NCBI GenBank assembly: GCA_951406725.2 | Contig: OX597817.1 | Location: 93,248,001 to 93,312,000 of the forward strand | DNA length: 64,000 bases | Source of the DNA: Octopus vulgaris | Lineage: Eukaryota | Direction of reading: 5' to 3' | In this document: positions 1-64,000 of the stretch, in pieces | How positions within the stretch are numbered: the first letter of the stretch is position 1 | Layout of the letters: each line of letters begins with the position of its first letter | The notes under the pieces: model-generated | The model's input: the letters and a program-made list of their open reading frames with translations, nothing else | Told to the model about the DNA's origin: nothing | Databases searched by the model: none | Program-made: the position numbers and the translations under genes

Positions 1-315
1 CTGGGCTCAAATCTCATTTGCCGATCCATGCAAAACGAACCTCCACCAACTAATCTGCCTATATGTCTGTGCACACCTTTCAATGTAATGTATGCCATAA
101 GGTCTGCAAATCTAACAGAGACCTCAAAAGACATTTTAAGACTCACAAAAATCAGAACTTAACTGCAGCTCTAGGTGGTCCAAATCGGATATGCAATCCA
201 TGTGGGTGTCTTTTCCAAACATTGTCTGGTTTAAAAAGCCACACCAGATGCCATGATGGATCCAAGGTGTAGGCACAGAAAGTGGTCAGATTCTGCATAA
301 GGAGTACACAACCAC

Positions 316-317
<2 letters not shown>
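1..317 (+). mobile_element. Probable 3' end of a non-LTR retrotransposon (RTE-like) with two C2H2-type zinc fingers (ORF 63-272)
   Basis: ORF has CNVCHKVCKSNRDLKRHFKTH and CNPCGCLFQTLSGLKSHTRCH, then a short tail and (TA)n. A similar C-terminal finger ends the RTE ORF at 33624. Confidence 0.5.
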
Positions 318-346
<29 letters not shown>

Positions 347-363
347 ATGTATGTATATATATA

Positions 364-401
<38 letters not shown>

Positions 402-420
402 AAAGACTACCTATCTAGCT
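318..420. repeat. (TA)n / (TATG)n microsatellite
   Basis: Directly visible. Confidence 0.95.
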
Positions 421-584
421 ACCTACTTACCTACCTACCTAACAACCTAAGAAATTAGATGAGGCACTTAAAACTGGCATCACATCCAACTTGCTGGCAG
501 CAAGGTTGGCCCTCGACCAACACTTCAATGCCAAACACGAGGGTTTGTGTTGTCAGAGCTAGGATGCATACTCTGAGAAACGAA

Positions 585-1742
585 GGAGTTGCTGCCGCTC
601 AAGAAACCTGGGTGGCAAAGGCGCAGCATGGCAACAAAGTCACGATTCGGTCTCTGATGGATGAACAGGGGCGTGAATTACTCGAGCCCGAAAGGATGTG
701 TGAGGCCTTTCAGCAGTACTTTGCCTTACTGTTCTGGAAGACTGGTGGGTCAGAACGCAGGGTAGACTTTATTGCCTACCTGCATGTCCTGCCACATCTC
801 TTGGCAAGAGATGCGTTGTGCTGTGAAAGACCCAACACAGCCATGGATGTATGGAGCACAATGGTAGGCTGCACGAGAGATAAGTCGCTAGGCTTGGATA
901 GTCTGCCCTATGAGCTTTATTGTCATATGCCAAACTTGTTTGGAGAAGTCTTGGCAACAGTCTACTGCAACTGGCAGCATAACAGGAATATCCTCAGTTT
1001 CATGAGCTGAGGAGCAGTGACACTGCTAAAGAAAGACCCAAACAAGGGGGATGTTAAAGATAATTTCAGGCCCATCACTCTGCTCAATGCAGATTTGAAG
1101 ATTTTGGCCAAGGTGCTAGCCAAAAGGTTGGCACTTGTCATCGAGAAATTGGTTGACAAGGCACAAACTTGCACTATTCCAGGCAGGAGTATCCATGACA
1201 ACCTCCGTCTGATGTGCTACATCATAAACAGTGTAGTTAAGGAACCTGGCATGGGTGAGGTGCTAATCAATTTGGATCAATTGAAAGCTTTCAATAGGGT
1301 TGACCATCATTACTTGGAGGTTGTCTTTAGGGTGGCTGGTTTCAGTCCTGTCTTCTGCAGTTGCATTGCTGCCTTATTCAGCGGCATCTGCTCAGTAAAC
1401 CATTTAACATCTCATGTTCGGTCTGTCAAGGATCCCCCCTCTCTTACCTTCTGTATGTATTAAATGAATGAAACCACTTTGAGCATGACCCTGTAAATCC
1501 GAGAGAGATTTCCCTGCCTGAGGTCTTTTTCGTAGGCTTTTCTTTCCACAGATAAACCTAATCTGTATTGCATTTTTACTCCCTCTTTTGGGGACTCTAT
1601 TATAAACAAAACATTGTTATTTTGCTGTTTATACATACCAAACACTTTCAGTCCCTTTTCATCGTATTTTTTTTTCCAAAAAGAAAAGCTCTACATTGTA
1701 TTGTCCCCTCTGTATTCGGCCCTGCGTGGGTAATAAAGTAAT
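585..1742 (+). mobile_element. Tx1/L1-clade LINE ORF2 fragment (RT N-terminal part plus 3' tail), disrupted
   Basis: Motifs KSLGLDSLPYELY, NFRPITLLNADLKILAKVLAKRL, QTCTIPGRSIHDN and LDQLKAFNRVDH, with a stop between ORFs 459-1010 and 1017-1463. The tail ends in an AATAAAG-containing segment. Confidence 0.85.
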
Positions 1743-2779
1743 CTGTCTATCTATCTATCTATCTATCTATCTTTCAAAATAGTTCAAGAGAAAGAAGAAA
1801 TTATTCTTTTTCGTTCACAGTTCAACACACTTGGGCTGATAAAGGGAAATTATGTATATATATAGAGAGAGATACATAGAGAGAGGAAGATGAGCAGTTA
1901 ATAAACTTATCTCCATGTGTGATGAATGATCCATGTTTAAATAAAACATCAACAATTCTCCTTGGTACAAAATGATGTAAGGTGGGCGAGATGGATTAAG
2001 TCTATTTTAAGGTTAACATGGTTAATACAGGACTAGTTTCATGTTTATATACATAATTTGCCGCTATCTGCCCAACTGCAAGTTAGAAGCATGATGAACA
2101 ATGAACAAAGAAGCCTCAAACCCTAAATGCAAACCTTAAGCAAAGAAATATAAATTTTGAATTATCCTGTTCTGTTATGGATACAGCCACTCCATGTAGC
2201 CATAAATCATCTCTCTGTAGATTATGTGTTAAACAATCACTATATATTTTATAATATAATGTGTCAATCTGAAATAAATATGCTGATCTGAAGCATTATC
2301 TACATGCCGACACTGTTTTTATCAAACTTAAATTTTGTCAGAAATCAATAAAATAATATCTTGCAGTGTTAGCTTAACATCATATGGTTACATTTAGGTA
2401 ATAAATCATCTATTTTTCAATTAATAAAAATAATTATCATAATTGTTCCCCATTAATATTTTTTAAATTAGACACTATATATTCATTAGATATTACTTGC
2501 TCATTAAATAAATGTTTCGGTTGTACACCCATGACATTTGAACTTCCAATCTTCCAATGAATAACTACTTAACATTTAGACACTATCCATAAATTCATTC
2601 ACCACTAAGTCACCTATTTAACAATAATTATATTTGCATAGAAAAGCTAAGCAATACCTTAACACATTAATACTATTTATACCTCTTGCTACTACCTCAA
2701 TTACTATCATACCAATATAAAAGCATATATTTTCATACTTTGTATCTCTACTGTAAACATCTTAAATTTGGAATTTTCT

Positions 2780-4245
2780 GGTGATGGATGGTTTTTTCAC
2801 TGTGAGTTAAATTGTTAATACTGTTAACTGTTTTGTGTCTAGTGACACTTTGTTTTTTGCCTATGGTGATTTTTTGATGCTTTTTCCACTTGTTTGAAGT
2901 GGGGAAGCACGGTAATGGAGGCAAAAATATGAGAATGTTAGCTCCTCAGACTTAATGTTGTCTGAGGAGGAGCTGCTGAAAAGATTAAAAACAATTGATG
3001 ATGTAAAGGAAAGGAAGAAGAGTTTTGCAGAGGCAGCTGAAGGTAAAAGTGAAAATGTATGCATTGAGAAAGAGGAATTGGAGAGATTCAAAGGAATGTT
3101 GAAGAGGGTGGGGAATGATGTAAAGGTGCCCCCTCCCAGTGAGACTACAAAGCAAGTCAAGGAGAGAGTGATAATTTACCGGGCGTACAGCCTGAAATTG
3201 CAACTTGGGCTCAGGTAGAGAAGGCATTACAACCAATATGACAGGAAATAACGTACTTTGCAAGAGGCAGGAAATATGCAAAGGTGGAAGTACGGTTTGT
3301 GAGGGAGGCTTTGGCCAGGCAGCATTCCGTAACTTCCCTCAAAGCAGACGAGGTGGTCCTTCTGCCCATTTACCTGGAAATGTGTGCTCCAGAGGTGAAT
3401 GTTGCTTAGCTGGTGGCTGCCATCCTGTTAGTGTTGGAAGAGAGAGTTGTGGTCCTCCAAGCCAAACGTGTTCCACAAATGAATTGGCAAGGGCAGGGCC
3501 TGGAAATGATAACCCAGGCCATTCCGGAGGACTTGGAAAAAATGGTGGAGACTATCACAGTAGGAGAAAAGGTGAAGCTAAGAGTTGTGGTGGAGGGCAG
3601 AATGCCCCGATGTTTTAAGTGTGGCCAAAAAGGTCACATAAGAACAGAATGCCCTCTGCCTGGCGTAAAAGGCACCAACAGAGGAAATCACACCTCCACC
3701 TCTTGCAACTTCATGTGATGCGGTAGTGTGTGAGGAGGTGTCGGATAAGGAGGACGAGACCCAAGAAGCAGAGGCAAAAGAATGGAATACAGTGGCCAAG
3801 AAAAGGAAAAGAAGGAATGAAGAACTCAAGGTGAAAATGTGAAACCCCACCCGACTCCCACCCTGCCCCATGATGTCTCACCCTCTCCCAGCAGTCACCA
3901 ACCCTCAACCTACTCCACTTGACACAGACACAATTACAGACACGCAGATACCTGAAATTCCCCAATCCCCACCCCAAAAAGGTAAAAAACTGTATGACAT
4001 TTTATACAACAATTGATTAAACTTTAGCATGAGAACGTTTAACTGTAATGAATTAATGTTTTAAAAACTGTGTTAAAAGAGTTAAATGAGGTCGCTAGGA
4101 TTGTGGGGCCGAGTGGTCTTCATTCCATTTTCCATTATTTATAACCATCTCTTTCAGTCGTTTTTATTTTTTTCCCCACTTATGTGTTTGTCTGTCCTTG
4201 TATTGTCCCTCTTCTATTAGTTCCTTGTGCGTAATTAAGAATAAA
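2780..4245 (+). mobile_element. Tx1/L1-clade ORF1 (gag-like) remnant with a CCHC zinc knuckle, internally deleted element
   Basis: ORF 3413-3718 contains CFKCGQKGHIRTEC (CX2CX4HX4C). ORF 2955-3218 has a KKSFAEAA motif. The 3' tail resembles the one at ~1700. Confidence 0.7.
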
Positions 4246-5780
4246 TCTCTACTGTTAACATCATAAAAGGGTTTCCCCAATGGTTAGTGTTATTTTTGAA
4301 AGTCATTGTTGAAAGGTGATGTTATTGTTATATATTGTTGAAAATATTGTTGAAAAGTCTTTGTGTGAACATTCTGTTTTGTCTGCCTTCCAGCAGATTT
4401 GTTACTTTTTCCCCCCTGGTTTGATGGGGAGAGCATTGTGTTATTATGCATTCGTATTCCAACATAGAGTCCTTTGAGGAGGAATTGTTGAGATGCATTA
4501 ATAGCATCAACAAGGAGATGGAAGGAAAGAGTTTTGCAATAGTGGCTGGTAATTCGAGAGAGGAGGTGCAAATAAGTAAGGAGCAGCTGAGAAGTTCAAA
4601 GAATTAATAAAAAGATAAGCGAATGAAATTGTTGTGGCCCTGCCAAAGGAAGTATGTCAAAGTGTGGAAAAAAAAAAACCATTGTGTATAAAACGTTTGG
4701 TTTGGAAAAGAAAAGCATATGTGAATAGAGAGAATGGAATAAGAGAATGTGAATAGGTAATTGAAAAATATTGGAAACAATAAGCAGGAGAACGGTTGGA
4801 CATTTACTTTTTAACCACTACAATTGTTTTGATGCAACGTAGTTTTCCAAGTGTGCAGGTACTTGATTATGCAACTGTTTCCTTGCATTATGAGATCTAG
4901 CTGTGTTTCCTCAGGTGATATGGGATCTAGTTAAACTGATTTACAAAATATGCATTTTTAAAAGTAAAAAATCTGAAAATCAGCTATAATAATGTAGTTT
5001 TCCAGTCTTATTGCTATGAAGGTATGATGTTGTGGAGAAAAAAATTGGAGGAAAAAGTTACAGAGGTTTAAAAGTCAGAAAAAAACTATTTTAGCCAATA
5101 GCGAGACAGAAATTTTCTGCGTTTAGCAGAGTGGTGTCAACTTTAAGGTTGTACCCTGTGAAATTTATAGTTTAGCGTCTGTGAAATGACCTGTTCATTG
5201 TAGGTTTCTAAATAAACAGAAATACCTAATAAAATCAACATGTATCATCTTACTGTTTCTTTTGTCTCTTCATTGATTGTATGCTTTTATTATTTTAATT
5301 TGTTATATTAAATGTATTTGTCTGCATTTGTTTACTTTATGCATATTTCAGTATTATGTATACCTGTTATGTGTTTGTGTACATCATTGATATATAAGTG
5401 CACGTGTGTGTGTGTGTGTGTGTGTGAAAAGGGGGCGTCAGTCTTCAAAACTCCAATGTTGAGTAACGTTTTTATGCTTGGATTTGTAAACTACAATAAG
5501 AATAACACTGGTCAACAAAGAATTTGTCCCAAGAAAAAGAATACCTGTTTCTTACATGTTTTTGCATGCAGAATTCAAAAATAATATCAAATTATCTGCA
5601 TCACCCTCAGTTTCTTTGTTCTACGATATCCCTCTCAGTTGCTGCTATGTGGGCTAAATTTCAGTTAATCTGTGGAAATGGGAAGCTAACGGTTTAAGAA
5701 ATACTACTAATTTAAATATTTATTATTAGAATTAATCTAGTGAAATCATAAACACAGCTGAGTCAATTAGTTCCTGAAGC

Positions 5781-8290
5781 TTGGCAATACTGGGTGCTTT
5801 TTACGTGCTACCCGCACAGGTGCCAGATAGAGCTGGCAAATGGCCACGAACGGATGGTGCTTTTTACGTGCCACCGGCACGAGGCCAGTCGGGGCGGCGT
5901 TGGCAACGGTCGCGAAACGGAAGGTTCTCTTACATGCCACCGGCACTGGTAACACATCTGCAATTTCCATTGATCAATTTCGATTCTGATCCTCACTTGC
6001 CTCAACAGGTCTTCACAAGTAGAGTTTTGTGTCCCAAGAAGGGAAGGTATGCATACGTAGGCTGGCTTCATCCCATGTAGAAGGCCACGGGTTATGGACT
6101 CACTTGTCCTGCCGGGTCTTCTCGCGCACAGCACACTTCCAGAGGTCTTGGTCTCTAGTCATTTCCTCAGTGAGACCTAAAGTTCGAAGGTCGTGCTTCA
6201 CCACCTCGTCCCAGGTTTTCCTGGGTCTGCCTCTTCCGCAGGTTCCCTCAACCGCTAGGGTGTGGCACTTTTTCACACAACTATCTTCATCCATTCTCGC
6301 CACATGACCATACCAGCGCAAACGTCTCTCTTGCACACCACAACTGACGCTTCTTAGGTCCAGCTTTTCTCTCAAGGTACTTACACTCTGCCGAGTATGA
6401 GTACTGACATTACACATCCATCGGAGCATACTGGCTTCATTTCTTGCGAGCTTACGCGTATCCTCAGCAGTCACGGCCCATGTTTCACTGCCATGTAGCA
6501 TGGCTGTTCGTACACACGCATCATACAGTCTGCCTTTCACTCTGTGCAAGAGGCCTTTTGTCACCAGCAGAGGTAAGAGCTCTCTGAACTTTGCCCAAGC
6601 TATTCTTACTCTAGCAGTTACACTTTCAGCACACCCGCCCCCGTTGCTGACTTGGTCACCTAGGTAACGGAAACTATCAACTATTTCTAGTTTTTCTCCC
6701 TGGAAAGTGACGGAAGTTGGTCTCAGAGCATTTTCAGTGTTTATTGTTCCTGAGCATCTGCCACATACAAAAACCATCTTCCTAGTTAGCCTTCCTTTGA
6801 CATTGCTGCACCTCTTATGTGTCCATAGCTTACACTTGGTGCATCTTATAGAGTTTCTACCTACACCTTTTCTACAGATCGAGCAGGGCCATCTACCTGA
6901 AGGCGTTTGTGATTTGTCTACCTTCCTACTGATTACGACTTTGGTTTTAGCTAGATTGACTCTGAGGCCCTTCGATTCTAATCCTTGTTTCCACACCTGA
7001 AACTTCTCCTCCAGTTCTGATAGCGACTCAGCAATTAGAGCAAGGTCATCAGCATAGAGGAGCTCCCAAGGGCATCCTGTCTTGAATTCCTCCGTTATTG
7101 CCTGGAGGACTATGATAAATAGGAGGGGGATGAGGACTGAGCCTTGGTGGACCCCTACCTCTACCCGGAATTCTTCACTGTACTCGTTGCCAACCCTCAC
7201 CTTACTAGCAGCGTCCCTATACATGGCTTGCACAGCTCTCACTAACCATTCATCTATCCCTAGTTTCCTCATTGACCACCAGATAAGGGATCGGGGGACC
7301 CTGTCGAAGGCTTTCTCCATGTCAACGAAAGCCAAGTACAGGGGCTTATCTTTAGCCAGGTATTTCTCCTGCAGCTGCCTTACCAGGAATATAGCATCAG
7401 TAGTACTTTTCCCTAGCACAAACCCAAACTGCATCTCATCTAAACTAACTCTCTCTCTAATTAGTTGGGCTATGACCCTCTCCGTAACCTTCATCACCTG
7501 ATCCAACAGCTTGATACCTCTGTAGTTATTTGTATCTAGGGCGTCACCTTTACCTTTGTAGCAGTTGACTATTATGCTGCTACACCAGTCATTGGGTATG
7601 ACTCCTTTGTGTATCACCTGATTAACTATACGGGTGACTAGGCTATAGCCGACACTACCAGACATTTTGAGCATCTCTGCAGTGATTCCTGATGGGCCTG
7701 GGGCTTTCCCTGTCTTCATGCTTCTAATTGCCTTAGCTACCACGGAACTATCAACTCGGATAGCTGGTCCCTCTGTTGGGTCAACATTCGGCAGACTCTC
7801 TTTATCCCATTCATTTTCTTTATTCAGCAACCTTTCATAGTGGCATCTCCAAACCTCTCTCTTTGCATCCTCATTTAGCACAAGTGAACCATCTTCCATG
7901 CGAACACACTTCTCTCCTACCACATCTCGATTCTCTTTCACACACTGTCTTGCAATGCGAAACACCTCCAGTCTTTGGTCCTCACGATGCAGAACATTGG
8001 CAAATTTTTTCTTATCTGCTTCCCCTCTGGCTAAATAAACCTGTCTCCTAGCTTCTCTTTTGGCAGTCTGCTACCCCCATTTTTCCAGACCTTCCAAGCC
8101 TGTCTCTTTTCTCTAATAGCCCTGTCTACAATATTGTTCCACCACCACGTTATTCTAGGTCGAGAGGGGACTTTGCACCAGCCACTGACCAGATCTGTGG
8201 CTGGTGCAAAGTCCCCTCCCGACCTTTGACGAAGTAGAAGGGGATAGAGCCTCATAGGGGGTAGAAGACAACTGGACGTTTCTAAGGGAC
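5781..8290 (-). mobile_element. RTE-clade LINE copy 1, 5'-truncated, with a small 5' inversion
   Basis: ORF 6100-7965 has YRGIKLL, FVDMEKAFDRV, GVHQGSVL and LLYADDLAL. It is near-identical to the copies at 44940 and 55868. The 3' UTR minisatellite is at 5781-5950. Confidence 0.95.
6100..7965 (-). pseudogene. RTE reverse transcriptase ORF (621 aa open, endonuclease missing) with an embedded PHD-like finger
   Basis: YADD catalytic motif. Cys/His cluster WPCSICRKGVGRNSIRCTKCKLWTHKRCS...FVCGRC. Confidence 0.9.
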
Positions 8291-8699
8291 AATATATATA
8301 TATATATATATTATACCAAAACTTAAAATTTGTCTGTTTTCCTGCCATTTGATTAAGATGATCAAGATTACAAATAAAGCAGTCATTTCTCCCTTTAAGA
8401 AAAAAAAATCAGTTGAAATTGTTGACACTTCAAAGAGTCATTACAGCTGCCACATCCATCCTTTTTTTTACTTTCTTTTTCCTTCCCTTAATCATTTATA
8501 CAACTTTTGAGTGCTGTGGACTGAAAGATAGAAATTCACCCTATAGTTTCATGAGATAATTTTTGAATCATGGGTACTTGATTTTTTTTTTAAAGAGGAA
8601 AATTAATATTTTATTTAAAATAAAATATTAATTTTTATCATCTCAAAAACAGAAAAACAGACAGAGAGACTATCTCTTTATAGATGAAGATCAGTTACC

Positions 8700-9320
8700 A
8701 ATTGGGGGAGTTGAATCTCATAAGAATGGAAAAACAAACAACAAATGGGTTGTACCTTATAATGAAACTCTTTTAAGAGCATTCAAATGCCACTGCAACA
8801 TTGAAATTGTTGCTTCAGTGAGGTAAATTATGTCATCAAGTGCACACTGAAAGGAAATGATCAAACTGTCATTCAAATAAACAATGATAATGAAATTAGT
8901 GTTTATCTAATGGTTAGGTATATTGAACCATCCAAAAGCAGTTGCATCCATTTTTAGGATTTTCAGTTCATGAAAGAGTACCTGCAATAGTGAGAATGTA
9001 GGTTCATCTACCAGATGAACAAAGAATATTGCTCAGAAGTAATGAGGATATATATGGCTGTCAATGAACAACATATGAGAACAACATTGACAGAATTCTT
9101 TCCATTGTGCATAAATGATAACTTTGCAAAAGACATTACTTTATGCTGAAGTGCTTGAAACAGTAGTAACAAAGAATGGCAAAGAAGAAAGTGAGGAAAA
9201 ATGTTGAAGGTCATTTGAATGTTTTCAAAGGAAAAAACACTTGGTTATGTTTATGTTGTTACACCAAAGGCAGGAGAACTGTATTATTTAAGAATTTTAT
9301 TGCATGAAGTTCAAAATAGT
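8700..9320 (+). mobile_element. Degraded Helitron Rep/helicase coding fragment
   Basis: Hand translation across frameshifts gives NNKWVVPYNETLLRAFKCHCNIEIVASV, KGND, VHLPDEQ, TTLTEFF and ELYYLRILLHEV, which match typical Helitron RepHel motifs. Confidence 0.8.
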
Positions 9321-9394
9321 ATTTTTTCCTTCACCATGCATTGACATTTTTAACTTGGAGTGGTTGTGACACACCCGGTCACGAGTATATCTAG

Positions 9395-9670
9395 CATATA
9401 TATATATGTATTTATGTATGTATGTATGTAAGTATTATGTATGTATGTATGTATGTATGTATGTATGTATGTATGTATGTATGTATGTATGTATGTATGT
9501 ATATATATATGTATGTATGTATGTATATATTACTACTCACGTAACATTTATATATATGTTATGTGAATGATAATATTTTGAAAACAAGTGTTTAATATTT
9601 AATTTCATATATCTATGTGTGTGTTTGCCTGTGTGTATGTGTGTGTATACACGTGTATGTACATGCGTTT
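9395..9670. repeat. (TATG)n / (TA)n / (TG)n microsatellite block
   Basis: Directly visible. Confidence 0.95.
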
Positions 9671-10859
9671 GTGAAACTGATAAAGTACATACAATTTATG
9701 ACTCTTCCTTCCCTCTATCATGACTGACAGGACACATTGCATTTGATTATATGTAAGATAAGATGCCTTTGTACATATGCAAGATATAAATAGTTAAGTA
9801 TAATGAATTTATAGAAATACATAACTATTTTTATGCTTATTCTTGTCAACTGCTTATTTTTAATGACATAATAATGACCACCACCACCACCACCACTACT
9901 TCAAAATGTATTTAGTGTGGGCCTTAATTATTAATTTGTTATTGGTAGTATACAATATTAGGCTGGTTGTGTGTAAAGGCAAGAATGACTACTCTTATAT
10001 TTGGATAAATTTCTATATATTTTGTTATCCAAAACATTTGCATTTAAATTTGTACAATAATTATTTGAATACAACATCATATGAGAGATAATAAATCTGA
10101 TAATAACAAGTCTTGATTATGAATAATATTTTAGTGATTTATATGATATTTGATTGTAGTTATTAAAGAAGGAGAGAGTAGAAAAAATATGAGAACACAA
10201 AGCTGACAAACAGATTTCTGTGTAACACCTGATGTTGTTCTATGATGATTGAAGAAAACAAGAGATCATCTCACATAGCAAAATGACAAGATTCTGTGTG
10301 GCTTCTGGATGCTTCTGTCTGGAGTTAAATTTGCCAGTTTTTTATGACCCAATGAATTTTTTCTACAAGGTTTGAGCAGACTATTTGGGGGAAAGATTTC
10401 AAGTCACCTGGTTACACACCAGCCAGTCAGACTGGTCAAGTTGTACATATTCATGTACATGTTAATGCCTTTTAAGGTGACACAGTCTTTCCAAACAGGC
10501 CCTTGCCTTTTATGGCAGTATGGTAGGCTGCGATACTGAGGTGAGAAGCCTAAGTGCAATGGTTCAAAATTCAGCAAGAGCCTTGTTACATATTTATTTT
10601 GACACAAGAAGTAGATAACCCCAGTAAATGTTTATTTGGTGTCTCGTTTTTAACCTTCTAAAGTATCAGAATTTAAAAAAATAGAATCCAACCAATGACC
10701 AAAAAATTAGATACATCTGGGCAGTTTCCAAATTCCACATCATTACTAAATTAGTGTGAATTTCTTGGTCTTGTAAATTTATATTGGTGCTTTATTCAGC
10801 ACTGTACTGAAACAACTTACCCCTTGACAGGGTTGTTACATTTTACTCTTCTTTTTTTT

Positions 10860-11990
10860 CCTGCCTTTAACCCTCCAACGCGGAGAATAGGCCACTTATG
10901 ATTGAATTCCATGTCACATAGTTTTTTGCTTCTGTACTTATACTATGCCATGAATGTCCCCCTTTCTCTAGTTCCTTTTGTGTTGATCTACACCACAAGT
11001 TCTTAGGCCTACCTTTCTTTCTATATCCATCCAGATTCCACTGAAAAGCACTTCATTTGTTCTTTGCCATAGCTCCATATTGCTTATGTGTTCGGACCAT
11101 CTAATTTTAAGTATACTACGCAAGCATCTGTTGATGAATGATTATATTTGCTTATTTGACTTAACTGTTGTTCATCATGTCTCAGTCCCATACAATAACA
11201 CCGCTTTTACATTAGTGTTAAAAATTCTTATTTTGTTCTTCATTGAAATTACACTTGCACTCCATACTTTTTTTAACAGGTGAAAAACGGTCCTTTGCCT
11301 TACTTATTCTCATCTTAATATCTTCGTCGGTACCGCCTGGAAACGTTATCTTACTACCTAAATACGTAAATTCAGCTACATCCTCTAGTTCACCGGTTTC
11401 TAGATTAATATATTCACTATTTTCTTCATTAACGCGCATAATTTTTGATTTGGCGCGGTTGACTTTCAATCCTAGTTTGGCAGCTATTGCTTCTAATTTT
11501 GACGTTTTATTTTGCATTTGTCTATATGTTTGTAAAAGTAGCGCTATATCATCTGCAAAGTCGAGATCTTCTACAGATTCTGCATTCAGCCATTCAATGC
11601 CTGTTTGGCTTTCAATCATAGTTTCCTTCATAATCCAATCTATAACTAGTTCGAATTTATCCGTAACTCCATTTCCATGCAAGACTCGGCATGACATTCC
11701 TTGGTAAGTTGCTCTTATTATAGATATATACTTGTCTAGTATGCCATAATGCTGCATAATTTTCCATAAGCCCTCCCTATCTACTCTACGCTTTGCTCTA
11801 AGATGATGTGAAGAGTGGCAATTTGATCTACACATGAACAGTTCTTCCTAAATTTGGCTTGTTCTTTACGCAACAATTTGTCAACTGCTGTCCTCATCCG
11901 CTCTAAAAGTATCCTATTAAAAACTTTTCCGGGAGTCGATAATAGCATAATCCTTCCATAATTTCCACAAATGCTTAAATCACCTTTTCT
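10860..11990 (-). mobile_element. Old RTE-clade LINE fragment from a different family
   Basis: ORF 11218-11835 has DLDFADDIALL, GLKVNRAKSKIM and FTYLGS, flanked by disrupted RT and thumb sequence. Confidence 0.85.
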
Positions 11991-12099
11991 TTTCCCCCCT
12001 TTTTTTTTACATGTTACATGTTACAGGAAAGAAAAATTCTTTTAATAACAGAGAGATTGCAGTATTCAATGCTATAAAATGTAACTATCCAAGATTGCC

Positions 12100-12990
12100 A
12101 TATTGACTCACCTAATACCAGGTGAACCCCTTTTTCCTTCAGTGGATGCTTCTGACATTGGAATCAGCAGTGTTTTAAAGAACTTTATTCAAGATTCTTA
12201 GCAATCCCTGTCATTCTTCTCAAAGCATTTGAAACCAACTGAAACTAGTCACAATACCTTTGGTTGAGAATTATTGACAGCATACTTTCAGCTAAACAAT
12301 TCCATTTCCTGGAAAGGAGAAACTTTATTTAGACTGATTATAAACCATGACTCTTGCACTGGTATCAAAACCAGATAAACATTCACCAAGAGAAATCAGG
12401 CATCTTGATTTTATATCACAGTTCACTGATGATATTTTTTTTATCAAGGGTTCTGATAATTGTGCAGGTCTTGCTTTATCCCTTGCTCATATAAATACTC
12501 TGCACTCTTGAGCTACAGAAAATTGCTGTGGATCATCAAATAGATTAATTGCTCCAACTAAACTCAACACTATCTTCCTTTTGTCTTGTTACTCTTCTTG
12601 CCACTACAATGCATATTTGATGTGATATTTCAAAGAACAAACTTTTGTATCTGCTAAGCATCGACCTTGAGTTCTTTCTGTTTTATATTGTCAGTGGCAT
12701 CCTGGAATTGCAGCATTGGAGTAATTTATTTCAGCTCATTTATTTGGCTAGAAATGAAGAGTTTTGTTTGTAAATGGGCCAGAAATTTTATATCTTGTCA
12801 GAAAGCTAAAGTTCATTGGCATACTAAAGTGCCCCTTGGAACTTTTGCTACACCGGTTGCTTGTTTCCAACACTTGCCTATAGATATGGTTGTACCCTCA
12901 CTACTTGTTCAAGACTCTGTCTATCTATTGACCTGTATTGTTTCTTTAGATGGCCTGAAGCTATTTCTGTCAGATATATTTCAACTACAC
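12100..12990 (+). mobile_element. Degraded Ty3/Gypsy LTR-retrotransposon pol (RNase H and integrase zinc finger/core)
   Basis: Hand translation gives DASDIG, TDYKP, KHSPREIRHLDFISQF, IKGSDN, SCQKAKVHWHTKVPLGTF and RWPEAI. Confidence 0.85.
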
Positions 12991-14498
12991 TACCATGCAA
13001 CATTGTACTTCATACACAAGCATCATACAATCTGTCCTTCATTCTGAGAATGAAACCCTTAATTAGCAGCAAATATTATAGCTTACACAAGTTTTTCCAT
13101 TCCATTCTTACTTTGGCTACTGTGAACCTTATGCAGTCACTTCCACTGCTTGTTTAGTCTTCTACATAACATAAGCTATTATCCACTTCAAGTAAGATGG
13201 GAAGTTTGGCTTCCCTTTACAAATACTGATAGGACACAGAAAATTAGTCTCTGTGTAACCCCACTACACCTCTTAAGAGCCCATAGTTTACATCGGGTAC
13301 ACTTTATGGAATTTCTACCTACTCTTTTTCTACATATTGAATACAGCCTTACACTATAAGACTGAAATAATTTTCTGATGCAATAGTTCTATAAATTTAA
13401 CAGTTTTGTGGTGTAGAGTTCAATTATTTATGACATGTTATCTTTTCAAAATCTGAATCAATATAGTAAGGGTGGATTGATCATTGCTCATGTGACCATA
13501 GAGTAACAATAATGTTATGTGAACTTTGATTAGTGGTTACTCTCTTTGATATCGAAGTTAAATTTTATATGGGCTATTAGCTGAAGAGGAATTACATTTA
13601 ATATTCTGGAGAAAAACAGATCAAAGTACATAAATCCATCTTGAACAATAAAGTCTCAACATCGGATATTGTTACAAATTAGCAAAGTCAGTTCAGTTTC
13701 ATAGCAGAGAGGATGAAGATTTGAATATTAACTGTCATGATAAGCCAGTTATGTTTTATGGATGGATGCTTGTCTTGTTGCTGATCCTTATTTGTTTTTC
13801 AAATAAAGAATTTCAAAAGCATAAAACTACAGAATGTAAATACAAACATCTCTCTCTCTCTCTCTCCCTCCCTCTGTTTCCCCCTCTCTTATTTTTTCGT
13901 AGACAAGCACCACTCACGCACACATACATACATCCTCCCACACAAAATGAGCTTTCGTTCACTTACCAACCAATTCCACTCACGGGACATTGGCTAGTCC
14001 AAGACTACCATCGCACACTGACCTTAATTCGTCTACATAGTCATGTTCTAATTCCGTTCAACTTGTCTTAGTGAAAGCCCCAAAATTTAAATGACAATTA
14101 TGAAAAGACAGATTCACGGCTGACTGCTGTTTTCTTATTGAAGTTGTGGAAAATAAATGCTATAGAAAATATTTCGTTCTTTAGACTGTCTTGTATTAAT
14201 TAGTGCATTACAGTCTTAGCACGATTCTATTGTTGAAACCCCCTTCACTAACTTAATCGTCTTGGTTGCTTTGTATTGCCACACGCTGCAGTTATTTCTA
14301 GTAAATTAGCTATCTTCATTGTTGCATATATTTCTCTGACAGATTTATATCTTTCGTGGAGTCTACATTAAACGTCAACACTCGTTTACTAACCACATCA
14401 CGACTTCTCCAGCAATTGTGTCAAGTGTTGTGTCAAAAAGAAGGCTAAGCAGAGGAAGTTGGATGAAAAACAGTTATTAATTAATAACAATTATAATA

Positions 14499-14594
14499 AT
14501 GGCGGGTCAGAAGGAAAGTGTCACTGTTGCTAAACCCCGACTTCCACACTGGTTCGTTGTTTTCTTCGTACCCATCTCTTTAACATTGTTATTT
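14499..14594 (+). CDS. TMEM254: TMEM254-like gene, coding exon 1 (MAGQKESVTVAKPRLPHWFVVFFVPISLTLLF)
   Basis: ATG at 14499, 32 open codons, and a GTAAGT donor at 14595 (phase 0). Hydrophobic segment resembles the TMEM254 N-terminus. Confidence 0.85.
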
Positions 14595-15419
14595 GTAAGT
14601 TTATCATTTTTCTCACTTCTCGTTCAAAATATAATTCTGAAGACACGATTGTTTTATTCAGTTTAACTGAGCAGGATGTGGGTGTGTGTTTACATTCTGC
14701 TGTAGTGCGTAAATAATTTGCAACTATCTAAATAGATTGCGATGAAAGTTGTAGTCAGGTTACAAACCGGCTTTAATTCACTTACGTCTCGAATACTTCT
14801 GGTGAAAGTTTGAAACCCATACTGTCTCCTCGCTACATTGTAAACATTCCATTTTGTTGATAGAAGATATTAGTATCTGAATTTATATCAAATTATCTTC
14901 TGGCTTTCAGTCTTAAGTTATTGTTATTTAGACCCAAGTCAGCCCTGATCGATCAGACATTTATGATCAAAGAGTTCTAACCGTGACCCTCCTACATTAT
15001 CTGTATCCTCCCCTTTAGGATAACGGATGTAATTTAACGGAAATTTGGCTGCTATTTCTAGATGCTGGAGTTACCACGCATAGGTGACTGGTGTTGAGCA
15101 AGTATTTATTCTTCATTGGAGTTGATGTTCAGTTCCATCTTACCAAACCGATTCTTACTGAGGCCGGCCATTCTTCATTGTAGTGCGTCATGTAGTTGTT
15201 CGAAATGCTAGAAATAGCGGTTAAATCGCCCTCAAATTATACCCATTAAGGGAAAGAGACAGACAGTGTAGTCTATATTCATAAAAAGACGGGATGGTCA
15301 TGACTTGAATCCTTTTGATTACATGCCCCCTCGAGCTGACTCTAAACGACTATAACTTAAACCTGAGAGACAAGATATTAATTAAGTATAAATTTTTATA
15401 TTAATATTTTTCCATAGAC

Positions 15420-16205
15420 TAAACGGATTACAAATCCAATGGGTTTGGATATGTGATCTTATGGTTAATATAAAGATTAACTCCCGTTACCGAAAATAAA
15501 AACAAAAATAAAACAGCCTGCTAGGTGTTAAAAACTGTGTGGAAAACGAATATAAAAAAATTGCGCAAACGAACTTGGGGGTGAGGAGAGGACTTTCGAA
15601 AAATTCACAAGATCCGATTTTTCCTCTCATAACTTCCAGGAAAATGGATATATATTCATGATTTTTTATAGAAATACCGTTCAAATTGCACAAATTATGA
15701 TTATAAAGACATTTCTGGGGAAAACTTTTTTCCGAAGGGGTGGAGAGAGGACTGTCGGAAAATTCACCCGATCCGTTTTTTTTCCCTCATAACTTTCAGA
15801 AAAATTGATATTTTTAAATGAAATTTAACAGAAACACCTTTCAAACAGCATAGATTACGATTATAAAGAAATTTGCAGGGAAAATGTTTTCCGAAGGGGT
15901 GGGGAAAGTTCACTGTCGGAAAGTTCACACGATCCGTTTTTTATCCCTCATAACTTTCAAGATCTTGTTTAGCGCCCGGTCAACAGAAGGTTTTTTTTTT
16001 CATCGGATTCCTATGTTTTCGATGACGGAGATTCCGAATATGCAAAAAAAAACATGTTTTCAAAAGTTTTATTCCCCCTCCCCAAATTTTAAATTTTTTT
16101 CGAAGTTTTTTCAATCTACGTGAAAAACAACGGAGATTAAGAATATGAGGTGGGGGGAACATTTTAATTTCAAATTTAATTTAAAACATTTTAATTTCAG
16201 ATTTA
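15420..16205. repeat. Non-coding element with ~160-bp internal tandem repeats (2.5 units), possibly Helitron/Helentron-derived
   Basis: The unit GGGGTG..ACTGTCGGAAAATTCAC..GATCCG..CTCATAACTT recurs at ~15577, 15737 and 15896. Confidence 0.65.
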
Positions 16206-16549
16206 TAGTGAAGCAGCAAAAGGATCGTGGTATGTGAAGTCCTCACCACCAAGGCTGATCTTGGGAGGTGCGGGGCCCAAAATTAAATATATGCAAACAT
16301 TGTATTTGTGCAACATTGTCCATTTTTTCCCGTCCTTGTTTTGTATACATTCGCTGCTTTCTTCCAAGGAATCTAATGCTCTTAGGTTAGTTTTTCCATG
16401 GGGCTGGCCAGATTGGAGCAATCTCATAATCAGCTAAAATTGCAAAGATAATCTGGTACTTGACTGAGGAAAGAAAACTTCGAATGACCTGTCTTTGTTT
16501 TCTTTGTATCGTCTATCTGGATGTTCAATTTTAAAATAATCACTCTTCA

Positions 16550-17820
16550 GGTCCAAAATAAAAACAATTAAATAATTAAATAAATATACATATATAATCA
16601 TGTAAGAAAATATAAATATATCTAAAAATATGTAATTTTACAATAAAAATCGAACAAAATACAATAATATATCATAAAATACAAACACAAAATATCTTAA
16701 CAAATATATTCTGTTAACTAAATCTTTAAACTTAATATATAGGACTTATTATTTATAAAATTTATCTCGTTAAAAACATGGTATAAATACAACTAGAATA
16801 AATAGATATAAATATTATATCTATGAAAAAAAATTTTAACTTATATAAGAAAAAATAAACTATAATATATCATTACTAGAAAATTCAAATACAAATGATT
16901 AAACAAAATATTTAAAACAAAATAAAATAAATATATATATGAAATACAAAATATACGTTAAGTGAAACTAAAATACTATAATTTAATCTATATACATTAA
17001 ATTAATTAATTTATTTATTTATTTATTTAATAAACATCTAAGTTAAATCTTATTCTAATTAAGTAATATATACTAGAAAAAAGAAAAACTTCATGCTAAC
17101 TTATATACATAATGCTACTACAAACTATGACTACAAGAATTAAAAATAGAAAATGGTTCAAATATATACACACTTATTAGTTAAACTTACTATATTATTA
17201 ATTTATATATATTATATATAGATTTAATATTACACTCACTTATTGAATTAACCAAAATATCAATTAATATTAAAAGTATTTACTTAAATGTAATACTACG
17301 TAACAAATAAAACTCCTAACTATTAGATAATATTTTGTCTCACAAAACTATTTCACAAAGTAAATTATATGTAATACTTTAATTCACAATATTATAATAA
17401 TAATAATAATAATAATAATGATAATTAAATAAATATACATATCTTAACTAATAATTATCAAGAAACAATATATAAATTAATATTTTAACAATAATAATCA
17501 AACAATTCAATTCAAAAATTAAATAATATTGTTATATAAATACGTTACTTATCTTATCGAAGAACATTTTATAACATTTTATATATATATATATATATAC
17601 ATATAAAATACACTTTATTGAAATAAAAAAGCTTCCCCAAAATTGAACATATTTATAGAAACTGACACACACAAACATACGCACACATATATACATGCAA
17701 TTCATCTGCATACATACTCTCTCAGACACACAAATATTTTACCCAAACATCCCCATAAACACTCCCAAACATTCACATACAAACATACATATTGACCCTT
17801 ACACTAAAAATACAATAAAT
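16550..17820. other. Extremely A/T-rich, G-depleted non-coding segment
   Basis: Many 60-nt lines carry only a few G, the borders are abrupt, and there is no credible ORF. Confidence 0.7.
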
Positions 17821-18349
17821 TTCTTCAAATTCTGATCCAAGCAGTTTTGGATGAATGGGTTTATCTTTGGATATCTTGTGTAGAAAGTATGTTTTTTTTT
17901 GTTTTGTTTTTTTATAGACCATGTAAATTATTTTAAAAGGCTTTAGGAAGATCACTTTTATGAAATGTTGCAGTATAGAATGTGAGCTCTTGAGCATAAG
18001 GCCCGATTGGGAGCAATCACTCCAATCAGCCTAAGGCTGGCCCAGCTCACCACAAAACTCAATATGCTAAAAATAACAACTAAATGTCTGGAGAACTTTT
18101 GTGTTTGTGTGTGTGTGCATGTAACAATTTCTACAGCTTATTCGAATGAACAGAGAAAGAAGTACACAAAATATATTTGACATACCTGTCATATATGTCG
18201 GTTATTTTCTTTTCGCTTTAAAGGTAAACGATTCTGATAGAAGCTTACTGTCAATTCAGTGGATTAATCCCAACAAAATACTACAAGTTTAGTCACTGGC
18301 TCAGCACCTATGTTTATGTTCTTCATTCCAAAATAGTAAAAACATAATA

Positions 18350-18735
18350 GGCACAGGAGTAGCTGTGTGGTAAGAAGCTTGCTTCCCAACCACACAGTTC
18401 CAGGTTCAGTCCCACTGTGTGGCACCTTTGGCAAGTATCTTCCACTGCAGCCTCGGGCCGACCAAAGCCTTGTGAGTAGATTTGGTAGACGGAAGCTGAA
18501 AGAAGCCCATTGTATGTGTGTGTGTGTGTATTTGTGTGTTTGTCCCCCCTGCCATCACGAGACAACCAATGTTGGGGTGTTTATGTCCCGGTAACTTAGC
18601 AGTTCAGCAGAAGGGGATGATAGAATAAGTACTAGGCTTACAATGAATGAGTCCTGGGATTGATTTGTTCAACTAAAGGCAGTGCTCCAGCGTGGCCGCA
18701 GTCAAATGACTGAAACAAGTAAAAAAATAAAAGAA
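18350..18735 (+). mobile_element. tRNA-derived SINE, full length
   Basis: A-box-like TAGCTGTGTGG, B-box-like GGTTCAGTCCC, internal (TG)n and tail GTCAAATGACTGAAACAAGTAAA. Many copies in the window. Confidence 0.85.
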
Positions 18736-19596
18736 TAACACTTCCAAAATGGACTTCATCTATGTGTATCTGCGTGCGTGTTGTATCCGCATGCAGGTGT
18801 GTGTTGGTGTTGTTGTGCAAGAAAAACATTTATGGAAATGTACTCTATTAAAATAAGTTATCTTTATATGCCATGTTTGCAATTCTCCATATAAATGATA
18901 GCAAAGTGTGTATCAAATGAAATGAAAATCCTGGTTCAATGACAGATTGATCAAGTTACTAAAGTTTTAATGTTGTTGGTAACAACATACTGTAAATCTT
19001 CGAGTATAGTCCGCCCTTGAGCATAATACGCAGGGGATTTTTAGGGAGATGTACCTCTGAAAAACCTAAACCTTGTGTATAATACGCACCCCTTCTCTAA
19101 CTTGAGTCGTGCGTAATTAAGCCAGCAGTACCTAGTCGAACAAACACTTCCACGCATGTGTAATATAATAATGGTGATGTTCTTAACTGTTATATGGGAA
19201 TGTAAATATGTTTGCAAATTGTTTTTGTTACATGTTATTGTTTGTTCTGAATACTTTTATTTTAATTGCATGCTAAGTTCTTTGCTGAATTCTATGCTCT
19301 CACCTTGCTAGCAGCATCAGTGTACATGCCTCTCATAGACTATTCATTTACAACTAATTTTCTTAGCAACTATCAGATGATAGAGCACAGTATTCTGTAA
19401 AAGCATTCTCCTTATCATTGAATGCTATGATTGCTCTTTGCTAAGAAATTTTCCTTCATGTAATTTTCTGGCCATTGGGTATAACCCCTTCTGATCAGCT
19501 ATGTGAATGACTAGTACATACCTTACATTGCCAGATATTTTCAGCATTTCAGCAACTATTTCTGCCTTCATATTTAATATTTACTTTGTCTGTATA

Positions 19597-20887
19597 CAAG
19601 GGGGTACCCAAAAGTAACCAAAAACATTCTCTATGGGGCATGCCAGTTGTATTTTAGACTTCCACCACTAGAATCCACTGGATGTGACCCTCAGGCATCA
19701 GTCTGCCAACTGGCATTATCAAATGAAATCATATTGCCATGTGATGCATCTTTGCTTTGCAGTGCTTCTCTCCTGTTCATCAATTTTTGCGATGGCTGAA
19801 ACAAAGGAACAGCATGCTTCCATGAAATTCTGTTTTCTGCTGGGAAAAATGATGGCTGAAACAGTTGTCATGCTTCAAACAGCTTACAAGGATGCTGCCA
19901 TGAGCAAAATACAAGTTTAAGAATGGTTTCTATGCTTTAGGAATGGTCACTTGTTGCTTAAGACCAACCTTGTTCAGGGCAACTGGTGGTGACCTCCCAA
20001 ATGAATGAAAACATTATGAAAATTCATGAACTAATTTTGGAGGACTGTTGATGAACAGTTGATGAACTTGTTGATATAACTGGTTTGTACTGGAGCTCCT
20101 GCAAACGAATTTTGAGTGAGGAATTGTGAATGAAAAGAGTTGAAGCAAAATTTGTGCCTTGCTTGCTCATGGAAGATCAAAAGCAGTCACAATTCAATAT
20201 GTGTTGTGAACTGAAAAAGAGTTGGAAGTTGATCCAAACATTTTTTCAAAGGTCATCTCTGGTGATGAAAGCTGATGTTATGGCTACAACCCAGAAATAA
20301 AGCAGCAATCAAGTCAATGGAAACATTCAATATCACCACACCCCCAAAAAGTGCATCAAATGAAGTCCAATGTAAAGACAATGCTGATTTGTTTCATCAG
20401 TACAAAAGAAAATGTCAACACAAAATTTGTTCCTCCTAGTTAAACCGTTAGCCAGACAATTCTGAAGTGTTTGCAAGACATGGCCCCAACCTGTGACAAA
20501 GTGGAGAGTGGTGGTTTCATCACAACAATGTGCCCGTGCACATCGCCTTGAGTATGAAACAATTTTTGTCCAAAAATGGCATGACCCCACTTACCCACCT
20601 TCCCTATTCCCCCAGTTTTCCTCCTTGTGACTTTTTTTTGTTCCCCTGAATGAAAAAAGTCCTTAAAGGAAAGCATTTTGCAGATATGGAAGGGGTGAAG
20701 ATAAAAAATGATGGAGGCATTAAAAGGCATCACTTTGCAAGAGTTCTAGGACTGCTTTGAACTGGAAAATGTGTCTGGACCGATGCATTGTTTGAAATGG
20801 AGAATACTTTGAAGACAATAAAAGTGTAAACATGTAAGTGTATGAAATAATATTGCAAATTTCCAGTTTCTTTTGGGTACCCTCTTG
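19597..20887 (+). mobile_element. Mariner transposon, full length but dead
   Basis: Terminal inverted repeats CAAGGGGGTACCCAAAAG / CTTTTGGGTACCCTCTTG. Transposase remnants KFCFLLGK..AETVVMLQ, SGDES and CDFFLFP. Confidence 0.9.
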
Positions 20888-20949
20888 TTTATAACTGTTA
20901 ATTTCAATTGCTGATTTCTGTGTTAACCTGGAAAAATTCTCTCCTTCTC

Positions 20950-20998
<49 letters not shown>

Positions 20999-21209
20999 AC
21001 TCACTCTCTATCTCCTCACTCTTTCACTCTCTCCCTCCCCATTCTGCAAGCTCTTGTAAATACATTTTCGTCTATCCTTCTTTCTTCTTGGCATCAGATG
21101 AGACAACATTCAACAACTTTGCTTTAAATAATTCCCTTACATTTCACAATATCTTTCATCATTTAAGACATATAATCAGGTAACAACTTTTTCTTATCTT
21201 CTAACCCAG

Positions 21210-21310
21210 ATCAGCTACTTTAACCCAGCAATACTTCCATACCAACACCTTGGTTTGTTTGGAGATTTTTTGAGATACATTGTGAAGCAGCAGACTTTTC
21301 TTTTTTGTCT
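21210..21310 (+). CDS. TMEM254: TMEM254-like gene, coding exon 2 (ISYFNPAILPYQHLGLFGDFLRYIVKQQTFLFC)
   Basis: Pyrimidine tract plus CAG acceptor, 101 nt, GTAAGT donor. PYQHLGLFG resembles the TMEM254 PYQNLGPLG motif. Phase 0 to phase 2. Confidence 0.9.
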
Positions 21311-22199
21311 GTAAGTAATATATTTTATCTTATTTATCCAGACCTAACTAACACTCATCTTCCTTGCCACTCTCTACAAAATGATGCACTTAACTCTGTC
21401 CAATCTGGAAAATTCTCAAGCTTTTTGGCATGCCTCCAAAGATCACAAGCTCACAGTGCTGAGAGTTGCAGGTGGGTGAACTGGAAGGACTCTGACTGGT
21501 TCCCCATCAACAGTGGGGTCAGACATCTGAATTCCAAGGTCTGTGAGCAAGCCTCTGGTGTTACCTTCAGGAACTACTACCTTACCGAAATGGAGTATGA
21601 AGCAGATAAGAAGCAAGCACCCACCCTTGTACTTTACTTACTGCTGACATCAGTCTACAGATGTTCAAGTTGAGTTATTGATATCAACTAGTTTACTTAA
21701 AGTAGGTTGGAATATTAAATGATTAACCTAATATGGATTTGGATATCACATGAATGTGTAATATATATATATATGAAAGTTCTAGACAGGGATGATGGAA
21801 TACCCAATGTATGGACATGCTAACACCTATATATATATATATAAATTAGGTGAAGTAACAAATTAGCCAAAGACGAATTAGGCTAATTCTACTGTATTAC
21901 TGTTAACTAATAAATCTTACTCTGTCAGATTAATTATTTTTTAATGTGGAAGAACTGACTGATCATATGGTTAATTTGAAACATTTAATGACCATTCTAA
22001 TGCAATCAATGTTTTTTTTTTTTTGTAATGAGATTTCAATTCAAGTGAAAATTTATGTCTTGTGCAATATTATTTACAACTTCATATTTTATTGTTTGTA
22101 CTTGATACATCTTAAAATGATTATTTTAATCGTATTTCTCAAAAGATGTGATTTTGAAAGAAAATTTTTTAAATTTATTTTTGATTATTTTTGTACTAT

Positions 22200-22288
22200 G
22201 TTCGGCACCTTGGGCAAGTGTCTTCTACTATAGCCTCAGGCTGACCAAAGCCTTGTGAGTGGATTTGGTAGTTGAAAGAAGCTCGTCG

Positions 22289-22319
<31 letters not shown>

Positions 22320-22546
22320 GTATGTATATATATGTTTGTGTGTCTGTGTTTGTCCCCTCAACATTGCCTGACAAGCGATGCTGGTGTATTTATGTCCCTG
22401 TAACTTAGCAGTTCAGCAAAAGAGACCAATAGAATAAGTATTAGGCTTACAAAGAATAAGTCCTGGGGTAGATTTGCTTGACTAAAAGGTGGTGCTCCAG
22501 CATGGCCACAGTCAACTGACTGAAACAATTAAAAGAGTAAAAGAGT
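22200..22546 (+). mobile_element. SINE copy, 5'-truncated
   Basis: Same body and tail as 18350-18735. Confidence 0.85.
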
Positions 22547-22867
22547 ATGTTTTTCAATTCTCATAATAAATAAAATGAATTATCTCAAATTTACCTAATA
22601 TAATATATTTTGATTTTAAAAATGTTATTCTCGGCTGCAATATTTTAAGTACCGTAGAATCTTAATTTTAAGTACTTTTTAGTTTCCTTTAGAGGTAACA
22701 AATTAGGCAAATTCTACTGTGGAAATCTTGTTCTGTACTTTTCCAGGTGTAATAGCTTAAGAATATTAACATGCATGTGCCCACATTTTTCATTGTATTT
22801 CACTTTTTTTCCAGGCAGTGCAATAAAACTAATAAATATTCTTTTGTTAAAAAATATTTAAATTATT

Positions 22868-23439
22868 GGATCTTTTCAAATTTGTGGCCAGGACCCCAGA
22901 TCTTTCTAGTTAACTAAATAATTTGAAACTTTGTGTACTCATAGAGTGGAACTAGTTTATTCGCCAGTTGGAACTAGTTTATTTGAGAAAAATCTATTTT
23001 ATGACTTTAATCGTAGATTAAAACTGCGAATTTTAACCAATGAGATTGCTTGTTTTCATATCTAAAACGTTACTGCGATCTGTTAGTGTGACGTTGAAAG
23101 CAGTTTTGTGACGTAGTTGAAGACGGCTTATAAGCACGTCTGCTATTTCTAAAAAGCTTTGTGTGTGGTAAAGTAATTTTTTTACTTTACCATATTTTTA
23201 TAAATTATATCGGAGAATCCATATTTTTATAAATTATATCGGAGAATCCATATTTTTATAACATATATCGGAGAATCCATGTGATTTTTCGTTGTTTTTC
23301 TCTTATACATATGTGAATTATTTCTGAGTATGCATTGTCTGGGAGACTTTTTCTTGCAGTTGAGAAATTTTTGGCTGCTATTTCTAAAAAGCTCGGTGTG
23401 TGGTTAAGTAATTTTTTTACTTTACCATATTTTTATAAA

Positions 23440-23476
<37 letters not shown>

Positions 23477-24039
23477 TTACTCGGTGTATGTGTATATGTA
23501 TGTCTGCACGTGTGTGTGTGTGTGTAAGTATGTGTAAAAAATTACATTGAATCGGCCATACATACATACATACATACACATACACAGATACATACACACA
23601 TACATTCAGGCATATACACATACACCGAGTAAAAAATTTCAGTTATCTCTCTCTTTCCACATTACTCTCTCTGTCTCTTCACACACACTGCACTTCACTT
23701 ACACAACATACTGTCTCCACACCCCATCAAACACACACACACAACATGTACATCAATTATTAGAAGGTGGCTGACTATAGCTTGTTTACATTTAAGATGT
23801 TTAATACGTCACGAAATTGGTGGTCGAGACGGAGTAAATAAAATAAAGCTGAATGACGGAATATCATTGGTTAAAATTCTAATTATTAAACAACGTTAAA
23901 CTTAGAAGTTACAATTCCGTTTTCATTCTGGTTTACAATTAAGTTTACTTTTGACACATTCTACCAGTATACGAAGTTTCAAATTGTTTGGTTCAGTAGG
24001 AAAAATTTGAAAAAACTGGCTTCAGAATAGAAAAGATCC
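22868..24039. mobile_element. Non-autonomous DNA transposon (Merlin-like termini) with an 8-bp TSD
   Basis: Ends GGATCTTTTC...GAAAAGATCC, flanked by AAATTATT on both sides. Internal 29-bp tandem repeats at ~23190-23280. Confidence 0.75.
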
Positions 24040-24332
24040 AAATTATTTTCATTGTTGATGATTGAATTAAAATAAGAATTTTATGTTGTGTTTTTTTAAT
24101 TTTCACATATTTTTCTTAAATTCTAAAACGGAGAAAAAGTTATCTGGACAGGGTTTTGTTGCATTAGCTAATATAAAATTGATTTTAAAAATGCAAAAAT
24201 AGCCAATGCACTGTAAGGCAGGCAGAGCCATTTGCCCTTGTAAGGGCAAAGTTAGTTTGTTAGTCGAAATACATGCAATATAAAAATAAAGCCTGCGATT
24301 CAGCTACTGTCAACTTGCCTGAAAATAAAAAA

Positions 24333-24782
24333 GGAAAGACTTCCTCCCCCTTTTCTCGCAAATTATTGTTTTTTTATAAATTTTTTTTTGCCAAAACCCA
24401 CCTTTTCAGATACAGAGATTCTGGAAAATTGCCAAAAATTGGAATTTTGAAATTTTTTGTCCACCCTTACTCCTTCCCCAACAATTTCATTTTTCACTTT
24501 TTTCCATAACCCTAACCCTAATCCTAAAACCCTAACCCTAAGTAGAAAAATTTTTGTGAATTTTTTTCAGAATCGTATAATTTCTGTATTTTTCTGCATA
24601 TTTTTCCACATATTTTGAAAAAAAAAATTTCTGTAAAAAGTTAAAGAAATGAAGAATTGGGGGAGAAGCAATTTCAAAATGCCAATTTTTTCGCAAATTC
24701 ATATTCTCCGTAGCCAAAAATAGGGATTTGTGTAGAAAAAATTAAATAAAAAAGGGGGGTGGATACAAAAGGAAGTCTTGCC
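24333..24782. mobile_element. MITE with GG termini, an 8-bp TSD and internal telomere-like CCCTAA repeats
   Basis: GGAAAGACTTCCT...AGGAAGTCTTGCC with ATAAAAAA on both sides. (CCCTAA)-like run at ~24507-24541. Confidence 0.7.
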
Positions 24783-25473
24783 ATAAAAAAATCATCAGAA
24801 TCCTGCTACTCTCAAAATCCAGTCATACTATCTGAAAGGAAAAACCTTGTCAATTTACCCTAAGAAATAATAATTCTACTACTCTTAATACTGAATTAAA
24901 GTTTATAAGCAAACAAAAGTTTTATTAAAACTTCAGTTCTTACATCGTAATGCTTTGCTTTCATTTGTTTAATAAAGATTCCTCCTCATATAATGATTTT
25001 GCTTTCATTTTGTGCAGAAAAATGCCAGCTTGTAAATCCTGTTTGCTGATTAGGTGAAAATTATTAAACTTTAAACCTCAGTAACATTTTTCTGCAATAT
25101 GTACATACAGCAATATGTATGTATGTATGTATTTACCTACCTATGTATGTGCATGTGTCTTTGTTTTTATTTACGATGGACAGTAGAAAAGAGTTCACTT
25201 GTCATCAATTGTTGTCAACTTATCCCTTCTCTCCTTAAAGCTACGTATTCATCACACTCACCTTTGTTTCTCCCTTCATGGGCATTTTAAAAGTTACTTA
25301 TGTACATGTGTGTAGACAGAGACAGACAAAATGCTGCAAAGAATGTAGAGACAGACAAAATGCTGTGAAGCTTTCACCCAACGTGTTAACAACTCTGCTA
25401 GCTCGTCATCTTAGTAGTGTAATAAGTAATAATATTACTTTAAAATTGTTTTACGTACTTTTGGCACAGCTTA

Positions 25474-25980
25474 TACTAGCAGTATAGCCCGGCTTTGCCT
25501 GGGATTAAGTTAGGATTATTAAGCTAATCAAGTTCTTTATTTCAAATCAAACTAAGTAACATCAACGTCAAATTTAGGCGAAATCCGTTGAAATTGGTAA
25601 ACTTTTGGCTGAAAATAAGTTGCAGACAACTTGATTGGGTAATCTCATAAGGAATTGATTTATCGATCTTTTCCACTCATCAATTTTGCTTTCTCTTTTT
25701 TGGAGAACTTAAAGCATTGAAAGATCCCATGAGTCCTAAGTAATGCTGGCATCAAGTTTAAACAAAATAATACATCAAAATTGGTAAAAGTTATGGTTGA
25801 AAATGGGGTGTAGCCAATTTTATAGGAAAATCCTGTAAGGAATCAGTTTATCGATTTTTTTTTTATCCTGATTAAATGTAAAACCCCATAAGGAATTAAT
25901 TTATTGATTTTTCACCCCAAATAGGACTTAACTGAACACAATATTGCTGATTCAAAAACATCTATATTTATACTTTAATG
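25474..25980 (+). mobile_element. Non-autonomous Helentron/HINE-like fragment
   Basis: Starts TACTAGCAG..CCCGGC..GCCTGGG. A similar start is at 43481. Matching 3'-type ends (CACAC..TTTTATATATATAGAT) are at ~27040 and ~50072. Confidence 0.5.
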
Positions 25981-26196
25981 TTGGTTTTCACACCCAACCC
26001 AGTTCTGCAGAATCAGTGTCACGACAGGAGTGCATGGGTTGGGAGTTTGATCGGCAGAGGTGATCAGGTTGCATATGTCAGCCCTTTGAAAACACTACAC
26101 CCATCATCTAACCCCACTTTGCCCATGGGTTGGGAACTATTCCAGCAAGAAAAATCTGTCAGAAGCAGTTATATTCAGACCACAACTAAGTCTTAA

Positions 26197-26245
<49 letters not shown>

Positions 26246-26480
26246 TATATATATGGGCAACACACACACGTACATACGTACACCTCTTGCGTGTATGTTT
26301 TTTTTATGCATACATGTTCGTGCGTGTGTGTGTGTATGTTGCCCGTATATCAACAAAACACTTTTTTCCTCGATGGAAAAAACAACAAAAGTCTTAACAG
26401 AAACTTACTCGTGGCTAGGAGGGGACTTAACTCCTGTTTGTAAACAATGGTGATTTCTCCAACATGAAAATTGTTAAAAG

Positions 26481-26860
26481 ATTTTACTCTTTTACTTGTT
26501 TCAGTCATTTGACTGTGGCCATGCTGGAGCACCGCCTTTAGTCAAGCAAATCAACCCAAGGGCTTTTTCTTTGTAAGCCTAGTACTTATTCTATTGGTGT
26601 CTTTCACCGAACCACTAAGTTACAGGGACGTAAACACACCAGCATCGGTTGTCAAGTGATGTTGGGGGTACAAACACACACACATATTCTTCTATACATA
26701 TATATAATGGGCTTCTTTCAGTTTCCGTCTACCAGATCCACTCACAAGGCTTTGGTCGGCCTGAGGCTATAGTAGAAGACACTTGCCCTAGGTGCCATGC
26801 AGTGGGACTGAATCTGGAACCATGTGGTTGGTAAGCAAGCTACTTAGCACACAGCCATGG
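26481..26860 (-). mobile_element. SINE copy, reverse orientation
   Basis: Reverse complement of the 18350 family. Confidence 0.85.
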
Positions 26861-27507
26861 TTGAAAATTTATTTTTACTGCTATTTGCTGGTGCCTCTGT
26901 GAAAAATAAGTTGATGAAAATACAGCTAGGGTCATGACGAATGTCCTCCTAAAATTGGAGCATGCTAATTTGTGGACATGCATAAATTACATTCATGTAC
27001 ACACACACACACACATCCTGCCTTTTATATATATAGATAATAACTTTTTTTATTTTGAATATTTTTTGAAAAGGTTAGCACCATGACACTCATCTTGATG
27101 AGTTCTATCATATGAGCTAAACAAAAACAAAATTTTTACACAAAAACAGAATGTTTAGGTTTTGAATTTACTTTTAGACGTTACTGCTGTTTTTGGCACA
27201 TTTGGCCTGAGTAGTTTTTTTATTTAAACTTTTTTTTTTATAGAATTGGCATCATCGGATTCCTCTAGTAGAGATTTACTAGAAAAGTTGAATTTATATA
27301 TAGCTTTTTTTTTGAAAGAAGAATAATATTTGGAGTCAAAGTCGATTTCAGGCGTTAATCTCCTTTTTTCACCAGTTTTCACCTCAGTACTTTCTTTCTA
27401 CTGAATATTTTTGCATATAATTAGCATGTTAAATAAATCAAATAATTATTCTCCATTATTAAAAGATGATAAAATTTCTTCCTTGTATTTCAAATATCTT
27501 TTTTTAG

Positions 27508-27567
27508 CGTTGCATTTACCTGTTTCACTCACATCACTGAATCTCTATACTGTCTGATTTTGACAAG
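27508..27567 (+). CDS. TMEM254: TMEM254-like gene, coding exon 3 (VAFTCFTHITESLYCLILT)
   Basis: T-tract plus TAG acceptor, 60 nt, GTACGA donor. HITESLY matches the conserved TMEM254 HVGESLY motif. Phase 2 to phase 2. Confidence 0.9.
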
Positions 27568-28663
27568 GTACGATCACTATTTTATTGCATTTATCTTTTA
27601 CTATCATTTTTGTTTACTAGGAACTATAGATTTTTTTTTTTACCATGGATTATAGATTCAAATTATGAACTAGGCATCACTATAGTACCTATTTCAGTCT
27701 ATCTAGTTGAAAATTACTGTATCTGTCCCACTTCAGCACACATTGATGAAAATATTCTCTTAGTCCTAGTTGACCACAGGACCATGAAAACAACCAAGCA
27801 AATGATTTAAGTTTACTGGCAGAAAAAAATGTAAAGTTAATGAAGGAGCAAATTAATGACATAAACCACAATTTAATATAAAGCCACCATTGATATAACC
27901 CCCTCCCCCCATTGATACACTCTCTTTCATTGATATACCTCTTTCTTCTACTGGCATAACTTTCCTATTGATATAAACCCTGCCAACACGTGATATGGAG
28001 GTGGAGGGTATTAATTCTATGTAAAGGGCCATGAAAAACTTGCTATAAAGTGCAGGAAACCATGACTTCATGAACAAAGTAGATACTTTTGATAATTCCT
28101 GACCTACAAAGTTATTAGTGAAACAGTATTCTGATGAATGTCTGGAATATGGTCAATGTAATTGAAGCATCATCATTACCAATAAAATGTGCCACATCCA
28201 TGTTGATAGCACTGTCATAATATACCCCATTTATGTTGATAGCACCCAGCTCTTCCTTTTTTGATAGCACTGTCTGATTATATAGTACCCATGTTGACAG
28301 AACTATCTGATATTCAAAACACATACAATCACATCACTGAAATCTCAAAGCTATGAGATAATGCATGATTAATTCAAAACATGAGTAAATAAGCATTACA
28401 TTTGACAGAATAATTTGAATGCTAAAGGTTAATGCATGTATCACTGTACTTACAGAATAATAGAGTTGACTACACATACTATATTTACTGTACTGTCACC
28501 ACATACACTGAGAAGTAAAATTGAGTAAAAATTTAAAATATACTGTCATTATCAAATTAATATTGGTTTTCTGGAAAAAAACACGTTTGTATGATCTCTA
28601 CAATGTCAACTTCATTGCAGACACCTTTACCTTTTTCATCATTATAGTTCAAAGGGCAATATA

Positions 28664-29219
28664 TTGGGTTGTCCGGAAAGTTTGTACTGATTTATAGTAG
28701 CTTACCTTTCGACTTATTTTATAACATAGTTGACTCCATAAAATAGGATTTGACTACACCCCCATTTAGAGCACAGTTTAAGCTATCTTTTCGTGGAAGA
28801 AGATTTATGTTCCTGTGTTAATTCTGTAACTCTTTAAAATGGAAGATAAGAAAGTTCATTTTCGACACTTGATGCCTTGGGAACCAGACAAAAATTGCTG
28901 CAGCTTGGCTGGAATGTGTTACCCCACCCTCTATATTCACCAGATATTGCTCCTTCAGATTTCCACTTATTCAGGTCTCTGCAGAATAGTCTTAATGGTA
29001 AAAATTTCAATTCCTTGCATGATGTAAAAAGTGCCTTGATGAATTCTTTGCCATGAAACAACTTCAATTCTGGGAAGAGGGTATTTTCAAGTTAAAGGAA
29101 AGATGGAGACACATTGTGCAACAAAAGGTTCATATTTGGTTGATAAAAATGTAATGGCAAGAATTTATTGACCTTTTTCTTTCCTTTAAAAATCAGCACG
29201 AACTTTCTGGACAACCCAA
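28664..29219 (+). mobile_element. Internally deleted mariner with TA TSD
   Basis: TA-TTGGGTTGTCCGGAAAGTT...AACTTTCTGGACAACCCAA-TA. Transposase C-terminal remnant YSPDIAPSDFHLFRSLQN. Confidence 0.9.
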
Positions 29220-30134
29220 TAGAATTCGCATTTTTTGTTTCATTTAAGATTTATAAACTTGTTCAGAATATTTTATACAGCAATTATAAACACATTTTTT
29301 TACGTTCTTTGTAAAGTAAGTGCATATTGTATATAAGAAATGTTTTTCCCAGGATTTCATTCTCTATAATTGGTGGTACATTTTCTATAGGAGTCTATAT
29401 TATACATGAATAAGTACAGTAATTAAATTCATAAATGCAAAATTACACTATCATCATCATCATCATTTTCTACATCTGAGTTTCCATGCTGGCAATATTT
29501 GGATAAAGGCTTATTGAGGTACTATTTTATTGCTGAATGCTCTTTGTTACCAACTGTTGTCACTTTTTCAAATAAAATATTTTCATTATAGTGATCTTCA
29601 CAAACAGAGTATAGAAGCACAGAACAACTTGTTTACAGGAGAAATAAACATATCACCTTTTTACTGGAAACAGTGTCATGCAAAAACATGAATGTAGCAT
29701 TTATATACATATGCGTGTGCGCCCACACACACACACAAACACACACTTTTATGACAGGCTTCCATAAAATTTCTGCCTACTATTAACAGGTTTTACTAAA
29801 GAAGCATTAGTCACCCTTTTGCAGTAGTACAAGAGACTTATCCAAGTTGGCAAACAGTGGGGTAGAACCTAGAAAAAAATCAAACTATGTATTCATGAAG
29901 CTATGACAGCAGTTTGATGACTTGTATAAGACTATTCTATCATATCTAATTCCATGGGAATGATTGAATTCATATGTGTGTGTGTAATAAAGTGAAAAAA
30001 GACAGGGATTGAAGAAATCCAGGCAAATATGATATTTAGCATTATATATATATATGCCTGGATTTCGTCAATCCCTGTCTTTCTTCACTGTATTACACAT
30101 GCACACACGCACACACACACACACACACACATAT

Positions 30135-30935
30135 ACAGGTTGCAATGGGTAAATTGTGGCCATTTTGTATTTTTAATTTCATACATGTGCATTGTTTGTT
30201 TTTGATTTTGTTGACTACACAGTAATGCAGGGTCAGTTGGGTACTGTCTGTGAGAAAAACAGAACCATGAAGCAAGTCACTCTGCCAGAAATTTTAAAAT
30301 GACATGCTCTATTGCTTGGCATTCATGCCGGAAGCTCCAATATGAACATTTCAGAGTGTTTGATGTCAATCTGAGGTCATGTACTGAGAGTGATAAAAAT
30401 CAAACATCCAGTCAACATCATGGTGTTTGGAGTGATCACTAGTGACATTATGATGGTGACATTATGCTTCCATTCATCTTCCTATACAGCCTCAGTCTCA
30501 ATACAGAGGCCTACATCCAGTGCTGCAAGAGGGTGGCTGCTGGAACACTATGTCTGGCAACAGGACTCTGTACCATGCCACACAAGCAGGAGAACCCGAT
30601 CATGGCTGTCAAGACAATTTCTGTGACCACATCACCCCTAACATCTTGATTATTATGCATGGGGTGCAAACCCCTTAATTATTATGCATGGGGTGCAGTT
30701 GAATGAGAGACCAACAAAACTCCTTGTAACACCAAAGATGAATTGAAGGCAAGGATTATGGCAGCATTCACTAACTTAAACAAGGAGACTGTCCAGAAAA
30801 GTTGCAGTCAATTCTGAAGTCATCTGGAAGCCGTGGTTGAAGATATTTTTATGTAATTTTGGTAAATATATGTTAAAATGAGATGTCAGTGTTATTTTCA
30901 TTTTTGCATAATTTAGATGACCGTTTATTCACACT
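30135..30935 (+). mobile_element. Degraded Tc1-like transposon
   Basis: Starts TA-CAGG. Remnant motifs IMVFGVITSD, YVWQQDSVPCHTSRRT and YYAWGAVE. Confidence 0.75.
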
Positions 30936-31229
30936 CGAATGGTGCCCTTTTATGTGCCACTGGCACAGAAGCTGGTTAGCCGCTCTGTCAACGATCACGC
31001 TCGTATGGTGCTCTTTTGGTGCTCTTTACACCCCACTAGCACGGATGCCAGTCATCGAATTTGATTTTGATTTCAGTTGCCTCAACAAAATCATATATAT
31101 ATATATATGTGTATCTGTGTGTCTGCGTATACATGTATGTATATATGTGTGTGTGTAATCCAAATAAGAAGACAAAGAAAGATTTTATCACATCTTTAAT
31201 GACCTGTTTCTGTATGAAATCTGTTTTCA

Positions 31230-31690
31230 CTGCATATTTACTGTGAAACCTAAGTAGACTTCCTCAGTTTCATCACTTTCCATCTCAATTTGGCCTTGTT
31301 TGACACCCTTTTCAATTGGGACCCTTACTGATGGTGACAGCAGAGCTATATCTGTGGTGCATCCAGAGTTCACATTTCTGAGTAGTTTGACACCTTGTGT
31401 TTCCAGAGATTTCAACACTACATTCATCTTGATGTTATCGAAGGCCTTTTTTGTAATCAACAAAAGTTACACATAGAGAAAGCTTGTATTTGTTCACTTG
31501 TTCTATGAGCTGTGTTTGAGTGAATATGTGATCTATCATACTGTAGTTCTTATGGAAACCTGCTTGCTCTCTAGGCTGTTAGTTGTCAAGGTGTTTCAAT
31601 AATCTGGTGACTATGACCTTTGTAAGCAGCTTATAGAAGTGAAATGAGGCATATGAGGTGATAGTTTTTTAAATCTTCTTTATCACCTTC
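31230..31690 (-). mobile_element. RTE RT fragment
   Basis: Minus-strand QPREQAGF, KKAFDNI and IEKGVKQG. Confidence 0.75.
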
Positions 31691-32057
31691 CTTATGAAGC
31701 CAATATGGCATTTGACTCTTTCCATATATACTGTGGTGTTGGCAGTCGGTGTTATGGGACGTGATGAGCTTGTGGTGCTGGTGGAGAGGATGACAGATGA
31801 GGTGGGTGGAAGTAGGGTTTGCAGGGGCCAGTGGAAGACTGCAGGGTGCATGTGCGGCAGGAAGCGGAAGCAGTCAAACAGGACGCATGTGTGGTCATCG
31901 ACGAAGCGGGCAGTTTGAGCATAGACAAGGAAGCGACAGGACGTGTCGAATTCGTAAGAGACCTCTGATCTTCACCGAGGTGAGGCCTTTTTGTATTTCT
32001 TTCTCCCGTTGCTTCTCCTTCTGTTGTCCTCTTCATCCATCACACTACACATACTAT

Positions 32058-32880
32058 ACAAGTGTCGGCTGAAAAGTTCATAGGCTGACCAAGATACTTT
32101 CATGGAATGCAACCGAAGAAGGTTTATTTTACAACATAGTCTCCCTTACAGTGAACACACTTCTTCCATCAGTTTTGCAGTGCTTGGATACCATTGGTGA
32201 AGAAACTTTCATCCACTTGACCAAAACAGTCATCAACAACAGATATGACATCATTACTGTAATACTGGTTCCCATCCAAGTGTTTTTTACATGTTGATGA
32301 ACAGATGATAATCAGAAGGAGCCAAATCAGGACAAGAGAGAGGCTAAGAGGCTAAACAATCGGTTCAAAGCCACTGTCACACACATCAGCCATTGAAAGC
32401 AAGGATTTGTGTGCCAGATCAATGTCCTGATGAAACAAGACTCCTGTCATAAGTTTCCCTAGGTGTTTGGTCTTGATAGCCTTTTGTAACTGCCTCAGCA
32501 AGTTGGCATAGTATTCTCCATCGATAGTATGGCACTTTTGAAGATAGGCAATAACAAACACAATGTCTTTTCTATCCCACAAAACTGAGGTCATCACCTT
32601 CCCTGCAGATGAAACAACTTTGACCTTCTTTGGATTAGGTGAGGAAGAATGCTTCCACTACATGAATTGTCTCTTTGGCATGTTAATAGCTTTTAGATTT
32701 TTGATCCAATTATTGTATTCATTAGTTTGCTATTTTTAATGGTTCAGTCAGGCATAGAGTAGCAGTGTACCTCTTTAAGGCTTCCATTACTAGTAGGCGG
32801 GAGGAAGAAAATATTCCTTGCATTAGTGACCTGGTTCAAATGCTCCCATCAGAGTAGCCCCCTTCTAAAATCTTCAGCAA
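32058..32880 (-). mobile_element. Degraded mariner
   Basis: ORF 32352-32597: SVLWDRKDIVF..YLQK..TIDGEYYANLLRQL..GVLFHQD. Confidence 0.8.
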
Positions 32881-33550
32881 GAGTCAGGTAAAGATGTTTA
32901 ACTAGGAAACAGATTAAGTCTACCACCTAAAACCAGAAATGATCCCTTGAATAGGCTTTTACACCATTTCTATCAAATTTCACTCTCAAATTTTTGGTTG
33001 AATCACAGTTGTTGTAGAAGACATTTGCCCAAAGTACCAATGGTGGCATTACACCCACAAAACTATGATGTTGTAAAGGGAACTTCTAAATCACACAGCT
33101 ATGTCATCATCCAAATTTTTCCTTGTAATAAAAACACACTTAGAAACCTTTCCACAAAGATAACAATGAAGCTGTTATATTATTCACTGTTAAAATGTTT
33201 TATCACACTATTTTAAGCATGTAATTTTATTTCCATTTTTAAGATTAAATAAACAAGTACACCTTGTTTTTTTATTCATAATTATTGTTTACATAACTGA
33301 AGCCAGTTACAGTTATATAAAAAATGTCACACCTGGTGTTCTAATTTTGTTCAAGGATATCATTATAAAATACATCAAAACATGTTTTTATAGTTTTTCT
33401 TTTTTTTTTTTTGTTGCACTCACTGAAGGATTGTCCGGATCTAGAACTTTCTTTAACTGATTAGTTCCATACATTTTCAAAACATTTGTCAAAGGAAGGG
33501 CTTCCTACTGTAGACAGTTACACAATCCTAAAATCTATTAATACATATAT

Positions 33551-34970
33551 TGTTGTTGGCATCCTTTTTGTCTCGGGAGACAATGGAGTTGCGCATAAAA
33601 TAGTCTAGTCTGGCTTTTACATTTCATGTCCTGATACATTTCCTGCTGTGACTGTGTAGTCCTATCCTGGACAAACACTCCCTCTGGCAGGTACCGCAAA
33701 TGTAGCGAAGACTGTTCCTGGCTGGTTGTAATGCCATAGTTTCTTGTTGACGTCTTTTCTTGTCTTTCCATTTCTCCTCTCTCTCCCTGTCATTTCTTTG
33801 TATTCCTTCTTTTACGGTACGTCGCCAATCTCCACAGTTGCCGGCAACTGCTTCCCAATCGCTAATATTGATGTTGCAGGCCTTCATGTCCCTTTTGCAA
33901 ACATCCTTGTAACGTAAGAATGATCTACCCACAGACCTAGTACCCCTAGCAAGCTCTCCGTAGAGTATGTCCTTGGGGATTCTGCCATCTTTCATACGGC
34001 TAACATGTCCAAGCCATCTCATACGTCTTTGTGTGAGGAGTGCAAACATGTTTGGTATTCCTGCTTGCTTGAGGACATCTTTGTTGGGGATATGATTCTG
34101 CCATTTGATGCGGAGGATTTTCCGGAGGCAGCGCAGGTGAAAGATGTTTAGGCAACGCTCTTGGCGTGTGTATAGCGTCCAAGTCTCACTTCCATACAGT
34201 AGAGTGCTAAGTACACATGCCTGGTAGATCTTCATTTTCGTGGTCTTGGTCAGCTTATTGTTGTCCCATGCCCGTTTGGAGAGTTGGGCCATCGCAGCTG
34301 CTGCCTTGCCAATGCATATATTGAGCTCAGCGTCAACAGATAGGTTGTAGGTGACGGTAGAGCCAAGATAGGTAAACTTCTCCACCTCTTGTAATCTGTG
34401 GTCTCCAATATGTATGTTTGGGATGTCCGATGTAGCCTGACCCATGATGTTGGTCTTCTTAAGGCTGATAGCTAAGCCAAAGTCGTTACACGCTTGCTCA
34501 AAACAGTTAATGAGCCTTTGGAGGGCTTCTTCTGTGTGTGATACCAGAGCGGCATCATCAGCAAATAGCATCTCCTTGATCAGGACGTTTCTGATTTTGG
34601 TCTTGGCACGCAGGTGCGAGAGATTGAACAGTTTCCTGTCACTTCTAATGTGCAGAAACACTCCATCATCTGATGTCTGAAAGGCATGTGAGAGTAAGAG
34701 CGAGAAGATGCCAAATAATGTAGGAGTGAGGACACAACCTTGCATTACCCCGTTTTTTATTTGGAAGGCGGCTGATGTTGAACCATTGTGCTGTATGGTG
34801 CCTTGCATATCATCATGGAAAGACTTGATGATCCTCAGCAGCTTTGGTGGACATCCGATATTTTGGAGCAGGATGAAGAGGCCTGTTCTGCTTACCGAGT
34901 CAAAGGCCTTTGTTAGATCAATGAAGGCCATATATAATGGCATTTTCTGCTCTCTGGACTTCTCCTGAAG
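33551..34970 (-). mobile_element. 5'-truncated RTE (BovB-like) LINE in TMEM254 intron 3, with a 49-bp target-site duplication
   Basis: ORF 33624-34943 has FIDLTKAFDSV, LFADD and a terminal zinc finger. Flanking direct repeats are 33502-33550 and 34971-35019. Confidence 0.92.
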
Positions 34971-35573
34971 TTCCTACTGTAGATAATTACACAATCCTAA
35001 AATCTATTAATACATATATAATACACAACAAACATAGAAGTCACCAAGTATCCTAAAATCTCTGAATGTTTGTCTGTTTAAGAATAGTGAAGTATTAGAC
35101 CACTTCTTCTGGTTCTTAGAAGAATGTAGTTAATAATATTCTAAAACTAATAAATATCCAAAATGCCTTTATTATTGGGTTTCTATCAAATATTATATGG
35201 CAACAATTGATTGAAAATGATACTATAGATTTAGATAATATGATTAATCAGGCTTCTCTCTTTAGAATCTAAGTAGAAAAGCAGAGTATTATTATATGAA
35301 TCCTTTTCTTAAAATAGTAGCAAGTTAAATTTGTTCTGCCTAAATAGGTTAACGACCGACCTTGTTGCAGGTATGATTGTGCTTTATGCAGTAGTAAGGC
35401 AAGTTAAATTTGTTCTGCCTAAATAGGTTGTTAATGACCGACTGACTGTTACCTCCGGTTTCAGTTCAAACTTAGTAAATTCTAAAATCTTTGTTTTCAC
35501 ATTGTTGTGCATATCCTTGATTCAGTTTCTCTGTATGTTGATGACTGCAGGATTTTTTTAAAAAGGTAAACAA

Positions 35574-36352
35574 TGGTGCAGGATTGGCTGTCTTGTAAGT
35601 AGCTTGCTTACCAACCACATGGTTCCTGGTTCAGTTCCACTGTGTGGCACCTTAGGCAAGTGTCTTCTACTATAGCCTTGGGCTGACCAAAGCCTTGTGA
35701 GTGGATTTGGTAGACAGAAACTGAAAGAAGCCCATCTTATATGTGTGTGTGTGTGTGTGTGTTTGTTCCCCCAACATCACTTGACAACCGATGCTGGTGT
35801 GTTTACATCCCCGTAACTTAGCAGTTTGGCAAAAGGGGCTGATAGAATAAGTACTAGGCTTACAAAGAATAAGTCCTGCGGTTAAATTGCTCAACTGTAG
35901 GTGATGCTCCAGCATGGCTGCAGTCAAATGACTGAAACAAGTAAAATAATAATGGCATGGTTGTGTGGTAAGGAGCTTGCTTTCCAACCACATGGTTCCA
36001 GGTTCAGTTCCTCTGTGTGGCACCTTGGGCAAGTGTCTTCTACTATAGCCTCAGGCCGACCAAAACCTTGTGAGTGGATTTGGTAGACAGAAACTGAAAG
36101 AAGCCTGTCATATATGTGTGTGTGTGTGTGGCTCTTTGAGTCTGTGTTTGTCTCCCCACCACTTGACAACCAGTGTTGGTGTGTTTATGTCCCCATAACT
36201 TGGTGGTTCAGCAAAAAAGACTGATGGAATAAGTACCGGGCTTAAAAAGTAAATAAGTACTGGGGTCAATTAGATCAACTAAAATTCCTCAAGGTGGTAC
36301 CCCAGCAAGGCCACAGTCTAATGATTGAAACAAGTAAAAGATAAAAAGATAA
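35574..36352 (+). mobile_element. Two tandem SINE copies (35574-35945 and 35953-36352)
   Basis: Both match the 18350 family head, body and tail. Confidence 0.85.
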
Positions 36353-37719
36353 AGGAGTCAGAGAAAACAAGGATGGCAATGGTGGTGGCAGTAGTAATAG
36401 TGATCATCTTTGTGATCTTGGTATTTGTGGTGGCTGTGGTCTGCCTGCAATAAAGATCATAGAATGAAGCTCATTAATTTGGATAAATTTGTATATCACA
36501 ACTAGATAAGGAATCTAATATTTCAAGTTTGAGCATTTTTGTTAAAAAATATTTTTTGACAGACAATGAAACAACTGTGAGATATCTGATTCTTCTACCC
36601 ATAATATACAAACTTGTGTAATAGGTGGTTAGACATGAAGGCAGAGGTAAATGTAGCAAGAGATGAACAATGGTGGAGGTGCAGTTAATGGGAAATACTA
36701 TTATGGAGAGAGCTATGGTGAGAGATGTAGGAGTGGCTCAAGAAGGAGTACAGATCAGAATGATCAGCAAGTGTAGCATGATGGTAGATATAAGAGGACA
36801 TTAAAAATGATAGCAGATAACAGAGGTGTTAAGAATGGAATCTAGCAGGGGAGAGAGAGCAGGGCTGAAGGCACAGAAAGGAGGTGATTGGAGGAAATAG
36901 TGTGAGCAGAGATGAGTAATGAGAAATGAAAGTGGTTTGGGAGGTGATGAGGGAAGTAACTGAATGGGAAGGGTGTAATCTGTGCCTATTCTGCTCTTAG
37001 GTGATTACTGTGGTACTGTAAATAGAAGAGTGATAGGTGGTAGGGAATGAAGATCATGAGAAATATTTGATAGGACAGAGAAAGAAAATGATTCAGGGCC
37101 CTGCATATACAAGCATAACCCAAATGGTTTTCGGGTATCATTTTTATTGTGATGAATGGATTTTCTCAAGCACAGCAAATCACCAATCATCTCCTATCTT
37201 GAAATACGCCTTCATTCCTTTGTCCCATGTCTTCATGGGTCTACCACTTCCACAAATTCCATCTACTTTAAGCAATCAGCAGCTATCCTCGCCCATATGT
37301 ATCATATGATCAAACCAGTGCAGTCTTCTCTCTTGCACACTACATCTTATTCCTTTTATGCCTAGCTTTTCTCTCAATACATCAGCACTTTGTTGTATAT
37401 GCACATCCATACAGTACAGATCAGAAAGTAGCAGAATGATCAGCAAGGTGTAAGAGCAGTGAAAGGGTGAAATAGAGATACATTAGGGGGCTATAGTAAG
37501 TGTAGCATAATGGTAGATATGAGAAGGCATTAAAAATGATAGCAGATAACAGAGGTGTTTAGAATGGAATCTAGCAAAATCCATACTAATCTCATTCCTC
37601 TTTAGTACTTACATGCTCTCTGCATTCAGGGCCCATGCCTCAAGACTATCTCTTTGAAATAATGCTACACAGTATTTCATGCTGAGAGGGAGAGGAAGAG
37701 ATAGAGAGAGAGAGAATTT

Positions 37720-39590
37720 CTTTATTCACCATAAGGTTGAGAAAAAGAGGGGGCGATACGAGGACAGACAAACAAAAATTGGGGAATGAGACGAAATGTA
37801 TGAATAAACAAACAATTGAAATATATACAATTAAATGAGAAGTGATTTACAGAAAATGAAGCAGAGGACGTGGTCGACCCCACAAACCACATACTCACAC
37901 TGAAGACTTTGCTTTCACCTTTTTTATATTCTCATTTAGACAGGTTCTTTCACTCACAACATACTTGCTATAGACTTCCATCTTTTACAAAACACACTTT
38001 GCAACAGGCATTTCTTCTCTAGCCTTATTTTCCGTTTCATGTGGAAAACAAAAAAGTCTATTAGCTTGAGACTGGAGATGAACATGCTTGTTGCAATTCC
38101 TTTCACTCTCGTCTTGCATACTACCTCTTTTGCCACAGCAACTACCGAGAGAAAACAGGCTTGCTCCTCCCTATTCTTAATTACAGATTCACTCGACAAT
38201 TGTACTCTTCTCGAATGCGACAGCAGGTGTTGACAATCATGTGCAGGACAGTTTCACTGTCCTGTTCACATTTTGCACAAACCAGCGAAGGTGCACACCC
38301 ATGTCTAAAGAACTTATCACGAACCGGTAAGGCTCCTCTGTAACATTGCCAGGACAGGGACTTTTGGTAATTATCCATAGGCCCCGGCCCGAATGTTCTT
38401 TGGAACAGGCTGGCCAGTTGATCTTCGTCAAAGCCTAGGGTTTCTCCCAGAACGTCGTCACACTTAAACTCTACTAACCCTCTATAGAAGAACGAGGTAG
38501 TACCCCGCCACCGGCGTTGCCCGACTGGGAGAGAAGCACAAGTGTCTGATGGCACTCTGCATGCCACACGCCCAACCTCGGTCTACACTTGATCCATGGG
38601 TTCAATTTGGTAAACTATGTGAACTGTGGAAATAATAGCTTGACGAACGGAGACCACACCTGCTCACCTTCCAGGTAAAGCCAGAGGTGCCTAAACCTGA
38701 GCGCATGTCTGTGCATTTTTAGCCACGGCATCCCTAACCCACGCTTCAGTGGCTTTTGGCAGCAGATAGAGTGCCTTACAAGAGGTCTGCTGCTCCTCCA
38801 CAAAAAGCAAAAGAGCATGTGTTCCAGCTTGTTCAGCCACGAATCAGGGCAAGGCACGGCGGTCAGGCGGTAAGTGATTACAGAGGCGATAAACACCTCT
38901 GCAACCTCCGCCCTCCCTTTCAAGGACAGCTTCCGCTCAGACCAGGTCTGAGTTAGGAGAGCTACCTTTCGCACCACCTCAGTCCACTTCTTCTCTATCT
39001 GGAGATCTGGACCTAACCAGATTCCAAGCATTTTCACCGGCCCTTCCGTGTAACATCCTACGATGCTGTCGGAAGGCATCGACTTGCTCCTCCAGGTGCC
39101 GAGTTGCAAGCCGACCGATTTATCCCGGTTGACTTTCGCTCCTGCCACTGCTTCGTAATCCCTTAAGGCCTCACCCACTCACTGTAGGTGCTCGGCCCGG
39201 CATACGATGAGGGTGATGCCGTCCACATACACCGACTTTCTGCACCCTAGATCTTGCGGAGTGCCTCTCATAGTTTCCAACCTCCTCAGCAACGGCTCGA
39301 GGGCCAAAACATAGAGAAGTGGGGAGAGAGGACACCCTTGACATACCAAACGTTCAATGAGGAATGGCTCCGAAAAGAAACCGTTCACCCAAACTACTGA
39401 TTTGATGTTGCTGTATAAACCGTTGATCCATCCGTGGAAGGTCGGGCTGAAGCCAGCTGCCACGAGGACCGCCACCAGACACTGAATGTCTACCCTATCA
39501 AATGCTTTCGATTGGTCCAAATGGACCATAACCCCACCCTTGCCAGGAATCCTATTTACCCTTTACAAGGCATAGCGTAGAAAGAGCTCT
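37720..39590 (-). mobile_element. Tx1/L1-clade LINE ORF2 3' portion, disrupted
   Basis: LDQSKAFDRVD, QGCPLSPLLY, GAKVNRDKS, WSERKLSLKGRA, GGLG-like RGLGMP, and a C-terminal CAKC..SETVLH knuckle. Confidence 0.9.
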
Positions 39591-39819
39591 TATTATCAAC
39601 AGAAATAATAGCTTTCAGTTTATATTTAATATTAAATGAGACAACAATGTTCTTTAGAAATTCCAACAAATGTTTATTACTGTTAAATTTTAAAGTTATT
39701 CATGACATGGATTTTCTTTCCTTTCAAATTGTCGCATTTCTATAACTGTATCGAAGTGGATATATACTTGTAACTATGTAACACATGGGTATTTTTCATC
39801 AGAAGGTTGAGGCATGCAT

Positions 39820-39852
<33 letters not shown>

Positions 39853-39899
39853 CATACACTGGAATGCTTGTTATTGAATACATATACAAGCATCAACAC

Positions 39900-40380
39900 A
39901 GTGAATACTGGTGGAACATTCTTATCAAAACATTTGTCAAGTAAAAGCATAATGGACCAGATATTGTTGTTTGGAACAAACAAGAAAATATATACCATTA
40001 TAGAGGTCAACTGTCCTGCAGATGTGACTATCTCTTTGAAAGTCAAAGAGAAAGAGGATAACTATGTACAACAGCTTTGAGACCTCCAGCTTCTACATCC
40101 AAATTATAAATTTATACCAATATTAATTATTATAATTGGTACACTTTGTTTTGTAAGTAAATAACCTAAATGACTATGTGGATAAGCTAGGGTTTTCGGA
40201 AAAAGAAAGCAATCAACTAACTCATACATTACAAATACAATCTATAAGTGGAACAGTGAAAATATGCAAGGCTTTTCTCAAGATTAAAATGAGACATCGT
40301 TTTTGTTATTTATATTCCAATGATAGAACTTTGTATCTTTGTTTCAAACCAGCTCCTTCCTCAAAGGAAGAATTTAGATA
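39900..40380 (+). mobile_element. R4/Dong-like non-LTR element 3' end (restriction-like endonuclease remnant)
   Basis: HNGPDIVVW...IIEVNCPAD...KVKEKEDNY, a PD-(D/E)xK RLE signature. Confidence 0.7.
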
Positions 40381-40689
40381 ATTAAAAACAGAAGAGAATG
40401 AACACACACACAGGTTGTTACAGTTTCAGTCAACCCTTATTTAGAGATACTGCCCTATTAGATGGGTTGGTGAATCCCATTTCCCTTGTACATTTCATTT
40501 AGGCATGGTTTCTATGACCAGATCCCCTTTCCAACACCAGTTATTTTACAGAGTGTACTGAGTGTATTTTAGCATGGCACTAGCACTGGAGATATTGTCA
40601 TGTTTTATCATAGTCTACTAGGTCATAATAGCAGAGTTTATGACTAGTTGTTCTGAAGCTGTATTAAAAATTCCCGGTGTGGAAGCAAA

Positions 40690-41700
40690 ACCTGAAATCA
40701 AAGGGTTTTAAAGTTAATTCAGCAAAAACCGAAGTTCTAATAAGCAGGGAAACAGATAAACCACTAATCCCTTAATAAATTGGCCCTGTTTGATATGTAG
40801 AAAAGTTGTTGGTAGAAATTCCATATAATGAACCCAGTGCAAACTGGACACATAAGAGATGAAATGAAATAAGATTAACAGAGAAAGTAGATATTGTGTG
40901 TGGCAGTTGTGCAGGAGCAATACTCAATAAGAACTCATGGGAAATAGATTTCCTTGAATGCCCATTAGGACCTTTACAAGTAAGAACCAGCTGGAAAAGT
41001 TCAGAGAGTTATTATCTCTGTTGGTGACAAAAGGCCTCTCTCTCAGAGTAAAAGATAGATTGTATGATCAGCAATGCTACATGGTAGTAAAATGTGGGCT
41101 GAGAACACAAGGGGCATATGATAGCTAGAAAGAAATGAAGGATTTCCAATCACAGTTTCCATTACCTCTGTCTCCCACCATTCCTACTCCCATGTACCTC
41201 TGACCTTATTCCTGTCACTCCCTTTTCCCCACAAACTTCCCTACCTATTCACCCTAACCAATCCTTTGTACCACTTCCCTTATATTCACCTTCCTGTAAC
41301 TTGAGGGTATACCCTAACACCTTTGCACCACTGTGTTTTCTCTTTTTCAACTGGATTGGCCATGTACTTTCTTAACAGCAAGGCACCTATACTTATTTCT
41401 CTAATTTACCTTAACTTTCTCATTAACTGGCACAAAGCCACCTCCCTCAACACTACTCCCCTCTCCCAGTCGAAGGGTCTTTGTTTTTCAAGTTACTTGG
41501 TGACCCTGCTGATGCAATGTATAAAGCACCCGGGGTACTCTGTAAAGTGGTTGGCATTAGGGATGGTATCCAACCATAGAAACCATACCAAAACAGACAA
41601 CAGTGCCCAGCACAATCCTGTGGCTTACCAGTTCCTGTCAGATTATTCAACCTATGCCAGCATGGAAAACAGACATTAAATGATAACGATGATGGTGGTG
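40690..41700 (+). mobile_element. Old degraded copy of the PHD-containing RTE family
   Basis: Recognisable WPCLICRK, TKGLSLRVK and the 3' tail CATGGAAAACAGACATTAAATGAT. Confidence 0.65.
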
Positions 41701-41751
41701 GTTGTGGTGATATATTTATTAATTAATTTTCTTTTTGCTTCTTTTTACCAG

Positions 41752-41860
41752 GAGATACAATCTGAATCTGCTTGACACAATCTCTTGGTTCATATTGGTG
41801 TTTGTCTATGGCTTTTTCTGCTTGAAGTATCTAAAACCTATCAAAGAGAAATCCACTTGA
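41752..41860 (+). CDS. TMEM254: TMEM254-like gene, final coding exon (RYNLNLLDTISWFILVFVYGFFCLKYLKPIKEKST*)
   Basis: Long pyrimidine tract plus CAG, phase 2 matching exon 3, TGA at 41858-41860. WF...YGF..L resembles TMEM254 WFLQTFFFGIASL. Confidence 0.88.
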
Positions 41861-41966
41861 ATATTTTCCAACTTCATGTATTCTTGATACAAAATATGTC
41901 TTTGAAGTAAAAAATTTTATATAATTTGATTCCTCATAAATATTATGAATTTATCAATAATCAACC

Positions 41967-41972
41967 AATAAA
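41967..41972 (+). promoter_or_regulatory. Candidate polyadenylation signal for the TMEM254-like gene
   Basis: First AATAAA, ~107 nt after the stop codon. Confidence 0.4.
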
Positions 41973-42369
41973 GATACATAGATAACATTATTTATAGTTG
42001 TTTCAGTTATTATTGAGTGCTAGACATTTCTTCATCTTCTTTGGCATCTGTTCCTCCATTTAATTTCTGCATTTTTGATGGTGAGAGGGACAAAGGAATC
42101 CTGTCTAATTTAGTGGAGAACAAACATCACGAGAAACTGAAAAATATTGGCTTTTTATGAAAATGTTTACATTTTGATCCTAGCCAACCCATATGAACAA
42201 GGAAAGTAGACATAGTTTGCTTCAAGTATTGTAATATCAAAGAAGGTAAAAAGAGAGAAACTAGGAACCTTCTGAAAATGCAGAAAGATTAATAAAACCT
42301 TTATATTTATTTCTCTCTCTCTCTCTACATGCATATATATATATATATAAATACATATACAGAGACAAT

Positions 42370-43160
42370 GACAGAAGACCGAGACCTCTAGAGATATGCT
42401 GTGACTGCAAAGACCTGATAAATAATGTGAGTTCATGGCTGTTTCCTGCACCAGCTTCACATAGAAGCCCCAGCCCATCCAAAGTGCCTTGGATCGCAGG
42501 ACGGCCTGCTGTACTTACCTTGGATCATAGGGCGACCTGCTGTGCTTGAGGAGACCTATTGAGTCAAGTACATCAGCATCAAAAAATCAAATGGAAATTG
42601 TAGTTGCGATACCTATGCTGGTGGCACGTAAAATGCACCATCCGTACGTGGCCAATGTCAGCGCCGCCTTGACTGGCTTCTGTGCCAGTGGCACGTAAAA
42701 AGCACCAACCGATCATGGCCATTTCCAGCCTACCCTGGCACTTGTGGCCAGTGGCACGTAGAAAAAATGCACCATCCATATGTGGCTGATGCCAGCGCTG
42801 CCTTGATTGGCTTCTGTGTTGGTGGCACGTAAAAAGCACCAACCGATCGTGGATGTTGCCAGCCTCCCCTGGCACGTAAAAAGCACCATCCATATGTGGT
42901 CAGTGTCAGCGCCACCTTGACTGGCTTCCATACCGGTGGCACGCAAAAAATACCAACCGATCGAGGCCATTTCCAGCCTCCCTTGGCACGTAAAAAGCGC
43001 GCACTACACTCACGGAGAGGTTGGCGTTAGGAAGGGCATCCAGCTGTAGAAACACTGCCAGATCAGACTGGAGCCTGGTGCAGCCTCCTGGCTTGCCAGA
43101 CCCCGGTCGAACCATCCGACCCATGCTAGCATGGAAAACAGGCGTTAAATGATGATGAGG
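42370..43160 (+). mobile_element. RTE 3' UTR-only copy with minisatellite and (GAT)n tail
   Basis: Repeated GGCACGTAAAAAGCACCA units and the end CCCATGCTAGCATGGAAA..TTAAATGATGATG. Confidence 0.8.
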
Positions 43161-44939
43161 ATGATATATATATATATATATAAATACATAAATACAGAAA
43201 CATATACACACACATGCATATATATATATATATACGATGGGCTTCTTTCAGTTTCTATCTACCAAATCCACTCACAAGGCTTTGGTCAGCCTGAGGGCTA
43301 TAGTAGAAGACGCTTGCCCAAGGTGCCACGCAGTGGGACTGAACCTGGAACCATGTGGTTACTAAGGAAGCTACTTACCATATTTTTAAAATCTTAGGGA
43401 ATAATAAGCATTCCAGGTTATCAGGACATTTACTATTTTACACTGTACTAATGCAATGTAAACAGTATCATTTATAATATTACTAGCAGAGATACCCGGT
43501 GTTGCCCGTATTACATTCAATTGAAGAATTAGACTTTTCTGTTATATTTTCTGTAATGGACTGGAATATCTATGTTTCTAATTTCATCAAAATTGCAGAT
43601 GAGGGTTATTTTCCTCTTTACACACCCTAAAAAAATTGTAATCATGTCACATGTATCCCATACTACTAATTTTTATGCACATATTCCAAAATCCCACTCT
43701 TATTGAACCTGTTAAAAAGATTTTGCTCCTGAAAAATGAAGGTCATGGAGCTCTAAAATGTGAGAGTTAAGGCCCCTGTTGGGGGTAGGCATCTTCATGT
43801 CAACCAGAGAAGTTGAATTGTTGAGAATCTTTTTAACTTGGGTCTTATATCTATTGTTTGAATTTCTTTGAAATAGGAAATATATGTTCACTGGGTTTGA
43901 ATGATCACAATAAGTAGTCAGCTACCCTACCTTAGTCGTTACCACTCTCAATGTAGGATTCTTCACCATCCAGGTGACAGGCACAGCCATAAGATGCATT
44001 ACAAATGTATAGCAATTGGAAGGGCGTGACCCAACTGAAATCAGCGTTAACAACTGTGTGATGTGAGGGCTAAGGAGAAATGAAAGTGTCACCTCTGGAA
44101 TTTGCAAATGACCACTATACTGATACGTAACTGGACAGAATAAATTTACAATCTATAAATGTCTTTGAATAACCAGTCACTTACCTGGGAAGGCCTTGAA
44201 ATCAATGTTACCATCTGGCGACTATATGTGACCCAATGATAATAAAAAGACTGAAAGGAGGTCTGCAATCAAATAACTATACTCAACACTTTGCAACTGA
44301 ATAAGTGGAGGCAAAGATGCCTCTCTTTTACTTGACAATTTATGCACCACATTGCAGAAATCACAATGTAAGTGTATGTCAAAGCAAACTGTTACTCTGT
44401 TGTACCATTGAATTACAAATAATGCTCATCTTTTATGCTCGGGTGACCCTACAGCTTCCAAGAGCACAACTGTATTCATTTTTGCTTAGATAAAATGACA
44501 AAATTGTGGGTGTTAAGTCCCCATGGAGGGTTCTTTCTAACTTGTAAGATGATAAAATTTTATAAATATTAACAAACACCATTTGTGAAGCAGTGATGAG
44601 GGAGAAACACAAAGACACACACATAGACTAACATATATACATACATATATATACAATTGATTTCTTTCAGTTTCTGTCTACAAAATCCACTGACAAGGCT
44701 TTGGTTGGTCTGAGGCTATAGCAGAAGACACATGCCAAGTTACCACACAGTGGGACTGAACTGAGGACCATGTGTTTTGGAACTAAGTTTGTTACTACAC
44801 AGCCACACCTGCACCTATGTATGTGTGTGTGTGTGTGTGTATGTGTGTATGGGTGTATATATGTATGCATGTATATATATGTATATATATGTGTATATAT
44901 TGCATGTACATCTATATCTATAGAAATACATGTATACAT

Positions 44940-46527
44940 AGCTCCTCTATGCTGATGACCTTGCTCTAATTGCTGAGTCATTATCAGAACTGGAGAAGAA
45001 GTTTCAGGTGTGGAAGCATGGTTTAGAATCGAAGGGCCTTAGAGTCAACCTAGCTAAAACCAAAGTCCTAATAAGTAGGAAGGTAGACAAATCACAAACG
45101 CCTTCAGGTAGATGGCCCTGCTCGATCTGTAGAAAAGGTGTAGGTAGAAACTCTATAAGATGCACCAAGTGTAAGCTATGGACACATAAGAGGTGCAGCA
45201 ATGTCATAGGAAGGCTAACTAGGAAGATGGTTTTTGTATGTGGCAGATGCTCGGGAGCATTAACCTCTGAAAATCTGCAGAAAACAACTTCCGTCACTTT
45301 CCAGGGGAAAAAACCAGAAGTAGTTGATAGCTTCCGTTATCTTGGTGACCAAGTCAATAGTGGGGGTGGGTGTGCTGAAAGTGTAACGGCTAGAGTAAGA
45401 ATAGCCTGGGCAAAGTTTAGGGAGCTCTTACCTCTGTTGGTGACTAAAGGCCTCTCGCTCAGAGTAAAAGGCAGACTGTATGATGCATGTGTACGAACAG
45501 CCATGCTACATGGCAGTGAAACATGGGCCGTGACTGCTGAGGACATGCGTAAGCTCGCGAGAAATGAAGCTAGTATGCTCCGTTGGATGTGTAATGTCAG
45601 TGTTCATAGTCGACAGAGTGTAAGTACCTTGAGAGAAAAGTTGGACCTAAGAGGAATTAGATGTTGTGTGCAAGAGAGACGATTGCGCTGGTATGGTCAT
45701 GTGGTGAGAATGGATGAAGATAGGTGTGTGAAAAAGTGCCACACCCTGGCAGTTGAGGGGACCTGTGGAAGAGGTAGACCCAGGAAAACCTGGGTCGAGG
45801 TGGTGAAGCACGACCTTCGAACTCTAGGTCTCACCAAGGAAATGACCAGAGACCGAGACCTATGGAAGTATGCTGTGTGTGAGAAGACCCGGCAAGACCA
45901 GTGAGAACAATCAAAATCAAATCATATATCAGAAAGCAGGGGTTAAGTGACCCATCCGTTCGTGTCCGCTGTCAGCCTCGTCTGGCACCCGTGCCGGTGA
46001 TACGTAAAAGCACCATTCGCTGGCCCCATGTCGGTGGCACGTAAAAGCACCATCCGTTCGTGGTCGTTTGCCAGCTCTGTCTGGCCCCGTGTCGGTGGCA
46101 CGTAAAAGCACCATCCGTTCGTGTCCGTTGCCAGCCTCGGCTGGCCCCCGTGCCGGTGACACGTAAAAGCACCGTCCGTTCGTGGCCGGTTGCCAGCTCT
46201 GTCTGGCCCCGTGTCGGTGGCACGCAAAAGCACCATCCGTTCGTGTCCGTTGCCAGCATCGCCTGGCCCCGTGCCGGTGACACGTAAAAGCACCATCCGT
46301 TCGTGGCCGTTCGCCAGCTCTGTCTGGCACCTGTGCAGGTGGCACGTAAAAAACACCCACTACACTCGCGGAGTGGTTGGCGTTAGGAAGGGCATCCAGC
46401 CGTAGAAACACTGCCAGATATGACTGGGCCTGACGAAGCCTTCCAGCTTCACAGACCCCAGTTGACCCGTCCAACCCATGCTAGCATGGAAAGCGGACGC
46501 TAAACGATGATGATGATGATGATGATG
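44940..46527 (+). mobile_element. RTE-clade LINE copy 2, 5'-truncated at the YADD region
   Basis: ORF 45008-45904 is nearly identical to the C-terminal half of 6100-7965. Minisatellite 3' UTR and (GAT)n tail. Confidence 0.95.
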
Positions 46528-46733
46528 TATACATATATGGCAATACATATAGATGTATACATATACAGCTATACATATACATGTATACATATACATCTAT
46601 ATATATATACATGTATACATATACATCTATATATATACATGTATATATATATATGTATATATATACATCCATATATATATACATGTATATATATATATAT
46701 ACATCTATATATTTACATCTATATGTATACATC

Positions 46734-46766
<33 letters not shown>

Positions 46767-46954
46767 AAAGGGCTTAGTAAAATAAATTACTTTGCCACAT
46801 ACTGAACTCATTAGAAATAGCAGCTAAAAAATTTTTTTTTTTTTTTTTTAACTATTTCTAATACTTAAAAAGAAAATCTCATATAGTGTTTTCTCAATTC
46901 AACTCACGAAAGTATGGGGGTAAAGACATTAAAAAATCAAATGCAAAGGTTATT

Positions 46955-47006
46955 TGAGAACATACTTTTCTAGATTAGTCAAATCGACATTTCTTTCGTC
47001 AGCTCA
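46955..47006 (-). ncRNA. Type I hammerhead motif, family A unit 1 (stem III mutated)
   Basis: TGAG-CTGACGA-stem II-GAAA-AGTATG-TT-CTCA; the palindrome CGTACG has decayed. Confidence 0.6.
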
Positions 47007-47512
47007 GAATTCCTTGGTTCGGATTTGGAAACACTGAAAGTGGGAGCATACCCTTTCGGCTTCTTATCGCTTCTGAAGATCCGCTCGAACTATCAGTGCC
47101 AGCAAATTCAAAATATGCAAGCGAAGAATTTCTGCTCTCCCCTTTCCACCAGCGTGGGTTAAAATCAGTAAACACTATGTTTTATCGGTAAAATCGAGAG
47201 AGATGAATTATAATTTCAACAATTGAGGGTAAAATTAATTAATTATTAATCAATTTCACCAAGTATTCAGTATGCAAAGGGACCAATTAAGGCGAATTCA
47301 AATTATTACATTATATAAAAGGGCTTAGTAAAATAAATTACTTTGCCACATACTGAACTCATTAGAAATAGCAGCTAAAAATTTTTTTTTTTTTTTTTTT
47401 TTTAAAACTATTTCTAATACTTAAAGAAAATCTCTCTCATATAGTGTTTTCTCAATTCAACTCACGAAAGTATGGGGGTAAAGACATTAAAAAATCAAAT
47501 GCAAAGGTTATT

Positions 47513-47564
47513 TGAGAACGTACGTTTCTAGATTAGTCAAATCGACATTTCTTTCGTCAGCTCA
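47513..47564 (-). ncRNA. Type I hammerhead ribozyme, family A unit 2
   Basis: TGAG-CTGACGA-AAGAAATGTCGATTTGACTAATCTA-GAAA-CGTACG-TT-CTCA: intact core, palindromic stem III, GUU triplet. Confidence 0.78.
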
Positions 47565-48074
47565 GAATTCCTTGGTTCGGATTTGGAAACACTGAAAGTG
47601 GGAGCATACCCTTTCGGCTTCTTATCGCTTCTGAAGATCCGCTCGAACTATCAGTGCCAGCAAATTCAAAATATGCAAGCGAAGAATTTCTGCTCTCCCC
47701 TTTCCACCAGCGTGGGTTAAAATCAGTAAACACTATGTTTTATCGGTAAAATCGAGAGAGATGAATTATAATTTCAACAATTGAGGGTAAAATTAATTAA
47801 TTATTAATCAATTTCACCAAGTATTCAGTATGCAAAGGGACCAATTAAGGCGAATTCAAATTATTACATTATATAAAAGGGCTTAGTAAAATAAATTACT
47901 TTGCCACATACTGAACTCATTAGAAATAGCAGCTAAAAAAAATTTTATTTTTTATTTTTTTTTTTTAAACTATTTCTAATACTTAAAGAAAATCTCTCTC
48001 ATATAGTGTTTTCTCAATTCAACTCACGAAAGTATGGGGGTAAAGACATTAAAAAATCAAATGCAAAGGTTATT

Positions 48075-48126
48075 TGAGAACGTACGTTTCTAGATTAGTC
48101 AAATGGACATTTCTTTCGTCAGCTCA
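48075..48126 (-). ncRNA. Type I hammerhead ribozyme, family A unit 3
   Basis: Same as unit 2 with one stem II loop change. Confidence 0.78.
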
Positions 48127-48148
48127 GAATTCCTTGGTTATTAGAAAT

Positions 48149-48184
<36 letters not shown>

Positions 48185-48557
48185 TTTAGCTGCTATTTCT
48201 AATGAGTTCAGTATGTGGCAAAGTAATTTATTTTACTAAGCCCTTTTATATAATGTAATAATTTGAATTCGCCTTAATTGGTCCCTTTGCATACTGAATA
48301 CTTGGTGAAATTGATTAATAATTAATTAATTTTACCCTCAATTGTTGAAATTATAATTCATCTCTCTCGATTTTACCGATAAAACATAGTGTTTACTGAT
48401 TTTAACCCACGCTGGTGGAAAGGGGAGAGCAGAAATTCTTCGCTTGCATATTTTGAATTTGCTGGCACTGATAGTTCGAGCGGATCTTCAGAAGCGATAA
48501 GAAGCCGAAAGGGTATGCTCCCACTTTCAGTGTTTCCAAATCCGAACCAAGGAATTC

Positions 48558-48609
48558 TGAGCTGACGAAAGAAATGTCGATTTGACTAATCTAGAAACGT
48601 ACGTTCTCA
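48558..48609 (+). ncRNA. Type I hammerhead ribozyme, family A inverted unit
   Basis: TGAG CTGACGA ... GAAA CGTACG TT CTCA on the + strand. Confidence 0.78.
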
Positions 48610-48961
48610 AATAACCTTTGCATTTGATTTTTTAATGTCTTTACCCCCATACTTTCGTGAGTTGAATTGAGAAAACACTATATGAGAGAGATTTTCTTTT
48701 AGAAATAGTTTAAAAAAAAAAAAAAAATTTTTTTAGCTGCTATTTCTAATGAGTTCAGTGTGTGGCAAAGTAATTTATTTTACTAAGCCCTTTTATATAA
48801 TGTAATAATTTGAATTCGCCTTAATTGGTCCCTTTGCATACTGAATACTTGGTGAAATTGATTAATAATTAATTAATTTTACCCTCAATTGTTGAAATAT
48901 ATATATATATATATATATACATCTATATATATATATATTTATATATATATATATATATATA

Positions 48962-49609
48962 TAAATGAAAGAATGGAGTTGAACGACGAATTAACAAAAT
49001 TCCTTTATTTTATTTTCGACATATCCACACACACATAGCCATTAATGCAGTTATATACATACACACACATAGGCACTCATTCACAAAAGAAAACAACAAA
49101 ATCACCATTCATTTGACCTGCACCCTTTTACCTTCCTATTCTTAGGTCTCTCTCCTCCAACCTTGTTTGAACCCTTGAACCTTCTAGAATCTTCTACATT
49201 CAACCATTTTTGATGTCACTGCTTATAACGGAATATTTTAAAGAAACACTCATTATCGCTATGGGCTCCGTGTGGGCAGTCATCTAAAAGTTTTTGTGCA
49301 TCTTGATGCTGACATAAGTTCCTTACTTTTCCTGATGAGAAGGCGGCATAATGCACCCCTTATTCCTTCGAAATTAGGAATATGCAGCCTTCGAAACATA
49401 TGTCGAAAATAAAATAAAGGAATTTTGTTAATTCGTCGTTCAACTCCATTCTTTCATTTATTTGTATTTAAAAAAACACACAAATTTCCACACGATAGCA
49501 CGTGATCTCTGCCCTAGGCATGTAGCTTCAACCGTGTTTTTCTGACGTGAATTTGCTACCCAGGTATCGGTTAACCGAATTATCCATAAAATAATTCATT
49601 CAACTATTC

Positions 49610-49612
<3 letters not shown>
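48962..49612 (+). mobile_element. Penelope-pLTR/retrozyme-like non-coding element (family C) with an inverted duplication
   Basis: 48962-49024 is the reverse complement of 49398-49460. Contains a hammerhead and is flanked by (TA)n. Confidence 0.7.
49327..49409 (+). ncRNA. Type I hammerhead ribozyme, family C
   Basis: TTTTC-CTGATGA-GAAGGC...GCCTTC-GAAA-CATATG-TC-GAAAA: 5-bp stem I, 6-bp G-C-closed stem II, palindromic stem III, GUC triplet. Confidence 0.9.
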
Positions 49613-49663
<51 letters not shown>

Positions 49664-50071
49664 ACATGTAAATTTGAATTTAAAATAATAAGGGTGAAAG
49701 ATTGAATATTAATTTGATTAATATGAATTGAAAACCAGTGGTGTAGCATATAAGACCATAGTGGATCTTCTTCTAGCAAAATGGATGTCCACTCTTCATG
49801 GTTCAATCCTGTTATATAATAGTTTCACTTTAATAGTTTCAGTATTAAACTGAAAGCCTTTCTTTCACTTTTAACACGTAATACTGAAATAGTGGAGAAG
49901 ATATGATGTTGCTGTGGGCTTGCCCTAGGCAGAAAATTAAAAAATTTTTCTTGCCCCTGACACTCCCTGGATCCTAAGTAAGGCATGTGTAAAATTTGAA
50001 ATTGGTTGTGTAGTTCTCAAGTTTTAGGGATTCACACAGACAGACACACATTCTCAGTTTTATATATATAG

Positions 50072-50289
50072 ATTATAAATTTGGGATATTTCCAATAGAA
50101 CTGCAACTCCTATTTTAGGATAACCTTATGGTATGGAATATTAATTGAAAATTTTATTGTATTTTATAGTAGGTTTTTTTTTTTAATGCTTATATAATTT
50201 TATTGGATACAACTTCCTATGTGTATTCCATACAATAAGGTTATCCTGAAATAGGAGTTGCAGTTCTATTGGTAAAATCCCAAATTTGT

Positions 50290-50292
<3 letters not shown>
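50072..50292. repeat. Fold-back element with ~68-bp imperfect arms
   Basis: CCAATAGAACTGCAACTCCTATTT..GGATAACCTTAT mirrored by ATAAGGTTATCC..AAATAGGAGTTGCAGTTCTATTGG. Confidence 0.85.
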
Positions 50293-50324
<32 letters not shown>

Positions 50325-50488
50325 GAGAGAGAGAGAATTAGTGTATAAACATCATAAAATTAATCTATTGTAAATAAGAAATAAATTAGTAATAGATAGT
50401 TAAACTCCAACACTTGTATGTCCAAGTAGTACCAACTTGCATGTATATATGTAAGTGGTTAAAACAACCTTTTAAGAGTAGCAGACAA

Positions 50489-51232
50489 AAATCTAGTTGG
50501 TTTGGCTGCCAGCATTAATTCTGTTCAAATTGATTTCATATTCAGTGTAATGATACACTTTTATAGGTTAATGAATGACATGAAAATCATTTTCGCTATA
50601 AATCAATAAATAAAGTGTTATTAGCAATTAAAGTTTGAAAATTTTGGGTAATTTTAGCCAATCGTAAGCCACAGAGACATTCATGCCTGTTTCCATAGTA
50701 GCAAGCCAAACATGAGAACTGTTTTGTCAGCAAGAAAGCACATGTGTTGACAAATATATTCTACGCGATGCCATGTGCATTGACTCTGTGTACTGTTGCT
50801 TGTACTCTGGTCGTAAGATGTGCTAAAAATAACAGCTAAATAGGCTTTAAATAATTTTTTTTGCATAATTGTATGGATTCCTGTCTGTAGAGTACAAATT
50901 TGCAAAAAAAAAATTTCTGAAAATTCCAAATTTTAAAAATGTTATGAGGGGTTATATGTTGTACGTTAAGCAGAATTCGATTTGTTTACTGTTTCTTATA
51001 AAAACACATGCTATTTTCACAATGTTGACAGTATGTGCAGTCTCACACAAAATGACAGCTTCCAAATCCTGCTTGCTGACTTGGTGAAAATGATCAAACT
51101 TTAAAACATTTTCCTGGAAAAAGTGAAATAACTGCAGCAATTTAGCTTAGAAAAAAATATTAATGTGTCAAATTTTAAAATTGTTGATTAACTTTAATTT
51201 TTGAAATGCTGGCAGCCAAACCAACTAGATGT
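50489..51232. mobile_element. MITE with a 26-bp perfect inverted repeat and an 8-bp flanking duplication
   Basis: ATCTAGTTGGTTTGGCTGCCAGCATT (50491) / AATGCTGGCAGCCAAACCAACTAGAT (ends 51230). GCAGACAA at 50481 and 51233. Confidence 0.85.
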
Positions 51233-51777
51233 GCAGACAAGCTTAAATTTCACAAATAGTTCATACATTAAAGTACTTAATACTTTAAGTATTTTGTTTC
51301 AGAATGGTGGCTGGATTCTATTTAGGAAGCAAAAGCATTCAGTCATTACGTAGTTGTTTCCCTTGGTATCAAATTTTGATGATAGAATGAGTAGCTTAGA
51401 AATAAATATATTAGTCAACTAGGATGCTATGAGATGGTGTTGCTATGTTTCACACCTTTTGCCTTAAGTAAGAAATTTTGTCCATAGCAAATTAGTGAAA
51501 ATTATCCTTTTACAGGCCAAATATGTCTCAAACATATCTGAACTGACTGAAACGCTTGATTATTTCACAAAACAGCATATATATTTATATTTTGATATTT
51601 TACTCAGGCATTACAAGACTAATAACCTGGTGTAAAACTCAATAAATGTATGTTTCAAAATGAAGTATTAGACAAGTATAGAGTGGTAATAAGAAAAAGA
51701 GGTGACAAAAGAATAAATGATTATCTTATGAACTTCACTAGCTTACAGCTGTTTCTGCTGTAAGATGCAGTGAGCTC

Positions 51778-51808
<31 letters not shown>

Positions 51809-51857
51809 TGTGTACAGTGCTCAGGTGCACTACAACTCATCTAAAGTGTATATATAA

Positions 51858-54623
51858 TCAGGTGTAGTTTCGGCGGATTTCGGAAAGCATGAGGGCCTTA
51901 AAAGATGCAGTGTCATGGCAGTCAACAACTGACGCAGGCAGTTTATTCCATGCTTCAGCAACTCTGAGCGTGAAAAAATGTTTCCGAAAGTCATGGGAGC
52001 TGTATTGTTTTCTGACTTTGTAGGCATGTCCACGTGTGTTAGACACATGGAGATCAAAAAGGTGTTCAGTGTTGTTGTTGGTGAGGTGGTTGATAACTTT
52101 GTGGGTGTTTACCAAGTCCGTCGCCAAACGCCGGAGCTTCAGTGAATCCATGCCCAGGGAAACAAGGCGCTCAGAATATGGTAGGTGTCTGATGGAGGGT
52201 ATGCGTTTGGTTGCACGTCTCTGGACAGATTCCAGGAGGTCAATGTTCTGTGCAAGATAGGGGTTCCAAACTGATGATGCGAATTCCAAGTGTGGTCGTA
52301 CCATAGCTGTATACAGTTTTAAATAGATGGCTGGAGAGCGGCTAACAAAAGACCTGCTGAGTGATGCCAAGACACCCTCGGCCTTCCTGACAATCTTAGA
52401 GATATGCTTTGACCAACGCAAATCACTGCTGACAGTGATGCCTAGGTCACGCTCACAAGAGGATTTCTTGATATCAGTGTTGTGGAGGGAGTATGTGAAC
52501 GCAGGGTTTTTTCTCCCAAAATGCATGGTGGTACACTTGTCCACAGCCAGTTTCAGTTGCCAGTCTGTGATCCATTGCTGCATTGTGTCTAGGTCTGATT
52601 GCAGGAAAGAGTTGTAGACATCAGGATCTGTCCTCTTGATTTCAAGGTACAGCTTGATGTCGTCTGCATATTTCAATACTGTGGCATTCTTTAAATTGGC
52701 ATCTATGTCGTTAATGTATGCCACAAACAAGAGGGGACCAAGGACAGATCCCTGTGGTACACCCGATGACATCTCATATGGTGTAGAGTGCTGTCCTAGA
52801 ACTGTGACTACCTCCTTTCGGCTGAGGATGAAGGATTTCAACCAGTTAAAAAGGTCATCCCCCACACCCATTGCAGAGAGTTTCACCATAAGCCTTTTGT
52901 GTGGCACAGAGTTGAAAGCCTTAGCAAAGTCAAGGTAGACAACATCCACCCATGAGCCACTGTCAGTAATCTGAGTAATGTCCTCAAGGAACTCGACAAG
53001 CTGGTCACTGCAGCTGGAGTTAGGGACAAATCCATATTGTGAGGGTCGGATGAGACTGTGAGAGCTCCAGAATTTCCAGAGTGTTTCTCTGACACACGAT
53101 TCCATCAGTTTTGCAATACAGCTAGTGAGACTGACTGGGCGATAGTTGACAGGTGATGTGCGGTCGCCCTTTTTGAACAGAGGAATGACACTGGCAGTTT
53201 TCCACTGCTCCGGAGTAGCACCATTGTTGAGACAGTACTGGAAGAAAATAGAAAGCTGGTGTAAAAGGAAGTGCCTGCCACGTTTGAGAAGCAGGTATGT
53301 AACTCCATCGAGACCAGGGGAGGCATAGTTGCGCTTATTTTGAAGGTGACGTCGCAGTATTGCAGGTGTAAATTCCATAGTTGTTATGGAGTTTGCTGTT
53401 AGTGATGGTGAAGATGGTACATTTTGACTTTCAACAGTGAATATGTTTGCATAGCACTCGGCAATGAGTTCTGCGCATTCCTTGGGGTCGTCAGTGATCT
53501 GGTTTGTGTGAGGGTTGCGAAGAGGGCCCACTGGAGAGTGAGGTCTCTGCTTTGAGTGCACATATTTCCAGAAAACCTTGCTGTCAGGATTGGCTGCTAT
53601 GCACTGTTCAAATTCAAGCACTGCTTTTTTTGTCACTTGCTTGAGATGGTTGGAGGATTTATTCCGCTTCTTCCTGTTGGTGTCTGATTTATGCAACCTG
53701 TATTCTCGTTCAGCAGTCTGACGTTCCCTCCTGGCAAGTCGGACCGCTGAAGTTTCCCAAATTGCCCTTTTGGGGCGGTTCTTCTTTTTTTGTTTACGTG
53801 GCACTGATGCTGCACATGCTGCCCATATTGAGTCCAGGATACTCTGGAGTATAGTATTCACATCTCCAGAGTTGTAGAATTCACGCCAGTTTGGGTGCTG
53901 TAGTTCAGTGTGGTACAGGTTCCAATCTGCTCTCTTCCAATCGAAGGAAGCAGATTGGAGATGGTTCAGGTTTTTGTTGCCCGCAAGAGCCAGATTGGCG
54001 ATGATCATAGCATGATCAGAGTCACCTAGAGGTTCCTCCGTAGTGCAATTGATAACTGCTTCAGGAGTTGTGGTGAAGAGCAGGTCCAAGGTGTTGTCGC
54101 CTCTTGTTGGAGAGGTGACTACTTGTGACCAGTTTGAGTCCAGCACAAGCTCAACAAAATCGTTTGCACTCTGTGGCCAATGGAAGGTCTCCCAATCGAT
54201 CTCAGGATGATTGAAATCGCCTGCAATAAACACATAAGTGGCTGTTTTCCTGGCAGCAGCTCGGAGGACATTGCAAAGCTGTGTGTCCCGATGGTAACTT
54301 GGGGGACGATAAACAACGCCAAGCAGGAGTGTTGACATGGTCATACGCACGTCACAGAAAAAAACTTCTTCTTGTGATTCGTTCAAATCGGCACAAGGAA
54401 TTACCAAAAAATTTGAACGAACGTAGACCATCACACCACCACCACGGCGGTTAGTGCGGTCCTTACGGAAGAGGTTGTACCCCGTAATGTTGAAAACCCC
54501 ATCACAGAGTAAGGAATGCGCCCATGTTTCCGTGACAGTGATGAAGTCAGGGTCAACACTTCTGACGTAGGCGTTGAACAAATGTATTTTGTTGCATAAA
54601 CTGCGAGCATTTAAGGACAACAA
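51858..54623 (-). CDS. CR1 ORF2: AP endonuclease plus reverse transcriptase, 921 aa
   Basis: NARSL, VTETW, GDFN, LDL, SDH (APE); NYRPVSLTS, YLDFAKAF, GVPQGSVLGP, YADD (RT). No internal stops. The called start is not ATG. Confidence 0.92.
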   Translation of the reverse strand: MLSLNARSLCNKIHLFNAYVRSVDPDFITVTETWAHSLLCDGVFNITGYNLFRKDRTNRRGGGVMVYVRSNFLVIPCADLNESQEEVFFCDVRMTMSTLLLGVVYRPPSYHRDTQLCNVLRAAARKTATYVFIAGDFNHPEIDWETFHWPQSANDFVELVLDSNWSQVVTSPTRGDNTLDLLFTTTPEAVINCTTEEPLGDSDHAMIIANLALAGNKNLNHLQSASFDWKRADWNLYHTELQHPNWREFYNSGDVNTILQSILDSIWAACAASVPRKQKKKNRPKRAIWETSAVRLARRERQTAEREYRLHKSDTNRKKRNKSSNHLKQVTKKAVLEFEQCIAANPDSKVFWKYVHSKQRPHSPVGPLRNPHTNQITDDPKECAELIAECYANIFTVESQNVPSSPSLTANSITTMEFTPAILRRHLQNKRNYASPGLDGVTYLLLKRGRHFLLHQLSIFFQYCLNNGATPEQWKTASVIPLFKKGDRTSPVNYRPVSLTSCIAKLMESCVRETLWKFWSSHSLIRPSQYGFVPNSSCSDQLVEFLEDITQITDSGSWVDVVYLDFAKAFNSVPHKRLMVKLSAMGVGDDLFNWLKSFILSRKEVVTVLGQHSTPYEMSSGVPQGSVLGPLLFVAYINDIDANLKNATVLKYADDIKLYLEIKRTDPDVYNSFLQSDLDTMQQWITDWQLKLAVDKCTTMHFGRKNPAFTYSLHNTDIKKSSCERDLGITVSSDLRWSKHISKIVRKAEGVLASLSRSFVSRSPAIYLKLYTAMVRPHLEFASSVWNPYLAQNIDLLESVQRRATKRIPSIRHLPYSERLVSLGMDSLKLRRLATDLVNTHKVINHLTNNNTEHLFDLHVSNTRGHAYKVRKQYSSHDFRKHFFTLRVAEAWNKLPASVVDCHDTASFKALMLSEIRRNYT

Positions 54624-54711
54624 TTTGTACCCTGCTCGCAGTTTATGATGGTGTGTAGAGGATGGCAGGTTGTTCTGGCTTAGTTTCCCTGAGTTGCTGT
54701 AGTCTTTTTAG

Positions 54712-55101
54712 TTATTGTGGGTAGAGAGCACTCAGACCAGCTGGTATCTCTATCCACGTTTCAGCAGTCTTGACAAATCTCCAGATTTGTCCATCTTCCC
54801 GAAGACTGAAGCTTTCCTGTAGAGCTGAGTTCCTATTCAGGGAAGCCACTACACGTAGCTTCGGACGTACATCGGACGGTAAGCCTGGGCGTGTTCGGAA
54901 GGTGGTCCAATTTTCCCGCCCAGCTTTAACTGAGGCCAGATGGTAAGAGGTTGCCTCAGTAGGGTCCGTAAAAGACAACTTGATGAGCCTAGGTTTTGGG
55001 CCAGGTCGTCCAAGGCGGATAGCACCCGTTGGGGGAACGCAGCCTAGGTCTTTGGCTGAGTTGGCAGCAAAAGCCTGAAGATCAGCCATGTCTTCTGGCA
55101 C
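54712..55101 (-). CDS. CR1 ORF1 C-terminal part
   Basis: IRLGRPGPKPRLIKLSF is typical of CR1/L2 ORF1, and it lies directly upstream of ORF2. Confidence 0.7.
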   Translation of the reverse strand: MPEDMADLQAFAANSAKDLGCVPPTGAIRLGRPGPKPRLIKLSFTDPTEATSYHLASVKAGRENWTTFRTRPGLPSDVRPKLRVVASLNRNSALQESFSLREDGQIWRFVKTAETWIEIPAGLSALYPQ

Positions 55102-55232
55102 CCCAATGGCAATGACTTCATGGGTGGCAGAATCCGCGGTCTTAAATGCGACAAGAGGTTGAGTGCCTGAATAACACCTTATAGCTTCAGTGACGCCTCA
55201 AATAATCATTTCTTCCTTAGTCGGCACTTTTT

Positions 55233-55274
<42 letters not shown>

Positions 55275-55330
55275 CATACATATATATATACATATACACA
55301 TATATATACATATATATATATACATATATA

Positions 55331-55867
55331 CTTTATAATAGGGTTCAGCAAAGATTTGCTTTACCACATACCGAAATTTAGAAATAGCAGCCAAAGAACG
55401 TTAGCTGTTTCCTCTACTTTAAAGAGAGACTCCCAGAAAAAATCAAATTACTTGAAAACAATCCACGAAGGCAGAGAGGAAAAATAACGAAAATCAATCG
55501 ATATTAGATTACCCATGTACGCGTTTCGGAATTAGATCGGTATAAAGAATGTGTAATTTATACTTTACCCAAACATTTTCTTCATCAGCATGGGACTTCA
55601 CAATATTAGATATTAAAAATATTAAATTCGAAGGCACTGGAAGAACTGAACATATCTCTCCAACTAACGGTATCAGACAGATCAAATTCAACGTCAGTAC
55701 CACCGAATTAAAAAATAAACGAATGAAGTTCATTACCTTCCCCTGCCCATCCACGTGTGTCGTCAAGTAAAATACTACAGAAAAAATCTGTAGTTTATTA
55801 TCAGGGAGAAAATTATATTACCAATAATAACAAAGGGTAAAATTAATTATTTAACTAGTAATCAATG
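55331..55867 (-). repeat. Hammerhead-containing non-coding repeat, family B copy 1
   Basis: Inverted homologue at 58717-59183. Shares sequence blocks with family A. Adjacent to (TA)n. Confidence 0.85.
55512..55594 (-). ncRNA. Type I hammerhead ribozyme, family B
   Basis: CCCATG-CTGATGA-long stem II-GAAA-CGCG-TA-CATGGG: perfect 6-bp stem I, palindromic stem III, GUA triplet. Confidence 0.85.
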
Positions 55868-58716
55868 ATTACTGATGAGCGACTTCAGGATCAGGGCCGA
55901 ATGGCTGCCCAGAAGAAGACCAGCTCAGAGGAGAAGGGTCTGGAAGCTTAAAGATCCTGCTAATGGACGGAGATTTAGAGACGTCCTACTCGAAGCCTTC
56001 GACGAAATAGAAGGGGATATAGCTTCACATAATGTGGAAGACAACTGGAGGTTTCTACGGGACAATCTGCTGAGAGCCACTGACCAGATCTGTGGATGGA
56101 GCAAAGTCCCATCTCGTCCCAGGGTAACGTGGTGGTGGAATAATGTTGTAGACAGGACTATTAGAGACAAGAGACAGGCTTGGAAGGACTGGAAGAATGG
56201 TGGTAGCAGGGAATTGTATCAGACTGTGAAAAGAGAAGCTAGGAGACAGGTTTGTTTAGACAGGGAAGCAGATAAGAAAAAATTTGCCAATGTTCTGCGC
56301 CGTGAGGACCAAAGACTTGAAGTATTTCGTGTTGCAAGACAGTATGTGAAAGAGAATTGTGATGTGGTAGGAGAGAAATGTGTTTGCATGGATGATGGTT
56401 CACTTGTGCTAAATGAGGATGCAAAGAGAGAGGTTTTGAGATGCCACTATGAAAGGTTGCTCAACAAAGAAAATGAATGGGATAAAGAGAGTCTGCCAAT
56501 TGTCGACCCAACAGTGGGACCAGCTATCCGAGTTGACAGTTCTTTGGTAACTAAGGCAATTAGAAGCATGAAGACAGGGAAAGCCCCAGGCCCATCAGGA
56601 ATCACTGCAGAGATGCTCAAAATATCTGGCAGTGTCGGATATAGCCTAGTCACCCGTATAGTTAACCAGGTGATACACGAAGAAGTCATACCCAATGACT
56701 GGTGTAGTAGCATGACAGTCAACTGCTACAAAGGTAAAGGTGACGCCCTAGATACAAGTAATTACAGCGGTATCAAGCTGTTGGATCAGGTAATGAAGGT
56801 TATGGAAAGGGTCATAGCCCAACTGATTAGGGAGAGAGTCAACTTGGACGAGATGCAGTTCGGTTTCGTGCCAGGGAAAAGCACCATCGATGCCATATTC
56901 CTGGTGAGACAGCTGCAGGAGAAATACCTAGCCAAAGATAAACCTCTGTACCTGGCTTTCGTTGACTTGGAGAAAGCCTTTGACAGGATCCCCCGATCCC
57001 TTATCTGGTGTTCAATGAGGAAACTAGGGATAGATGAATGATTATTGAGAGCTGTGCATATACAGGGACACTGTTAGTAAGGTGAGGGTTGGCAACGAGT
57101 ACAGTGAAAAATTCTGGGTAGAGGTTGGGGTCCACCAAGGTTCAGTCCTCAGCCCCCTCCTATTTATCATAGTCCTCTGGGCAATAACGGAGGAATTCAA
57201 GACAGGATGCCCCTGGGAGCTCCTCTATGCTGATGACCTTGCTCTAATTGCTGAGTCACTATCAGAACTGGAGGAGAAGTTTTAGACGTGGAAGCAAGGA
57301 TTAGAATCGAAGGGCCTTAGAGTAAACCTAGCTAAAACCAAAGTCCTAATAAGTAGGAAGGTAGACAAATCACATACGCCTTCAGGTAGATGGCCCTGCT
57401 TGATCTGTAGAAAAGGTGTAGGTAGGAACTCCATAAGATGAACCAAGTGTAAGCTATGGACACATAAGAGGTGCAACAAAGTCAAAGGAAGGCTAACTAG
57501 GAAGATACTTTTTGTATGTGGCAGATGCTCTGGTGCAATAAACACTGAAAATGCGCAGAGATCATCTTCTGCCACATTCCAGGGAGAAAAACTAGAAATA
57601 GTTGATAGTTTCCATTACCTCGGTGACCAAGTCAGTAGTCGGGGCGGGTGTGCTGAAAGTGTAACTGCTAGAGTAAGAATAGCCTGGGCAAAGTTCAGAG
57701 AGCTCTTACCTCTGCTGGTGACAAAAGGCCTCTCGCTCAGAGTAAAAGGCAGACTGTATGACGCATGTGTACGAACAGCCATGCTACATGGCAGTGAAAC
57801 ATGCTCCGTGACTGCTGAGGATATGCGTAAGCTCACAAGAAATGAAGCCAGTATGCTCCGATGGATGTGTAATGTCAGTGTTCACACCCGACAGAGTGTA
57901 AGTACCTTGAGAGAAAAGTTGGACCTAAGAAGCATCAGATGTGGTGTGCAAGAGAGACATCTACACTGGTATGGACACGTGGTAAGAATGGATGAAGATA
58001 GTTGTGTGAAAAAGTGCCACACGCTAGTGGTTGAGGGAACCTGTGGAAGAGGTAGACCCAGGAAAACCTGGGACGAGGTGGTAATGCATGACCTTCGCGC
58101 TTTAGGTCTCACCAAGGAAATGATCAGAGACCGAGACCTTTGGAAGTATGCTGTGCGTGAGAAGACCCGGCAGGACAAGTGAGGCCATAACCCGTGGCCT
58201 CTACCTGGGACGTAGTCAGTCCACCTGTGCATACCTTCCTTCTTGGGACACAAAACTCTGCTTGTGAAGACCTGTTGAGGCAAGTGAAAATCAAAATCGA
58301 AATCGATCCACATCAATGGAATTTGTAGTTGTAATACCAGTGCCGGTGGCATGCAAGAGAACCATCCGAACGTGGCCATAGCCAGTGCCGCATCGACTGG
58401 CCTCCATGTCGGTGGCACGTAACAAACACCATCCGATTGTGGCCATTGCCAGCCTCGCCTGGCCTCCGTGCCGGTGGCACATAAAAAGCACTATCCGAGC
58501 GTGGCCGTTCGCCAGCCTCGTCTGGCACCCGTTTCGGTGGCACGTAAAAAGCACCCACTACACTTACGGAGTGGTTGGCATTAGGAAGGGCATCCAGCTG
58601 TAGAAACACTGCCAGATCTGACTGGGCCTGGTGCAGCCTTCGGGCTTCCCAGACCCCAGTTGAACCGTCCAACCCATGCTAGCATGGAAAGCGGATGTTA
58701 AACGATGATGATGATG
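55868..58716 (+). mobile_element. RTE-clade LINE copy 3 (longest; stops and frameshift)
   Basis: ORFs 55875-57041, 57082-57285 and 57718-58182 are collinear with 6100-7965. Minisatellite UTR and (GAT)n tail. Confidence 0.95.
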
Positions 58717-59183
58717 ATGTTGAATTTGATCTGTCTGATACCGTTAGTTGGAGAGTTATATTCGGTTCTTCCAGTGCCTTTGAATTTAATATTTTTAATA
58801 TTTAATATTGTGAAGTCCCATGCCGATGAAGAAAATATTCGGGTAAAGTATAAATTACACATTCTTTATACCGATCTAATTCGGAAATGCGTACATGGGT
58901 AATCTAATATCGATTGATTTTCGGTATTTTTCTTCTCTGCCTTTGTGGATTGTTTACAAGTAATTTCTTTTTTCCGGGAGTCTCTTTTTGAAGTAGAGGA
59001 AATAGCTAAGGTTCTTTGGCTGCTATTTCAAAACTTTGGTATGTGGTAAAGCAAATCTTTGCTGAACCCTATTATAAAGTATTACTTTAATTTACTGTGA
59101 AATGGTCCTTTTTCATGCCGAATTCTACTTGGTGAAATTATTGATTACTACTTAATTAATTAATTTTACCCTTTGTTATTATT
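58717..59183 (+). repeat. Family B copy 2, inverted and circularly permuted relative to copy 1
   Basis: Reverse complement of 55331-55693, continuing through a 60-nt junction into the reverse complement of 55825-55867. Confidence 0.85.
58817..58899 (+). ncRNA. Family B hammerhead with a core mutation (CCGATGA), probably inactive
   Basis: CCCATG-CCGATGA-...-GAAA-TGCG-TA-CATGGG. Confidence 0.65.
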
Positions 59184-59282
59184 AATATATACATATATAT
59201 ATATACATACATATATATATATACATATATAGTAAACAGACAAAAGAATGATATTGGTGTTGCATAATGGTCATAACCTTTA

Positions 59283-59415
59283 AGGTTATGACTATTTCAG
59301 TAGCTAGTGGAACCATTTCACCAATTTGTACATTGGCTTGTGGATATAAAAAATATTATGTAAATCCATATAGTAATTAATTAATTAAGGTATCACCAAC
59401 CATCTCATCAGACCT
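59283..59415 (-). ncRNA. Degenerate type I hammerhead motif, family D, with a very long stem II
   Basis: AGGT-CTGATGA-GATGGTTGGTG...CACTAGCTACT-GAAA-TAGTCA-TA-ACCT; 10 of 11 stem II pairs including G-U. Confidence 0.6.
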
Positions 59416-59754
59416 GTTGAAGTTACTGCTAATGACAAGAAATTGCATAATTGTTATCATTTGTATTGGATAGAAATGTATTATTTGTAAATGACCTAGA
59501 TCAGAATTTATTGCCTGGATAATTAAAGTACATTCATTATCACTAATGGTAATTCATTTCTTACTATTAATAAGTTGTTGCTTCTTAATTAATTTTCTTT
59601 TCTCATCAGTCTTTGAAACAATTGTCACCTTTCATAGTTATGTAATAGCATCATCTTCATTCCTTTGTCTGTTCACTGTTGTCAGTGCTCAATTGATACT
59701 TCATATTTGTCATGTCAGAAATAAATATATATTTGTAATATTGAGCGAAAACAC

Positions 59755-60071
59755 CTAAAGCTCCACGAGGCTCCAGCAGGGGGTGATGGCGACCCTTGTT
59801 GTACTCTTTCGCCCCCAACTTTCTTGAGTAACGCTGCGATGGACTGGTGTCCCATCCAGCTCGGGGTGTAATGACTGATTTCTATCAGTCATTTTTTTTA
59901 TGCGCCTTTTCAAGCCTAGCCAGGCTCATGGGCCCGGTTTCTGTGGCGTATATGTTACACCCCTAGCTGGATGGGACACCAGTCCATCGCAGCGTTACTC
60001 AAGAAAGTTGGGGGCGAAAGAGTATAACAAGGGTCGCCATCACCCCCTGCTGGAGCCTCGTGGAGCTTTAG
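59755..60071. repeat. 117-bp near-perfect inverted repeat with an 83-bp spacer, SINE-like sequence
   Basis: Arms 59755-59871 and 59955-60071, with two mismatches seen. Confidence 0.9.
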
Positions 60072-62914
60072 ATGATCAACACTGAAGTACTTTATTGCAA
60101 TCAAATCATGAAACATTTAGAGGGTTCCTAGCCATGCTTGAAATAACAATCAAATCTTCCTCAAATTATATCCTACTATCTTTATGAAGTACATTAGATA
60201 ATAGTCTTAGCTACACATATTCTGAATAAAAGACAATTAAAATAACTGACCAACTTAATTCCATTCTTTTCAAAATCTTATGTTATCTAGATTTATGATT
60301 ATGCAGCTCAAAGTGCACAAACCTTTGAGTGTAGTCCACTGAGCCAGTAAATAGCCATGTTATACCTTTACTATATTAGCAACCATACTGTATGTTGTTG
60401 CAGGGAAGGGTTGTCATACATATTGTTGCTGCCTAATCTACACACTATATCTGTGTAAACCTCACTAGTAATATCTACAACTGACTTAGGGAACTTGCAT
60501 CACATCTAACATGTTGGTTGCCCATACCACCAACCTTACTGTATCAGCACTGTATATAATTAGTGAGCCTATACTATTCTGTTACTAGTATTTATCCTCA
60601 ATCAAACATATGATCAGAGGTATCCCTCTTTTGTATATCAAAGAATCTATTGGCTAATACATCCTTCTATATTTAAGCTGCTATTTCTAGCAGATCGAAC
60701 ATGTACATAATCCCATTTGTTTCACTGTGATGCATTTCTTGTAAATCTAATCCCTGTTGTCTTGTGTGTGTGAGGTGTTTGGCAAATTCCTTTCACACAC
60801 TGAAGACATCATCCCCTTTTGATTCTTTTTATTCCCATTTCTGTAGTACTACACATCTGTCTCTCCAAAATTTCCTATATTAGTTTTGCTGTACTAAGAG
60901 GTTGTTAGTTCTTTGTTCAAACCTTTTACAGTTCTGTGTAAGCAGATACCATAATTGCTTATCCTCCTGACCATTCTCACCACACATTGTAATCAAATGT
61001 GTGAGGGAGAGAAATTGACTGCAGTACTTGATTGGTATTTTAAAGGGTAAAAACCCCATCCAGTCATGAAGGACCATAGGATACACCTAGAAAGTTCCCC
61101 TCTGAAGCACAAGTCTGGGCAAGGTTGTTATGGAAGACCAGCAGTTGCCTGTGCATACCAGCTTCCTCTCTCTGTGCCAAGGGAAAAGCAAAGGCCAATA
61201 CAGCTTGGTACCAGAGATGTCAGAACTCATTTCTACAGCTCAGTGAACTGGAGCAATGTGAAATAAAATGTCTTGCTCAAGAATACAACACACAACCTGG
61301 TTTGGGAATCAAACTCATTACCTCATGATTGTGAACCCAACACTAACCACTGAGCCATGGCATTTTATTTATGCATGAACAGCAAAGTTGACCTCAGGGC
61401 ACAGAAAGCTAGAACAAATCTTGCCTGTCATTGTATCCAACATTCTAACAGTGAGCCAGCCAATCTACAATCTCACTAAATTAAATTAAATTACTTCACG
61501 AGTATTGTGCTAAAAAAGTGTTTATTATATTTAAAATACTAAGTGTACTATTTTCAGCTACCAGCCAATAACCAAATGTATTCTGTATTTAAATATGCAG
61601 GTGGGTACAGTATTTAACTACCAGTCAGTAGGTATGTATGTGCTATGTTATAATCAACTAACAGCAAGGAACCAGTAATATACTACACTGTAATCAGTGT
61701 ACTCTACTATAATCAATCACCAACCAAAGATCATAATTCAGTTTCATTTTACTTGTTGCTAAAACATCTAAGAGTATTGCCCATTATATCAACACTACTT
61801 ATTTTATCAACTTTCAAAAAATTTGAACTCAAATATTAACAAGACATAGCAAAACATAATGTATTTTGCACACAACTCCATACTAATCTTGCCAAGAGTC
61901 ATTACAAGTCATTCTAACAGCAGTTTGCCTAGATATCAGAAACACGTGATCATCTGGAAAAGTCACCTGTAACAGAGAGGCAATATATCCAGGAAGAACT
62001 ATCTGGCTGTTGCTATAAAACCTATTGTTAAGCATTAGTTCTACAGATCATAAATGTCTACATATGTTGTTCTTGTTCACTGGTCATCAATATAAAATGT
62101 TTAAATTTTAGACAGCAATAAAATAAGAAAATATATCATATTCTTTAAATTAATCTTTATTCTGAAGAAAAAAAATGAAAAAAGATCTTTAAATAAAATA
62201 GCAGTATAAATAGTAACATTATAAAATAGATTTTCTTTTCTCATCAGTCTTTGAAAGAGTCAGCTGTCCATTCTAGAGAAATCCATTTAGAGAAAGGAGA
62301 ATGTTTCCTTGGAACTATTGTCGATGTAAGAACAGTGCAGCAGTAGGAGGATTAATAACTCTTGACTTCTGAGAAACTTTATGAGAGATCTTGGATTCCT
62401 CTGTAATCCACGTGACTGTGAGGATTTTTAACTATATTGTCAGTTAACAAAATAAATAAAATTAAAAAATCAAACAAACTGTAAACTGCTTCTTGCAGAT
62501 AGAAAAGTACATCAGAAGAGGTAGAAAAAAATGAAATATTTTACAGTTTTAAAGTCCTCACATCTCTGCAAAAGTGGAAAATAAAAAGATGACTTTCTGG
62601 TTTTGATTATGTCTGTTTGATACAGTTTACAGATATGTTCTTTTATATTTTTCACTGTAGCCAAAGTATAGAAAAGAATGGTGGAGAGAGTACTTCTCGA
62701 TGTTATCAATTTAATTAAGCGTTTTGGGTTTTATTTTCTTGTGTTAACAAATGAGAGGGATGGAAAAAAAAATCTCCTTCCTGTTAGAAATAACTGAACT
62801 GTAAGAATCTCAGCCGAGAAGGATGAATGCCACAACTTCCTCCTTCCTCATTATGAAGATTTTGTTAATGTTGAGAATTTTAGAGATGAGAATTGATGGA
62901 ATGTAGGATAACAT

Positions 62915-63083
62915 TTAAAACTCATCATGATTCCGTAACCGGGAGTGAATCGGTAGAGCTGGTTTGATAAAAATACCTTCACCTGCCTGCCAATAATTCT
63001 TTTCATTAGGATGATCATGAGCGCTGACCTCACGCTGACCTTGGATTGGTCGGCCATATACATCACCATTTACATGGAGATAG
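62915..63083 (-). CDS. SDF2: SDF2/SDF2L1-family gene, last coding exon (YLHVNGDVYGRPIQGQREVSAHDHPNEKNYWQAGEGIFIKPALPIHSRLRNHDEF*)
   Basis: TTTTCAG acceptor. YGRPIQGQREV and W.A.EGIFIKP match the last MIR domain of SDF2/SDF2L1. HDEL-like terminus. Upstream exons lie outside the window. Confidence 0.92.
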
Positions 63084-63574
63084 CTGAAAAATATTAAATG
63101 ACCATGAATCTTAGAAAAAAAATTCTAGAAAATGAACAATAGTTAAAGAAGCAATATGTAATTTTATTTGTACTGTAGCTCTTTGACAAGTGATATGGTA
63201 GACAATCATGGAAAAACAATTATTTAACTAATTCATAACCATATTTCTGATAATTTAAGCATGCAAATGGTATATGTGGGTGTGCAGAGGGTGGCACTTA
63301 AGTTCAGTCACACTGCACAGCATCTTGGGCAAGTGTCTTCTACAACAAACCAAAGAAGGCCACTGTCTTGTGTAGGAAACTCCTCAAATAGATGTCTGTG
63401 TGAATGTTGATAACTTACAGCTTCACTTGAGTGAAACAATGAGTAATGTTAACATACCTTGCTGACATTATGATCAGATGTTCTGTGCATTCAAAGAACT
63501 AGGGAATAAAAAACCCTTTATAAAATAGGCTGGCAACAGGAAGAGCATCTGGCTGTAAAATCTTGTCTCATCCC

Positions 63575-64000
63575 ATAAGTAATGTCTGGATTTTAAGTGA
63601 GGGAAACAAGTGATCAAATCTTACATTTTAATGAAACTTAATTGTCAATATAGTTTCCATGATTAACTATGACATCTTTCCATCTATTCGTAAGCTTTTT
63701 AATCCCATTAGTGAAAAACTCTTTCAGTTTTGAAGAGAAGAACTCTGAAAGGTCACTTTTAACTTCTTCAGCTGTTTCGAGAGTTAATCCATCCAAATGA
63801 TTCTGTAAACTATGGAACAAAATGATAATCTGAAGGAGCAAAGTCTGGGGAGTAAGGCAGATAGCAATTTTCTCTCAGCCAAGTGCCTTAATTTTCTGTG
63901 ACGTGATCTTGCATCGTCCTGACAATACACCACACCATTTTGATTCACTAAAGCAGACCTTTTTTCTCTTCAAAGCAGCATTCAAACACTAACTACTGAC
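63575..64000 (-). mobile_element. Mariner transposase C-terminal remnant in the SDF2 intron
   Basis: LFHSLQNHLDG...EFFTNGIKKLTNRWKDVIVNHGNY. Confidence 0.85.

Follow-up and report, generated by a model that had tools for sequence, protein, structure and literature searches.

A hammerhead-bearing non-coding repeat family of Octopus vulgaris with inverted, one-tailed insertions in (TA)n: a probable retrozyme mobilised by Penelope-like machinery

Background

Non-LTR retrozymes described from coral, mussel and axolotl (PMC7229834) consist of low-GC, non-coding tandem units with one type I hammerhead each and a short palindromic helix III, and they co-occur with Penelope-like elements (PLEs). The octopus family reported here is similar in all of these features, and a stem II base mismatched as U.U is likewise described for axolotl HHR_Amex2. 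Units are 545-594 nt long in octopus, sister families included, versus about 170-400 nt in the metazoan retrozymes of that report, the accessible text of which describes no inverted arms, fixed ends or (TA)n target and contains neither the word 'inverted' nor 'microsatellite'. Cleavage and circles were demonstrated there, and RtcB ligated the axolotl and mussel monomers to circles in vitro, whereas the octopus motif is a prediction from sequence. Non-LTR retrozymes have also been presented as non-autonomous PLE derivatives (10.64898/2026.07.22.740005). The octopus family agrees with them in class and proposed partner, and its unit falls within their range of 51-972 bp. However, the PLE link in that source, which in its accessible part samples no mollusc, consists of co-occurrence and pLTR homology in Xenopus, and here it consists of an insertion signature. 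Eight of nine predicted Xenopus retrozyme dimers showed no cleavage in vitro in the same source.

Endonuclease-bearing PLEs such as Neptune, Poseidon and Naiad (PMC8557442, PMC11167929, PMC4209133) form partial tandems with an inverted 5′-truncated copy and a tail often at one end, insert in AT-rich or (TA)n targets and carry hammerheads in their repeats, all similar to the present family. A one-ended tail has already been described as frequent in PLEs (PMC8557442). Unlike these elements, the octopus family has no ORF and its whole element is the repeat unit; its tail measures 97-101 nt versus 30-40 nt in described PLEs (PMC8557442). A PLE protein, predicted to act as a dimer, cuts and extends both strands, with internal starts at two tail-bounding sites (PMC11167929). 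For the anole PLE in vitro, the start site was equal on both strands and the hammerhead was dispensable (PMC11167929). Non-autonomous Chlamys PLEs such as MRC1 are also non-coding PLE passengers with multicopy head-to-tail insertions, but their 3′ end resembles the autonomous partner and their clade is described without canonical hammerheads (PMC8557442).

The class, a non-LTR retrozyme as non-autonomous PLE passenger, and its link to PLEs are therefore already published, and the octopus family is a new member. Neither the family nor a strict one-tail rule was found described in the open literature as far as it was accessible; the family may already be present in Repbase, Dfam or Zenodo libraries, or in subscription literature about PLE structure. 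In the supplement of PMC13282606, 'ribozyme', 'hammerhead' and 'retrozyme' have no occurrences.

Architecture of the insertion

In the window, i.e. the whole stretch of 64,000 nucleotides that was analysed, the repeat region is one insertion between two TA microsatellites, composed of a minus arm (46759-48139) and an inverted plus arm (48139-48898). The arms meet back to back at 48139 with an overlap of 1 nt, and the outer ends of both pass into (TA)n. The minus arm comprises 1,381 nt, about 2.5 head-to-tail units, the third unit being a 275-nt fragment. The plus arm comprises 760 nt, about 1.35 units, with an intact hammerhead motif that is the fourth of the insertion. The following features were annotated.

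46543-46760, no strand: TA-rich microsatellite, left half of the target
46759-48139, minus: left arm; its 3′ end is the fixed site E1, without tail, into (TA)n
46951-47010, minus: hammerhead motif of unit 1, stem III decayed (AAGTATGT), predicted cleavage 3′ of 46959
47206-47375, minus: conserved 3′ RNA fold, copy 1, enclosing E1, with a terminal hairpin before E2
47509-47568, minus: hammerhead motif of unit 2 with a GUU triplet, stem I TGAG/CTCA and stem III ACGTACGT; predicted cleavage 3′ of 47517
47517-48078, minus: predicted 562-nt monomer between both intact tandem cleavage sites
47764-47933, minus: 3′ fold, second copy
48071-48130, minus: hammerhead motif of the partial unit 3, with the stem II loop altered at one position; cleavage predicted 3′ of 48079
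48139-48898, plus: inverted right arm; its 3′ end is the fixed site E2, with tail, into (TA)n
48189-48358, plus: 3′ fold, third copy, in the inverted arm
48554-48613, plus: fourth hammerhead motif, located in the right arm; cleavage predicted 3′ of 48605
48736-48898, plus: 3′ fold, terminal copy; 48802-48898 is the 97-nt E1-to-E2 tail, present at the plus-arm end only
48897-48963, no strand: (TA)n, right half of the target

The original prediction had described three near-identical units ending at 48139. The repeat and its motifs are real, but the minus arm holds only about 2.5 units, the third being the fragment, and the element does not end there, as the inverted arm continues to 48898 with a further intact motif and (TA)n beyond. 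The description of the units as lacking an ORF was correct, since no stop-to-stop frame above 70 aa occurs in them. A search of the window for PLE proteins (RT and GIY-YIG endonuclease) gave no match. An assembly artefact, named beforehand as an outcome that would speak against the element, is unlikely, because 60 of 85 mapped loci share the inverted build with junctions at many different places.

Hammerhead motif

Minus-strand type I motifs with predicted cleavage 3′ of 48079, 47517 and 46959 are spaced 562 and 558 nt apart, which confirms the motifs and spacings proposed earlier. The positions 46955, 47513 and 48075 given there belong to real motifs and mark where the CTCA strand of stem I ends. 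The hammerhead consensus (core, stems I-III and NUH) is present in consecutive units, with two intact motifs in the minus arm, according to our own descriptor, which left the inner pairing of stem III free and gave 0.33 matches per pass on shuffled sequence (1.02 Mb of loci). The Rfam scan suggested at the outset returned no hammerhead match at any threshold tried, in 44000-51000, in 47450-47650 or over the whole window. The identification consequently rests on the descriptor together with conservation. miRNA matches in the Rfam scan were rejected as (TA)n noise, every one lying under its gathering score.

Energy predictions give -9.8 kcal/mol for the homoduplex of the 8-mer stem III and 0.0 for the unit-1 variant, in which the duplex is lost, in agreement with the decay of stem III already noticed in that unit. 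The canonical hammerhead fold of the monomer is predicted to be weak (-2.6 kcal/mol), the minimum free energy structure being a different fold at -7.8 kcal/mol, and the predicted monomer circle has an MFE of -138 kcal/mol (z -5.7 vs 30 shuffles). Stem III words are self-complementary, with G.U allowed, in 15 of 20 distinct words across all loci collected, unrelated families included, which fits the dimer form of hammerheads (PMC4209133).

Both the GUU triplet and the A.A opposition where stem II opens are present, as first read. Older subfamilies (L141, L167, L172) have a GUA triplet and a stem II base paired as A-U or G-U; younger subfamilies have GUU and a mismatch, A.A or U.U, at that base. 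A GUU triplet and a mismatch at the stem II base are non-optimal for hammerheads. Perhaps the ribozyme of the younger subfamilies is a damped version.

Family across the genome

The genome searched was a 2.8-Gb assembly of 227 contigs. The exact hammerhead pattern gave 1,708 matches (847 + 861) vs 0 + 0 in the reversed control, and a looser tail pattern gave 4,261 matches vs 0 in its control. The repeat is short, non-coding, tandem and low in GC, with many copies dispersed over many chromosomes. Eighty-five distinct loci were mapped: the window, 33 picked by likeness and 51 in chromosome order, the last drawn from the first 100 exact-pattern matches; six duplicate loci were removed. Inverted pairs make up 60 of the 85 loci and single arms 25. 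Arrays reach six units among the mapped loci and about ten in L172, so the count of genomic copies and tandem arrangement proposed as a check came out in favour of the element. More than one unit is present in 47% of 89 arms, and more than two in 9%.

Two sister families differ in their hammerhead. One has a 562-nt unit, 65% identical over 509 columns, and the other a unit of 592-594 nt. The latter is present in the window at 55328-55870 and 58715-59190 as an inverted E1+E2 pair interrupted by a 3-kb insertion, which we take to be RTE-like; its hammerhead is found at 55510-55596 (minus) with stem III ACGCGT. Remnants of the 562-nt sister family (that of L180-L208) occur at 23139-23470 with an E1 end in (TA)n. 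A second, unrelated hammerhead element at 48963-49470 adjoins the insertion ending at 48898 through a common (TA)n. Its motif at 49324-49412 (plus) possesses stem III ACATATGT and a GUC triplet, it has a short inverted arm, and relatives were found in L098, L138 and L228. Remoter elements with a related 3′ fold were detected by covariance model R1 in L134 (3-694, 531-nt period), L123 (1313-1463) and L103 (123-287).

The window also harbours long LINE-like ORFs, presumably of the RTE, CR1 and R4/Dong types, which are plentiful. These include an unbroken 949-aa frame at 51858-54707 (minus) with endonuclease- and RT-like motifs, which we take to be CR1/L2-type, and frames at 6100-8070, 44942-45904 and 55869-58182, which we assume to be RTE-like. 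A GC-rich tandem repeat of 61-67 nt lies at 46020-46351, 42621-42998 and 58340-58555, on the 3′ side of the RTE-like copies.

Ends, target and junctions

Arms have their 3′ ends at one or other of two fixed sites, E1 (unit position ~455-463, UUUUAUAUAAU) and E2 (~554-558, AAAUUAUA), which are both UA-rich and lie roughly 100 nt from each other, separated by the E1-to-E2 tail of 97-101 nt. Among the 54 inverted loci with both ends mapped at these sites, which exclude six of the 60 with one end elsewhere, 53 combine E1 with E2, one has E2+E2 and none E1+E1 (binomial P 3e-15). Seventeen further loci, sister families included, showed E1+E2 in 16 cases, the exception being L148 with E2+E2; the true ends of L167 are E2+E1. 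Overall, 69 of 71 inverted loci obey the one-tail rule. Among the single arms, 12 have their 3′ end at E1, 12 at E2 and one elsewhere. A (TA)4 or longer run occurs within 30 nt after 136 of 139 E1 or E2 ends.

Either arm can be the longer one: of 53 loci, 25 have the longer arm at E1 and 28 at E2, as illustrated by L038 (E1 3,304 nt vs E2 128 nt) and the window (1,381 vs 760 nt). The 5′ ends are scattered round the unit and lie within 3 nt of the cleavage site in 4 of 120 cases (1.5 expected, P 0.065), with noisy mapping of 5′ junctions at copies with private variants. Arms read through the predicted cleavage site. At the junctions between arms (n=60), overlaps of 1-6 nt were found in 21 and blunt joins in seven, many others having fillers or imprecise mapping.

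Mean divergence is 0.5% within an arm, 0.7% between the arms of a locus and 4.7% between loci. For the chromosome-order loci, compared over the variable half of the unit, the arms lie within 2% of each other in 21 of 22 loci, vs 3.5% of 462 cross-locus pairs (median 8.6%), and therefore both arms copy the same variant. The simplest reading of these comparisons would be that both arms derive from one RNA molecule; the shared variants could also come from one source locus that dominates in a given cell. Eleven loci have locus-private alleles common to both arms, 33 in total with 18 contributed by L061, and these alleles fit either origin. A nearest-neighbour test with all pieces (46 wins, 39 ties, 66 losses) was discarded, since short overlaps within the conserved half and the inclusion of loci picked for likeness confounded it.

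Conservation and the 3′ RNA fold

Variants shared by at least two loci have probably passed through transposition. Such variants occur at 0 of 11 columns of the hammerhead core vs 109 of 277 background columns (Fisher P 0.008), so the comparison of core and flanks suggested at the outset favours the ribozyme, and at 0 of 19 columns when stem I is added to the core (P 1e-4). The 3′ region has shared variants in 16 of 158 columns against the same background. Private, single-locus variants are about equal in both, with 52 of 158 columns in the 3′ region and 109 of 277 in the background.

The 3′ region encodes an RNA fold in which a long helix closes a loop containing E1, a small hairpin stands before E1, and a terminal hairpin stands just before E2. 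The 3′ 237 nt have a folding z of -6.0. For 25 pairs in three helices, 98.5% of cells are paired across 13 divergent but related copies, vs 32-45% in slid controls; these are 13 of 17 representative copies, four with local duplications being excluded. Two-sided changes were found at 4 of the 25 pairs, a count reached by 189 of 500 shuffles and not significant. The conserved fold of about 170 nt is likely to be a protein-recognition element.

Penelope-like elements in the same genome

Protein-coding PLEs with RT and GIY-YIG domains coexist in the genome and have a cysteine motif ahead of the endonuclease; they may be Neptune-like, going by the description in PMC8557442. Family B is apparently very young: at least 150 copies show 100% identity across 200 aa, and a 775-aa frame is present in many of them. 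Its loci (L229-L258, L259-L278) possess a minimal hammerhead variant with a CCCGAAGA core and a GTAC loop. In family A (L121, L125, L130-L132), the 781-aa RT/endonuclease frame is preceded by another of up to 479 aa, for which Pfam gave no match. A canonical hammerhead was not found in the family A repeat. Both families insert in (TA)n, and exactly one arm is tailed (~35 nt) in 10 of 10 inverted loci of family B and in 2 of 2 of family A. Nesting of elements in mutual (TA)n flanks was observed in L270, where a family-type E2 end directly follows a PLE family B end, and at L127 (4975-5375), where sister elements follow a PLE family A end.

No protein-coding PLE with the 3′ fold of the retrozyme was found among GIY-YIG, tail-pattern, sister-family and family B loci, or with a covariance model over 63 sources. 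Homology to a PLE pLTR was likewise not found; the PLE loci are the best-scoring families only, from 150 scored of 6,136 GIY-YIG candidates. The long 5′ flanks of single-arm loci gave no PLE protein match. PLE protein matches at family loci L044 and L062 are both outside the repeat, and L062 was rejected as a partner since the PLE there terminates roughly 1 kb upstream, in a separate (TA)n. The link to PLEs is a common insertion signature, not homology.

Proposed mechanism and alternatives

Insertion into (TA)n as inverted arms, with 3′ ends at two fixed sites and a conserved fold in the 3′ region, points to a Penelope-like enzyme and to a two-ended process; none of these features was part of the original prediction. 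Copying by a PLE enzyme is likely because the rule of one long and one short end is common to the protein-coding PLEs of this genome. We consider it probable that the family is a hammerhead retrozyme that is non-autonomous and mobilised by PLEs, and that target-primed reverse transcription from two ends, probably of a re-ligated circle, inserts it. As to the parts of this reading, insertion by PLE machinery is very likely in our view, two-ended priming seems likely, and on balance we lean towards a circular template. The earlier interpretation as a non-autonomous retrozyme with a borrowed reverse transcriptase gains from the dispersed multi-copy distribution, the invariant core columns among transposed variants and the palindromic stem III across families.

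A transcript of the tandem arm would cleave itself at hammerheads that pair via their palindromic 8-bp stem III, and the monomer would be ligated to a circle of 560 nt. A dimer of the PLE RT/GIY-YIG protein would then bind the conserved 3′ fold and cut both strands of (TA)n, one DNA end priming at E1 and the other at E2; the ends are observed, and this chemistry is the step we propose. Each cDNA, of the variable lengths observed (up to six units), would run through the cleavage site, and the two cDNAs would be joined back to back, often via an overlap of 1-6 nt or filler. A single-arm locus would result when only one cDNA survives. The case for the circle arises because the cleavage core is kept while the cDNA passes the cleavage site without stopping. 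Several observations speak against the overall reading: the failure to find a PLE with the 3′ fold, a tail longer than in described PLEs and in families A and B, the strand-equal start site and dispensable hammerhead of the anole PLE, the uncleaved Xenopus dimers, the negative Rfam scan and the weak canonical fold of the monomer. In four sequence runs, represented by contigs only and with RNA status guessed, no pile-ups of starts or ends were seen, and junction reads are non-diagnostic given the tandem DNA.

The PLE could instead carry out its two-ended insertion from a linear read-through tandem transcript, with the hammerhead only trimming or acting late and arrays growing by template jumps or unequal crossover. 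We regard this as rather unlikely, although uncleaved RNA was the main substrate of the anole PLE in vitro and hammerhead mutants were still inserted (PMC11167929), although the uncleaved Xenopus dimers (10.64898/2026.07.22.740005) also favour it, and although arms are mostly short. If a linear RNA were trimmed by the hammerhead, numerous arms would be expected to end at the cleavage site, yet 4 of 120 do, and the core is invariant among transposed variants. Arrays of 5-10 units with common variants also suit a monomer bottleneck, with tandem sources possible outside the sample of 85 loci vs 1,708 copies. Fold-back is a further way to obtain an inverted arm: a single cDNA from RNA would be copied on itself, and an endonuclease cutting at E1, roughly 100 nt short of the cDNA start, would resolve it. 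This accounts directly for same-variant arms and the one-sided tail, which has been ascribed to endonuclease resolution of an intermediate (PMC8557442). Nevertheless, a copy cannot exceed its template, and the fact that either arm may be the longer, the E1 arm in 25 of 53 loci, argues against fold-back and largely refutes it unless E1 arms expand after insertion. With the equal numbers of E1 and E2 ends in single-arm loci also against it, we consider it improbable.

The two remaining explanations dispense with the PLE. Insertion by a LINE enzyme (RTE, CR1 or R4/Dong type) in the manner of a SINE, with inversion by L1-like twin priming, would agree with the long LINE-like ORFs within the window and with the failure to find a PLE with a common 3′ region. 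In L1 twin priming the second primer site is variable. Here, both arms begin at fixed internal sites and either may span several units, and the one-tail rule is common to the PLEs of the genome, so that we judge a LINE origin very improbable. Least probable of all is a satellite-like relic that spreads at the DNA level with a vestigial hammerhead, a possibility suggested by the decayed stem III of unit 1, the GUU triplet and the mismatch at the stem II base. Fixed 3′ ends with random 5′ ends, targeting of (TA)n, dispersal over many chromosomes, the conserved core and the compensated 3′ pairs are all against it.

Implications

The PLE-mobilised retrozyme reading touches two questions. Which enzyme mobilises animal retrozymes, and whether the circle is copied, were both proposed without test in PMC7229834, as far as its accessible text goes. 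The origin of inverted one-tailed PLE insertions belongs to the features of the transposition cycle that PMC8557442 calls undefined. The family offers a rule with hardly any exceptions (69 of 71 inverted loci; PLE family B, 10 of 10) and a covarying fold of 170 nt, and the genome adds two candidate proteins with intact frames (775 and 781 aa). With these, the in vitro assay already published for a PLE could address both questions directly.

More tentatively, the family may represent an old lineage of circular RNAs of about 560 nt, with families down to 65% identity, which persists with no homology to the repeats of a partner and in which the folded element sets two priming sites and an asymmetric PLE dimer copies the same circle from both, one subunit always at E1 and the other at E2. 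If this is true, a single two-ended reaction on one RNA would produce the inverted one-tailed insertions of every PLE, and the octopus loci would preserve in an animal genome the traces of rolling-circle reverse transcription.

What the first reader, a model, noticed from the sequence alone, without database searches (positions are those of the whole stretch)
55331..59183. Second, diverged hammerhead family (~600 nt) present as circularly permuted, inverted copies
Seen in sequence: copy 1 (55331-55867) has a clean hammerhead CCCATG-CTGATGA...GAAA-CGCG-TA-CATGGG on the minus strand. Copy 2 (58717-59183) is inverted and reads through a 60-nt junction (59080-59139) that joins the two ends of copy 1, so the unit closes on itself at roughly 600 nt. 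An RTE sits between the two copies. Inference: permuted insertions are expected from reverse transcription of a circular or multimeric RNA. Copy 2 has a CCGATGA core mutation and is probably dead.
Basis: partly seen in the sequence, partly recalled or inferred. Interest (0 to 1): 0.75.

Follow-up and report, generated by a model that had tools for sequence, protein, structure and literature searches.

The report
Non-coding Penelope-type element with hammerhead ribozyme
This is a short non-coding jumping element with a self-cutting RNA motif, inserted head-to-head into a TA repeat in the way Penelope-type retrotransposons are known to insert, so it is a new family of a known kind rather than a randomly permuted copy of a circular RNA.

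Summary
Two inverted arms (93% identical over 369 nt) carry a type I hammerhead, the unit closes at about 596 nt, and a 5'-truncated LINE lies between them. The inference of random circular permutation does not hold. Both inner ends are junctions with the LINE. Both outer ends sit in (TA)n runs at two fixed sites, X and Y, about 104 nt apart. A roughly 70%-identical sister family in the window (46756-48903) ends at the same two sites, and a third relative ends at X. Each site lies 11-15 nt past a conserved hairpin. Head-to-head arms, one end with a tail, and a (TA)n target are the published signature of Penelope-like elements (PLEs). Best reading: one insertion of a non-autonomous PLE derivative (animal non-LTR retrozyme type), reverse-transcribed from two fixed start sites on a multimeric or circular RNA; the two templates could not be told apart. 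Unusual points are a tail about three times the published 30-40 bp, and a LINE exactly at the inversion centre without target duplication, possibly carried in as cargo. No PLE protein partner was found. Interest 0.33.

The parts
55235..55330 (.). (TA)n-type microsatellite, left half of the target
55331..55870 (-). Left arm (copy 1), 540 nt; RNA-sense 3' end at site X (55328-55331, 3-nt overlap with the TA run); 5' end at the LINE junction
55342..55365 (-). Hairpin H1 (3 bp, 2x2 loop, 5 bp), ending 11 nt before end X; all 8 pairs kept in 7 of 7 copies parsed, two pairs swapped on both sides between families
55512..55594 (-). Type I hammerhead, intact core, palindromic helix III (dimer type), A.C at 10.1-11.1, cut predicted after 55518
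55868..58718 (+). 5'-truncated non-LTR retrotransposon (APE-RT-PHD family; RTE by recall), broken ORF (55869-57041, 57442-58182), 62-nt repeats in the 3' UTR, (GAT)5 tail at 58704-58718; no target-site duplication
58715..59183 (+). Right arm (copy 2); 5' end overlaps the LINE tail by TGATG (TGACG in the left arm); RNA-sense 3' end at site Y
58817..58899 (+). Hammerhead of the right arm: U4C, helix III ATGCGT, A.G at 10.1-11.1
59045..59068 (+). Hairpin H1 of the right arm (internal site X at 59079)
59080..59183 (+). Tail: 104 nt between sites X and Y, present at this end only; includes the 56-nt joining segment
59131..59170 (+). Hairpin H2 (17 bp), ending 13 nt before end Y; also predicted in the sister family
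59181..59231 (.). (TA)n-type microsatellite, right half of the target
46756..48903 (.). Sister family A: left arm of 2.5 tandem units ending at X, right arm of 1.4 units ending at Y (tail 97 nt), inversion junction at 48139 with no LINE; collinear with the finding over the whole unit
23134..23445 (+). Third relative C, ending at X in a (TA)n run; other end not identified

Best explanation
The finding is one composite insertion of a non-autonomous Penelope-like element, the kind also called an animal non-LTR retrozyme. Shown in sequence: a ~596-nt non-coding, highly structured unit with a dimer-type hammerhead; two arms head-to-head with both RNA 3' ends pointing outward into (TA)n; two fixed 3' ends about 100 nt apart, each just past a conserved hairpin. 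Inferred: the unit is transcribed as a multimer (which the ribozyme may or may not cut and circularise); a PLE RT/GIY-YIG protein supplied in trans cuts both strands of a (TA)n run, and each DNA end primes reverse transcription inside the RNA, one at X and one at Y; the two 5'-truncated cDNAs are joined in the middle by microhomology. The LINE in the middle either inserted later and deleted the junction, or was already upstream of the right arm in the donor RNA and was copied with it.
For: 7 of 7 outer ends examined (B 2, A 2, D 2, C 1) abut TA-type runs, where a random position has about 0.011 chance. 5 of 5 outer ends of the three related elements fall on X (3) or Y (2). A and B are collinear (305 of 437 ungapped columns identical; the upstream block scores 62 vs a maximum of 39 in 500 shuffles). 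The terminal block folds only on the ribozyme strand (z -4.84, -3.93, -4.20; antisense -0.38, -1.32). Published PLE signature: inverted 5'-truncated copy at the 5' end, tail at one end, (TA)n bias, hammerhead in the pLTR (PMC8557442 sections 6, 11, 15); head-to-head most frequent (PMC3846280 passage); both strands cut and extended from two internal start sites that define the tail (PMC11167929). No coding signal in the unit.
Against: No autonomous partner was found: no GIY-YIG hit in 150 frames scanned; no match of 4 terminal motifs to the published PLE consensus file, and only 2 isolated chance-like matches of 6 further motifs. The tail is 97-104 nt against a published 30-40 bp. The sample is small (three related elements, one window). 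Polarising the arm differences was uninformative (2 vs 5 of 26 by outgroup, p 0.45). No transcription or cleavage data.
Confidence: 0.8

Rival explanations
1. Same PLE-driven integration, but the template is a ribozyme-made circular monomer (retrozyme circRNA) read round from fixed start sites. This is a choice of template inside the best explanation, not an alternative to it.
For: Unit closure; arms cross the cleavage site; whole-unit folding z -6.05 (B) and -6.93 (A), 0 of 40 shuffles each; animal retrozymes accumulate as circRNAs (PMC7229834 sections 14, 17).
Against: A linear tandem transcript explains the same facts. In family A the outermost unit has 7 private substitutions against 0-2 in the four others, which a single circle would not template, but they cluster into 2-3 events and lie partly beside homopolymers, so this is weak. 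In an Anolis PLE, ribozyme mutants insert normally in vitro (PMC11167929).
Confidence: 0.3
2. One reading: independent, randomly permuted copies from rolling-circle reverse transcription with no fixed start.
For: The two arms do start and end at different unit positions.
Against: Inner ends are LINE junctions; outer ends coincide with those of diverged relatives, 5 of 5.
Confidence: 0.04
3. The LINE was cargo: it had inserted into a donor unit earlier, and the right arm plus LINE is one 3.3-kb cDNA whose 5' truncation point (55868) is the inversion junction.
For: The LINE lies exactly at the inversion centre with no duplication; its 3' end overlaps the arm by a 5-nt microhomology; it is not younger than the arms (41 of 966 private changes, 4.2%, vs 24 of 365 between arms, 3.3% per arm); the right-arm ribozyme is the damaged one, which would keep such an RNA uncut; capture of unrelated sequence between pLTRs is reported (PMC3846280 passage).
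Against: The age difference is not significant (p 0.37); derived changes are not significantly enriched in the right arm (9 vs 5, 12 unpolarised, p 0.42); no second copy of the junction in the window. Later LINE insertion with deletion of the junction (about 0.4) or capture of LINE cDNA during integration (about 0.2) fit as well.
Confidence: 0.4
4. Ordinary truncated pLTRs of a full-length autonomous PLE, with no short non-autonomous master.
For: Solo and inverted pLTR fragments are the commonest PLE remains (PMC4209133).
Against: The left arm runs from the tail region straight into the region upstream of the ribozyme with no ORF between, and family A repeats the same short unit in tandem.
Confidence: 0.06
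5. A fold-back or MITE-like DNA transposon with long inverted ends in TA repeats.
For: Inverted arms flank an internal segment; TA-rich target.
Against: The two ends are staggered by about 100 nt, the arms hold tandem units in family A, and ribozyme and strand-specific RNA structure are conserved.
Confidence: 0.04

Closest known systems
Animal non-LTR retrozymes (PMC7229834; bioRxiv 10.64898/2026.07.22.740005)
   Same: Non-coding head-to-tail unit of low GC with a type I hammerhead, palindromic helix III, mismatch at the base of helix II as in axolotl HHR_Amex2; unit length within the 51-972 bp range given in the preprint.
   Different: Longer than the 170-400 nt RNAs tested in 2020; this locus holds no complete tandem of two ribozymes on one strand; circRNA not tested; the passages I read do not describe head-to-head insertions or fixed staggered ends for retrozymes.
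EN+ Penelope-like elements (Penelope/Poseidon, Neptune, Hydra clades; PMC8557442, PMC3846280, PMC11167929)
   Same: Head-to-head inverted 5'-truncated arm, tail at one end, hammerhead on the sense strand near the 3' end, (TA)n target (Hydra clade: almost all families), non-canonical 10.1-11.1 pairs (File S2).
   Different: No ORF; tail 97-104 nt instead of 30-40 bp; cleavage site 187-206 nt from end X, further than in the Hydra-clade consensus ends I read; no sequence match to the published Hydra, Naiad or Chlamys consensus file by motif search.
Naiad PLEs
   Same: (TA)n target and tandem/inverted insertions; by eye the last ~40 nt of two octopus Naiad consensus sequences resemble the H1-to-X stretch (not computed).
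   Different: Naiads lack a canonical hammerhead; this element has one.
Non-autonomous Chlamys elements such as MRC1 (PMC8557442 passage)
   Same: Non-autonomous PLE with pLTRs and multicopy head-to-tail insertions.
   Different: Green algae, different targets, no hammerhead reported.

Membership tests
Type I hammerhead ribozyme | Conserved core CUGANGA / GAAA / UH with helices I-III in type I order | tested here: met
   Left arm meets the descriptor; 5 hits in window vs 0 in 100 shuffles. Right arm has U4C.
Type I hammerhead ribozyme | Scores against an Rfam hammerhead model | tested here: not met
   No hammerhead family at gathering score or at E up to 10; helix II is a 54-nt extended arm.
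Type I hammerhead ribozyme | Self-cleavage | not testable with these tools
   Needs an in vitro assay.
Non-autonomous Penelope-like element | Tandem or partial-tandem organisation with an inverted 5'-truncated copy at the 5' end | tested here: met
   Head-to-head arms in B, A and D; tandem units in A.
Non-autonomous Penelope-like element | Fixed 3' end plus optional tail at one end | tested here: met
   3 ends at X, 2 at Y, of 5. Tail is 97-104 nt, longer than published.
Non-autonomous Penelope-like element | Insertion into AT-rich or microsatellite DNA | tested here: met
   7 of 7 outer ends abut TA-type runs.
Non-autonomous Penelope-like element | Terminal sequence shared with an autonomous PLE of the same genome | tested here: inconclusive
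   No GIY-YIG among 150 frames; no terminal motif match in one published consensus file; the host genome and repeat libraries were not searchable.
Autonomous PLE | ORF with telomerase-like RT and GIY-YIG endonuclease | tested here: not met
   Longest frame of the unit (102 aa) has no hit in Pfam at E 0.001, none among 1.84 billion proteins, none in the Atlas.
Animal non-LTR retrozyme | Non-coding head-to-tail repeat unit with a type I hammerhead in each unit | tested here: met
   Direct for sister family A (551/558-nt units); for B the closure is read from the two arms.
Animal non-LTR retrozyme | [quoted passage not shown] | tested here: not met
   B has one ribozyme per arm on opposite strands; family A meets it (cores at 47560 and 48122).
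Animal non-LTR retrozyme | Expressed as linear and circular monomer RNA | not testable with these tools
   No RNA data available.
RTE-clade LINE (middle element) | RT phylogeny places it in the RTE clade | not tested
   Single-ORF APE-RT homologues of about 1050 aa and a (GAT)n tail fit; no named RTE reference was among the hits.

The most novel reading that the evidence does not exclude
These ~550-600-nt ribozyme RNAs carry a compact two-hairpin signal that sets two PLE reverse-transcription start sites about 100 nt apart (three times the known spacing), and at this locus a ribozyme-damaged unit was copied together with 2.85 kb of upstream LINE as one cDNA. That would be direct structural proof that retrozyme-type RNAs are integrated by PLE machinery from linear, uncut transcripts and can move unrelated cargo.
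Probability: 0.3. Interest if true: 0.55.

Novelty: new member of a known kind. Interest (0 to 1): 0.33.

Why it matters
The link between animal retrozymes and PLEs rests so far on co-occurrence and pLTR similarity, mainly in vertebrates (bioRxiv 10.64898/2026.07.22.740005). These elements show a retrozyme-type unit and the full PLE integration footprint in the same insertions, three times in one 64-kb window. They give a simple genome-wide test of an open question, circular versus linear template, and name two candidate hairpins for how a PLE enzyme picks its start sites. The element class itself is known, which limits the surprise.

Tried and rejected
Rfam: no hammerhead. Coding role of the 102-aa sense frame and 74-aa antisense frame: no support (Pfam best E 0.084 and none; 0 hits in phmmer; no usable Atlas hit; the last two were run on the 102-aa frame only); a 2-nt indel between families in the conserved block also argues non-coding. 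More copies: profile and covariance searches of the window found no further family members beyond A, B and C. Prokaryotic genome collection: 0 hits with the strict motif, 24 with the relaxed one, 0 of 24 with homology beyond the motif. Host identity: two protein searches gave relatives mostly at 42-58% identity (one partial hit at 72%) and no usable name; my impression of a cephalopod is recall only. Published Hydra/Naiad consensus sequences were read and motif-searched but not aligned to the window. Circle versus multimer from unit variants in family A: inconclusive. Order of LINE and arms from divergence and polarised changes: inconclusive. The sigma-70 promoter scan is not meaningful for an animal genome and was ignored.

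Full report
OBSERVATION. The sequence is as described. The left arm (55331-55870) and right arm (58715-59183) are inverted relative to each other, 93.2% identical over 369 nt, with a second 57-nt match (55814-55870 to 59189-59136). The 56 nt at 59080-59135 link the two ends of the left arm, giving a unit of about 596 nt. A type I hammerhead lies on the minus strand at 55512-55594, with a predicted cut after 55518. A descriptor scan gave 5 motifs with palindromic helix III in the window and 0 in each of 100 shuffles; a relaxed core adds the right-arm motif at 58823; one further AT-only, non-palindromic hit at 62162 was set aside. Rfam does not recognise any of them.

THE RIBOZYME. Helix III is A-U closed by CGCG, which self-pairs between two molecules (-7.5 kcal/mol; right arm -3.9). 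This is the dimer-requiring type described for amphibian repeats and PLEs (PMC7229834 passages; PMC4209133 parts 1-2 of 4). The base of helix II is a mismatch (A.C left, A.G right, A.A in family A), followed by 3 bp and an internal loop conserved between families. Mismatches at this position occur in Hydra-clade PLE ribozymes (PMC8557442 File S2) and in axolotl HHR_Amex2. The active-like fold is 2.4 kcal/mol above the minimum-energy fold, and the motif alone is no more stable than shuffles. U4C in the right arm reduces but need not abolish activity (PMC3088659 passage).

THE ENDS ARE FIXED. Both inner ends touch the LINE: its protein homology begins at about 55854-55872 in 56 of 120 homologues and further left in only 8, and its (GAT)5 tail overlaps the right arm by TGATG where the left arm has TGACG. 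There is no target duplication. The outer ends lie in TA-type runs. Family A (46756-48903) is collinear with the finding over the whole unit (305 of 437 ungapped columns; upstream block score 62 against a maximum of 39 in 500 shuffles), has tandem 551- and 558-nt units, the same head-to-head layout with a plain junction at 48139, and ends at the homologous sites X and Y. Element C (23134-23445) ends at X. So 5 of 5 outer ends of related elements fall on two sites, 104 nt apart in B and 97 in A. An unrelated hammerhead element D (48952-49609) has the same layout with a 139-nt stagger. All 7 outer ends abut TA-type runs, against about 0.011 per random position; A and D share one run.

RNA STRUCTURE AT THE ENDS. 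The terminal block folds better than all 200 shuffles on the ribozyme strand (z -4.84, -3.93, -4.20) and not on the other (-0.38, -1.32). Hairpin H1 keeps all 8 pairs in 7 of 7 copies parsed, with U-A/C-G and C-G/U-A swaps between families, and ends 11 nt (B, A) to about 13 nt (C) before X. Hairpin H2 ends 13-15 nt before Y. These 7 copies represent only three families, so the covariation is two events. Whole arms fold well (left arm z -6.05, A unit -6.93, 0 of 40 shuffles each), but so do their antisense strands (-4.12, -3.50), and the right arm is weaker (-1.87, 3 of 40).

NO PROTEIN. The unit's longest frames have no credible hits. Of 364 frames of 55 aa or more in the window, 281 passed filters for low complexity and known LINE copies, and the longest 150 were scanned: 5 RVT_1 hits, no GIY-YIG. 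Shorter PLE remains would be missed.

MECHANISM. Shown: layout, fixed staggered ends, target, conserved structure, read-through of the cleavage site. Taken from print: PLE insertions often carry an inverted 5'-truncated copy, a 30-40 bp tail at one end and a (TA)n bias (PMC8557442 abstract, passages, sections 6, 11, 15); head-to-head is the commonest arrangement, and those authors proposed self-priming on an antisense template as its cause (PMC3846280 passages); a purified PLE protein cuts and extends both target strands and starts at two internal RNA sites that define the tail, with or without ribozyme activity (PMC11167929 parts 1-2 of 4). Inferred: a PLE enzyme in trans primed the two halves of a cut (TA)n run at X and at Y on a multimeric or circular RNA, and the truncated cDNAs were joined. 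That H1 and H2 position the enzyme is my inference. Confidence in the class 0.8; in a circular rather than linear template about 0.3.

THE LINE IN THE MIDDLE. Three histories fit: later insertion that deleted the junction (about 0.4); cargo already upstream of the right arm in the donor RNA (about 0.4); capture during integration (about 0.2). The LINE has 41 private changes in 966 columns against 24 differences in 365 columns between the arms, not significantly different per lineage (p 0.37). Of 26 arm differences, 7 could be polarised by outgroup (2 left, 5 right, p 0.45) and 14 with CpG added (5 vs 9, p 0.42). Unresolved.

COMPARISON AND NOVELTY. It works like an EN+ PLE insertion and fits the description of animal non-LTR retrozymes (PMC7229834 passages and sections 14, 17), which a 2026 preprint proposes to be non-autonomous PLE derivatives (10.64898/2026.07.22.740005 parts 1-3 of 5; its supplements could not be seen). 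Membership is met on layout, ends, target and ribozyme; the partner PLE and RNA expression are untested. In the supplement of PMC8557442 (parts 1, 2, 24, 52, 53 of 59 and three searches) octopus Hydra and Naiad families target (TA)n; no terminal motif matched, and a by-eye resemblance to Naiad 3' ends was not computed. The host is not identified by any search. Searches returned no paper that I could see describing this family or a ~100-nt PLE tail; most hits were seen as listings only, and Repbase and Dfam could not be searched, so the family may already be catalogued. PMC6962438 and PMC8969392 were seen as passages and add only context.

VERDICT. Real feature; new member of a known kind; the permutation argument fails, while the PLE footprint and long tail make it a useful test case. 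Interest 0.33.

Noticed in passing
window 48952-49609: Element D: a hammerhead unrelated in sequence (core at 49332, G-C at 10.1-11.1, GUC triplet, palindromic helix III), head-to-head arms with both ends in TA runs and a 139-nt stagger; the most canonical ribozyme in the window.
   Followed up: partly
window 46756-48903: Family A, young (3 differences in 640 columns between arms), with three intact-looking ribozymes (GUU triplet) and one with a broken helix III palindrome in the outermost unit; best candidate for cleavage and circRNA tests.
   Followed up: yes
window 48140 and 48700-48712: In A's right arm, a 6-nt deletion in the first unit and the end of the arm in the second unit fall at the same unit position, beside the poly(A/T) tract; possible RT pause site.
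   Followed up: no
window 23134-23445: Element C has the H1 block twice, 235 nt apart, with three 29-nt repeats between; no hammerhead found in it; a weak match to the tail region lies at 22903-22934.
   Followed up: partly
window 51858-55197: A LINE on the minus strand with an uninterrupted 949-aa endonuclease-RT frame and a 161-aa upstream frame (CR1-like by recall); its 5' end lies beside the same TA run as the left arm.
   Followed up: no
window 44940-46525: Another copy of the middle LINE ends with its (GAT)n tail in the TA-type run that also holds the left end of family A; nested insertions cluster in these runs.
   Followed up: no
window 5794-8293: Third copy of the same LINE family, 89% identical, with a 656-aa open frame.
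   Followed up: partly
window 32355-32657: Fragment of a mariner-type transposase (Pfam Transposase_1, E 1e-14).
   Followed up: no
window 18342-18737, 22196-22547, 26482-26859, 35575-36349, 43186-43380, 44583-44824: A dispersed repeat of about 370 nt in at least seven copies, SINE-like.
   Followed up: no
window 59752-60074, 50061-50306, 29975-30107, 23471-23638: Self-inverted repeats of 130-325 nt, MITE-like.
   Followed up: no
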